Assembly (NCBI GenBank): GCA_041661045.1
Contig: JBAZVE010000001.1
Coordinates: 810,001-842,000 of the forward strand
Reading direction: 5' to 3'
DNA from: Candidatus Saccharimonadota bacterium
GTDB lineage: Bacteria; Patescibacteriota; Gracilibacteria; UBA1369; 2-02-FULL-48-14
Length of the DNA: 32,000 nucleotides
Part shown: positions 1 through 32,000 of the stretch, piece after piece
How the letters are laid out: every line of letters begins with the position of its first letter
Position numbering within the stretch: position 1 is the first letter of the stretch
Translations under genes and position numbers: made by a program
Notes under the pieces: generated by a model
Database searches by the model: none
Seen by the model: the letters and a program-made list of their open reading frames with translations, nothing else
Told to the model about the DNA's origin: nothing

Positions 1-896
1 CCACAGCTACGCGTTGGCAAAAATTCAAACCGCTGCTTTCTTTTAACGGAGGGCGATTGATTTCCTACTTCTTTTTGGGTGGACTGGTTGGTTTGCTCGG
101 GCAATCTCTTACTCTCAGTCCCTCTGTGACGGGTGTCCTTAATATTGTGGTGGCCCTGCTCATGTTCTTTTTGGCACTCTCCATTTTAAAGATTCTCCCC
201 AAGAATCATTTTATTGCACGACCGCCCAAGTGGTTCACCCATTGGATTGCCGGACTTTCTGAGCATCCGCATCCTTTTGCACCGCTGCTTTTGGGGGCGC
301 TGACCTTCTTTTTACCCTGCGGCTTCACGCAATCTTTACAGATTTCCGCTTTGGCCTCCGGCAGTTTTGTGGAAGGAGCTTTGACGCTGTTTGTGTTTGC
401 CTTGGGGACTTTGCCGGCTTTGCTCGGCATCAGTGCAATCTCTTCTTATGCCAAAGGCCGAACCGCTCGACTTTTTCTACGATTTTCCGGGACGCTTGTC
501 CTGGTTTTGGCTCTTTTCAACTTGAAAAGCGGACTGGTGCTCAGTGGCGTGGACATGAGTGCTTTTTTGCCCCAGTCCAGTGTGGAAGAACAGGAAAATG
601 CCGTGACGATGGTGGATGGAGTTCAAGTCATTCACTTGCAGGCGTCTGCGTATGGATACTCCCCAAGCTCGGTGACGATTGCCGCCGGTACCCCCACACG
701 AATTGAAGTGGAGTCTTTGGACAATCTTTATGGCTGTGCGGCTGCGATCACGGTACCGAAGTTTGGTTTTGGGGAATATTTGAGCCCCGGCACCACCATT
801 ACGCTCGGGTTCATTGAAGATCCTCAAGAAGATTTCATCATCACCTGCTCCATGGGCATGGTGAGCACTAATGTTAAAGTTATTTCTAATCTTTAA
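1..896 (+). CDS. Polytopic membrane protein (TauE/SafE-like permease) fused to a C-terminal cupredoxin-like domain; 5' end probably off-window
   Basis: Frame 3 is open from base 3 with no stop before the listed TTG at 57, so the gene is likely truncated by the window edge. It has multiple hydrophobic helices including FFLPCGFTQS. The C-terminal ~100 aa form a beta-rich domain with Cys/Met ligand candidates (YGCAAAITVP, ITCSMGMV). It lies directly upstream of copZ/copA. Confidence 0.55.
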   Translation, partial: TATRWQKFKPLLSFNGGRLISYFFLGGLVGLLGQSLTLSPSVTGVLNIVVALLMFFLALSILKILPKNHFIARPPKWFTHWIAGLSEHPHPFAPLLLGALTFFLPCGFTQSLQISALASGSFVEGALTLFVFALGTLPALLGISAISSYAKGRTARLFLRFSGTLVLVLALFNLKSGLVLSGVDMSAFLPQSSVEEQENAVTMVDGVQVIHLQASAYGYSPSSVTIAAGTPTRIEVESLDNLYGCAAAITVPKFGFGEYLSPGTTITLGFIEDPQEDFIITCSMGMVSTNVKVISNL

Positions 897-907
897 ACTT
901 TTTTATT

Positions 908-1123
908 ATGAAAACAACAGTATCTATTCCCGGCATGCACTGTAACTCGTGCGCCACGACGGTTAAAGAAGTGAGCAGTGATTTCCCGGCGATCCAAACC
1001 GTTGAAGTGAATTTGGAGACGAAGGTGGTCTCCGTGGAACACGACGAAAACTTTGATTTGGCCGCGTGGACGGAGGAAATTGAAGCTTTGGGAGAGGAGT
1101 ACCGTGTGGAGTCCCATTCTTAA
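908..1123 (+). CDS. copZ: Heavy-metal-associated (HMA) copper chaperone, CopZ-like
   Basis: 71 aa. GMHCNSCATTV is the canonical MxCxxC metal-binding loop of the HMA fold. The gene ends 9 nt upstream of the P-type ATPase. Confidence 0.85.
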   Translation: MKTTVSIPGMHCNSCATTVKEVSSDFPAIQTVEVNLETKVVSVEHDENFDLAAWTEEIEALGEEYRVESHS

Positions 1124-1132
1124 CCCATTTTT

Positions 1133-3310
1133 ATGAAGGATCGATTGCTTCTTTCTATTGATGGGATGCACTGCAGCAGTTGTGCGGCTTTGATCACTAG
1201 AAAACTAAAAAAAACGCCGGGCGTTGAGGAAGCCAATGTTAACTTTGCTTCGGCGCGCGCGAGGATTGAATTTGATTCTGATAAGGTGCAAGTGGAGGGG
1301 CTTTTATCGGCGGTTAAGGCCGCCGGTTACAAGGCTACTGTGGCGGATGAGAAGGATAGGGATGCCGAAAAAAAACGAGCGGAAAAGGAAATGAAAATGT
1401 ATAAAAAGAAATTTTTATTCGCCTTGGTCTTGAGTTTGCCCATGCTTTATTCCATGTTTGATCCGCGGGCTTCCGTGCTCTCCTTCTTTTTGGCCACACC
1501 CATTCAGTTTTGGCTTGGAGCCGGATTTTATCGGTCGGCTTGGTCCACTTTAAAGATGAAGTCCTTCAACATGGACAGTTTGATTGTGATTGGGACTTCG
1601 ACCGCTTATTTTTATAGTGTTTATCAGTTTTTATCGGGGGCAGAAGAACTTTATTTTGAAGTCGCGGCTTTGCTTATTACTTTTGTGCTTTTTGGTAAAT
1701 GGTTGGAATCCAAGGCCAAAGGTAAGACGGGAGAAGCCATACAAAAACTCATGGGGATGCAGGCCAAGACCGCGCGGGTTTTGCGTGAAGGAGTAGCCGT
1801 GGATATTCCTGTTGAAGAAGTGCTTGTGGGGGATATTGTTTTGGTTCGTCCCGGTGAAAAAATCCCTGTGGATGGAGTGATTGTTAAGGGCAGCTCTTCG
1901 GTGGATGAATCCATGCTCACGGGAGAAAGTATTCCTGTCGAAAAAAATCCGGAGTCCAAAGTTTTTGGAGCTACCATGAATGGTCACGGAAGTTTTGAAT
2001 TCCGTGCGGAAAAAGTTGGGGCAGACACCATGCTCGCACAAATCGTTCATTTTGTGGAAGACGCACAGGGGTCCAAGGCTCCCATTCAGGCTTTTGCGGA
2101 TGCGGTTTCGGCTTGGTTTGTTCCCGCAGTGATTGGGGTCGCTTTGCTCACCCTTATTGTATGGCTTTTGCTTGGGGCGGAGTTGAGCAGGGCTTTGCTG
2201 GCTTTTGTTTCTGTGATTGTGATTGCGTGTCCTTGTGCGCTTGGACTTGCGACGCCCACCAGCATCATTGTGGGAACGGGGAAGGGTGCTGAGAATGGAA
2301 TTTTGATTCGGGGTGGGGAAGCGTTGGAGGCGGCTAAAGCCGTCGACACGATTGTTTTTGATAAAACAGGAACTTTGACCAAGGGGCGACCCGAACTCAC
2401 GGATTTGATTCCTTTGCAGGGGAGTCGTGATCAGGCACTTAAGTGGGCGGCCAGCTTGGAACAGAATTCGGAACATCCGCTTGCGGACGCGATTGTGCGA
2501 TATGCAAAACAAGAAAATGTTGAGCTGGCCGCGGTGGAAAGCTTTAAAGCTATCCCCGGGCATGGAGTGGAGGGCACGGTGGATGGGCAGAAATTGTATT
2601 TTGGAAACCGAAAACTTTTGGAAAAGATTGGTCAGCTTGATTCTCTTAAAGAACAGGTCCTCATGCCTTTGGAGGAACAAGGAAAGACCGTTATGATCCT
2701 GGCGAATGAGCAGAAGGTTCTGGCCTTGGTGGCGGTTTCGGATGTTGCTAAAGAAAGTTCGAGTGAGGCTTTGACTCTGCTTAAACGGATGGGGATGAAA
2801 ATTTTTATGATCACCGGAGACAATAAGCGGACGGCGAAGGCTTTAGCTCAAACCCTTGGGATAGAAAATGTTCTTGCAGAGGTGCTTCCTCAAGATAAGG
2901 CGAATGAAGTAAAGAAACTTCAGGCTCTGGGGCATAAGGTGGCCATGGTGGGGGATGGTATCAACGACAGCCCCGCGCTTGCTCAGGCAGATTTGGGTAT
3001 TTCAATGGGGAGTGGTACGGATATTGCCATGGAAACGGGGGGCATCGTTTTGGTAAAAAATGATCTTCGGGATATTGTTACTGCCCTTAAATTGAGTCAT
3101 GCCACCGTCAGAAAAATTAAACAAAACATGTTTTTTGCTCTGATTTACAATGTTATTGGTATTCCCATTGCGGCCGGACTGTTTTCGGATTTTGGTTTAG
3201 TTTTGCGCCCCGAACTTGCGGGCTTGGCCATGGCGCTCAGTTCCGTTTCTGTGGTCACAAATTCTTTGCTCTTAAAACGGTTCCGGCCTGATAAGTTCAA
3301 TCGACTCTAA
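1133..3310 (+). CDS. copA: Copper-translocating P1B-type ATPase
   Basis: 725 aa with an N-terminal HMA domain (GMHCSSCA). Motifs present: TGES (MLTGESIPV), CPC membrane metal site ([11 protein letters not shown]), DKTGT phosphorylation site (FDKTGTLT), SEHPL and the [10 protein letters not shown] hinge. Confidence 0.95.
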
Positions 3311-3783
3311 AATATTTTTCTGAAGCGGTGGCAGTAAGGGGCGTGGCCGTTGGTGGCGTAGTAGTTCTGGTGATACAGCTCCGCGGCATAAAATGGTTTT
3401 GCGGGGAGGAGAAGTGTTGCAACCGAGTATCCCTTGTCCGTCAGGACTTGGACGATGTGCTCGGCAATGGACTTTTCCTCCTCGTTTCCATAAAAAATGG
3501 CGGAACGATATTGAGGCCCACGGTCCGGGCCCTGTCCGTCTTTTTGCTCAAAATCGTGAATTTCAAAAAAATATTTCACCAAGGCTTCGTAAGAAACTTT
3601 CTTGGGATCGTAGCTTACTTCAATCGCTTCAAAATGTCCCGTGGCGTGCGAGCAGACTTGTTCGTATGAGGGATTGGGTCGGTCTCCGCCCGTGTAGCCC
3701 ACCACCGAGGTCTCCACACCTTGCAGTTTGTCGAAATAAAATTGAACTCCCCAGAAACATCCGGCGGCAAAAAGTGCTTTCAT
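3307..3783 (-). CDS. msrA: Peptide methionine-S-sulfoxide reductase
   Basis: 158 aa with the catalytic GCFWG motif near the N-terminus, plus GYTGG and [11 protein letters not shown] blocks typical of MsrA. Its stop overlaps the copA stop on the opposite strand (CTAA, 3307-3310). Confidence 0.9.
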
Positions 3784-3785
3784 GT

Positions 3786-4280
3786 TTAGCGGTAATTATT
3801 AAAATCCACCGGCAGCGGCAGGGTTTTATCTGCGCGGAGCATGGCAATGATTTCTTGGAGTTCATCGCGGGATTTTGAACTCACTCGCACGGATTCCCCT
3901 TGAATGCTGGGCTTTGCTTTTGGAAATTTGTCGCGAATCAATTTGGAGATTTGTTTGGCCATTTCCTGATCCAAGGTTTTGATGAGTTTGATTTCGTACC
4001 GTACCAAGTTGCCCCCAATTTTTTCGAGATCTCCTTTCTTGAGCACCTTGGGTGAAAGCTTTCGGTTGATCATTCTTTGCAGCAAAATACCCCAGGCGGT
4101 TTCCAGCGACATCTCGCTGGGCGCGGTGATGCTTATTTTTTCATCGGTGAGCTCCAGTTCAATATGCAGATCTTTTAAATCAAAGCGAACCGCAATCTCT
4201 TTTTTGGTCTGCTCAAAGGCATTGCGCACCTCTTGGAGGTCAAACTGACTGACGATGTCCATGGAGGAGTCGGAGGGCAT
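3786..4280 (-). CDS. yajQ: YajQ/UPF0234 family nucleotide-binding protein
   Basis: 164 aa. The N-terminal DIVSQFDLQEVRNAFEQTKKEIAVRFDLKD and overall length match the YajQ family. The gene ends 2 nt before the msrA start, so the two likely form an operon. Confidence 0.8.
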   Translation of the reverse strand: MPSDSSMDIVSQFDLQEVRNAFEQTKKEIAVRFDLKDLHIELELTDEKISITAPSEMSLETAWGILLQRMINRKLSPKVLKKGDLEKIGGNLVRYEIKLIKTLDQEMAKQISKLIRDKFPKAKPSIQGESVRVSSKSRDELQEIIAMLRADKTLPLPVDFNNYR

Positions 4281-4302
4281 ACATTTTTCTTGAGAGGACT
4301 CT

Positions 4303-4330
4303 AGTATAAACCAATCTTTTCACTTGGCAA
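4303..4330 (-). promoter_or_regulatory. Sigma70-type promoter for yajQ-msrA (TTGCCA-N16-TATACT)
   Basis: Minus-strand TTGCCA (4325-4330), a 16-nt spacer, then TATACT (4303-4308). This lies 22 nt upstream of the yajQ ATG at 4280. Confidence 0.45.
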
Positions 4331-4369
4331 AACTTGCCGAGTAGGGGTAGGCTGACTCCTAATTTTATT

Positions 4370-6193
4370 ATGGCACCCCGTAAACGAACATTTCCAGATT
4401 CATCCGCGCGTTTCGAACACTTTCTACCAGATGATGGGGCTGAATATGCGCGCTATGTTGCACTTAATCCTGCACATGATTTTGATTCAAGAGATGCGCG
4501 CGGGAGAGAGGAACTTCAAAAAGTTTTCTTTGATCGAGATGGTAAGCCTAGAGAGAATGATAATCAGGTGGTTCAGTTGGCAAATCTATTTCAAGCATCC
4601 ATAAGAACACGCTTGGCACAAATAGCTGGGAACCGTGCTTGGTCTAGAAGTCGTGCTGGAGGAAAAACTGATTTTGCTGCTTCTCCGCGTACTTTTTGGA
4701 AAACGGCGCAAGAAATGCTCACGGCTCCTGCTGATCGAGTTTTGATAAGCCGAAGTATGACGGCTCAGCAAGTGCTTGCCGCTTTGGTGGTAGATGCGCG
4801 TCTCATTACTCCTGTACTGCTCCGCAATCTTGGTATTGCAGATCCGGTGGATGAAAAGGGACTGCCTTTGGAAGATCAACTCACTCTGCGTGCTCGAGCC
4901 ATTCCGGATGTGAAAAGCGCCCTGACACACCTTGAACCCATTCGTCGTCCCGATGAAGCGGAGGCCACTTTGGGAGATCTGCATTATTTCCGTATGATGC
5001 GCGTATCAGCGGGGGAGAGAGAGGGCATGGTGGTTGGGACTCAGACGATTGGAGGACAGAAAATTTTATTCAGTACGGATTTGCGCGGAGCGGAGAGACG
5101 CATTCATCATATTCGTCACAACTATGAAGAGGAGATTGAAAAACTCACCTGGATTCAGGGTGTTATTCAGAATCTACGAGACCATTTGGCTTTTTGGAAA
5201 AATCCAGAACGGCGAGCAGACTTGGAACAACTCTTTGCCACCATGGTTCAAATCGTGGACTCCCTGGAGCATGTTGAAGATGATAATAAGCGTAAGTTAC
5301 TCAAACAACTGGAAGCGTGTACGGATGTGAACGATTCTCGCGGGCGGCCCAATCCAAGTAGCAAACCATCTCAACTCAAGAAAGCACTTGAATTTCTTGG
5401 TCTTCGTCTACGAAGCATTGAATCCATTTCTAAATACATTGGCGAGGACCATGTTAAGGTACTGGAAGTGCTGGCCGCGCAAAAAGATCCGCTTGAGGGA
5501 GTGCGTGAACGCATACAAGTGAAAATGCCGTGGGATGTTCAGGTTCAAGAATTTCGTAATTCCATGGAGGGAGTGCATTATCAGCCGGATCTTGGTTTTG
5601 CTCAACAGGCGCAGACTCATGTGGATCAGATTAATGAGGGCTTGGCTACCGGTCAAAGGCGGGCAGCTCGCAAGGAATATGTGGACCTTTATGTGCTGTG
5701 TAAAATGAAGGAAGCTTATGACAGTATTTGGGATATTTACCGCCGTATTTCCATCCAGCCCGAGCAGCAAGATCCGCGTAAAATATTAAATGAACTTTTG
5801 GCCATTGAGGGGAAATTGCGAGACAAGAGTTTTTCTTCAGACTTTGAAACGGAAGCTTACTATGATGCTTATGGAAAAATGTATCACCTTATAAATAGTC
5901 TTAAGAAACGCTTGAATGAACTGTTGAACCCTGACTCAGTGCAGCCGCTCTCTGAGGAAGAAGTGGCCAGTGAAAATAAAACTTTGCTCGGTCTTTTACA
6001 GGGACTTCAAGGGCAGTCGGAGGTGCTCGACCGCTTGCTTGCAACTGTGAAAGCCAAGCCTCAACAAAACATGCTCGATCTTTTAAGGGCGCAGGAAGAG
6101 GTGGATCCTGAACGAAAACGCGAAACCTTCAAGCTCATGAAGGCACGCATTGCGGAGATGGATCTTCAAGCATTTGTTTGCCCTGAGCGCTAA
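4370..6193 (+). CDS. Large orphan protein (~607 aa), predicted mostly alpha-helical, no recognised domain
   Basis: Long uninterrupted ORF. The ORF track starts at TTG 4334, but the first ATG is at 4370 (MAPRKRT...). I recognise no catalytic or binding motif. Confidence 0.6.
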   Translation: MAPRKRTFPDSSARFEHFLPDDGAEYARYVALNPAHDFDSRDARGREELQKVFFDRDGKPRENDNQVVQLANLFQASIRTRLAQIAGNRAWSRSRAGGKTDFAASPRTFWKTAQEMLTAPADRVLISRSMTAQQVLAALVVDARLITPVLLRNLGIADPVDEKGLPLEDQLTLRARAIPDVKSALTHLEPIRRPDEAEATLGDLHYFRMMRVSAGEREGMVVGTQTIGGQKILFSTDLRGAERRIHHIRHNYEEEIEKLTWIQGVIQNLRDHLAFWKNPERRADLEQLFATMVQIVDSLEHVEDDNKRKLLKQLEACTDVNDSRGRPNPSSKPSQLKKALEFLGLRLRSIESISKYIGEDHVKVLEVLAAQKDPLEGVRERIQVKMPWDVQVQEFRNSMEGVHYQPDLGFAQQAQTHVDQINEGLATGQRRAARKEYVDLYVLCKMKEAYDSIWDIYRRISIQPEQQDPRKILNELLAIEGKLRDKSFSSDFETEAYYDAYGKMYHLINSLKKRLNELLNPDSVQPLSEEEVASENKTLLGLLQGLQGQSEVLDRLLATVKAKPQQNMLDLLRAQEEVDPERKRETFKLMKARIAEMDLQAFVCPER

Positions 6194-6249
6194 AATCGGG
6201 TACACTCCTCTCGTAATCATCACGAAGAGCGCCTTTTAAGGGTCGGTCC

Positions 6250-6774
6250 TTACTGGGTTCTCTTCTTTTTAAATTTGCTTGTGGCTTCGGCTTGGTAACT
6301 CAACTTTTTGCGCAAGTCACTGATGAAAGCCAAGCTTTCGGAAGGGAAGCGCTTGAGTAGGGCGGAGTAGGCGCGTTGGTTGGGAATCAGCAGTTTGCCG
6401 AGTTTTTTTTCTTGTATTAAATACTTGGCCAAACAGTGAAAATCGCCGTCACCGGTCACGATCACTGCTTTTTCATAGTTTTTAGATTCCACCATGGCTT
6501 GCAAAACCAATTCGGCATCGCAGTTTCCTTTGGTGATTCCGTTGTGCACCAGTGTGGGTTTGTACACACAAGTAAAACCGGCTTCGGTTAAGGCTTTGTA
6601 CAGGTCGGCGTTCTCTTCAAGAAAGCCTATGAATAAAAAGGCCTTGGAGATTTGGTATTTATCTTTTAAATAAGCCCGGAACTTCCTGTAGTCCAGTTTC
6701 CAGCCCAGTTCCCTAATGCTTAAGTTGAGGTTCTGACCGTCTATAAACGCGTAATTGTTCTCTCTCGTTTTCAT
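6250..6774 (-). CDS. NYN-domain (LabA/DUF88-like) predicted RNase
   Basis: 174 aa. The N-terminal YAFIDGQNL and later VIVTGDGDF acidic motifs are characteristic of the NYN/PIN-like nuclease fold. Confidence 0.75.
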   Translation of the reverse strand: MKTRENNYAFIDGQNLNLSIRELGWKLDYRKFRAYLKDKYQISKAFLFIGFLEENADLYKALTEAGFTCVYKPTLVHNGITKGNCDAELVLQAMVESKNYEKAVIVTGDGDFHCLAKYLIQEKKLGKLLIPNQRAYSALLKRFPSESLAFISDLRKKLSYQAEATSKFKKKRTQ

Positions 6775-6844
6775 TTTTATTTTACTCTAACACTATTAGT
6801 ATACTCTACTTTCTCAAATTTAGCTATCAATATCCGCAATAAAC

Positions 6845-6878
6845 AAAAATCCCCAGGTTTAATCCCGGGGATTTTTTT
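6845..6878 (-). terminator. Rho-independent terminator downstream of the cold-shock gene
   Basis: Hairpin ATCCCCAGG / CCCGGGGAT (one mismatch) at about 6849-6872, flanked by an A-run and a T-run. On the minus strand the stem is followed by TTTTTG. It sits about 20 nt after the csp stop. Confidence 0.6.
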
Positions 6879-6896
6879 GCTTTGGCTGACTTATAA

Positions 6897-7157
6897 TTAA
6901 GCCGCTTCAGACTCGTCTGCTTCAGAAGCAAAGTTGTCATTGTTGTTTGCTGCTTCCATCCCATCTTCGAGAACGACTTTGACCGCTTTAGGTCCTTTGT
7001 CGGATTGAGCTGTTTCAAAAGAAACGGCATCACCTTCTCTCATGGTCGTGAAAACGCCTTCTCCACAATCGTTGGCATGGAAGAAGATGTCCTTCTGTCC
7101 TTCGATTGAAATAAAACCGAACCCTTTTTCGTCTAACTTTTTGATAATACCTTTCAT
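6897..7157 (-). CDS. Cold-shock domain protein with an acidic C-terminal tail
   Basis: 86 aa. KGFGFI (RNP1-like) and FFH (RNP2-like) motifs of the CspA family, followed by a roughly 20-aa acidic extension. Confidence 0.85.
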   Translation of the reverse strand: MKGIIKKLDEKGFGFISIEGQKDIFFHANDCGEGVFTTMREGDAVSFETAQSDKGPKAVKVVLEDGMEAANNNDNFASEADESEAA

Positions 7158-7253
7158 AGAATGTGTTTGTGGCTTGCACCACCGTTATTCCCTCAGCCTC
7201 CGCAATGCTTTAGCTATAGGATATAGGATAAATGTCCTATTTAGGGTTTGACA

Positions 7254-7682
7254 CTACGCTAAAATAGAGGCTGCGTCAATGGCCCACCTATGACTTTCGT
7301 GGAAGAGTTTTTCAAGGACTTCCTCCCTTGTGAGCCAGAGGAGTTCATGATTGGTCTCGCTGGTCTCGCTCACTTGATCCAAAAGAGTGGCTTGATAGAA
7401 ATGCCCCTCTTTGGAAATGTAAAGGTCTGCTTCGGGTGCAAATAGGTGCTGGGTGGCGATACCGATTTTTTTATCGATGCGGATGCTCATTCCAATTTCC
7501 TCCAACACCTCTCGGTGCAGGGCTTCTTCCGGAGTTTCGTCTCCTTCTATTCCTCCACCCAAAAGAAAACAACTTTTTGGATTTTGAACGATGGCATAGA
7601 GGCCATTTTTAAGGATCACTGCATAGGCTCCGGGCCGTTCCAGGTAAGTTTGGTTTGGAATTTTTTCACCGAATTCAATCAT
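7254..7682 (-). CDS. NUDIX hydrolase
   Basis: 142 aa. Complete Nudix box GX5EX7REVXEEXG read as GGIEGDETPEEALHREVLEEIG. Confidence 0.85.
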   Translation of the reverse strand: MIEFGEKIPNQTYLERPGAYAVILKNGLYAIVQNPKSCFLLGGGIEGDETPEEALHREVLEEIGMSIRIDKKIGIATQHLFAPEADLYISKEGHFYQATLLDQVSETSETNHELLWLTREEVLEKLFHESHRWAIDAASILA

Positions 7683-7745
7683 TTGATAGACTTTTATGAT
7701 ATTCTCCCCTATAGTAAGCCGCTTGTCACTTAAAAACCTAGTCCC

Positions 7746-8390
7746 ATGTACAAAAAGTTTGATAAAGAAAAACGACCCAGTCGAGATAGAGAGCTAACGC
7801 TTTACGAAGCGGAATGCGCGGAATGTGGGGACCGTTGTGAAGTTCCGTTTAGGCCTACAGGAAACCGACCGGTGTTTTGTCGAGACTGTTTCCGTAAGCA
7901 AGAAAATGAAGGAGAGCCACGATTTGAATCTCGAGGCCGTTCGGACCGTCAGGATCGTTTTGATCGCCCAGATCGCTCGGATCGTCAAGATCGCTCCGAA
8001 AAACGACTCTACTCCGCCACTTGTAGCAGCTGTCAAAGTGATTGTGAGGTTCCCTTTAAACCTACTTTTGGAAGACCGGTGTACTGTCATCGTTGTATGG
8101 GTGCGCAGAATAGCCCAATGGCACAGGCTTCCACTCCCGCTTCCACCGGTTCCGGATTTAAAATTTCTGAGGAGCAATTCAAGACTTTGAACGCAAAGAT
8201 GGATAAAATTTTAAGGATCTTAGAATTGGCTACTCAAGACATGGAAGAGGATGATATGCTTGAAGAGGTCGATGAGGCTCCTGCTGAGGCACCTGCTAAA
8301 AAGAAAGCGGCTGCCAAGAAAGAGCCGGCGGCTAAAAAGAAGCCCACTCGAGCTCAAGTGAAAAGAGCGGAGCGCACGGGGCGGGCTTAA
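7746..8390 (+). CDS. CxxC-x17-CxxC domain protein (two zinc-ribbon modules, DR-rich linker, Lys/Ala-rich tail)
   Basis: Two copies of C-x2-C-x(17)-C-x2-C (CAECGDRCEVPFRPTGNRPVFCRDC and CSSCQSDCEVPFKPTFGRPVYCHRC). They are separated by an RSDRQDRFDRPDRSDRQDRS repeat. The C-terminus is PAKKKAAAKKEPAAKKKP. Confidence 0.7.
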   Translation: MYKKFDKEKRPSRDRELTLYEAECAECGDRCEVPFRPTGNRPVFCRDCFRKQENEGEPRFESRGRSDRQDRFDRPDRSDRQDRSEKRLYSATCSSCQSDCEVPFKPTFGRPVYCHRCMGAQNSPMAQASTPASTGSGFKISEEQFKTLNAKMDKILRILELATQDMEEDDMLEEVDEAPAEAPAKKKAAAKKEPAAKKKPTRAQVKRAERTGRA

Positions 8391-8513
8391 ATCTTTACTT
8401 ATTATAAATATGGCAAAAGGTTTTGGAACTCGTGGCGAGAAAGGAAAGAAACTTCCCATGCGCTCTAAAAAAGAGAAGCAGGCTGTGAAGCGCGCAAAAC
8501 AGGGGCGATAAGC

Positions 8514-9959
8514 TTATTTCTCCAAGTCGAGGATGTGGTCGATTCGTATTTGATTGACGAAATCCCACACATGCGACACAAGCACCATGGCGCCTTCGTA
8601 GTCATTGAGTGCTTTGGCAATGACGGGGAGATGGCGGAAGTTGATATGATTGGTGGGCTCATCGAGGATGAGGAGGCCGGGTGCCTCAAGCACAAGCCGT
8701 GCAAAGGCCACGAGTCCTTTTTGGCCTTCCGATAGGCTGCCGATTTTTCGGTGAACGATGTCACCGGTGATCAAAAAACTTGCGGCAAGCGCACGGATCT
8801 CCTGTTCTGTTTTGGAGTTGGTAGCTTTGTTCAAAGTGTTCAAAACCGTATCTTCAAAATCCAAATTTGAAAAGTCTTGGCGGTAATATCCCACTTTTAC
8901 ATCTTTTCCGATTTGTGCGCCGGGAGCGGTCCCATTCGCAAGGGCTTCGAGGAGGGTGCTTTTCCCAATGCCGTTCGGTCCGGACAGCAGGAGGTGTTGG
9001 TTTTTGTGGAGAGACACGCTTACTTTTTTGGTGACTTCTTCATGGTGTTTGAATGAAGTGACGGAGCTGATTTTTAGGATTTCTCCAATCAGTTTTTCTT
9101 GAGCGGGAATGGTGAAAGGGCGAATGGCTTTGTCCTCGCGCCGGACATCGACCATGGACTCTTCCAGCTCCGCCGCTTTATCGCGCATTTTTTTTGCGAC
9201 GAGGCGCAGTTTTCCTCCTTTGTGTGCAAAGGCATTGGACTGTTCTTTGTTCGCAAGGATCTCTTTTTCGAGCTGAGCGTTCTTCATGTTTTCCTTTTCG
9301 ATTCGAGCTTTAATTTGTTCCACCACGGCATAATAGTCGCCCACATATTGCTCGACCTGTTTTGTGTGAATGTCCAAATACAAAACGCCTTCGGTGAAGG
9401 CATTTAAAAAGTCGGCATCATGGGAAATCACGATGCAGGTTTTTGGGGAGCATTGCAGGAAGTAGGTGAGATGAGCAATTCCTTCGGGGTCCAAATTATT
9501 GGTGGGCTCGTCCAGCAACAAGAGGTCCGGATCTTGGATGAGGGCCGCGGCAAGGAGCAGACGGGCTTGTTGACCTCCCGAAAAAGACTTCACGAGTCGA
9601 TCGTGAGGAGCCTTAAGATTTACGATGTCCAGCACTTCGTCGATGCGCCTTCCGATATCGTACTTTTTTTCACTGAAACAATTTTGAAAGAACTGTTCCA
9701 CGGTGAGCTCGCGGTCTTTGGCTCGCATGGTTTGGTGCGCGGTTCCAATGGTATAGCCTGGGAAAACATTCACTTGGCCACGGCTGGCCTTGTGGTCACC
9801 GGTGATCAACTTGAGAATGGTGCTTTTCCCGGCTCCATTTTGCCCCATGAGCGTGATCTTTGCTCCTTCCCGTACATTGAAGCTCACTTCTTTTAGCAGA
9901 GGTTTTTTCTCATCGAAGCCAAAGGTGACTTCATCGAAACTTATAATGGTGTTTGCCAT
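8514..9959 (-). CDS. ABC-F family ATPase (two ABC cassettes, no membrane domain)
   Basis: 481 aa with two Walker A sites (GQNGAGKST, GPNGIGKST), two signature motifs (FSGGQQ, LSEGQK) and two Walker B sites (LLLLDEPTN, LLILDEPTN). A charged helical linker joins the cassettes. Confidence 0.85.
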   Translation of the reverse strand: MANTIISFDEVTFGFDEKKPLLKEVSFNVREGAKITLMGQNGAGKSTILKLITGDHKASRGQVNVFPGYTIGTAHQTMRAKDRELTVEQFFQNCFSEKKYDIGRRIDEVLDIVNLKAPHDRLVKSFSGGQQARLLLAAALIQDPDLLLLDEPTNNLDPEGIAHLTYFLQCSPKTCIVISHDADFLNAFTEGVLYLDIHTKQVEQYVGDYYAVVEQIKARIEKENMKNAQLEKEILANKEQSNAFAHKGGKLRLVAKKMRDKAAELEESMVDVRREDKAIRPFTIPAQEKLIGEILKISSVTSFKHHEEVTKKVSVSLHKNQHLLLSGPNGIGKSTLLEALANGTAPGAQIGKDVKVGYYRQDFSNLDFEDTVLNTLNKATNSKTEQEIRALAASFLITGDIVHRKIGSLSEGQKGLVAFARLVLEAPGLLILDEPTNHINFRHLPVIAKALNDYEGAMVLVSHVWDFVNQIRIDHILDLEK

Positions 9960-10017
9960 AGTGCTTTTGGAGGCTGGATTTTAACGGCATACGCCCAGAG
10001 TGTCAAACCCGCAATTG

Positions 10018-10026
10018 TGCTACAAT
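10018..10026 (+). promoter_or_regulatory. Extended -10 element (TGcTACAAT) placed 6 nt before the ATG at 10033; implies a leaderless mRNA
   Basis: TGCTACAAT at 10018-10026, then AAGCTC, then the ATG of the lipoprotein signal peptide (MKKLFLF...). Confidence 0.45.
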
Positions 10027-10032
10027 AAGCTC

Positions 10033-10677
10033 ATGAAAAAACTTTTTCTTTTCATCTTCTTAACGGCTTGCGTTCAAAGCCCCCTCATTGAGCAATCACC
10101 AGTGGAAGAGCCGCCGGTGGAAGAACCGCCGTCCGAGGTATCCTTGGTGTACCCCATCGAAAACTTTGAAACGGGCATCACACTCAAATCTTTTGGAACT
10201 TACATCACGCCTGAAAATTCACCCGTGCAGCCCGAGCGATTTAGCGGCTATCACACGGGAGTGGACATTGAGGCGGGAGATTTAACCGGCGAGGTGCCGG
10301 TGTTTTCTATTGCGGATGGGAAAGTGGTTTTGGCTCGCACCGTGAGCGGCTATGGGGGAGTGGTGGTGGCTCAGTATTGGTTTGATGGAGCGCCGGTTTT
10401 GGCGCTTTATGGGCATTTGGATATGGGCTCGGTCACGGTTTCCGTCGGTGATGCGCTTTTGCTTGGCCAGGGATTGGGCGTGCTGGGTGAGGGTTACACC
10501 AATGAAACCGATGGAGAACGCAAACACCTCCACTTTGCTTTGATTCCCGGGGAAACGGTGCAGTTGGCGGGTTATGTTCAAAGCGAGTCCGCCTTGAGCG
10601 CTTGGCTGGATCCCGTGTCTTTCTTCGCGCAATTCACCATCCAGAGCACGCCGAACTTGTCGGTGAGAGAACCGTAA
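10033..10677 (+). CDS. M23 family metallopeptidase lipoprotein
   Basis: Signal peptide with lipobox (FLTAC) starting at ATG 10033, so the track's upstream extension from 10000 is unlikely. PVEEPPVEEPP linker, then the HTGVDI and HLHF zinc-ligand motifs of M23/LytM peptidases. Confidence 0.8.
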   Translation: MKKLFLFIFLTACVQSPLIEQSPVEEPPVEEPPSEVSLVYPIENFETGITLKSFGTYITPENSPVQPERFSGYHTGVDIEAGDLTGEVPVFSIADGKVVLARTVSGYGGVVVAQYWFDGAPVLALYGHLDMGSVTVSVGDALLLGQGLGVLGEGYTNETDGERKHLHFALIPGETVQLAGYVQSESALSAWLDPVSFFAQFTIQSTPNLSVREP

Positions 10678-11051
10678 TGCGCACCCCAGAACATTTCTTG
10701 CAAAGGCATTTCAACTTTTCCACCTTCGGAAAGGGAGTTGAAGAGGCGCTCCGCCTCGGGAAGGGTGTCGGGCTCTAGGTTGATGTAGAGGTTGTTTCCA
10801 TGAGTGACTTTGAAGCCCATGGATTCAGGCGCATCCGTACCCATGAGCACCGCGTCCCCTAAAAGTGGAAGCTCAATGTGCATGATGAGGTTTTGATCTT
10901 CGGGCGCGGGTGCCGGGGCGCCTTCTTGTGCAGGGACTTCTGAAAAACGATGAATGCCTCCGGTGAATTCCCCTCCAAAAACGCTTTTATAAAAGTTAAA
11001 AGCTTCTTCGGTATTTCTGGGAAAGTTAAGATAAATACTGACGCGTGCCAT
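10578..11051 (-). CDS. VOC/glyoxalase-fold protein, PhnB-like
   Basis: 157 aa. The N-terminal VSIYLNFPRNTEEAFNFYKSVFGGEF and C-terminal DKFGVLWMVN blocks are typical of the PhnB-like VOC family. Confidence 0.7.
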   Translation of the reverse strand: MARVSIYLNFPRNTEEAFNFYKSVFGGEFTGGIHRFSEVPAQEGAPAPAPEDQNLIMHIELPLLGDAVLMGTDAPESMGFKVTHGNNLYINLEPDTLPEAERLFNSLSEGGKVEMPLQEMFWGAHYGSLTDKFGVLWMVNCAKKDTGSSQALKADSL

Positions 11052-11081
11052 AGGGTGGGGGTTAAGGGTACTGTGGCTATT

Positions 11082-11660
11082 TTAGTATATCAACATTTCT
11101 CTTGGTACCCCTAGTTTGCGAAGATAGAAAAATACGGGAAGGATGTAGGTGTTTTTTTTAGCGCCGATTCCGAATGCTTTGCCCGTTTCAATATCAAGCC
11201 CTACTGTAATGAATGAGTTCCTAATCAGAGTTCTGAGGTCCTTATAGGTGGTGATGGTACTTCCGTCGGGGAGATTTATAGCTCCGCCCGTCAACAGGTC
11301 ATTCAGGTTTTTGGCTATTGGCCACCTATCATCAAAGCAGATGATGTAAAAGTTATCCATGAGTAGGCCAATGGCTTTATTTGCCAAATAATCCTCCTTT
11401 GAAACGGTGTCTGGATGGTAGTTCGACTTATAACCCTTCACCGCGAGGGCATATTGTTCTTCCAGTTCCTTAAGAAGGGTTGGATCTAAGTCGATTTCCC
11501 ATTTGAACCAAGCCGGTCTCTCACCTACTGCACCAGATGTAGCTTCTTTGGTCTGAGCCAATTTATCCAAAACCTCCGCGTCTGATTCTTGAGGGGGAGG
11601 AAGGGCGGAGACACTCTGAATGGTCCCTTCTCCTGGTTTTTTTGGTTCAGTCATGATCAC
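11082..11660 (-). CDS. Hypothetical protein
   Basis: 192-aa ORF in a tandem minus-strand arrangement. No motif recognised. Confidence 0.45.
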   Translation of the reverse strand: MIMTEPKKPGEGTIQSVSALPPPQESDAEVLDKLAQTKEATSGAVGERPAWFKWEIDLDPTLLKELEEQYALAVKGYKSNYHPDTVSKEDYLANKAIGLLMDNFYIICFDDRWPIAKNLNDLLTGGAINLPDGSTITTYKDLRTLIRNSFITVGLDIETGKAFGIGAKKNTYILPVFFYLRKLGVPREMLIY

Positions 11661-11714
11661 ATCTTAGCAAAAAAGAATGGATTTGTCTATGTGTCAAGGG
11701 CGGGCCATTTTATC

Positions 11715-11743
11715 TTGACGGCTCTTCTTCGCCCCGCTAATAT
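11715..11743 (+). promoter_or_regulatory. Sigma70-type promoter TTGACG-N17-TAATAT, 8 nt upstream of the ArsR ATG (leaderless or near-leaderless)
   Basis: TTGACG at 11715-11720, a 17-nt spacer, TAATAT at 11738-11743, ATG at 11752. Confidence 0.5.
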
Positions 11744-11751
11744 TCAACTGT

Positions 11752-12087
11752 ATGGTTGAATGTACTCCCGATATCGATTTGCTTTTCAGTTCGCTTGCGG
11801 ATGCGACGCGTAGGGACATTTTAAAACGCGTTTCTGTGCGGGAGATGTCGATTGGGGAGCTGTCCGAGCCGTACAAAATGTCTTTTGCCGGAATCGCCAA
11901 GCACATCGCGCTTCTGGAATCTGCAAAACTTGTGACCAAAAAACGCAGAGGCAAGCAACAAATCGTGAGCCTGGCACCCGAAAGTATTGAAGTCGTTCGC
12001 AACTATCTTAAAGAATACGAGGACTCCTGGCGGCATCGCTTTGAGGCCCTCGATACTCTACTCACTAACCCCGCTCCCCATGTTTGA
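11752..12087 (+). CDS. ArsR/SmtB family winged-helix transcriptional regulator
   Basis: 111 aa. LADATRRDILKRV...MSIGELSEPYKMSFAGIAKHIALLESAKLV matches the ArsR HTH pattern. The stop overlaps the next gene's start (ATGTTTGA, 12080-12087). Confidence 0.85.
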   Translation: MVECTPDIDLLFSSLADATRRDILKRVSVREMSIGELSEPYKMSFAGIAKHIALLESAKLVTKKRRGKQQIVSLAPESIEVVRNYLKEYEDSWRHRFEALDTLLTNPAPHV

Positions 12088-12565
12088 ACCCACTTTTGAA
12101 ACTGATTTTGAAAAGAAAACCATGACCATCACCCGCCGCTTTGCCGCTTCACGAAGTCGTGTGTGGGCAGCGTGGACCACGCCGGAATTGTTTGAAAAAT
12201 GGTGGGCGCCCAAGCCGTGGAAGGCCATTGTTAAAACCTTTGATTTTAGGGAAGGCGGGCAGTGTCACTATTATATGGAAGGTCCCGATGGAGAGAAGCA
12301 ATGGTGCTTGCTTAGTTATGAAAGCATCGATCCCGAAAATAGTTTTTCACTCTTCGATGGATTCGCGGATGAAGCCGGAAACATGACCGATGCTTTGCCT
12401 TCCATGCATTGGCGCAATGAATTTAAGGATGAAGGGGAGACCACGCTTGTCGTCGTCACCATCCAATTCCAAAAGCTTGAAGACATTCAAAAAATCATCG
12501 AGATGGGCTTCAAAGAAGGCTTCACGATGGGACTTGGCAATTTGGATGAAGTCTTGCTAGCATAA
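12080..12565 (+). CDS. SRPBCC superfamily protein (AHSA1/Aha1-like START fold)
   Basis: Start reassigned to ATG 12080 (MFEPTFE...). The SRVWAAWTTPELFEKWWAP block is typical of the AHSA1 family. ArsR followed by AHSA1 is a common gene pair. Confidence 0.75.
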   Translation: MFEPTFETDFEKKTMTITRRFAASRSRVWAAWTTPELFEKWWAPKPWKAIVKTFDFREGGQCHYYMEGPDGEKQWCLLSYESIDPENSFSLFDGFADEAGNMTDALPSMHWRNEFKDEGETTLVVVTIQFQKLEDIQKIIEMGFKEGFTMGLGNLDEVLLA

Positions 12566-12588
12566 ACTTATTCATAACCCCTCCTCCT

Positions 12589-12993
12589 ATGACACCTTAT
12601 GTTGACGGCTATGTCTTGCCCATTTCAAAAGACAAACTGACGGCGTATCAAGCTATGGCTTCCAATGCGGGAAAAATCTGGATGAAGCACGGAGCGCTGG
12701 CTTATTATGAATGCGTGGGAGACGATTTGAACCCTCATTTTGCCGAAGAACACACAGATGGGGGCAAAATGAAACTGTCCGCTTTCCCAGACATCATGAA
12801 AACGGGGCCGGATGAAACGGTGATTTTTGCTTTTGTGATCTACGAATCTCGCGAAGATCGTGATGCCGTGAATGCGAAGGTGATGGCCGACCCGGAAATG
12901 GCCGCTGGAATGGGCGAAGACTTCGAAATGCCCATGGATCCCAGCCGCATGGCTTACGCCGGCTTCCGCTCTATTGTGCATTATGAGAAGTGA
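12589..12993 (+). CDS. DUF1428 family protein
   Basis: 134 aa. The N-terminal YVDGYVLPI and FAFVIYESREDRD blocks resemble DUF1428. Confidence 0.6.
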   Translation: MTPYVDGYVLPISKDKLTAYQAMASNAGKIWMKHGALAYYECVGDDLNPHFAEEHTDGGKMKLSAFPDIMKTGPDETVIFAFVIYESREDRDAVNAKVMADPEMAAGMGEDFEMPMDPSRMAYAGFRSIVHYEK

Positions 12994-13011
12994 TAATGAC
13001 GCCTTGGTGCG

Positions 13012-14673
13012 CTAGTACACACTTTGCAAATAACAGCTTTCACAAAACACTATTTCCGGACGATCCGGTGAGATTGTGGAATGGAATGACTGGGTGCAGC
13101 CGGCGTTCATGCAGTTTCTGAGCCAGAATTTCCGTGGATTCCTCATTCCATGACGATTCAGTCTCCTGCAATTGAAGCATGCTCGGGGTAGGGGGATATT
13201 TTTTTTGCGGTAGTAGTTGAGTTCGTGCGCCGTGATTTTGTAGTTTTTCTTGCAGTATTCGCACGCAAGTATTTCCTCCACAATGGAATCGGTCACATCC
13301 TGGATTTTATCGGGGACTTGAGTGAGCGTTTCCTTGCCGTAGGTGCCGGGTAAATCGTCTTCCCAGTTGAATCCTTTGGCCTGCGCTTGGTCTTTTGTCG
13401 TGGGGTAAAAAAGCTGTGCGGTGGTTTCATTGTAGCCATAAGGGCTGTTTTTGATGGGAAAGAACTCGCCCCACTCGCCCGTTTGTTTCATGTATTCAAT
13501 GATCTTTGTTTTGAGTTTAAAGTAGTCTTCTTCGGAGTATTGCTTGTTTAAAATGCAGAATTTGTTTCGCTTTAAACCGAAACAGCCAAAATTTTCACTG
13601 CTGCGGTGGCAATGCATGCAATAGGTGAGATTGGAAACTTGGCCGACCGCGATGTGGCTGAAGCGAACATTAGTGACATTTGCTCCCACCATTGCACTTT
13701 CGTAACACAGCTCCATATTGATTCCGAATTGATAGATGTCGTAAGAGTCCTTGGCGTGGAGTTGAATTTGACTCAAGTATTTACAGTCTTCAATGTCGCT
13801 GCAGTCAAAACAGAATTGTGCATTTTTGGACTTATAAAGATAGTCCCCCAGGCAGTTTTCAACCATGGTGTTTTGCAGATAGCGGAATGGGTGTTTGGCC
13901 TGGAGCTCTTTAAACTTTGTTAAGTATTTTTGAACTTCTTGATGCGAACCCGTATTTAAATCTTTGATGAGGTTTTTATACGCTTCTTCACTGAGTTGCT
14001 CGTTCAAAAAACAGTATTTTTTATTTCGCAAACCCACGCACATAAAACAATCCATGCATCCCACACAATCCCTTAAAAAGGAACTGGAGGAACAGCCGGT
14101 GCAGTCTTGGCACCATGCTAAGTCATTGCTGTCCTTCACATCCACACATTCGTAACAGAGCTCTGATCCGTGGCAGTAATGCGTGTCCACACAGTCCTTT
14201 GATTTTTTAACGCCGTAGCCGTAATAACAATCTTCGGCAAAAGTGGCGTGAAAAATGAAATAGCAGTTTTTATTTTGACCTGCTTGATGAGTGTATTCGG
14301 AATTGATGTCGCCACTTTCTATCTGCACGCATTGGTGGGGGACCACCAATTCGAGCTCGCGAAACTGATCAAAAAAAGGTCGATTGAAGTCGAAATCTTT
14401 TCCGTAGGTGAGAGGGTCCCAATCATCGCCCCACCATGCTTGAACGGAGTAAACTTTCCGCGGATTTTTGGGAGAAAATTCGCTGACAATAGCTTTGCCC
14501 GTGAGATCACACTTTCGGTTGTAGAGAATGCCTTCATTGCACCAGGCCATTCGTCTCATCTCACGGCATGGAGGGCACCATGTCGGTTCCGGCACATCGA
14601 TGCGACTATAAAAAGCCCTGTCCTCCTCCATGATTTCAAAGGCTTGCGAGCAATTTTTGCATGTTTTCTGCAT
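13012..14673 (-). CDS. Cys-rich zinc-ribbon repeat protein, paralog 1 (553 aa)
   Basis: N-terminal CxxC...CPPC ribbon, DFDFNRPFFDQF, central C-rich repeats, TGEWGEFFPI, and C-terminal CEYC...CFNC and CESCY ribbons. It is colinear with the protein at 24894-26477. The start lies 8 nt after the upstream SRPBCC stop. Confidence 0.7.
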   Translation of the reverse strand: MQKTCKNCSQAFEIMEEDRAFYSRIDVPEPTWCPPCREMRRMAWCNEGILYNRKCDLTGKAIVSEFSPKNPRKVYSVQAWWGDDWDPLTYGKDFDFNRPFFDQFRELELVVPHQCVQIESGDINSEYTHQAGQNKNCYFIFHATFAEDCYYGYGVKKSKDCVDTHYCHGSELCYECVDVKDSNDLAWCQDCTGCSSSSFLRDCVGCMDCFMCVGLRNKKYCFLNEQLSEEAYKNLIKDLNTGSHQEVQKYLTKFKELQAKHPFRYLQNTMVENCLGDYLYKSKNAQFCFDCSDIEDCKYLSQIQLHAKDSYDIYQFGINMELCYESAMVGANVTNVRFSHIAVGQVSNLTYCMHCHRSSENFGCFGLKRNKFCILNKQYSEEDYFKLKTKIIEYMKQTGEWGEFFPIKNSPYGYNETTAQLFYPTTKDQAQAKGFNWEDDLPGTYGKETLTQVPDKIQDVTDSIVEEILACEYCKKNYKITAHELNYYRKKNIPLPRACFNCRRLNRHGMRNPRKFWLRNCMNAGCTQSFHSTISPDRPEIVFCESCYLQSVY

Positions 14674-14681
14674 GGATGATT

Positions 14682-15095
14682 TTACTGAAGTTGTTCGGTG
14701 AACTTTTTAAAGTTGTTTAGGATTGCCTGCCACCCGTTTCGTTGCAGTTCAAGCGAATTTTCGGATTCGGGGTCGAAGAGGACCGTCACAATTGTTCCCG
14801 CTCCTTCCGCCTCAAAATGAACTTCCACTTTTCGCGCGTCGCCTAGGGAATAGGTGAGGAGCTCGTTTGTTTTGACCTCGTCGAAGGTTCCGGAGAAATC
14901 AAAGCCAAAACTTCCGTCCTTAGCTTCCATGCGGGATGAAAAGATTCCTCCCGGTCTTAAATCGCACTCGGCTTTTGGACAGTGCCAATCGTCAGAGGCA
15001 AAGTTCCATTTTGTGATGGATTCTGGCTTTGTGTAGTGCTCCCACACTTTTTCGAGTGGGGCCTTGATGTGAACTTGGATGGAGATTTTTTCCAT
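14682..15095 (-). CDS. SRPBCC superfamily protein (AHSA1-like), second copy
   Basis: 137 aa. The LEKVWEHYTKPESITKWNF block plus its length fit AHSA1/START-like proteins. Confidence 0.75.
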   Translation of the reverse strand: MEKISIQVHIKAPLEKVWEHYTKPESITKWNFASDDWHCPKAECDLRPGGIFSSRMEAKDGSFGFDFSGTFDEVKTNELLTYSLGDARKVEVHFEAEGAGTIVTVLFDPESENSLELQRNGWQAILNNFKKFTEQLQ

Positions 15096-15101
15096 GGGTA
15101 G

Positions 15102-15107
15102 ATTGTA
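15102..15107 (-). promoter_or_regulatory. -10 hexamer TACAAT placed 6 nt before the ATG at 15095 (leaderless pattern)
   Basis: The minus strand reads TACAAT-CTACCC-ATG. It sits within the 16-nt gap after the ABC-2 permease stop. Confidence 0.35.
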
Positions 15108-15111
15108 AGAA

Positions 15112-15858
15112 TTAAATCTGAATCTTTTTAAAGAAATAAGTCCCGAGTGCTAAGAAGACCACAGTGAATCCGGAGAGCACGGCTAAGTCGAGGCTGAGGC
15201 CATAGTGGCTGGTACCCAGAAGTACGCCGCGTAGGGCGTCGTTTCCGTAAGACAGAGGGTCGATTTTAGCGAGCACATCCATTATTGTTGGCAATCCTTT
15301 GAGTGGATACAGGGCTCCGGAAAGGAAGAAAAGAGGCATCACCAGGAAGTTCATGATGAGATGGAAACCTTGCATATCCTCCAAAAGAGAAGCCACCATG
15401 ATTCCCAGTGCGGTGAAGAGCAGAGCCAAGAGGAACATGATCAAAAGAGCGGGGAGTAAGCCGAGCCAGTTTTCGGGTCTGAATCCAAAGAGGATGGAAA
15501 GTCCCAGTACCAATGCTCCTTGGAAGGCGGAGATGGTGGCACCACCCAAGGTTCGGCCCATCATGATGTTGAGGCGAGAGGTGGGGGCCACGAGCGTTTC
15601 TTTAAGGAAGCCAAATTGACGATCCCAAATCACGGACATTCCGGAGAACATGCCACTGAAAATGATGCTCATACCAATGATTCCTGGGGCAAGGAAATTG
15701 AGGTAGTTTCCCTCTCCGGCTTGTTGAAACACGCTGCCAAAACCGTAGCCGAGCGCAAGTAAATAGAGGAGAGGTTGTGCCAATGAACCAATGGTGCGCG
15801 ACTTGGAACGCAGGTAGCGTTTGATTTCCCGGAGCCAAAGAATATAGATTTTTTTCAT
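15112..15858 (-). CDS. ABC-2 type transporter permease
   Basis: 248 aa with about six hydrophobic helices. It lies immediately downstream of a DrrA-like ATPase, as is typical of ABC-2 exporters. Confidence 0.8.
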   Translation of the reverse strand: MKKIYILWLREIKRYLRSKSRTIGSLAQPLLYLLALGYGFGSVFQQAGEGNYLNFLAPGIIGMSIIFSGMFSGMSVIWDRQFGFLKETLVAPTSRLNIMMGRTLGGATISAFQGALVLGLSILFGFRPENWLGLLPALLIMFLLALLFTALGIMVASLLEDMQGFHLIMNFLVMPLFFLSGALYPLKGLPTIMDVLAKIDPLSYGNDALRGVLLGTSHYGLSLDLAVLSGFTVVFLALGTYFFKKIQI

Positions 15859-15887
15859 AGTTGTATAAGGTACTTGAAAGGGCCTGG

Positions 15888-16679
15888 TTATTTACGGGCG
15901 CCCCACATGCGGGCCATGGTTCGGTTGCGGTCGGCGGTGGTGGAGCCTTCTTCACGGATCTTGTTTCCGGTGAGTTTAAGAAAAGCCTCTTCAAGCGACT
16001 CCGTTTCGGTTTGTTTTTTGAGTTCGCCAGGCGTGCCGGATGCAATGATTTTTCCGTGGTCGATCACGCAGATGCGCTGGGCGTTTTTTTCTGCTTCTTC
16101 CATGTAGTGAGTGGTGAAGAACACGGTGGTCCCTTCTTCTTTATTCAATTTTTTGAGGTAAGTCCACATGTGATTGCGCGTTTGGGGATCGAGTCCGAGG
16201 GTGGGCTCATCGAGGAAAATAATTTTGGGGTGGTGCATGAGTCCACGGGCGATTTCGAGACGGCGCTTCATGCCTCCGGAGAATTCTTTAACGAGGTCGT
16301 TTTTGCGGTCGAGCAGGTCCACGAAGCCGAGCAAATCTTCGATCCGTTTTTTGAGGATAGAGCCGGGAACATCGTAAAGCACGCCATGCAATTCCATGTT
16401 TTCGTAGGCGGTGAGCTCGTCATCCAGGCTGTGATCTTGGAACACAATTCCAAAGCAGCGCCGTACCGCGTCCGGATCTTTTTCCGGATCGTGACCATTC
16501 AACGACACATGGCCTTCGCTGGCGGAAAGTAGCGTGGTGAGGATCTTAATAGTTGTGGATTTTCCCGCTCCATTTGGGCCGAGGAATCCAAAAATTTCAC
16601 CGGACTTCACTTCAAATGAAATGTCATCCACGGCCACAATATCCCCAAATTTTTTAGACAGATTTTTTACTTGAATCAT
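15888..16679 (-). CDS. ABC transporter ATP-binding protein (DrrA/ABC-2 exporter type)
   Basis: 263 aa. Walker A GPNGAGKST, signature FSGGMKRRL, Walker B IIFLDEPTLGLD, H-loop TTHYMEE. Confidence 0.9.
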   Translation of the reverse strand: MIQVKNLSKKFGDIVAVDDISFEVKSGEIFGFLGPNGAGKSTTIKILTTLLSASEGHVSLNGHDPEKDPDAVRRCFGIVFQDHSLDDELTAYENMELHGVLYDVPGSILKKRIEDLLGFVDLLDRKNDLVKEFSGGMKRRLEIARGLMHHPKIIFLDEPTLGLDPQTRNHMWTYLKKLNKEEGTTVFFTTHYMEEAEKNAQRICVIDHGKIIASGTPGELKKQTETESLEEAFLKLTGNKIREEGSTTADRNRTMARMWGARK

Positions 16680-16738
16680 AGGAGGTGCTTAGTAATTAAG
16701 CATCTTAATGAATTCGTTTGTGTGGGGCAAGGCCCATG

Positions 16739-16747
16739 TGCTAATTT
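16739..16747 (+). promoter_or_regulatory. Extended -10-like element TGcTAATTT placed 6 nt before the ATG at 16754 (leaderless pattern)
   Basis: TGCTAATTT-TCCCTT-ATGAAAAAA. The context (TGTGCTA...N6...ATGAAAAAA) parallels the element at 10018. Confidence 0.35.
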
Positions 16748-16753
16748 TCCCTT

Positions 16754-17608
16754 ATGAAAAAAGAGATTTTTGCCAGCCTCCTATTTGTTTCTTTGCTCTT
16801 GGGATGTGAAAATGTTGAAGTTGTTGAAGTTGTTGATGAGCCGCTCGAAGAACTAAAAACTGAAGTTGTTGACACAAGCATAAAAGCAAACGAAGGGTTC
16901 ATTCTTTTAAACTCTATTGTTTCTAATAATGCCCAAAAAATTGTTTATAGTGAGATCAGCGAGTGTGCGGAAAGCGCGACAAATTTTAGTACTTACTTAA
17001 CAGACAAGTATTTTCAAGGAAGCAACTGTGATTCATGGGTCTACAATGTTTACACGGTCGATTTAGCCTCTCAAAAAGTTAGGAATATTTATAGCTCTGA
17101 AGATCAGTTTTCGTGGATTCCTGTTGCCAAAGCGGGTGGTTGTCAAAACATATATCTTCCCATTGCTTGGTCAAAGGATGACGGAAAAATCGTTCTGGAA
17201 AGTGCCTGGCCCCCTTCAAATTGTGGTGCCGATGGAGGCTCTGAATACCTTTATTATACTTTAGACAGTACTGGAGGTGAGCTGGAACCGTTGGCCCCCT
17301 CTACTGCACTGTTTTTCTCGGATTACAGTGAGCTTATTTTTACTTTTTCTAGCGAAAAATCACCTAGTATTTCTTGTGGTCCTGGTTCAAGCAATAATAA
17401 TGGGAAAATAGTCGTCAAGAATATAGAAACAGGGGAGGAGCGCATAGTTCTTGAGGAGGAAAATACTTATTACGAACTGGTTGGCATAGATGAAATGGCC
17501 AGGACGGTTGACTTTAAAAGTGCCCCACATACACAGGGATGCACCGTGCAAGATAGCAATCCATATGATAGTGGCGCAGAACTTGAAGAGAGAGAGCTGA
17601 GTTTGTAG
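16754..17608 (+). CDS. Lipoprotein of unknown function
   Basis: 284 aa. Signal peptide with lipobox LLLGC, an acidic VEVVEVVDE linker, and a Cys-containing beta-rich body. No recognised domain. Confidence 0.55.
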   Translation: MKKEIFASLLFVSLLLGCENVEVVEVVDEPLEELKTEVVDTSIKANEGFILLNSIVSNNAQKIVYSEISECAESATNFSTYLTDKYFQGSNCDSWVYNVYTVDLASQKVRNIYSSEDQFSWIPVAKAGGCQNIYLPIAWSKDDGKIVLESAWPPSNCGADGGSEYLYYTLDSTGGELEPLAPSTALFFSDYSELIFTFSSEKSPSISCGPGSSNNNGKIVVKNIETGEERIVLEEENTYYELVGIDEMARTVDFKSAPHTQGCTVQDSNPYDSGAELEERELSL

Positions 17609-17627
17609 GTTTTGTTTGGCGAGGTGG

Positions 17628-18626
17628 TCAACGATGATGGCGTTGGGGTTTTAGCAGTGCTTGGATTTTCCTTTGGGTACTCTCTAGTGCTGCTTCTAAA
17701 CTTTCTGATTGGTGGCCCAGCTCTCTTCCAGCTAGTTCTTGCAGGTTCATGTTTATAAATGGGTATCTCCGTTGTCCTTCTTTTTTGTGATATTCCTCCA
17801 CAGGGTCTCCTTTTCTTTTATGACGAGCGAGCAGTTCAGTCATCCGAAAAATGCTTTCTTTTGGAAAGCCGCTGCTTGCCACTCTTCTCAGAGCATCGTC
17901 CGATTCATCCACGAGAAGGATTCCAAAACTTCGATGCACCGCAATTTCATTAGGGATTATCAATTGGGGTCCTTCCCAGCCTGCTGCTCTGCCCCCTACA
18001 ATGGGTGTATTTGGGAACGACGATTGAAACGCGTACTCTAATCGAGTCGGAGTCCATCGTGCCAGAAATGCTGCGAATACCTCTCTAAAGTATCTGCTAT
18101 CTAGAGACTCGGAAAAGAATGCTTGTGAAGCCTGTGTATTTCTATTTTCTGGGTCTAGGTTTGGAGCCGTTCTTTGCGCTATCTGGATTGCCTCTGGAGA
18201 AACAAGTGCTCCATGATGCACGATTTCTCTCATATTGATGACTGCATTTTCTTCATCAATTATAGAATTGGGAAAGAGAAGATATGCGGGCTGAACATCG
18301 GCTGGATGGACTCTCCCCACTCCCAAAAAAACATAGTTATCTAAACCTAGACTGATGTCTAACTGGTCCGTTGCATTATTCAACCGGTCCTCAACAATTT
18401 CCGGGTGAACTTCTCTTAAACGGCGATGGGAATAGAGCACTCCATCACGGATTATGCTCAATAGCCTATTTATAGTGGTTCCATGTACCGCTGGCAAGTT
18501 CCTTGCTATCTCTAACTGAGTCTTATTGGGATGGATACCCTCTATAAGCATTGTCTTTGCAAGGTGCTCTCGATTGCTGTCCAGGTCAATTTGGCGGTCA
18601 AAGTAAGTTTTCAAGTGATAAGGCAA
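17628..18626 (-). CDS. Orphan protein with an ADP-ribosyltransferase-like (H-Y-E class, DarT/PARP-like) N-terminal motif; start uncertain
   Basis: 332-aa ORF beginning at TTG. Residues 48-69, HGTTINRLLSIIRDGVLYS, resemble the HxT...N.L.SIL..G.L.S strand-helix of DarT/PARP-type ARTs. YVFLGVG (about residue 98) and PNEIAV (E227) are candidate Y and E elements. The call rests on motifs only. Confidence 0.45.
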   Translation of the reverse strand: MPYHLKTYFDRQIDLDSNREHLAKTMLIEGIHPNKTQLEIARNLPAVHGTTINRLLSIIRDGVLYSHRRLREVHPEIVEDRLNNATDQLDISLGLDNYVFLGVGRVHPADVQPAYLLFPNSIIDEENAVINMREIVHHGALVSPEAIQIAQRTAPNLDPENRNTQASQAFFSESLDSRYFREVFAAFLARWTPTRLEYAFQSSFPNTPIVGGRAAGWEGPQLIIPNEIAVHRSFGILLVDESDDALRRVASSGFPKESIFRMTELLARHKRKGDPVEEYHKKEGQRRYPFINMNLQELAGRELGHQSESLEAALESTQRKIQALLKPQRHHR

Positions 18627-18638
18627 AATAGGCGGTTG

Positions 18639-18667
18639 ATTTTAATCTGTCCGTCCATAACTGTCAA
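18639..18667 (-). promoter_or_regulatory. Near-consensus promoter TTGACA-N17-TAAAAT for the 17628-18626 gene
   Basis: Minus-strand TTGACA (18662-18667), a 17-nt spacer, TAAAAT (18639-18644). This lies 12 nt upstream of the TTG at 18626. Confidence 0.5.
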
Positions 18668-18726
18668 ACACCTGTACTCTCCAAGTTGGAAATAGGGCAA
18701 AGAATATTTGTCTATTGTGAAATAAC

Positions 18727-18755
18727 TTGACAATGATGTCAAAACATTATAATAT
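18727..18755 (+). promoter_or_regulatory. Near-consensus promoter TTGACA-N17-TAATAT for the four-gene + strand cluster
   Basis: TTGACA at 18727-18732, a 17-nt spacer, TAATAT at 18750-18755 (with an overlapping TATAAT at 18748-18753). The TTG start given in the ORF track is the -35 hexamer itself. Confidence 0.55.
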
Positions 18756-18780
18756 GACAACCTTTTCTATTTTATTTTCA

Positions 18781-19779
18781 ATGAAACAAGTCCTCGCCAT
18801 CAACGCCACTCAAGGTCTAGAAGATCAGGAATATGCTGATCTAGCCTTCCATGACATTCCTCATTCTAAAGATGGTTTAGCGATCACTGCGCTCAGTGCG
18901 CACACCACTTCCGTGGATGATTTAATGGCTGCGATGCTCAAAGCAGACTTTATTGAGGCTTCAGGTTCATATTTGGATGTCGGGGTCATAGATCCTCAGA
19001 CAGGAGAGTCCCGACTCAATACCCACCCTACAGTTGTTAAGATGGTGGATCTTTTCCGGTTTTTACTTCTTATGAAGCACAAGGGAGACCCTCGTTGCGC
19101 CCGAGTGGCAGGTCTTCTCAATTGTATGAGTCATCAGGCGAATTGTGTGGCTGCTGCTACCTTGGCACGCGGTTTGCGGCAAGGAATGGATGTAGAAGCC
19201 ATTCAAGCCCCTAGTGATCTGGCAAGTCAGTGTCCTTTGGAAGAGGTATGTTCAGGTTTTGACTTCCCTCTAAAGGCTTTAACAGGTAGTCACATTGGTG
19301 CTTATCCAGTGGAATTTGCGCCTGGTGCCCCTGAATGGCTACAAGCAGGCCTTCCATCTCAAGTGCCTTTGTTGTTTCTCCACAATTGGGTGGTGCCTGC
19401 GGATGCTTTAGAAGACGCTGAGGCTGTTTTGCCTGGATTCCAGATCGCCGCTACTCGCAGAGATACCATCCGTCGAGGAGGCAGAGTCCTTACTCAACCT
19501 GTGGTGGCTCTTACGGGCTGGGGCTCTTGGGTCAGTGGACAAAACCATATGGATTATGGTGCAGATGGATCCATCTTTGCTCGCATGCTCGGGAGGGCGG
19601 TGGCCAGTGGTACTACTTTTGAAGGCACATTTTATCCTCAAAGTGGGGGACTTTGTCCTCAAACAGGATCTGAGCGCTCTATTGAAGAGGCAATTCAAGA
19701 CTTAATGAAAACCGAAACTCCGTTGAGTCTAGTGCTTCGAAATAGGGTTTTCGCTCGAGCAAGAATGGGCGAAGCATAA
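18781..19779 (+). CDS. Orphan protein A (332 aa) of the island
   Basis: Start reassigned to ATG 18781 (MKQVLAINAT...), downstream of the promoter. No motif recognised. It is not obviously membrane or secreted. Confidence 0.5.
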   Translation: MKQVLAINATQGLEDQEYADLAFHDIPHSKDGLAITALSAHTTSVDDLMAAMLKADFIEASGSYLDVGVIDPQTGESRLNTHPTVVKMVDLFRFLLLMKHKGDPRCARVAGLLNCMSHQANCVAAATLARGLRQGMDVEAIQAPSDLASQCPLEEVCSGFDFPLKALTGSHIGAYPVEFAPGAPEWLQAGLPSQVPLLFLHNWVVPADALEDAEAVLPGFQIAATRRDTIRRGGRVLTQPVVALTGWGSWVSGQNHMDYGADGSIFARMLGRAVASGTTFEGTFYPQSGGLCPQTGSERSIEEAIQDLMKTETPLSLVLRNRVFARARMGEA

Positions 19780-19784
19780 TGCTA

Positions 19785-19812
19785 TTGACTTATATAAATT
19801 TCATGTTAATAT
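19785..19812 (+). promoter_or_regulatory. Internal promoter TTGACT-N16-TAATAT ahead of the cupin gene
   Basis: TTGACT at 19785-19790, a 16-nt spacer, TAATAT at 19807-19812, 29 nt before ATG 19842. Confidence 0.45.
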
Positions 19813-19841
19813 ATACTTTTCTTATCACTAATCCTTGAATT

Positions 19842-20531
19842 ATGGAGTTGATTACCTCGGCTTCCGATCTATCTAGTACTTTAGACCGTCTGCATCCTGC
19901 TGATTATCCAGCAAGATTGAGGATGTCTCGTCCTGGATTTGAACATTTTGCTGCTCAGCTACCTGTTATTGATCCAACGCTTCCTGTTGAAATGGTTCAA
20001 GCGGAACTCCAACAGGTTAGAGCGGTTTTAGGTGGAGTATCTGGGCAACTCAAGGATCAGTGGGAACAACTAAATATTCCTCAAATGCGGGACGGAGTTT
20101 TTGGCCGAGTGATTTTAGGCATGGAGGAACCTACGGAGCTTCCTGGAGGGAACCTCCATGGAGGAACTTTAATAGTGCTGGGTTTGTGGGGCAATGGATT
20201 TGCTTGGGTCCCTCACGGGCATGAAGCTGGTTTTATGCATGAGGAGTTGATTCGTGGGGCTGCTGAAGTACGTATGTTTGATGTAGTGGATCCGGTACGG
20301 CGTACGGTAAAAGAATCTAGAAGAGTGGTTTTTGATCGACCAGGGATCATGGCTTCTGCTTATTGTCCTGAAGGTTCTGCTCCTGACTTGGGATTCAACC
20401 TTCATGCGGTCAAAGGAGTTGCGCCAGGAACTACAGTTACTCTTCACTATCTTCCTGGACATGTGCGGGATACTCGAGGTAGTGCCTTTACTGAAGTTCC
20501 CTTGGATCAAATGCCTGAATTTAGAACTTAA
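19842..20531 (+). CDS. Cupin-fold protein resembling cysteine dioxygenase type I / thiol dioxygenases
   Basis: 229 aa. PHGHEAGFMHEELIRG (H125, H127) lines up position for position with the CDO HDHTDSHCFLKLLQG block. LHAVKGVAPGTTVTLHYLPG (H188) lines up with the CDO LHRVENVSHTEPAVSLHLYSPP block. This gives a 3-His metal site. Confidence 0.55.
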   Translation: MELITSASDLSSTLDRLHPADYPARLRMSRPGFEHFAAQLPVIDPTLPVEMVQAELQQVRAVLGGVSGQLKDQWEQLNIPQMRDGVFGRVILGMEEPTELPGGNLHGGTLIVLGLWGNGFAWVPHGHEAGFMHEELIRGAAEVRMFDVVDPVRRTVKESRRVVFDRPGIMASAYCPEGSAPDLGFNLHAVKGVAPGTTVTLHYLPGHVRDTRGSAFTEVPLDQMPEFRT

Positions 20532-20533
20532 CC

Positions 20534-20554
20534 TTTACTCACTTTTTACTCACT
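20534..20554 (+). repeat. Tandem direct repeat TTTACTCACT x2 (period 11) in the 35-nt gap before the PvcA-like gene
   Basis: TTTACTCACT at 20534-20543 and 20545-20554. It ends 12 nt before ATG 20567. Confidence 0.6.
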
Positions 20555-20566
20555 TCATTTTATTTT

Positions 20567-21835
20567 ATGGAAAATCCTTCCACCACCACCGGTACCGATG
20601 CTCGCATCAGCGATCATCGTTTCAGTCGACCCTTTGATCCTGATGATGCACTGGCTCCTATTGACATCCAAGAGGGGACCTTAGACCTCTCAAGATTTGT
20701 AGTGGAAGCAGAAGAAAGTGCACAACAAAGAGCAGAGGTAGTCAGGAAACGCAATCCCATTGGAGCCAGTCTCGTTGAAGAAGATCGTGTGAGAGCTCAA
20801 GCAGAGCAGATTCTTGGTATTCTTTCTTTGGCTCGTTACCGAAAGGGTTCTGTACGCCTCATTGAAGAGGGTAAACCAGAGTTTATGGCTCGTATTGAAG
20901 ATGCTATTCGTGCTCAACGCCCTGTAGAGATCATTCTTAGTTTCTTCTGCTATAAGGCTTTGAATCCTTTGAAGACCTTTGCTCAGACTGGAACGGAAGT
21001 AGATCTTTCAGAGTATGCTTCGGTCCTTCGTTTCTACGAGATCGCAAAGGCCATTGAAGCTGTGTATGAACCTGGGGCACGCGTCCTTGTGGCGTGTGAC
21101 GGGACCAAGTACGCAGATGCCATTGGATTTACTCGTGCGCAGGGGCAGGGTTATTACGAGGCTATAAGAGCTATGGCTGAAGGAATGGGTCTAAGTGACC
21201 AAGTGGTTCTTTTTGATGAAGCTGATTACTATTCTCCAGGCATTGAAGAGAGTATGGCGATACACCAGCGGCGCATCCAGGATGCCTTGGACTCTGGTGA
21301 TCAAGCACTTAGGGATCAAGTGGGTATGATGCAACGCAGTCTCGCTCTTTATACGCCTCTTCCAGGTGGACTTTCTGTAGCTACGGTTGGAAGTGCTTTT
21401 AGTGCGATCCCCGATGAGGTGCTCGCTGCTCGCAATCCCGAGGCTATGGACTTGAGACAGTGGATTTTGGGTAGGTCTTGGGAGGTAGCTGTGCAATATA
21501 TTGCAGCTTATGATGCTGTAAAAGCAGATGGTGCATTGGCTCGAGCCGGTGCACGCGCAGTCCGTGCAACTGTCCATCCAAAGGCTGGTCAGGTTGGACT
21601 TTACGCCATCGGTGAAAGTGCAACTCAGGCTTTTCCTCACCACATTCAAGGTACTTTCAGAGGTCATAGTGTAGGTGCTTTGGGTGATGTCCGTGTAGAA
21701 TTTAGAGTGGATCTTGAACGAGAGAATGCAGAGATGCAAAGGGTCGGAGGAACTTTGCGCGGTGTCTCTTTATCTAAGCAATATCCTTTTCTTAATGCCC
21801 AGTCTTCACACCCTTTTTACTTTCAAGCTCAGTGA
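20567..21835 (+). CDS. Divergent PvcA/Dit1 (isonitrile-synthase) family protein with a ~115-aa N-terminal extension
   Basis: 422 aa. PVEIILSFFCYKALNPLK matches the family block hFVLPAFPxKSPNxxK. AVYEPGARVLVACDGTKYAD matches YxPGAxhxIxSDGxVF. AVRATVHPKAGQVGLY matches hRLSIHP...KhGI. FPHHIQG matches TPWHG. The blocks occur in the same order and similar spacing as I recall for P. aeruginosa PvcA. Confidence 0.55.
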   Translation: MENPSTTTGTDARISDHRFSRPFDPDDALAPIDIQEGTLDLSRFVVEAEESAQQRAEVVRKRNPIGASLVEEDRVRAQAEQILGILSLARYRKGSVRLIEEGKPEFMARIEDAIRAQRPVEIILSFFCYKALNPLKTFAQTGTEVDLSEYASVLRFYEIAKAIEAVYEPGARVLVACDGTKYADAIGFTRAQGQGYYEAIRAMAEGMGLSDQVVLFDEADYYSPGIEESMAIHQRRIQDALDSGDQALRDQVGMMQRSLALYTPLPGGLSVATVGSAFSAIPDEVLAARNPEAMDLRQWILGRSWEVAVQYIAAYDAVKADGALARAGARAVRATVHPKAGQVGLYAIGESATQAFPHHIQGTFRGHSVGALGDVRVEFRVDLERENAEMQRVGGTLRGVSLSKQYPFLNAQSSHPFYFQAQ

Positions 21836-21884
21836 TTTATACTGATACCATTCATCTAATCACCTAACAACCCCCCCCATTTTT

Positions 21885-22496
21885 ATGGATTATACATTAA
21901 AGTTTGCTGAGCCGAGTGAACCTCCTTATGAGGACTGGCTAAAGCGTGAGGTGACTCCAGAAGAACTGTTGCGACTTAGAGCATGGCTTTTCAGCGGAGA
22001 CAAGTTCAAGGCCCAAAAACTTACATCGGACCGTAGGGCTCCTTCTTCAGTTGATAGTTTTGATCTTATTAGGGGAAACGCCGATAAAGCTATTCGTTTC
22101 ATTGATAAAGCTCGGCTTCTTTCTGGACCTACTGGGCTAGATTGGAAGAATGCTCCTGTTCTTTGGGAAATACTTTCTTTTCGTGATGATCTTATTAGTG
22201 GGGCAGAAAGTCCCCTTGCGCAGGCCCTAGCTGAAGCTGTTGCAGCAGCAGCTGAAGATATTTTGCCGGTGCAGTTTAGGCCAGCTCTTTTGGAAGATCT
22301 GGATGCAGTCGTCCATCAAACTTATTTGCGTCGCCGGGCGATCTTGGATGCCATACAGACTTGGGATGGAGCAGATCTTAGCGGTCAGTCTCCCCTTGCG
22401 GTGGCATCTATTCTTCGCCAGTTCGATGCTGCTCCAACGCCTGACTATCTATGTGATCAAATCTCTAGAAGGCTCTCTACTTCCTTTGAAGGGTAG
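21885..22496 (+). CDS. Orphan protein D (203 aa), helical, Ala/Leu-rich
   Basis: Last ORF of the + strand cluster. No motif recognised. A C8 tract (21871-21878) ends 6 nt before its ATG. Confidence 0.45.
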   Translation: MDYTLKFAEPSEPPYEDWLKREVTPEELLRLRAWLFSGDKFKAQKLTSDRRAPSSVDSFDLIRGNADKAIRFIDKARLLSGPTGLDWKNAPVLWEILSFRDDLISGAESPLAQALAEAVAAAAEDILPVQFRPALLEDLDAVVHQTYLRRRAILDAIQTWDGADLSGQSPLAVASILRQFDAAPTPDYLCDQISRRLSTSFEG

Positions 22497-22588
22497 AGAG
22501 AATTGTCCTCAGAAAGTTCGTTTGGAATGGCGAAACATGTGAGGCCGACTCCTAAAGGTCCACGGAGGATAATGAGTTTTTGAGTCAT
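22457..22588 (-). other. 43-codon leaderless ORF or antisense transcript start overlapping the 3' end of orphan D
   Basis: Minus-strand ATG at 22588 preceded by TGCTATACT-N6. It encodes MTQKLIILRGPLGVGLTCFAIPNELSEDNSLYPSKEVESLLEI, with a stop at 22457-22459. It is below the ORF-track size cutoff. Confidence 0.3.
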
Positions 22589-22594
22589 GGCGAA

Positions 22595-22603
22595 AGTATA
22601 GCA
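22595..22603 (-). promoter_or_regulatory. Extended -10 element TGCTATACT, N6, ATG (22588)
   Basis: The plus-strand 18-mer TCATGGCGAAAGTATAGC (22585-22602) is identical to 31589-31606. Confidence 0.45.
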
Positions 22604-22607
22604 AAAT

Positions 22608-22616
22608 TGTTAGGAT
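22608..22616 (+). promoter_or_regulatory. Extended -10-like element TGtTAGGAT, N6, ATG (22623)
   Basis: TGTTAGGAT-ATGTTC-ATGAAAACA. It lies back to back with the minus-strand element at 22595-22603. Confidence 0.35.
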
Positions 22617-23375
22617 ATGTTCATGAAAACAATAGTGACGATTGGTGGTTATCTCAAAGAAGGCGGCGAAGGTGCAGGCAGTTGGCTTGATATGTGGTTT
22701 GACACCCCTATTGAAATTGATCGTGAGATTGTGAAGCTCACGGGTAAAAAGGCCCCGAGAGTGCTTTTTATACCGACTGCGAGTAGTGATTCAAGAGGTT
22801 ACGAAGCGGCTTTTAGGAAAAATTATGAAGGCAAACTCAACTGTGAAGTGGATGTGCTGAAACTTGTCCGAGAAAAATCTAGCCCTAAAGGGATCCAAAC
22901 CAAGATCGACTGGGCGGACATCATTTATGTCGGAGGTGGTAACACACTAAAGATGATGAAGAAGTGGCGTAGGCTAGGCGTGGATAAAATGCTCAAGCGC
23001 GCTTGGGAACAAGGGAAGGTTCTTTGTGGTGTCAGTGCAGGCTCCATTTGTTGGTTTGAGTATGGGATCAGCGACAGTCTTCATTTTTATAACTCAAAAG
23101 AAACGAAATACATCAGGGTGCGTGGTCTTGGTTTTTTGAAAGGTATTCACAACCCACATTTTGGAAGTGAGAGGGAAGATTGCAAATATCGTACCAAGGG
23201 TATGAAAGAAATCATGCAACGGTCTAAAGGAAAATGTTTAGGTGTTCCCGATGCGTGTGCGGTGATTTTTGAAGGGAATCACTATCGAGTTATTGGAAAG
23301 CCGGAAGCAAGTCAGGTTTGGTATGAGAAAGGCAAGTATTGTGAACGCCAGATTCCTAGAGAGGGGGTTAGCTGA
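22617..23375 (+). CDS. Peptidase S51 family protein (dipeptidase E / cyanophycinase-like)
   Basis: 252 aa. VLFIPTASSD, GGGNT and the nucleophile elbow GVSAGSICW are typical of S51. The alternative start ATG 22623 (MKTIV...) fits the leaderless pattern. Confidence 0.75.
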   Translation: MFMKTIVTIGGYLKEGGEGAGSWLDMWFDTPIEIDREIVKLTGKKAPRVLFIPTASSDSRGYEAAFRKNYEGKLNCEVDVLKLVREKSSPKGIQTKIDWADIIYVGGGNTLKMMKKWRRLGVDKMLKRAWEQGKVLCGVSAGSICWFEYGISDSLHFYNSKETKYIRVRGLGFLKGIHNPHFGSEREDCKYRTKGMKEIMQRSKGKCLGVPDACAVIFEGNHYRVIGKPEASQVWYEKGKYCERQIPREGVS

Positions 23376-23428
23376 GCCCAACTTGATGACACTCATGAAA
23401 GATGATTTAATGGCGGCTTATTTTAATT

Positions 23429-24016
23429 ATGGAAAACACAAGACGAGCGGCTTATGGGAAATTGCTTGGGCGCCTTGAAGAGCCCATTAGAGAGGTGGTT
23501 CCTGCTCTATGGGATTTACCCTTTGTCATGGACACGGGTTTCACTTGTTCAGGGCATATTCTTAGAGAGCCTGATGGGATTTTGGGCAAAAGACCTGATT
23601 TTGGTGGGTATATTTGGTATCCGCATCGGGCCATGTTGGAACTTGCTTTTTCTCATGATGAAGCCTTGGTCACAGCTCGAGATGCTTTCCGAAGAGATCT
23701 TGCGGCGGTTGCTGTTGAAGTCGATGGTCTGGCGCTTGGCTTTAATGCCGGGCATGCTTTTGACCAAGAGTTTCTGCCCTATTCACGCATCCCGGACCCC
23801 AATCTATCAGAAAATTACAATGCGGTTCTTCCTGAAGTCCCTCGAGAAGAGAGTTCTGTTATAAGAGTGGAAACCTTACTTACAGCGTTTTGGGAAGCAG
23901 TTGCTGCCGTCGTTCGCCGACACAGCCCTAATGCAAAAATTGGACCTATTGCAGGCAAAAACTTTCGAAGTAGAAAGAATTGGGATCATTGGCCGCTCTC
24001 TGGACAAGAGAAATAA
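23429..24016 (+). CDS. Hypothetical protein
   Basis: 195-aa ORF. No motif recognised. Confidence 0.45.
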   Translation: MENTRRAAYGKLLGRLEEPIREVVPALWDLPFVMDTGFTCSGHILREPDGILGKRPDFGGYIWYPHRAMLELAFSHDEALVTARDAFRRDLAAVAVEVDGLALGFNAGHAFDQEFLPYSRIPDPNLSENYNAVLPEVPREESSVIRVETLLTAFWEAVAAVVRRHSPNAKIGPIAGKNFRSRKNWDHWPLSGQEK

Positions 24017-24048
24017 GCAGTATACAATGCATTATTAGACCTCAACCT

Positions 24049-24813
24049 ATGAGTCTCAATAAATCCTTAGAAAAAACCTTGTTGGAAGCGGGCCTGAGTG
24101 AAATGGAGGCCATGGTCTACCTGAGTTTGCTTAAAAAGCCGGCGGTCAGCACCTGGGATTTGGTGATTCGTACCGGGCTCTCCAAAAGTGGGGTGTATCG
24201 CACGGTGGAACAGCTCATGAACCGCAAATTGGTGGCTCGCGATAAAGAGGGCATTCGTGCACTTTCCCTCAAAGCCTTGGTGGCAGACCTCAGTGGCAAA
24301 GAACGAAAACTGCGAAAAACAGCGCTCGACCTCAAACAAATGGCGCCTTTTTTAAAGATGGGAAACGATGCGGTGGAACGATTTGAACCCCTGTACACAA
24401 AAGACCAAATCGATGAGGCGTTTATGTTTATGGCGGAGCATGAGTACGGGGTTTGCTTGGACTTTGGAGATTGTGAATCCTTGTTTCCTCGTATAGGTGG
24501 GGTGAAGGCCGGGCACAACTTCCGCGATGAACGGGTGAAACACGCAAAAAGTGAAGCGATTCTCACCACCTGGGGGGATTATTCCGAGTATTTTTCAAGG
24601 CTGGTGGACAAGGATCGATTCCAGTTTGAGATTAACTATTTGAATCTGGATTTTAAGGACAAATTCGTGGTTTTGAACGATGAGAGTGATTATGTTTTTT
24701 TCACCCGTGTTGAAGATGAGGAACTTCAGGCGTACTTGGTGAAATCTAAGTCGATTGCCGACATTCAGCGCGCCCAGTTCAAAGCTTTTTCCCAACAACT
24801 TGGGAATAGATAA
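24049..24813 (+). CDS. TrmB-like winged-helix transcriptional regulator with a C-terminal domain
   Basis: Start reassigned to ATG 24049 (MSLNKSLEKTLLEAGLSEMEAMVYLSLLK...TGLSKSGVYRTVEQLMNRKLV), which matches the TrmB N-terminal HTH pattern. Confidence 0.65.
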   Translation: MSLNKSLEKTLLEAGLSEMEAMVYLSLLKKPAVSTWDLVIRTGLSKSGVYRTVEQLMNRKLVARDKEGIRALSLKALVADLSGKERKLRKTALDLKQMAPFLKMGNDAVERFEPLYTKDQIDEAFMFMAEHEYGVCLDFGDCESLFPRIGGVKAGHNFRDERVKHAKSEAILTTWGDYSEYFSRLVDKDRFQFEINYLNLDFKDKFVVLNDESDYVFFTRVEDEELQAYLVKSKSIADIQRAQFKAFSQQLGNR

Positions 24814-24856
24814 CAGGTTTGTTGGGCGCTGATTGCTTTAAAACTTGCGGCTCTTT

Positions 24857-24886
24857 TTGCTTGTCTTATGATGGGGCCCATTAAAT
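24857..24886 (+). promoter_or_regulatory. Promoter TTGCTT-N18-TTAAAT placed 7 nt before ATG 24894
   Basis: TTGCTT at 24857-24862 and TTAAAT at 24881-24886. The track's ATG at 24885 lies inside the -10 hexamer. ATG 24894 gives MNTCHHC, which aligns with MQKTCKNC of the paralog. Confidence 0.4.
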
Positions 24887-24893
24887 GCATTCT

Positions 24894-26477
24894 ATGAATA
24901 CCTGTCACCACTGCTCTCAACCCTTTGAAATCACGGACAGCGACCGTGCGTTTTATCAAAAAGTAGAGGTTTCTGAACCGACGCACTGCCCGGCTTGCCG
25001 CCTGCAACGCCGACTTGCGTACCGCAACGAGTCGCATTTGTACCAGCGCACTTGTGACCTCTGCCAAAAGGGCGTTTTCTCGCTCTATGATATGGATGCA
25101 CCTTTCCCGGTTTACTGTACGGACTGCTGGTGGAGCGACCGCTGGGATCCGGAAGCGTATGGCCGGGATTACGATTTCAATCGGCCATTCTTTGAACAGT
25201 TTGCCGAGCTGCTCACGGTGGTGCCACAGGCGTGTACCCTTCAACTCAACAACGAAAATTCGGAGTTCAACTCGCTTATTGCCTATTCTAAAAATGCCTA
25301 CATGTGTGCGGGTAGTTATTTTATGGAAGATTCGTATTACTGTCGCAAAAGTCAGTACTGCCGTGACTGCATGCACAGCCACTTTTTGGATCACTGTGAG
25401 TTGGTGGCCTACAGCACAAATTGTAAAAACTGCTACAGCGCGCATCATTTGCTCAACTGCCGAAACTGCTCGGCTTCTGCGTATTTGGCCAACTGCAGCA
25501 ATTGTAAAAACTGCTTCATGTGCAGCGATCTTAATGAGAAAGAGTATCACTTTAAAAATCAAGCGGTTGGCAAAGAAGAATATGAGCGACTTCGAAAAGA
25601 ATACGCACAAAAAGATCCCAAGGCCGTGATGGAGGAATTCATGGCGTTCAATCAAAGCGTGCCCAAGCGGAATCTGAACTTATTGAATTGCGAGAATTCT
25701 ACGGGGGACTACCTCAGCAGTGCCAGCAACGCGGAGGTCTGTTTTGATTCTTTCGACATCCAAGATTCAAAATACTTAACGGAATGCGTCACGGTGAAAG
25801 ATTCCATGGATCTCACCTGCCACGACAAAGAGATCCAATTGTGCTACGAAATGGTGACGGGAGGGGAGAGCAATTACCAATCCAAGTTTGGCGTGTGCAG
25901 CTGTGCTGGGCCCAACAATTCCTACTGCCTCAGCACCTTTTATCTTTCCGATAGTTTTGGATGCATCAGTTTTCATTCCCGCAAACGCAATTGCATTCTC
26001 AACAAAGCCTATTCGCCTGAGCGCTATGCGGAGCTGAAGGCACGGATCGTGGAACACATGAAATCCACGGGGGAGTGGGGAGAATTTTTCCCCATTGCGA
26101 ATAGCACCTATGCGTACAACCAGACTTTGGCTCAGGTTTATTTCCCGCTCACCAAAGAGACTGCCCTGGCTCAAGGCTACCGCTGGAAAGAGGAAGTCGA
26201 GCGCGGAGATGGCCCCAGCGCTGCACTCCGTTGTGAAGCATGCAACAAGGCCTACCGCACGGTCCCGCAAGAGAAAAACTTGGCGGGGAAGATTGGAGTG
26301 GAGAGCTCTAGCAAATGCCTCGAGTGCATGGATCGGCACTTGCTCTCTTGGAAAAACCCTCGGGCCCTTTGGCCACGCAACTGTGATCTCTGCCATGCTT
26401 CCATGATGAGCAGTTACGCTCCCGGCAGACTGGAAAAAGTTTACTGTGGCTCGTGTTATTCACAAATGGTGTATTGA
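24894..26477 (+). CDS. Cys-rich zinc-ribbon repeat protein, paralog 2 (~527 aa)
   Basis: Colinear with 13012-14673. Shared blocks: DRAFY, CPxCR, DYDFNRPFFEQF, CILNKxYS, STGEWGEFFPI, and the terminal CGSCYSQMVY versus CESCYLQSVY. Confidence 0.7.
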   Translation: MNTCHHCSQPFEITDSDRAFYQKVEVSEPTHCPACRLQRRLAYRNESHLYQRTCDLCQKGVFSLYDMDAPFPVYCTDCWWSDRWDPEAYGRDYDFNRPFFEQFAELLTVVPQACTLQLNNENSEFNSLIAYSKNAYMCAGSYFMEDSYYCRKSQYCRDCMHSHFLDHCELVAYSTNCKNCYSAHHLLNCRNCSASAYLANCSNCKNCFMCSDLNEKEYHFKNQAVGKEEYERLRKEYAQKDPKAVMEEFMAFNQSVPKRNLNLLNCENSTGDYLSSASNAEVCFDSFDIQDSKYLTECVTVKDSMDLTCHDKEIQLCYEMVTGGESNYQSKFGVCSCAGPNNSYCLSTFYLSDSFGCISFHSRKRNCILNKAYSPERYAELKARIVEHMKSTGEWGEFFPIANSTYAYNQTLAQVYFPLTKETALAQGYRWKEEVERGDGPSAALRCEACNKAYRTVPQEKNLAGKIGVESSSKCLECMDRHLLSWKNPRALWPRNCDLCHASMMSSYAPGRLEKVYCGSCYSQMVY

Positions 26478-26504
26478 GGGGTTGCATTCAAGTATAATCT
26501 GAGC

Positions 26505-26675
26505 ATGATTTTTTATTTATGCGTGGGTCGCCTCACTCACCTTTTCCAGTTTTGGCATTTGGCTTGGGACCTTACTTTCGTATCTAGCGGTTTTCATTTT
26601 TGTTTGCTCATGGACATTTGTAGCACGAAGGCAAAAATAGTTAGGCCTAGCCTTCTTGTGAGTGTCGTGATATAA
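26505..26675 (+). CDS. Possible leaderless small hydrophobic protein (56 aa)
   Basis: TATAAT (26493-26498), N6, ATG 26505. It encodes MIFYLCVGRLTHLFQFWHLAWDLTFVSSGFHFCLLMDICSTKAKIVRPSLLVSVVI. The stop overlaps the TA-operon -10 hexamer. It is below the ORF-track cutoff. Confidence 0.25.
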   Translation: MIFYLCVGRLTHLFQFWHLAWDLTFVSSGFHFCLLMDICSTKAKIVRPSLLVSVVI

Positions 26676-26676
26676 T
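26668..26676 (+). promoter_or_regulatory. Extended -10 promoter TGaTATAAT for the toxin-antitoxin operon
   Basis: TGATATAAT at 26668-26676, 29 nt upstream of ATG 26706. Confidence 0.45.
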
Positions 26677-26705
26677 GAATTCAGATTTACTTACTTTCAT
26701 ACAAA

Positions 26706-26933
26706 ATGTCTAAAATCCTTCAAGCAACGAGCCGTGGGCAAGTGACGCTTCCCAAGGCGTGGAGAGATCAATACAAGACTCAGTACTTTGTTTCCGAAGT
26801 TCAAGGGGCTGCTTTGCTTATAAAGCCCTTGATGCAAGAAGATTTTGGAGACTCTGTAGAATCTGCTTGGGCTGACTATAAAAAAGGAAATTATGTCGCT
26901 AGCGAGGAGTTAATGAAAAAGTATGGATTATAA
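26706..26933 (+). CDS. AbrB/SpoVT-domain antitoxin (type II TA)
   Basis: 75 aa. The N-terminal GQVTLPKAWRDQY swapped-hairpin motif is present. It overlaps the downstream RelE-like gene by 11 nt. Confidence 0.7.
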   Translation: MSKILQATSRGQVTLPKAWRDQYKTQYFVSEVQGAALLIKPLMQEDFGDSVESAWADYKKGNYVASEELMKKYGL

Positions 26934-27207
26934 GGTTGTTTACACCAAGCGTTCACAGAAAGATTTGGATGGGTTGGACTATTCGTTGATTCAGCGCATC
27001 TTGAAAAAAGTGGATGAATTTTCTCGAATGAGCGATCCCTTAAAGATGGCTAGCAAACTCAAGGGTTTTGAAATCGATACCTATCGATTTAGGGTAGGGG
27101 ATTACAGAGTTGTCTTTCGATTAGACCCTCAAAGCTTCCAGTTGGTCGTCTTAGTTGTACTTCGGGTGAGGCACAGGAAAGATGTTTATAGAAATTTGAA
27201 GCAGTGA
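26923..27207 (+). CDS. RelE/ParE family toxin (type II TA)
   Basis: 94 aa. YRFRVGDYRVVFRLD...VLRVRHRKDVY is the classic RelE/ParE C-terminal pattern. Confidence 0.8.
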   Translation: MDYKVVYTKRSQKDLDGLDYSLIQRILKKVDEFSRMSDPLKMASKLKGFEIDTYRFRVGDYRVVFRLDPQSFQLVVLVVLRVRHRKDVYRNLKQ

Positions 27208-27245
27208 AGTAGCTCTCCAAGCTGGAGGCAATTAGCACTGCATGG

Positions 27246-28256
27246 CTATCTTTTCCTCATAGCCTTCAGCACTTTGAGGTACATGGCTTCCACGATTTTT
27301 TCCTGTGCTTTCCCGGTGGTCACATAGTGGTCGAGTCCGGGGGCGGCATTGATCTCAATAATATAATAGCCGTCTTTTTTTGGAGCTTCGGTAATTTCTC
27401 CTTCAGTCACCATGATGTCCACGCCGGCTATCCGGAGACCCATGTCTTTTGTCAGACGGATCGCGATTTTTTTGAATTTTGGATGGATGGTGGCTGTTAC
27501 ATCTTTTGATTCGCCGCCGGTGGAGAGGTTGGAGTTTGGGAGTAGAGTTATGCTTTCACCCTTGGCGAGCACGGTTCTCAAGTTTTTGTCCTTCGATTTC
27601 AACATTTTTAAGATGCGTGGATCGCGAAGGTTGATGCGCGTGTCTCGTTTTTTCTTTTTAAAAAGTTTCTGTTTAGCTACCAGCAGTTCACTAATATTTT
27701 TTTGTCCGTCTCCCGTTACTGAAAGCGCAACCCTTTCGTATGCAGAAATGATCTTGCCATCAAGCGTCACCACTCGGTAATCCCTTCCGGGCTTATACTC
27801 TTCCACAATAGCGACCCGATCATCTTCAAATGCGTCGTTCAGTGCGCGGAGCAATTCTTTTGAATTATGCACCAAGGTGACTCCGTGCCCCTGACTGGAA
27901 GAATTTGGTTTTACGATGAGGGGATATCCGATTTTTTTCGCATAGCTCAGGGCCGTTTTGGCCGTGTCTTTGCTTCCAATTACTTTTGCCCACCAAGGTT
28001 TAAAAAATTCTTTACCGTTGGCTACCGGGTAGCCCATTTTTTGCATAAAAAATTTCGCAAAGCCTTTGTCCTTTGCAATATCCGACGCGCCGACAGGATT
28101 GAGGTCCAGCGTATAGAAACGAAGATAGCGATTCACTCCATTGCTGTAACGGATTTGTGCCACAATCTTCCATTTCGGTTCAACAATGACTTTCGCGCCC
28201 ACTTTAGGAGCCAACTTTTGTATGAGCGCGGTTAGGTAGGGCGTTTCTTTTTTCAT
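27246..28256 (-). CDS. Stand-alone ATP-grasp ligase resembling the ATP-grasp (G) domain of cyanophycin synthetase
   Basis: 336 aa. ASDIAKDKGFAKFFMQKMGYPV, YPLIVKPNSSSQGHGV, NLSTGGESKDVTATIHPKF and GVDIMV...YIIEINAAPGLDHY follow the CphA ATP-grasp block order. No Mur-ligase-like domain is attached. Confidence 0.65.
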   Translation of the reverse strand: MKKETPYLTALIQKLAPKVGAKVIVEPKWKIVAQIRYSNGVNRYLRFYTLDLNPVGASDIAKDKGFAKFFMQKMGYPVANGKEFFKPWWAKVIGSKDTAKTALSYAKKIGYPLIVKPNSSSQGHGVTLVHNSKELLRALNDAFEDDRVAIVEEYKPGRDYRVVTLDGKIISAYERVALSVTGDGQKNISELLVAKQKLFKKKKRDTRINLRDPRILKMLKSKDKNLRTVLAKGESITLLPNSNLSTGGESKDVTATIHPKFKKIAIRLTKDMGLRIAGVDIMVTEGEITEAPKKDGYYIIEINAAPGLDHYVTTGKAQEKIVEAMYLKVLKAMRKR

Positions 28257-28399
28257 TCAACGAGTCAGGTAAGACCAGTAAACTCTATACATATCGTAGG
28301 GTTTTTGCACGGTGAAATGGAAGACTATTTTAAGGTCAACTATCCCAAAGCTCTGGAGCGAGTCAAAGTATTGGCTGAAAGAAAGAAATGATGGCTGCT

Positions 28400-28439
28400 G
28401 GCGTGCTGTAGTACCCTACAGCACGCCATTCTTTTGTTG
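28400..28439 (+). terminator. Orphan intrinsic terminator (perfect 12-bp stem, 4-nt loop, T-rich tail)
   Basis: GGCGTGCTGTAG-TACC-CTACAGCACGCC at 28400-28427, followed by ATTCTTTTGTTG. No annotated + strand gene lies upstream. Confidence 0.5.
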
Positions 28440-28502
28440 TAATTATTACTCGGTTCCCCCCCCCGTGGACTGTCACAAAGGTTACAGCAATTCTTATATT
28501 TA

Positions 28503-28736
28503 CTAGATATGAGGCGTGCTGCCGCGAGAGGCAAGCTCTCTCATTTTAGCTGCATCTTCCTCTTCGCCTTCTGGATTCACAAATACGGAAGGAATAGCCG
28601 TTTTAATATCTCCCCTTATGGTGATTCCGCTCATTGTAAAAAACTCTTCCGGACGAGTAGGACCCTCTATCGTTGGGTCTTTAGGTGTGGTTCCTTCGAT
28701 CTCAGCTCCTTCTGATTGTTTAGGTTCGTGTGTCAT
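28503..28736 (-). CDS. Hypothetical small acidic protein (77 aa)
   Basis: ORF starting 21 nt downstream of the InsA-like gene on the same strand. No motif recognised, so coding status is uncertain. Confidence 0.3.
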   Translation of the reverse strand: MTHEPKQSEGAEIEGTTPKDPTIEGPTRPEEFFTMSGITIRGDIKTAIPSVFVNPEGEEEDAAKMRELASRGSTPHI

Positions 28737-28757
28737 AATATTTTGGGTTAAAGATAG

Positions 28758-29072
28758 TTAATAAATTTCTGATTGAGTAAGATTTTCCCTGTGCGCCAGC
28801 CTTTCTTTCCACCGTTGGATGGTGCTGGGGCTGATGTTTAGGTACTGAGCCGCTTTGCGGATGCTGATGCCGTGTTCCATCAGTTGGACGCCCCGCTGGA
28901 TGACTTGTGGCTCCGACCTTAGCCCAAAGTAGATTCCATTTTTGTGAGCTACCCATGTTTTATTGCACATGGTGCACTTGAAACGCTTCTTTTTTTGGCT
29001 GTGAACCACCACACATGCTTGGGGGCACATTGCGTTGGGGCAGCTTTGATTTTGGATGCTTATAGTATTCAT
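28758..29072 (-). CDS. IS1 InsA-like zinc-ribbon plus HTH protein (solo, no transposase catalytic ORF nearby)
   Basis: 104 aa. CPNAMCP...FKCTMCNKTW zinc ribbon followed by the HTH GISIRKAAQYLNISPSTIQRW. This is the same architecture and KTW motif as IS1 InsA. Confidence 0.55.
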   Translation of the reverse strand: MNTISIQNQSCPNAMCPQACVVVHSQKKKRFKCTMCNKTWVAHKNGIYFGLRSEPQVIQRGVQLMEHGISIRKAAQYLNISPSTIQRWKERLAHRENLTQSEIY

Positions 29073-29082
29073 AAAATATTTG

Positions 29083-29106
29083 AAAAATCCCGCGGAGCTT
29101 GCGGGA
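29083..29106 (-). terminator. Hairpin plus T5 on the minus strand, between a 57-codon ORF and the InsA-like gene
   Basis: Minus strand reads TCCCGC-AAGCTCC-GCGGGA-TTTTT (stem 29088-29093 / 29101-29106). It ends 10 nt before the InsA-like ATG. Confidence 0.35.
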
Positions 29107-29133
29107 CTTAATGTTTTTAAATTTTACTTTAAA

Positions 29134-29307
29134 TTATTCCCGCGAGCTTGGTAGAAGCGCGAGAAGTAGGAGGGTGGAAACGTTTTGTTGACTGATGAAA
29201 TCCATAATTATTTTGAAAGCTAGCTCATCGTACCGGGTAACTTGACTAATGTCAATGATGGCGTGCTTGTAGCGTGTGGAGCTGACTACAGAAAAAGTTG
29301 CACTCAT
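29134..29307 (-). CDS. Possible small protein (57 aa), unannotated
   Basis: Minus-strand ATG at 29307, stop at 29134-29136. It encodes MSATFSVVSSTRYKHAIIDISQVTRYDELAFKIIMDFISQQNVSTLLLLALLPSSRE and is followed by the hairpin/T5. It is below the ORF-track cutoff. Confidence 0.25.
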   Translation of the reverse strand: MSATFSVVSSTRYKHAIIDISQVTRYDELAFKIIMDFISQQNVSTLLLLALLPSSRE

Positions 29308-29368
29308 GCCCAAGGATAAGAAGGATACGATATTGCCTTATTGTTGAAAATGTGGTTCTGTATCTTCC

Positions 29369-29374
29369 TATAAT
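29369..29374 (+). promoter_or_regulatory. -10 hexamer TATAAT, 16 nt upstream of ATG 29391
   Basis: Consensus TATAAT. The best -35 candidate (TTGAAA, 29344-29349) has a long 19-nt spacer. Confidence 0.35.
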
Positions 29375-29390
29375 CTTATGCCTTTGAGCC

Positions 29391-30263
29391 ATGGGGAGTT
29401 TAGATGGATTGGTGAGAACCTTTGATTGGAAGGCCTCCTTCCCTCGAGTAGTGGATATTCTTCGCTTAGATCCCGCTGAACAAGAGAGAGAGGCTCATCT
29501 ACAAACTTTAATTTCTGACCTTAGACAGAAGATTATTGTGATTGTTGGTCCGTATGGTGCCGGCAAATCGGTTTTAAGCTCAAAAATGGTTGGTCCACAT
29601 GTTGTTAAGGTTGGGGAATTTGCGGGTTATTTAAGGAAAAATCCATATTTTTTTGATTTGGATATTTTTAAGGGAAAAACCTTGGTCTGTGAGGCACATC
29701 CTGTCTTTTTGATGCTTGACTATAGGGGTGCACTTGGAATTGACCCTTATCTTATTGAACGGCCTTTTCTGGCGGATGATCTTGTAGGTGAAATCCTTAG
29801 AGAAGGGATGAAGGTGCCATTTGAAATGGTGCCCTCTTTTGTGGAGTTAATCGCAGGCAGTACAGAATCTATTTTTAGATTGGGTCATAGACTCAGTAGT
29901 ACTCGTTTTTCCTTGGACTATGATGAGCAAGAACATGGCCTCAGTCAGGGTTTGGTTTCTAGCTTGCGTATAGATAGTAATTTTATTCCTAAAAGCGTTG
30001 CTAATTATGATACCCAGCATAAGGCGGGGGCTTTTTTGCGACGAGTTCATTTTGGTGAGGCAACTCCGGAAGAAATTGCTGAGCATTTGCCTCTAATGGT
30101 TCGGATGGGGTTTGTGGTTGAGAATGATTCCGGTGTTCGCTTGCGCTCACCGTTGATTCGATCCTTGTTCGACAGTAATGGCCAATCGGCTTATGTACAT
30201 CCATTGTCCTCTGACTCAGAGGCCTCTGGGGGGGGAGATACGGTGGTCTATGTCCATGTCTAG
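29391..30263 (+). CDS. P-loop NTPase with a possible C-terminal winged-helix region
   Basis: 290 aa. Walker A IVIVGPYGAGKSV. The C-terminal EEIAEHLPLMVRMGFVVENDSGVRLRSPLIRSLF looks like a wHTH. A G8 tract at 30228-30235 lies near the 3' end. Confidence 0.5.
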   Translation: MGSLDGLVRTFDWKASFPRVVDILRLDPAEQEREAHLQTLISDLRQKIIVIVGPYGAGKSVLSSKMVGPHVVKVGEFAGYLRKNPYFFDLDIFKGKTLVCEAHPVFLMLDYRGALGIDPYLIERPFLADDLVGEILREGMKVPFEMVPSFVELIAGSTESIFRLGHRLSSTRFSLDYDEQEHGLSQGLVSSLRIDSNFIPKSVANYDTQHKAGAFLRRVHFGEATPEEIAEHLPLMVRMGFVVENDSGVRLRSPLIRSLFDSNGQSAYVHPLSSDSEASGGGDTVVYVHV

Positions 30264-30297
30264 TACTTTGCTTTCTTCATGAACTCAAAGACTTGTC

Positions 30298-30936
30298 TTA
30301 GTTGAAGAATTCTAAGATCTCACTGACATTGTCGATCACTTTATCTGCTTGAGAGAAATCGGTTCCTTTGGAGTATGCTGTTGGACAAATAAAGCAGGGG
30401 AGGCCGGCTCTCTTTGCAGCAGTTAGCCCTCGTCCAGTATCTTCAATCACTAGGCATTCGCTTTTTTTAAAGCCACTTATTCTCCATGCTTTAAGATAGG
30501 GTTCTGGATGGGGTTTGATTTGCTCCACTTCATCACCGCAAATAGTGAAGTCAAAATATTTCCCTAAGCCTGTTGCTTTCATGATTTGGTTGAAATGCAT
30601 CCGTGGGCTCGTTGTAACGATTCCCATTGGCACTCTCCCGTACAATTCCTCTAGGGTAGGAATGACCCCTTCCATAACTTCGACATTTTTCTTCAATTCC
30701 TTAAAGTAAAGTTCATCCCTTCTTTCTCTTAACTTTTGAATAGTCTCTTCGTCTATGCCCGCAGCCTCTGCAAGTTCAAAGCTGCTTCTGCCTTTCTTCA
30801 AGCATTCATTTGCATTCCACTCTTCGGTTAATTCTATACCAACACTCGCGAGTACTTTCTGTGTTGCTAGAAAAAATGGAACTTCAGTGTTCACAAGGGT
30901 TCCATCATTGTCCCAGAAGATTGTTTTGAATTTCAT
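30298..30936 (-). CDS. HAD-superfamily hydrolase (beta-phosphoglucomutase/phosphatase-like)
   Basis: 212 aa. Motif I FWDNDGTLVNTE, motif II VTTS, and a motif IV-like LVIEDTGRG. Confidence 0.8.
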   Translation of the reverse strand: MKFKTIFWDNDGTLVNTEVPFFLATQKVLASVGIELTEEWNANECLKKGRSSFELAEAAGIDEETIQKLRERRDELYFKELKKNVEVMEGVIPTLEELYGRVPMGIVTTSPRMHFNQIMKATGLGKYFDFTICGDEVEQIKPHPEPYLKAWRISGFKKSECLVIEDTGRGLTAAKRAGLPCFICPTAYSKGTDFSQADKVIDNVSEILEFFN

Positions 30937-30942
30937 GGTGTG

Positions 30943-30951
30943 AGTATAGCA
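30943..30951 (-). promoter_or_regulatory. Extended -10 element TGCTATACT, N6, ATG (30936)
   Basis: Minus strand reads ATTTTGCTATACT-CACACC-ATG. It shares the 13-mer ATTTTGCTATACT with the element at 22595-22603. Confidence 0.45.
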
Positions 30952-30957
30952 AAATCA

Positions 30958-31425
30958 CTAAAAGCGATCTTTAAACTTTTTTAAGAACCACTCGTCCAAG
31001 TAGGGAAGGTATTCCCTTTGTTTTTCTGACGGAAGTTTGAAGAAATCGATATGACAAAGTTTGCTGCAGCTTGAAGCTCCGCAGTGGCATTCCCAAGTGA
31101 ATTCTCCATATCCTCCGATACGATAATCAAAGAACAGTTCATCACCCGCCTGGATATCTTTCATTGCGAGGACCTTTCGTTTTCCATCAATAGTTTTTAA
31201 GTAAACATTCGGTTCACAAGAATGATTGATGTATCGTTCTGGTTCCATCCATAGGATGTCGTTCCCGTCGAAAGAATCGATATAATTATGCTCAGCTTCA
31301 GGAACTGCTGTGGGGTCTCCAATAATGTGAGAATCATCGATTTCGAGAATCATCTTTCCCTCCGGGATTTTTTCAGTAGCAAATACTCCTTTGCCATGGA
31401 TATTTGAGCTTTTGGTTTCAATCAT
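30958..31425 (-). CDS. SET-domain protein (putative lysine methyltransferase) with a post-SET Cys cluster
   Basis: 155 aa. GKGVFA, NHSCEPN, ELFFDY and the post-SET CHCGASSCSKLC. Confidence 0.85.
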   Translation of the reverse strand: MIETKSSNIHGKGVFATEKIPEGKMILEIDDSHIIGDPTAVPEAEHNYIDSFDGNDILWMEPERYINHSCEPNVYLKTIDGKRKVLAMKDIQAGDELFFDYRIGGYGEFTWECHCGASSCSKLCHIDFFKLPSEKQREYLPYLDEWFLKKFKDRF

Positions 31426-31592
31426 AAATATTTCATGAATAGTAGAAAGACCGGCTTCCCTTCAGTACTTTCTTCAATCCCTTTGATGCAATCCTTTTGA
31501 GCTTCCTGTTGCCACTCGCTTTCAGGATTCCAAGCCCACGGTACGGTGAGCTTTTTGAAGTCTTCGATTTTTCCTTGGCGGATTTGGATCAT
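31422..31592 (-). CDS. Small protein (56 aa) translationally coupled to the SET gene
   Basis: Start reassigned to ATG 31592 (MIQIRQGKIEDFKKL...), preceded by TATACT-N6. Its stop overlaps the SET start (ATGA). The N-terminus resembles the start of a GNAT, but the ORF is far too short to be one. Confidence 0.35.
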   Translation of the reverse strand: MIQIRQGKIEDFKKLTVPWAWNPESEWQQEAQKDCIKGIEESTEGKPVFLLFMKYL

Positions 31593-31598
31593 GGCGAA

Positions 31599-31604
31599 AG
31601 TATA
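31599..31604 (-). promoter_or_regulatory. -10 hexamer TATACT, N6, ATG (31592)
   Basis: Part of the 18-mer (31589-31606) that is identical to 22585-22602. Confidence 0.4.
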
Positions 31605-31727
31605 GCGCATCACTCAATAATTGGCTCCCCAAGTTGGAAGCCATTAGAACTGCTCTTGTGGCTTCTTGCCAAGACAATGGCTTTATGTTAATGTGGCTGT
31701 ACAATTCGTTTCCTTACCTATAACTAT

Positions 31728-32000
31728 ATGTTTGAGTTTCACCTCGGTAAGGGGCTCACTCTTTCTTCGGAAGAGCTTAAGGCTCCTTTATTGCTTCTCG
31801 GTCGGTCTGGTCAGGGCAAGTCCACTTTTTTGATGCAGTTTGTTTTAGAACTCATTAAAAATAAGCAATCTGGTTTGCTTTACGATCCTTATGGAGATTT
31901 GACTTTGAGTATTCAAAAGCATCTGCAGTCGGAAGAGGCGAAGTCTTTTGTCCAAGTATTAAATCAGGATGAAGATTTACCTGGCTTTGATGGGTCTAAG
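31728..32000 (+). CDS. P-loop ATPase, 3'-truncated by the window (HerA/FtsK/VirD4-like N-terminal pattern)
   Basis: ATG 31728, with the frame open for 91 codons to the window end. It encodes MFEFHLGKG...PLLLLGRSGQGKSTFLMQFVLELIKNKQSGLLYDPYGDL. A Walker A followed by a hydrophobic-DP-x-G strand is typical of DNA-translocase-type ATPases. It is absent from the ORF track because it has no stop. Confidence 0.55.
   Translation, partial: MFEFHLGKGLTLSSEELKAPLLLLGRSGQGKSTFLMQFVLELIKNKQSGLLYDPYGDLTLSIQKHLQSEEAKSFVQVLNQDEDLPGFDGSK

Follow-up and report, generated by a model that had tools for sequence, protein, structure and literature searches.

We analysed a 32-kb stretch of DNA (hereafter the window), in which one minus-strand gene and four plus-strand genes diverge from a short intergenic region (Table 1). 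All five open reading frames that a preliminary description had placed at 17628–22496 were confirmed, and the gaps between g2/g3, g3/g4 and g4/g5 were 62, 35 and 48 nt respectively. Other gene callers start g1 at an ATG at 18551 (307 aa); TTG 18626 is favoured because the conservation with one of its homologues (P0009) continues upstream of that ATG. Starts at 18733/18736 have been called for g2 (one version being 347 aa), and ATG 18781 is consistent with the T-rich upstream context found at other genes of the window. TGA ends five of the 30 window genes, and the stop codon of g4 is in register with those of its homologues. Since TGA is thus a stop in the window, code 11 is appropriate. Two near-consensus divergent promoters had been proposed in the 154-bp spacer, and both promoter-like sites are present: TTGACA-17-TAAAAT on the minus strand (18667..18639, scoring 11/12) and TTGACA-17-TAATAT on the plus strand (18727..18755, scoring 10/12). 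The spacer contains three of the nine sites that score at least 10/12 in the window (5.2 ± 2.1 in shuffled sequences), and two sites of the window scored 11/12 compared with 0.55 expected.

Table 1. Features of the locus (window coordinates)
Feature	Coordinates	Strand	Description
g1	17628-18626	-	307-332-aa divergent protein; HGTT...SI..DG N-terminal motif
g2	18781-19779	+	332-aa orphan; opens plus-strand block
g3	19842-20531	+	229-aa predicted mononuclear-metal cupin of the thiol-dioxygenase (CDO/PCO/MDO) structural clade
g4	20567-21835	+	422-aa PvcA/Dit1 (isonitrile synthase) family protein
g5	21885-22496	+	203-aa; Peribacteria-specific component of cassette
Divergent intergenic region	18627..18780		154 bp with promoter-like sites for both strands
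Variable island	16696..27250		~10.5 kb between conserved ABC transporter and ATP-grasp/ddl-like anchors

The five genes had also been described as having a distinct codon choice, which hinted at a foreign origin or a separate expression class. A bias towards T/A-ending codons is real (pooled chi-square 240, df 41, p 5e-30, against the other 25 genes of the window), with CCT/Pro at 0.53 compared with 0.24, GCT/Ala at 0.43 compared with 0.25, TCT/Ser at 0.33 compared with 0.17 and AGA/Arg at 0.26 compared with 0.14; the codon usage of g2 is similar to that of g3–g5. The GC3 of the five genes is 0.32–0.39, against mostly 0.41–0.60 elsewhere in the window, whereas their overall GC (0.45–0.50) does not differ. 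Low GC3 was found in two neighbours outside the five genes as well (16754–17608 and 23429–24016). Besides g1–g5 and these two neighbours, genes for a Peptidase_S51 protein, a TrmB regulator and ParE and a Cys-rich ORF lie in a variable island anchored by an ABC transporter (up to 16695) and an ATP-grasp/ddl-like gene (from 27251). In the related genome CP064962.1 (L026), nucleotide identity is 80% at the ABC anchor and 85% at the ddl anchor; neither blastn nor tblastx matched its ~8.9-kb interval between the same anchors to the island of the window, and this interval carries unrelated genes including rve, Y1_Tnp and DDE transposases. Thus both the codon bias and the exchange of everything between the two anchors in CP064962.1 support a foreign or variable origin.

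The proposal that g4 is a divergent PvcA/Dit1-family enzyme was borne out by Pfam and by a profile search of the PDB. g4 matched PF05141 (DIT1_PvcA) with 58.4 bits (cut-off 26.4, E 1.1e-15) in an alignment covering only positions 1–113 of the 273 of the profile and confined to the N-terminal half of g4. A profile of five g4 homologues matched PvcA (3E59) at 2.4e-22 and an isonitrile synthase (9DH4/9DHM) at 3.5e-22, with g4 residues 83–366 aligned to residues 16–289 of these proteins, that is, to the whole catalytic domain; g4 extends beyond it by ~80–100 aa at the N-terminus and ~50 aa at the C-terminus. Among 12 divergent members of the g4 family, spanning CPR, phage, Leuconostoc and Streptomyces proteins, Lys130, Asp146, Glu149, Asp178, Gly179, Tyr196, His337, Pro338 and Pro357 are invariant (motifs FPxK, D..E, DG, Y, HP and P), and g4 retains every one of them. 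NCBI names the protein 'L-tyrosine/L-tryptophan isonitrile synthase family protein'. Orthology with the L-tyrosine isonitrile synthase PvcA was rejected, since g4 scores 33 bits with the NCBIfam equivalog model NF045653, whose cut-off is 600. Because of this low score and the restriction of the Pfam alignment to the N-terminal half, the substrate of g4, and even its reaction, could differ from those of PvcA. Judged by its sequence, g4 is a full-length member of the PvcA/Dit1-fold family and not a PvcA orthologue.

Support for reading g3 as a CDO-like 3-His cupin came from profile comparison with the PDB, from CDO_I matches in its relatives and from structure prediction. An exhaustive HMMER search yielded 107 representatives of the g3 family, and ~80 (~75%) of them carry C-terminally a new domain of ~100 aa, hereafter A4. 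The only significant sequence-profile matches of the family were thiol dioxygenases: an 80-sequence profile matched CDO in the PDB at 3.5e-5, and Pfam CDO_I and PCO_ADO matched 24 (best 1.7e-5) and eight of the 80 members respectively; g3 and its three closest relatives gave no match to either Pfam model even at E<=10. The AF2 model of g3 (pLDDT 95.4, pTM 0.91) found thiol dioxygenases at ranks 1–33 of the 50 Foldseek PDB matches listed (best E 7e-7), its best fold matches thus being the group that comprises CDO, 3-mercaptopropionate dioxygenase, plant cysteine oxidase and ADO. Among the matches listed, the highest target-normalized TM-score was 0.71 (Bacillus subtilis CDO), the highest query-normalized TM-score was 0.52 (PCO2) and sequence identity to thiol dioxygenases in the structural alignments was at most 20%.

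Across the 80 sequences, Arg89, His125, His127 and Gly139 are invariant, and Glu134, His188 (>=90%) and His202 nearly so. His125, His127 and His188 are the candidate metal ligands of an HxH...H arrangement that g3 appears to share with the thiol dioxygenases, and the site is probably 3-His, presumably with Fe(II) as the metal. The HMMER alignment places His188 three residues off CDO His140. The last-strand motif, S/T-L-H202-Y203-L-P, contains the Ser/Thr-x-His of thiol dioxygenases, its Ser/Thr and His aligning with CDO Ser153 and His155. Two further CDO features were sought and rejected. The Tyr of the Ser153-His155-Tyr157 triad lies directly beside His202 in the g3 family (at +1) and not two residues on, and the Cys93–Tyr157 cross-link has no counterpart: position 132, Glu in canonical cupins and Cys in CDO, is hydrophobic, the equivalent of Cys93 being Leu, Ile or Met. 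Thiol dioxygenation is therefore not implied for g3. Unlike thiol dioxygenases, the g3 family also has the near-invariant Glu134, a helical N-terminus of ~85 aa and usually A4.

The third component of the cassette, g5, gave no match in Pfam, NCBIfam, the PDB, PHROG or PADLOC. Its homologues adjoin g4 homologues in three loci (L002, L004 and L008), and the family has invariant Trp87, Lys88, Pro91, Trp94, Leu97-Ser98-Phe99, Asp140, His144-Gln145 and Arg149-Arg150. g5 is fused to A4 in two of the four Peribacteria lineages. A4 is absent from the cassette of the window, where g3 is a stand-alone cupin, so that this cassette could be incomplete; a second A4-less cupin and PvcA locus was found (L052/L053).

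The preliminary description treated the five genes as a unit. This did not hold in other genomes, which keep only g3, g4 and g5 together, in shuffled order, and lack g1 and g2 at these loci. Four Peribacteria lineages carry the triad, with three different gene orders among them and the A4 domain joined sometimes to g3 and sometimes to g5. More widely, the cupin adjoins a PvcA-like gene in 21 of the 23 distinct loci that could be assessed (among them L028, L029, L030, L032, L033, L036, L037, L039–L043, L045, L046, L049, L050, L052 and L054). The cupin is present on four IMG/VR viral contigs of 70–125 kb, with a PvcA-like gene in all three whose locus extends past the cupin, and an ORF of ~110 aa follows the pair in the IMG/VR loci. 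Further phage-like contigs carry the pair with neighbours that include PHROG matches, YqaJ and Phage_TreK. Ter/PRTase nucleoside-type genes lie near the pair on one viral contig, and one cellular locus has an added ARMT1-like sugar-phosphate phosphatase. Searches of PADLOC and PHROG gave no family for the cassette. Genes for transport, regulation or resistance are not linked to it, and genes for DNA modification or nucleotide metabolism do not recur consistently at its loci. On this comparative evidence, the window carries in g3, g4 and g5 its own copy of a conserved cassette built around an invariant pair, a PvcA-type homologue and a CDO-like cupin.

Among known systems, yeast Dit1–Dit2 (spore-wall N-formyl/dityrosine) and the fungal isocyanide synthases CrmA and XanB belong, like g4, to PF05141, and there too each synthase has a single oxidative partner. 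In fungi this partner is a P450 (Dit2), a dioxygenase fused to the synthase, or NRPS-like domains; none is known to be a CDO-clade cupin. The vinyl-isonitrile pathways of PvcA–PvcB and IsnA–IsnB (AmbI1-3) resemble the cassette more closely: g4 is homologous to PvcA across the entire catalytic domain and keeps the motif residues, and like the synthase of those pathways it is paired with an oxygenase-type enzyme, here a directly adjacent β-barrel protein of the mononuclear non-haem-iron type. In the canonical pathway an Fe/2OG decarboxylase acts after the isonitrile synthase (PMC11350588); it is a TauD-type Fe(II)/2-oxoglutarate dioxygenase, whereas the partner here is predicted to be a CDO-like 3-His cupin. 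PvcA also lacks the terminal extensions of g4, and those pathways have no counterpart of g5, A4 or the ~110-aa ORF; their hosts are Pseudomonas, Xenorhabdus and cyanobacteria, and those of the cupin and PvcA cassette are CPR bacteria and phages. Pfam finds neither an Fe/2OG nor a P450 domain in the cluster (g1, g2, g3 and g5 gave no family and no 2OG/TauD match, with sub-threshold matches on g1 only), and no pathway pairing an isonitrile-synthase-family enzyme with a CDO-like cupin was found in the searchable literature. A functional precedent for g3 may be SbzM of altemicidin/SB-203208 biosynthesis, a cupin dioxygenase whose chemistry its authors model on that of cysteine dioxygenase, recruited to a natural product for the oxidative decarboxylation of cysteine (PMC6331615). 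SbzM works with an aldehyde dehydrogenase, not an isonitrile synthase.

The recurrence of the cassette in CPR bacteria and in phage genomes of ~100 kb suggests that it probably makes a small molecule by a new route. We give an even chance to an isonitrile-type pathway of two enzymes, with an O2-dependent cupin in place of the usual Fe/2OG partner. g4 would join the amino group of an amino acid, or of a related primary amine, to the carbonyl of a sugar phosphate (ribulose-5-phosphate in characterized relatives), presumably giving an α-isocyano (or N-formyl) acid. The cupin would then oxidize the same molecule with O2 and without 2-oxoglutarate, either by oxidative decarboxylation or desaturation, as PvcB/IsnB do in known pathways, or by thiol oxidation if the substrate is derived from cysteine. 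Accessory parts specific to lineages would be g5 (Peribacteria), the ~110-aa ORF (phages) and A4.

Frequent phage carriage is unusual for secondary metabolism, and the cassette may therefore have another role. One such role would be chemistry that forms no isonitrile and acts on a nucleotide, a sugar phosphate or a molecule used in signalling, as a phage auxiliary or counter-defence function in which, for example, a host metabolite is destroyed or modified, the Peribacteria copies having been acquired from phages or the reverse. The viral occurrences described above, both in IMG/VR and on the further phage-like contigs, would fit this, as would the Ter/PRTase and ARMT1-like genes and a C-terminal half of g4 that is too divergent for Pfam. 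However, every PvcA catalytic-motif residue is conserved, PADLOC and PHROG gave no match, and the neighbouring genes show no consistent link to DNA modification or nucleotide metabolism, so that we consider such chemistry unlikely.

It is improbable that the cassette modifies a macromolecule instead of a free metabolite. The PvcA-like enzyme would then turn an amine at the N-terminus or on a side chain of a peptide or protein into a formamide or an isonitrile. The cupin, like plant cysteine oxidase or ADO, would act on a protein-bound residue, and the substrate or scaffold would be the adjacent small protein (g5 in CPR bacteria, the ~110-aa one in phages) or else a protein of the host or the virion. 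PCO structures are indeed among the best matches of g3, including the top query-normalized score among those listed, a small lineage-specific ORF is always downstream of the PvcA gene, and phage carriage is compatible with a modified host or virion component. The fusion of A4 to g3 in some lineages and to g5 in others suggests a physical association. Against this, g5 has no homology to the phage ORF (hhalign probability 0.1%), neither has a conserved N-terminal Cys and one phage ORF lacks both conserved cysteines; moreover, all characterized PvcA/Dit1 enzymes use free amino acids (PMC11350588, PMC9381783).

Could all five genes nevertheless work as a single effector or small-molecule system in which g1 is an ART-like toxin and g2 an essential enzyme? 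They have the divergent promoter region and low GC3 in common, although the low GC3 reaches neighbours beyond them. The N-terminal motif of g1 is accompanied by a match to Pfam DarT that is sub-threshold (0.074; 13.2 bits, below the cut-off of 22.5) and spans only residues 48–79 (32 residues). His48, Tyr98 and Glu134 are invariant in a g1 alignment of only three sequences, and a g1 profile found no real match, and no ART, in the PDB; the ART-like reading of g1 is thus unproven. Its two homologues, P0008 and P0009, are both in unrelated contexts without a PvcA-like gene, and g1 is absent from every other cassette locus. g2 is likewise absent from all related loci, has no homologue but itself among 5.8 billion proteins and gave no match in Pfam, NCBIfam or the PDB. 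It is possibly co-transcribed with g3–g5, yet lies outside the conserved cassette. A five-gene system is therefore quite doubtful. That the copy in the window is a decaying remnant of a horizontally acquired A4-less cassette in an orphan-collecting hotspot is very improbable: the missing A4, the replaceable island and the orphan neighbours would fit, but the g3, g4 and g5 ORFs are intact and keep every family-invariant residue, another A4-less locus exists, and strong promoter-like sites lie upstream.

We suggest, tentatively and as somewhat less than probable, a minimal isonitrile-type (or related C1-on-nitrogen) route, new to the searchable literature, that uses a 2-oxoglutarate-independent, CDO-like 3-His cupin, mostly with A4, in place of the Fe/2OG oxygenase, has been spread by soil phages of ~100 kb and is kept by genome-reduced Peribacteria (CPR). 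If so, isonitrile biosynthesis would be encoded by phages and a secondary-metabolite-like pathway would exist in CPR bacteria, and the product might serve metal binding or host takeover.

The gene g4, which the preliminary description had taken from its motifs for a divergent member of the PvcA/Dit1 family, was correctly placed at the level of both fold and family. Its product matched the Pfam profile DIT1_PvcA at 1.1e-15 over profile positions 1–113 of 273 only, and a five-sequence g4 profile aligned residues 83–366 with PvcA (3E59) and an isonitrile synthase (9DH4) in the PDB at ~1e-22. This coverage, together with nine motif residues invariant across 12 very divergent family members, indicates from the sequence that the g4 enzyme has the entire PvcA fold and is extended at both its N and C termini. 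NCBI labels g4 'L-tyrosine/L-tryptophan isonitrile synthase family protein', and g3 and g5 'hypothetical'. Orthology of g4 to tyrosine isonitrile synthase was rejected (33 bits against a cut-off of 600). Its closest relatives are in Candidatus Peribacteria/Peregrinibacteria.

The reading of g3 as a cysteine dioxygenase (CDO)-like 3-His cupin was likewise borne out for fold and family, as judged from profiles and a predicted structure. Searched alone, g3 gave nothing above threshold in Pfam or NCBIfam. An exhaustive HMMER search with g3 gave 107 cluster representatives; when 80 family sequences were combined into a profile, the PDB search reached cysteine dioxygenase at 3.5e-5, while searched singly 24 of the 80 matched the Pfam family CDO_I and 8 matched PCO_ADO. 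A single-sequence AF2 model (pLDDT 36) was replaced by an AlphaFold model based on the 80-sequence alignment (pLDDT 95.4, pTM 0.91), whose top-ranked Foldseek matches were thiol dioxygenases: CDO, 3-mercaptopropionate dioxygenase and plant cysteine oxidases; a search of the BFVD viral structures found generic cupins only. Arg89, His125, His127 and Gly139 are invariant in the family, and Glu134, His188 and His202 nearly so. In the alignment the canonical cupin glutamate position is hydrophobic, resembling CDO, where it is a cysteine; unlike CDO, the family has neither the Cys–Tyr cross-link nor the exact Ser-His-Tyr register. A 2549-aa protein, P0061, matches g3 in ten separate stretches, best at g3 residues 188–216, and looks like a repeat protein with a shared IHNF...LHYLPEH segment.

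We then consider the neighbours of these genes. In a census of about 25 loci of the 107 cupin representatives, a PvcA-like gene (~300–380 aa) lay beside the cupin in 21 of the 23 distinct loci with enough flanking sequence; L034 and L044, whose contigs end too early, were left out, and no pair occurred at L027 or L048. The pair was found on a cellular contig (L028), on phage-like contigs (L029, L030 and L054), on IMG/VR viral contigs (L032 and L033), at 13 of 15 metagenome loci and, without the A4 domain described below, on the cellular L052/L053, where an ARMT1-like phosphatase gene flanks it. Also among the genes flanking L052/L053 (see the table) is one whose 347-aa product weakly matches glyoxalase/VOC; all these flanking genes, that for the phosphatase included, could encode additional enzymes of the pathway and perhaps point to sugar-phosphate or thiol chemistry. 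In phage-type loci a conserved ~110-aa ORF comes after the PvcA gene. These loci were assigned to phages from IMG/VR membership, dense small ORFs without a Pfam match and neighbours matching PHROGs, including a phage RNA-polymerase-like protein; tblastn of a phage-type cupin against 50,697 GenBank phage records gave no match. The viral contig L030 (IMG/VR contig 3300012943_000031) has, within 6 kb downstream of its cassette, a phage-borne set of Ter-type nucleoside-metabolite genes. At L009, in a low-GC Peribacteria genome, a homologue 41% identical to g4 has neither g3 nor g5 nor A4 in its vicinity, so the synthase can exist without a CDO-like partner; 2 kb upstream of it is a 132-aa ORF that is cupin-like in sequence but unrelated. 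No cupin partner was present beside the more distant g4-like genes of Actinobacteria and Leuconostoc, whose Pfam-matched neighbours encode MFS, aminotransferase IV, Stf0 sulfotransferase and a second weak PvcA-like domain.

The isonitrile synthases that have been characterised attach a carbon taken from ribulose 5-phosphate to the amino nitrogen of Trp or Tyr, and their product then passes to an Fe(II)/2OG enzyme for decarboxylation or desaturation (PMC11350588). According to the same 2024 review, bacterial isonitrile routes are two: a PvcA/IsnA-type synthase with an Fe/2OG oxygenase, and ScoE-type Fe/2OG enzymes (PMC11350588). As the conserved neighbour here is a CDO-like cupin and a 2OG enzyme is absent, we infer a pathway of two enzymes, with the PvcA-type g4 as the synthase and the cupin as the enzyme that would carry out the O2-dependent step. 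The cupin dioxygenase SbzM oxidizes and decarboxylates cysteine (PMC6331615), so by analogy O2-dependent oxidation or decarboxylation would be feasible for a cupin fold. A non-isonitrile chemistry tied to phage infection is an alternative that we consider unlikely; the presence of the pair on viral contigs speaks for it, and the conserved motif residues of the g4 family speak against it. That the cassette modifies a protein or peptide is more doubtful still; the likeness of the g3 model to plant cysteine oxidases speaks for it, and the action of all characterised PvcA/Dit1 enzymes on free amino acids speaks against it.

All five ORFs of the preliminary description are present (see the table), with intergenic gaps of 62, 35 and 48 nt between the plus-strand genes g2–g5. 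Of its five-gene unit, g3, g4 and g5 recur in other Peribacteria, whose cassette loci lack g1 and g2. Gene order is not conserved, as it differs among three other Peribacteria lineages: g4, g5 and then a g3–A4 fusion (L002); g3, g4 and then a g5–A4 fusion (L004); and g4, g5–A4 and then g3 (L008). A4, a domain of ~100–110 aa, is C-terminal in ~80 of 106 cupin relatives; a few carry two copies, in tandem in P0042 and P0077, and one phage-like locus (L029) has it as a stand-alone gene. Conservation combined with rearrangement and alternative fusions points to a functional linkage of g3, g4, g5 and A4. The five-gene unit itself was rejected, because g1 and g2 never co-occur with the cassette in the other loci examined, and a true five-gene effector system is very unlikely. 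An A4 HMM found no match among the six-frame ORFs of the window, from which A4 is absent. That the window copy is a decaying remnant is barely credible.

Neither g1, g2 nor g5 matched Pfam or NCBIfam above threshold, A4 had no match in Pfam or the PDB, and sequence-based PDB searches with g5, g1 and g2 gave no credible match; PHROGs and PADLOC returned nothing for the five proteins and the phage triad. Homologues of g5 were confined to Peribacteria cassettes, g1 had two, both in unrelated neighbourhoods, and g2 had none among 5.8 billion proteins. The N terminus of g1 bears a DarT-like motif whose match stays below threshold. Homology of g5 to the phage ~110-aa ORF was rejected (hhalign probability 0.1%), as was a hidden A4, g5 or ~110-aa ORF in g1, g2, the L028 C-terminus or the L052 neighbours (<1% each).

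Coordinates of features in the window and in other loci
Sequence	Position	Strand	Feature
Window	10006	minus	promoter-like site TTGACA-17-TAAAAT, 11/12
Window	16754-17608		gene outside the five
Window	17628-18626	minus	g1
Window	18667..18639	minus	promoter-like site TTGACA-17-TAAAAT, 11/12
Window	18727..18755	plus	promoter-like site TTGACA-17-TAATAT, 10/12
Window	18781-19779	plus	g2
Window	19842-20531	plus	g3, CDO-like cupin, 229 aa
Window	20567-21835	plus	g4, PvcA/Dit1 family, 422 aa
Window	21885-22496	plus	g5, cassette protein, 203 aa
Window	22617-23375		Peptidase_S51 gene (cyanophycinase/dipeptidase E family, 2.3e-46)
Window	23429-24016		gene outside the five
Window	24765-25550	minus	public annotation call
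Window	24885-26477	plus	530-aa Cys-rich ORF
Window	25776-26396	minus	public annotation call
Window	26706-27207	plus	75-aa ORF and ParE gene together
Window	26923-27207	plus	ParE-family toxin gene
Window	27246-28256		336-aa ATP-grasp protein, annotated 'cyanophycin synthetase'
Window	30958-31425	minus	SET-domain protein gene
L009	8061-9173		g4 homologue
L029	8075-8488		stand-alone A4, 137 aa
L030	9586-15011		PolyA_pol, TerD, HAD, PRTase_3 and vWA-TerF-like genes
L052 (also L053)	70-6738		A4-less cupin and PvcA-like pair with its flanks: ARMT1-like damage-control phosphatase (3e-17), 347-aa protein, FGE-sulfatase-domain protein

Both near-consensus promoters proposed for the 154-bp spacer between g1 and g2 are there as promoter-like sequences. 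Sites of at least 10/12 number nine across the whole window, against 5.2 ± 2.1 in shuffles, and since three of the nine fall within these 154 bp, the local enrichment of such promoter-like sites is real. No Shine–Dalgarno motif preceded any of 15 candidate starts inspected in the window (e.g. 1133, 19842, 20567 and 21885) and T-rich tracts preceded several, which suggests that the lineage initiates translation without one and favours ATG 18781 as the start of g2 over 18733, chosen by other gene callers. For g1 the longer form is preferred, as similarity to the homologue P0009 continues upstream of ATG 18551. Genetic code 25 was rejected; TGA is a stop codon.

The distinct codon choice noticed earlier was confirmed (pooled chi-square p 5e-30): CCT makes up 0.53 of Pro codons in the five genes versus 0.24 in the other genes of the window, with corresponding values of 0.43 versus 0.25 for GCT, 0.33 versus 0.17 for TCT and 0.26 versus 0.14 for AGA. 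GC3 of the five genes is 0.32–0.39, two genes outside the five share the low GC3 (see the table), and total GC of the five-gene region is unremarkable. In the complete Candidatus Peregrinibacteria genome CP064962.1 the genes on either side of the island are also present, that for the ABC transporter at 80% nucleotide identity and the ATP-grasp gene at 85%, and the ~8.9 kb between them, which holds three kinds of transposase, matched the window island neither by blastn nor by tblastx. The same flanks around unrelated DNA mark 16.7–27.25 kb of the window as a replaceable hotspot, which agrees with the codon bias; its borders are not marked by a tRNA, and none occurs anywhere in the window. Other genes lie in or near this interval. 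The Cys-rich ORF, with repeated CxxC/NCxNC motifs and a weak treble-clef zf_Tbcl match, is overlapped by two calls of the public annotation, its exact protein was not found in the protein collection, and the region is probably mis-called. The Peptidase_S51 and ATP-grasp genes, in or beside the variable island, may form a small cyanophycin-like peptide module in this CPR genome. The ParE gene, with its upstream ORF, sits at the ddl-proximal island edge, and CP064962.1 likewise has a ParE gene inside its non-homologous island.

The claim that the pairing is undescribed stood, in that the literature searched shows no link of isonitrile synthases to CDO-type cupins, nor did we find there a paper tying them to CPR bacteria or phages. 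Enzymes of this kind are already known. What appears to be undescribed is the pairing, together with the accessory domains and the occurrence in phages and CPR bacteria. The cassette is small, with two or three genes, and it gives a clear genomic handle on A4, g5 and the ~110-aa ORF of phages, each of which represents an uncharacterised protein family. The conserved pairing of a synthase fold with a thiol-dioxygenase-like cupin predicts enzymology of a new type, in which either an isocyano acid would be tailored with O2 alone or a cysteine-derived isonitrile would undergo sulfur chemistry; it probably also predicts a new class of metabolite. Isonitrile natural products are strong metal binders and antibiotics. 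The cassette is carried by large environmental phages and by CPR bacteria, which are ultra-small, depend on hosts and have a very limited metabolism; this unusual distribution suggests a role in cell–cell or virus–host interaction rather than in classical secondary metabolism.

Follow-up and report, generated by a model that had tools for sequence, protein, structure and literature searches.

A deep-branching DIT1_PvcA-family protein and its thiol-dioxygenase-like cupin partner in a small conserved gene cassette

The window, meaning the whole 32,000-nucleotide stretch of DNA that was analysed, contains a three-gene cassette of approximately 2.7 kb, A-B-C, in which B encodes a true but very divergent member of the DIT1_PvcA superfamily. 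On balance, we favour the reading that B is a catalytically competent enzyme on a deep branch of the isonitrile-synthase superfamily, contributing a single step to a small biosynthetic cassette that is conserved, rather than an orthologue of PvcA. The stronger case for a different pathway comes from the conserved gene partners of B, and not from changes in its motifs: as the partner is a putative iron enzyme resembling cysteine dioxygenase (CDO), instead of the usual one, the cassette probably marks an undescribed small-molecule pathway. The features of B are as follows:

20567..21835, + strand: B, a 422-aa divergent DIT1_PvcA (isonitrile-synthase family) protein (ORF, Pfam, profile, AF2/Foldseek)
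20567..20863, + strand: clade-specific N-terminal region of B, residues 1-99, with a conserved 'SDHRFxxP' (clade alignment, AF2)
20942..20968, + strand: block 1, FFCYKALNP, residues 126-134, corresponding to FPxKSPN of PvcA/IsnA and to the family consensus FPxKxxNP
21065..21103, + strand: block 2, YEPGARVLVACDG, residues 167-179, corresponding to PvcA YAPGAKITVCSDG
21560..21583, + strand: block 3, VRATVHPK, residues 332-339, corresponding to PvcA IRLSIHPQ
21632..21652, + strand: block 4, FPHHIQG, residues 356-362, corresponding to PvcA TPWHGVA

The open reading frame of B is uninterrupted from ATG to TGA, and translation arithmetic confirmed as exact the placing of this frame and its four motif blocks in a preliminary description. 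That description also assigned B to the PvcA/Dit1 family, naming a DIT1_PvcA HMM comparison and the presence of a PvcA fold as the checks on this call, and both bear it out. The match to Pfam PF05141 DIT1_PvcA is significant (E=1.1e-15, 58.4 bits, with a gathering score of 26.4), and aligns only profile positions 1-113 of 273 to residues 110-226 of the query; hence this single-sequence match spans just blocks 1 and 2, with only the profile search and the structure model identifying the C-terminal blocks. Searching the PDB with phmmer retrieved PvcA (3e59, E=5.6e-8) and PIsnA (9dhm/9dh4, E=2e-7), while a 68-sequence clade profile centred on B matched PvcA at E=1.2e-39 (PvcA 39-295) and PIsnA at E=1.1e-35, demonstrating that the homology of B with PvcA extends over the full catalytic core and takes in the R-x-[ST]-x-H-P and [WH]-H blocks near the C-terminus. 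The AF2 model of B (pLDDT 95.5, pTM 0.94) has the PvcA fold: its Foldseek matches in the PDB were PIsnA 9dh4/9dhm and PvcA 3e59 only (E<=5e-11, target-normalised TM 0.63-0.73, probability 1.0), with nothing else at E<=1e-3, and tRNA synthetases coming next at E ~1e-2.

Sequence comparison nevertheless places B outside the PvcA orthologues. Its identity to PvcA is only ~19%, and it scored 33 bits against NCBIfam NF045653, the L-tyrosine isonitrile synthase PvcA equivalog, for which the cut-off is 600. In a neighbour-joining (NJ) tree of 129 family members, B falls in an 11-member inner clade, itself inside a clade of ~27 representatives that includes CPR (Peribacteria/Peregrinibacteria) MAGs, and lies far from PvcA/PIsnA, at a corrected distance of 2.4. 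The separate clade, together with the low equivalog score, agrees with the earlier suggestion of a deep-branching member of the family. A scan with an 8-sequence alignment of the B clade detected two Peribacteria MAGs only. Six sites of B that are otherwise invariant carry private changes, compared to a range of 1-6 in its orthologues, and B is thus constrained as they are.

The preliminary description further regarded the altered FPxKSPN as a changed family hallmark in which Lys and Asn were kept, and read the motif changes as a sign of a different substrate or chemistry. The retention of the two residues stands, with K130 and N133 of block 1 conserved among 68 aligned relatives, but the status of hallmark does not: the two positions after the Lys are highly variable in these relatives (V/A/I/C/S, then R/L/P/Q), and KSPN is found in none of the best 150 family representatives. 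Judged from these alignments, the Ser-Pro is specific to the PvcA/IsnA subgroup. The sole clade-specific change in block 1 is that of Pro128 to Cys/Gly, and among the close relatives of B this position is Pro in 15 of 26, and Cys in only two. G170, D178 and G179 of block 2 are conserved across the whole family, as are R333, T335, H337 and P338 conserved in block 3, where K339 represents the family consensus, replaced by Gln in PvcA/PIsnA. H358 and Q361 of block 4 are clade-specific. Of the 68 relatives, 62 have Gly at position 360, where B has Ile; in the inner clade this position varies between G/A/V/I, and is therefore tolerant there.

The signature of the PvcA/IsnA subgroup (FP[AT]KSPN, IHPQ and TPWHGV) is absent from B, which has FCYKALN, VHPK and FPHHIQG. 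Relative to the IsnA/PvcA blocks, LPAFPxK is replaced by SFF[PGC]xK without the Ser-Pro, HPQ by HPK, and TPWHGVA by FPHH.QG; among the clade-specific substitutions, S125/F126 replaces P[SA], H358 replaces Trp and Q361 replaces Val, with R155 and E158 in addition. Judged by conservation within the clade, the wider family and PvcA/PIsnA, B retains all of the family-wide polar residues (K130, N133, D146, E149, D178, G179, Y196, R333, T335, H337 and H359, in addition to P338). Therefore the motif changes alone are no argument for new chemistry, and the case for a different substrate or reaction is not upheld in the form in which it was made.

B has in common with IsnA/PvcA/PIsnA (PF05141; 3E59, 9DH4 with Tyr bound, 9DHM with the product bound, 9DHN) the fold, the core homology and the order of the four blocks, which is canonical, as originally described, as well as the conserved K, N, D..E, DG, R.[ST].HP and block 4 His. 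It differs from these enzymes by ~90 additional aa, which are accounted for by a conserved N-terminal addition of 60 aa, an extended helical middle and a tail at the C-terminus. The family search gave 1,789 hits; members of the wider family align to the clade profile only from approximately position 70 onward, and within the inner clade A12, H17, R18, F19, P22 and D27 of the N-terminal region are invariant; this region is predicted to be ordered, with pLDDT values of 87-98 from residue 11. The estimate that about 115 residues precede the core holds if counted to where the Pfam model begins, but not in comparison with PvcA: residue 47 of PvcA aligns with residue 107 of B, and hence the true extension over PvcA is ~60 residues.

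Directly upstream of B lies A, the features of which are:

19842..20531, + strand: A, a cupin of 229 aa, like the thiol dioxygenases in fold and with a presumed 3-His metal site, the conserved partner of B (orthologues, AF2, Foldseek, profile)
20187..20258, + strand: cupin motif 1 of A, WGNGFAWVPHGHEAGFMHEELIRG, residues 116-139, in which H125 and H127 are presumed to bind Fe (alignment)
20403..20462, + strand: remaining half of the presumed A metal site, with H188 (presumed third Fe ligand) and 'LHYLPGH' (H202, Y203, H207)

At the level of fold and profile, A resembles the thiol dioxygenases, and is presumed to have a 3-His iron site. CDO, 3-mercaptopropionate dioxygenase, plant cysteine oxidase, ADO and SbzM are the best structural matches to its AF2 model (pLDDT 91.4), with the top 50 Foldseek matches in the PDB being almost all CDO, MDO, PCO, ADO, mercaptosuccinate dioxygenase and SbzM, at a probability of 1.0. 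The best of these is B. subtilis CDO 4qm9 (E=8e-7, TM 0.71), and others include rat and human CDO, 6xb9, PCO4/5, 9dxb and 9ug7. The A profile also matched cysteine dioxygenase in the PDB (E=5e-4), such that the HGH of A aligns with the HDH of the CDO stretch WGEGHGSSIHDH, which we take to contain the Fe ligands His86 and His88. H188 falls within a few residues of CDO His140, in a gapped region of the alignment. Among 43 family members, W116, G117, H125, H127, G130, E134 and G139 are invariant, as are H188, H202 and H207.

CDO has a second-sphere Ser-His-Tyr triad and, in eukaryotes, a Cys93-Tyr157 cross-link. S/T200-L-H202 of A aligns with Ser153-Leu-His155 of CDO, but the Tyr directly follows His202 (Y203, at +1 rather than +2), and the equivalent of Cys93 is Met132 (Met/Ile), meaning no Cys-Tyr cross-link is expected. 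Other differences from the thiol dioxygenases are the extra invariant E134, the HYLPxH motif, an extra helical N-terminal region of ~85 residues, and the usual fusion to the domain D. In searches with A, Pfam returned nothing at E<=1, including CDO_I (PF05995) and PCO_ADO (PF07847), and NCBIfam had no match. In the window's copy, 19 positions that are otherwise invariant carry private substitutions, compared to 1-9 in its orthologues, and several of these flank the His ligands, although every invariant His, Gly and Trp is kept.

Downstream of B is the third gene of the cassette:

21885..22496, + strand: C, a 203-aa predicted helical protein, a conserved partner in the CPR-type cassette (orthologues in loci L001, L003 and L006)

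D is a 110-aa domain found outside the window. Three loci (L001, L007 and L008) have it fused to A and two (L003 and L006) have it fused to C, while in L010 it is free. Neither C nor D has a match in Pfam, NCBIfam, the PDB (by sequence or profile), PHROGs or PADLOC, and both are unrelated by profile-profile comparison to E, a ~110-aa phage protein. A D HMM found nothing in the six frames of the window, and a database search with the D profile retrieved nothing from the 1.3-Mb contig, although this search was word-seeded and therefore weak as a negative. The cassette of the window is atypical in being without D, which, like the private substitutions of its A, counts against the favoured reading.

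The linkage of these genes is conserved. Orthologues of A adjoin B in L001, L003, L006, L007 and L008, and A, B and C/D occur together in the window and five further distinct CPR-type contexts (L001/L002, L003-L005, L006, L007 and L008), in a gene order that varies between A-B-C, B-C-A, and A-D then B. A search starting from A found 44 clusters, none with a Pfam domain, and a PvcA-family gene was adjacent, or one to two genes away, in every informative A locus fetched (L013, L014, L015, L017, L018 and L020). L017, L018 and L020 are IMG/VR viral contigs, and in L018 the phage-type arrangement of A-D, B and E spans 5920-8240. L016 encodes a chimeric protein, in which the N-terminal half comes from A and the C-terminal half from B. 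The B partner in L013 is 36% identical to PvcA, and has FPCKSPN, HPQ and TPWHGV; hence A also pairs with B proteins of the canonical type, and this speaks for a reaction type common to both kinds of B. Members of the B clade also exist without A, which is therefore not strictly needed by B: L009 has MFS, HAD and PurU-like neighbours, L012 has two tandem B genes together with methyltransferases, L010 has D only, and L021 has no cassette partners.

Only A, B, C and D are conserved between loci, with the neighbouring envelope genes varying. Some contexts of the module are phage-like, with tRNA nucleotidyltransferase, SSB and sigma factors nearby. Viral carriage was seen on IMG/VR metagenomic contigs only: neither A-D nor B was found in 50,697 INPHARED phage genomes, nor the PvcA fold in BFVD. 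PADLOC returned no matches to the cassette.

IsnA/PvcA have IsnB/PvcB as their partner, whereas B has none. A scan of 26 ORFs from the window, and of the genes called in L001-L005, L008-L016 and L021, showed no Fe/2-oxoglutarate dioxygenase of the TauD family (L006 and L007, having no gene calls, were left out). A occupies the same genomic position as IsnB/PvcB, its iron-enzyme-like gene lying in close linkage with that of the synthase, and likewise belongs to the broad double-stranded beta-helix/cupin structural class. However, it is a small cupin of 229 aa, for which the nearest structures are 3-His thiol dioxygenases rather than TauD-type enzymes, and has three invariant His in place of the 2-His-1-carboxylate triad, with no Pfam TauD match. 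A may be functionally equivalent to IsnB/PvcB.

Isonitrile synthases of the IsnA type join the nitrogen of Trp/Tyr to a carbon of ribulose-5-phosphate (PMC7949033), and their Fe/2OG partners yield a vinyl isonitrile or isocyanoacrylate (PMC9467999). Acting in the manner of IsnA/PvcA, B would catalyse the condensation of an amino acid, through its alpha-amino group, with a ketose phosphate at the carbonyl (ribulose-5-phosphate in the characterised enzymes), so that a single carbon stays attached to the nitrogen, either as an isonitrile or in the hydrated N-formyl form. A would bind Fe(II) through three His, as in cysteine dioxygenase, and may oxidise the product of B, or its precursor, with O2 and without 2-oxoglutarate, thereby standing in for the Fe/2-oxoglutarate IsnB/PvcB of canonical pathways; C, and elsewhere D, would be accessory components. 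Besides these reactions of B and A, we infer in which order the steps run and that a diffusible product exists. Thiol dioxygenases act on cysteine-like substrates, and do not use 2-oxoglutarate. An O2-dependent enzyme fits uneasily with the Peribacteria, which are described as mostly fermentative.

Yeast Dit1 and the fungal ICS enzymes XanB and CrmA share their Pfam family with B, but are eukaryotic and have different partners, in the form of the P450 Dit2, or fused dioxygenase or NRPS-like domains; no specific similarity of these to the B clade was seen among the best 150 representatives. CrmA uses valine as its substrate (PMC9381783), and for Dit1, which serves the making of the spore wall, formyl-tyrosine has been reported, rather than isocyano-tyrosine, without a free isonitrile (PMC7345447). 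Hence the family is not limited to Tyr/Trp, or to released isonitriles. This property of Dit1 lends some plausibility to the idea that B is Dit1-like, producing an N-formyl-amino acid that is built into an envelope or surface structure, with A cross-linking or oxidising it in the manner of Dit2. Envelope genes are indeed found near the CPR loci, with sortase, SLT and M23 peptidases in L001 and glycosyltransferases, BacA and MscL in L010, and the window itself has an M23 peptidase at 10000-10677. Yet such neighbours are not conserved across loci, as A, B, C and D alone are; a P450-type oxidative cross-linking enzyme is absent; and a spore or cell-wall role is hard to picture on the viral contigs, which carry the same pair of A-D and B, making this a rather improbable explanation.

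The viral contigs and phage-like contexts speak for another reading, in which B has kept its fold but adopted a different amine (for instance a thiol-containing amino acid such as cysteine or homocysteine, a nucleotide or a peptide N-terminus), or a different chemistry; the cassette would then be a mobile module serving conflict or the manipulation of hosts, and not secondary metabolism of the classical sort. The clade-specific substitutions within the conserved blocks of B, the conservation of its ordered 60-aa N-terminal addition, and the resemblance of A to enzymes with cysteine-like substrates can all be cited in its favour. We nevertheless consider it unlikely, as B keeps all the family-wide polar residues, the pairing of A with a B bearing the full PvcA/IsnA signature in L013 means that this partner alone implies no new B chemistry, and the module is absent from the PADLOC matches, the deposited phage genomes and BFVD. 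A very improbable alternative is that the cassette in the window is a decaying remnant, in which B is intact but the pathway non-functional in this genome. The missing D, the private substitutions of A next to some of its His ligands, and Ile360 of B might suggest such decay, but A, B and C are all full length, without frameshifts or stops, B is no more divergent than its orthologues, position 360 is tolerant in the inner clade, the invariant His, Gly and Trp of A are all kept, and L010 demonstrates that other partial combinations of the module exist.

If the favoured reading of B as a competent synthase within a biosynthetic cassette is correct, the IsnA/PvcA route gains both a new clade and a new partnership, between a synthase and a CDO-like cupin, with no requirement for 2-oxoglutarate. 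To our knowledge, the only enzymatic routes to isonitriles are those of the IsnA/PvcA-type synthases and the ScoE-type Fe/2OG enzymes. Isonitrile natural products function in metal binding, as virulence factors and as antibiotics, and specialised metabolism would be placed both on phage genomes and in the ultra-small CPR bacteria, which are usually thought to be almost without it. The orphan families A, C and D, none of which is in Pfam, would also gain a concrete and testable functional context, and the shortness of the three-gene cassette makes its direct synthesis and expression feasible. More speculatively, A(+D)+B may represent an isonitrile pathway (or a related N-C1 one) of a type not recognised before, where a 2-oxoglutarate-independent, 3-His thiol-dioxygenase-like enzyme replaces IsnB/PvcB, aided by orphan families (C and D in CPR; D and E in phages), and carried by Peribacteria/Peregrinibacteria of minimal metabolism and by large phages. 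Its output might be a reactive metal-binding or toxic metabolite used on hosts and, were the substrate a sulfur amino acid, a new class of compound; we put forward this wider proposal only tentatively.

Elsewhere in the window, no Rfam family (riboswitches included) or tRNA was found. As isonitriles bind copper, a connection with the copper P-type ATPase (1133-3310) was considered, but is unsupported, since this gene is 17 kb away and not conserved in the other loci. Gracilibacteria code 25 was rejected for the cassette: the TGA of B coincides with the ends of its orthologues, a TAA follows 8 codons on, and the cassette ORFs are intact under table 11. No terminator-like site separates A, B and C, and a promoter-like site precedes them:

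19785..19812, + strand: promoter-like site, TTGACT, 16-nt spacer and TAATAT, with TG, directly upstream of A; weak, there being 11 such sites compared to 6.9 +/- 2.4 expected

Based on the ORF coordinates, the intergenic gaps within the cassette are 35 nt between A and B, and 49 nt between B and C.

Protein B, the divergent DIT1_PvcA-type protein of the window, is encoded by a single 422-codon open reading frame (ORF; 20567-21835, + strand) running from an ATG start to a TGA stop. The four peptide blocks from which the preliminary description assigned it to the PvcA/Dit1 type were all found where it had placed them:

20942-20968, + strand: block 1, FFCYKALNP (residues 126-134)
21065-21103, + strand: block 2, YEPGARVLVACDG (residues 167-179)
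21560-21583, + strand: block 3, VRATVHPK (residues 332-339)
21632-21652, + strand: block 4, FPHHIQG (residues 356-362)

B scored 58.4 bits (E=1.1e-15) against the Pfam DIT1_PvcA profile, which has a gathering score of 26.4, and its sole significant phmmer matches among PDB sequences were the isonitrile synthases PvcA (3e59; E=5.6e-8) and PIsnA, an IsnA-type enzyme (9dhm/9dh4; E=2e-7). Judged by sequence, the likeness to this family is beyond chance pattern matching. These single-sequence matches span the first half of the domain only (query ~102-226; Pfam profile 1-113 of 273), hence the C-terminal blocks needed a separate test. An exhaustive B-based profile search covered 1.84 billion representative proteins: 1,789 relatives reached E<=1e-3, of which 137 reached E<=1e-30. 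Many of the relatives align over profile positions ~70 to ~408, covering both halves. Used as a profile against PDB sequences, a 68-sequence alignment headed by B matched PvcA at E=1.2e-39 (PvcA residues 39-295) and PIsnA at E=1.1e-35, placing 'iRaTVHPKpg..Q' opposite PvcA 'IRLSIHPQPA', and 'vfPhhGvgv' opposite 'LTPWHGVAV'. The AlphaFold2 model derived from this alignment (mean pLDDT 95.5, pTM 0.94) matched solely eight chains of the same PIsnA and PvcA entries at E<=1e-3 in a Foldseek search of the PDB (E 5e-13 to 4.5e-11, probability 1.0, target-normalised TM 0.63-0.73, ~19% identity); the next matches were tyrosyl-tRNA synthetases, at E ~1e-2 and TM 0.2-0.35. With both profile significance and a predicted PvcA fold, the two checks suggested in the preliminary description, B is therefore a member of the DIT1_PvcA superfamily, and its original family assignment was right.

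B is a new deep-branching variant within this known enzyme family. It scores 33 bits against the NCBIfam PvcA equivalog model, which has a cut-off of 600, and is therefore not a PvcA orthologue. A neighbour-joining tree built from 129 family members and the PvcA and PIsnA cores places B in an inner clade of 11 members, the eight closest of which share 38-48% pairwise identity. This clade is nested in one of ~27 representatives, from which PvcA and PIsnA are remote, at a corrected distance of 2.4, bearing out the earlier suspicion of deep branching. Close relatives with a named source are those of Candidatus Peregrinibacteria (P0003) and of two Candidatus Peribacteria MAGs, hence the inner clade is, so far, a feature of CPR lineages; one outer member belongs to Candidatus Obscuribacterales. 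In databases, the window's own proteins are recorded as hypothetical. Read with table 11, the ORFs are uninterrupted, and B stops at the same place as its orthologues; the standard genetic code holds for the window.

Two arguments for divergence had nevertheless been over-weighted. FPxKSPN had been taken as a family hallmark altered in B, but column statistics for 68 relatives gave a family-wide block 1 pattern of F-P-x-K-x-x-N-P, the two positions occupied by Ser-Pro in PvcA/IsnA being variable, and KSPN was absent from the best 150 family representatives. The motif therefore marks the PvcA/IsnA subgroup, and the sole clade-specific change within block 1 is Pro128 to Cys/Gly (Pro in 15, Gly in 7 and Cys in 2 of 26 close relatives). 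Similarly, the N-terminal extension, put at ~115 residues, is ~60 relative to PvcA, as PvcA residue 47 aligns with B residue 107; it is ordered in the AlphaFold2 prediction and conserved across the clade, where A12, H17, R18, F19, P22 and D27 are invariant. B keeps the residues common to its clade, the wider family and PvcA/PIsnA (K130, N133, D146, E149, D178, G179, Y196, R333, T/S335, H337, P338 and H359), and its Lys339 is the family consensus, replaced by Gln in PvcA. Clade markers are S125-F126, where others have Pro-[Ser/Ala], K136-T137, R155, E158 and, in block 4, H358 for Trp and Q361 for Val.

B lies between a cupin, A, and a predicted helical protein, C. No terminator-like sites were found between the three genes, and a promoter-like site lies directly upstream of A:

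19842-20531, + strand: A, 229-aa ORF 5' of B, 35-nt gap
21885-22496, + strand: C, 203-aa ORF 3' of B, 49-nt gap

Single-sequence searches of Pfam, NCBIfam and PDB sequences gave no match to either. Orthologues of A and C adjoin B orthologues on independent metagenomic contigs in varying order, joined by D, a ~110-aa domain with the motif 'GDVYLVRS..GDHYVLI.GG..QKPHG.RP.D':

Window, L003: order A-B-C
L001, L006: order B-C-A
L007, L008: order A-B
L001, L007, L008: D fused to the C-terminus of A
L003, L006: D fused to the C-terminus of C
L010: D free-standing, immediately 3' of B

Shuffled gene order and alternative fusions are classical evidence for a functional unit; A(+D)+B looks like an undescribed pathway architecture.

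Across 43 A-family sequences, W116, G117, H125, H127, G130, E134, G139, H188, H202 and H207 are invariant, within a cupin motif 'WGxGFxxPxHGHxxGxxxExLxxG', a later His and then 'HYLPxH'. The AlphaFold2 model of A (pLDDT 91.4) consists of helices followed by a beta-barrel, and its best PDB matches were nearly all thiol dioxygenases, every one with probability 1.0: Bacillus subtilis CDO led (4qm9; E=8e-7, TM 0.71), alongside rat and human CDO, 3-mercaptopropionate dioxygenase, plant cysteine oxidases, ADO, mercaptosuccinate dioxygenase and the sulfonamide synthase SbzM. At sequence level, the A profile matched CDO too (E=5e-4): HGH was aligned with the HDH stretch that holds the CDO iron ligands His86 and His88, while 'SLH' fell opposite Ser153-Leu-His155. 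By these structural and profile matches A is therefore either a distant member of the 3-His iron cupins or a distant relative. Unlike CDO, A has no Cys93 equivalent, its Tyr is shifted by one position and it has the extra invariant Glu134; the curated CDO_I and PCO_ADO models do not recognise it.

A search started from A found 44 clusters in 5.8 billion sequences, none with a Pfam domain, and every informative A locus fetched had a PF05141 gene adjacent or one to two genes off:

L013 (MAG labelled Deltaproteobacteria): B directly upstream of an A-D fusion
L014, L015: A-D fusion, then B one or two genes later
L017 5917-8449, L018 5920-8240, L020 5992-8425 (IMG/VR viral contigs): A-D fusion, then ~300-aa B
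L019 (fourth IMG/VR contig, 71 kb): cut off at the contig end
L016 5976-6875: P0202, 299 aa, N-terminal half of A joined to C-terminal half of B

L017, L018 and L020 are predicted viral contigs of 95-125 kb, and L018 additionally encodes phage-family genes such as a tRNA nucleotidyltransferase. Phage-like A-D and B regions also occur in L014 and L015, amid many small ORFs, sigma factors, peptidase_M15 and split RNA-polymerase genes, and in L016, beside SSB and AAA_24. The A part of the chimeric P0202 extends through the HGH motif, and the protein probably arose by deletion between neighbouring A and B genes. In L013 and the phage-type loci B is canonical, that of L013 being 36% identical to PvcA with FPCKSPN, HPQ and TPWHGV present. 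Phage-type loci encode E, a conserved ~110-aa protein with two invariant Cys and no relationship to C or D in profile-profile comparison, and C was found solely in CPR-type loci. The A/B module had no match in the INPHARED phage collection, PHROGs, PADLOC or BFVD viral structures, nor did INPHARED, PHROGs or BFVD contain phage-borne isonitrile-synthase homologues, which appear to be unreported so far.

The pairing is asymmetric, as A always accompanies a B in informative loci and B at times stands without A, the pattern expected of a tailoring enzyme acting on a synthase product. B-clade members without A include L009, with MFS, HAD and PurU-like neighbours; L021, standing alone; and the outer member L012 (3930-9332), where a further DIT1_PvcA paralogue lies in tandem and the cluster also holds an MFS transporter and two methyltransferase-like genes. 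The L012 genome looks non-CPR, and the locus resembles a separate type of biosynthetic gene cluster.

IsnA/PvcA-type enzymes build an isonitrile from the amino nitrogen of Tyr/Trp and a carbon of ribulose-5-phosphate (PMC7949033), and their PvcB/IsnB-type Fe/2-oxoglutarate partners desaturate or decarboxylate the product to vinyl isonitriles or isocyanoacrylates (PMC9467999). No such TauD-type dioxygenase was found in the 26 window ORFs or the called genes of L001-L005, L008-L016 and L021. By analogy, a somewhat better than even proposal is that B would run the amine and ketose-phosphate condensation on an amino acid, with A, as a 3-His Fe(II) cupin, performing an O2-dependent, 2-oxoglutarate-independent oxidation of the product or its precursor in place of IsnB/PvcB, and C, D and E as accessory components. 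That such a partner would suit the minimal central metabolism of these organisms and phages is a rationalisation rather than evidence. A's likeness to thiol dioxygenases offers a sulfur amino acid as a possible substrate, a lead only. No paper describing the B family in CPR bacteria, or a CDO-like cupin as partner of an isonitrile synthase, was found in the literature search.

Non-aromatic substrates exist in the family, as for CrmA (PMC9381783). A different amine or reaction within a mobile conflict module is a rather unlikely alternative. Dit1 indicates that a family member may yield an N-formyl product (PMC7345447); a Dit1-like role in envelope formylation is unlikely here. Decay of the window's cassette copy is very improbable, even though an HMM for D over all six frames of the window gave no match, making it the exception among cassettes, and a word-seeded D-profile database search surfaced no D-family proteins from the 1.3-Mb contig. 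Decay would also fit the window's A, which diverges more than any other member of its orthologue group. At positions where five other orthologues agree it has 19 changes of its own (for example SPVHGH to WVPHGH, IHNF to LHAV and HYLPEH to HYLPGH), against 1-9 private changes in those orthologues, and several of the 19 lie beside His ligands. B has Ile360 where 62/68 relatives have Gly, but this position varies (G/A/V/I) inside the inner clade, B, whose 6 private changes lie within the range of 1-6, is no outlier, and every ORF is intact.

Directly downstream of C lies a peptidase S51 (22617-23375; cyanophycinase/dipeptidase E-like, 158 bits) and, 4 kb beyond it, a RimK-like ATP-grasp ligase (27246-28256, - strand), neither conserved beside the cassette in other loci. 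The ORF just upstream of A (18727-19779) likewise has no counterpart there. It is one of six ORFs of 195-619 aa without a Pfam match (with 4334-6193, 13012-14673 on the - strand, 16754-17608, 17628-18626 on the - strand, and 23429-24016), four of which (16754 to 24016) had no significant NCBIfam match either; such a density of unmatched ORFs is typical of CPR genomes. Treble-clef zinc fingers occur in a 214-aa protein (7746-8390; zf_Tbcl_2 twice) and at the N-terminus of a 530-aa protein with no other domain assigned (24885-26477; zf_Tbcl). At 57-896 a cupredoxin-like domain is fused to a DsbD_2 membrane domain, and an HMA-domain heavy-metal P-type ATPase follows (1133-3310); the two probably handle copper as a pair, and a link to the cassette, 17 kb away, found no support. 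Two AHSA1/SRPBCC-fold proteins (11987-12565, and 14682-15095 on the - strand) flank a 553-aa ORF of no assigned family, and an ABC-2 transporter pair (15112-16679, - strand) adjoins this region.
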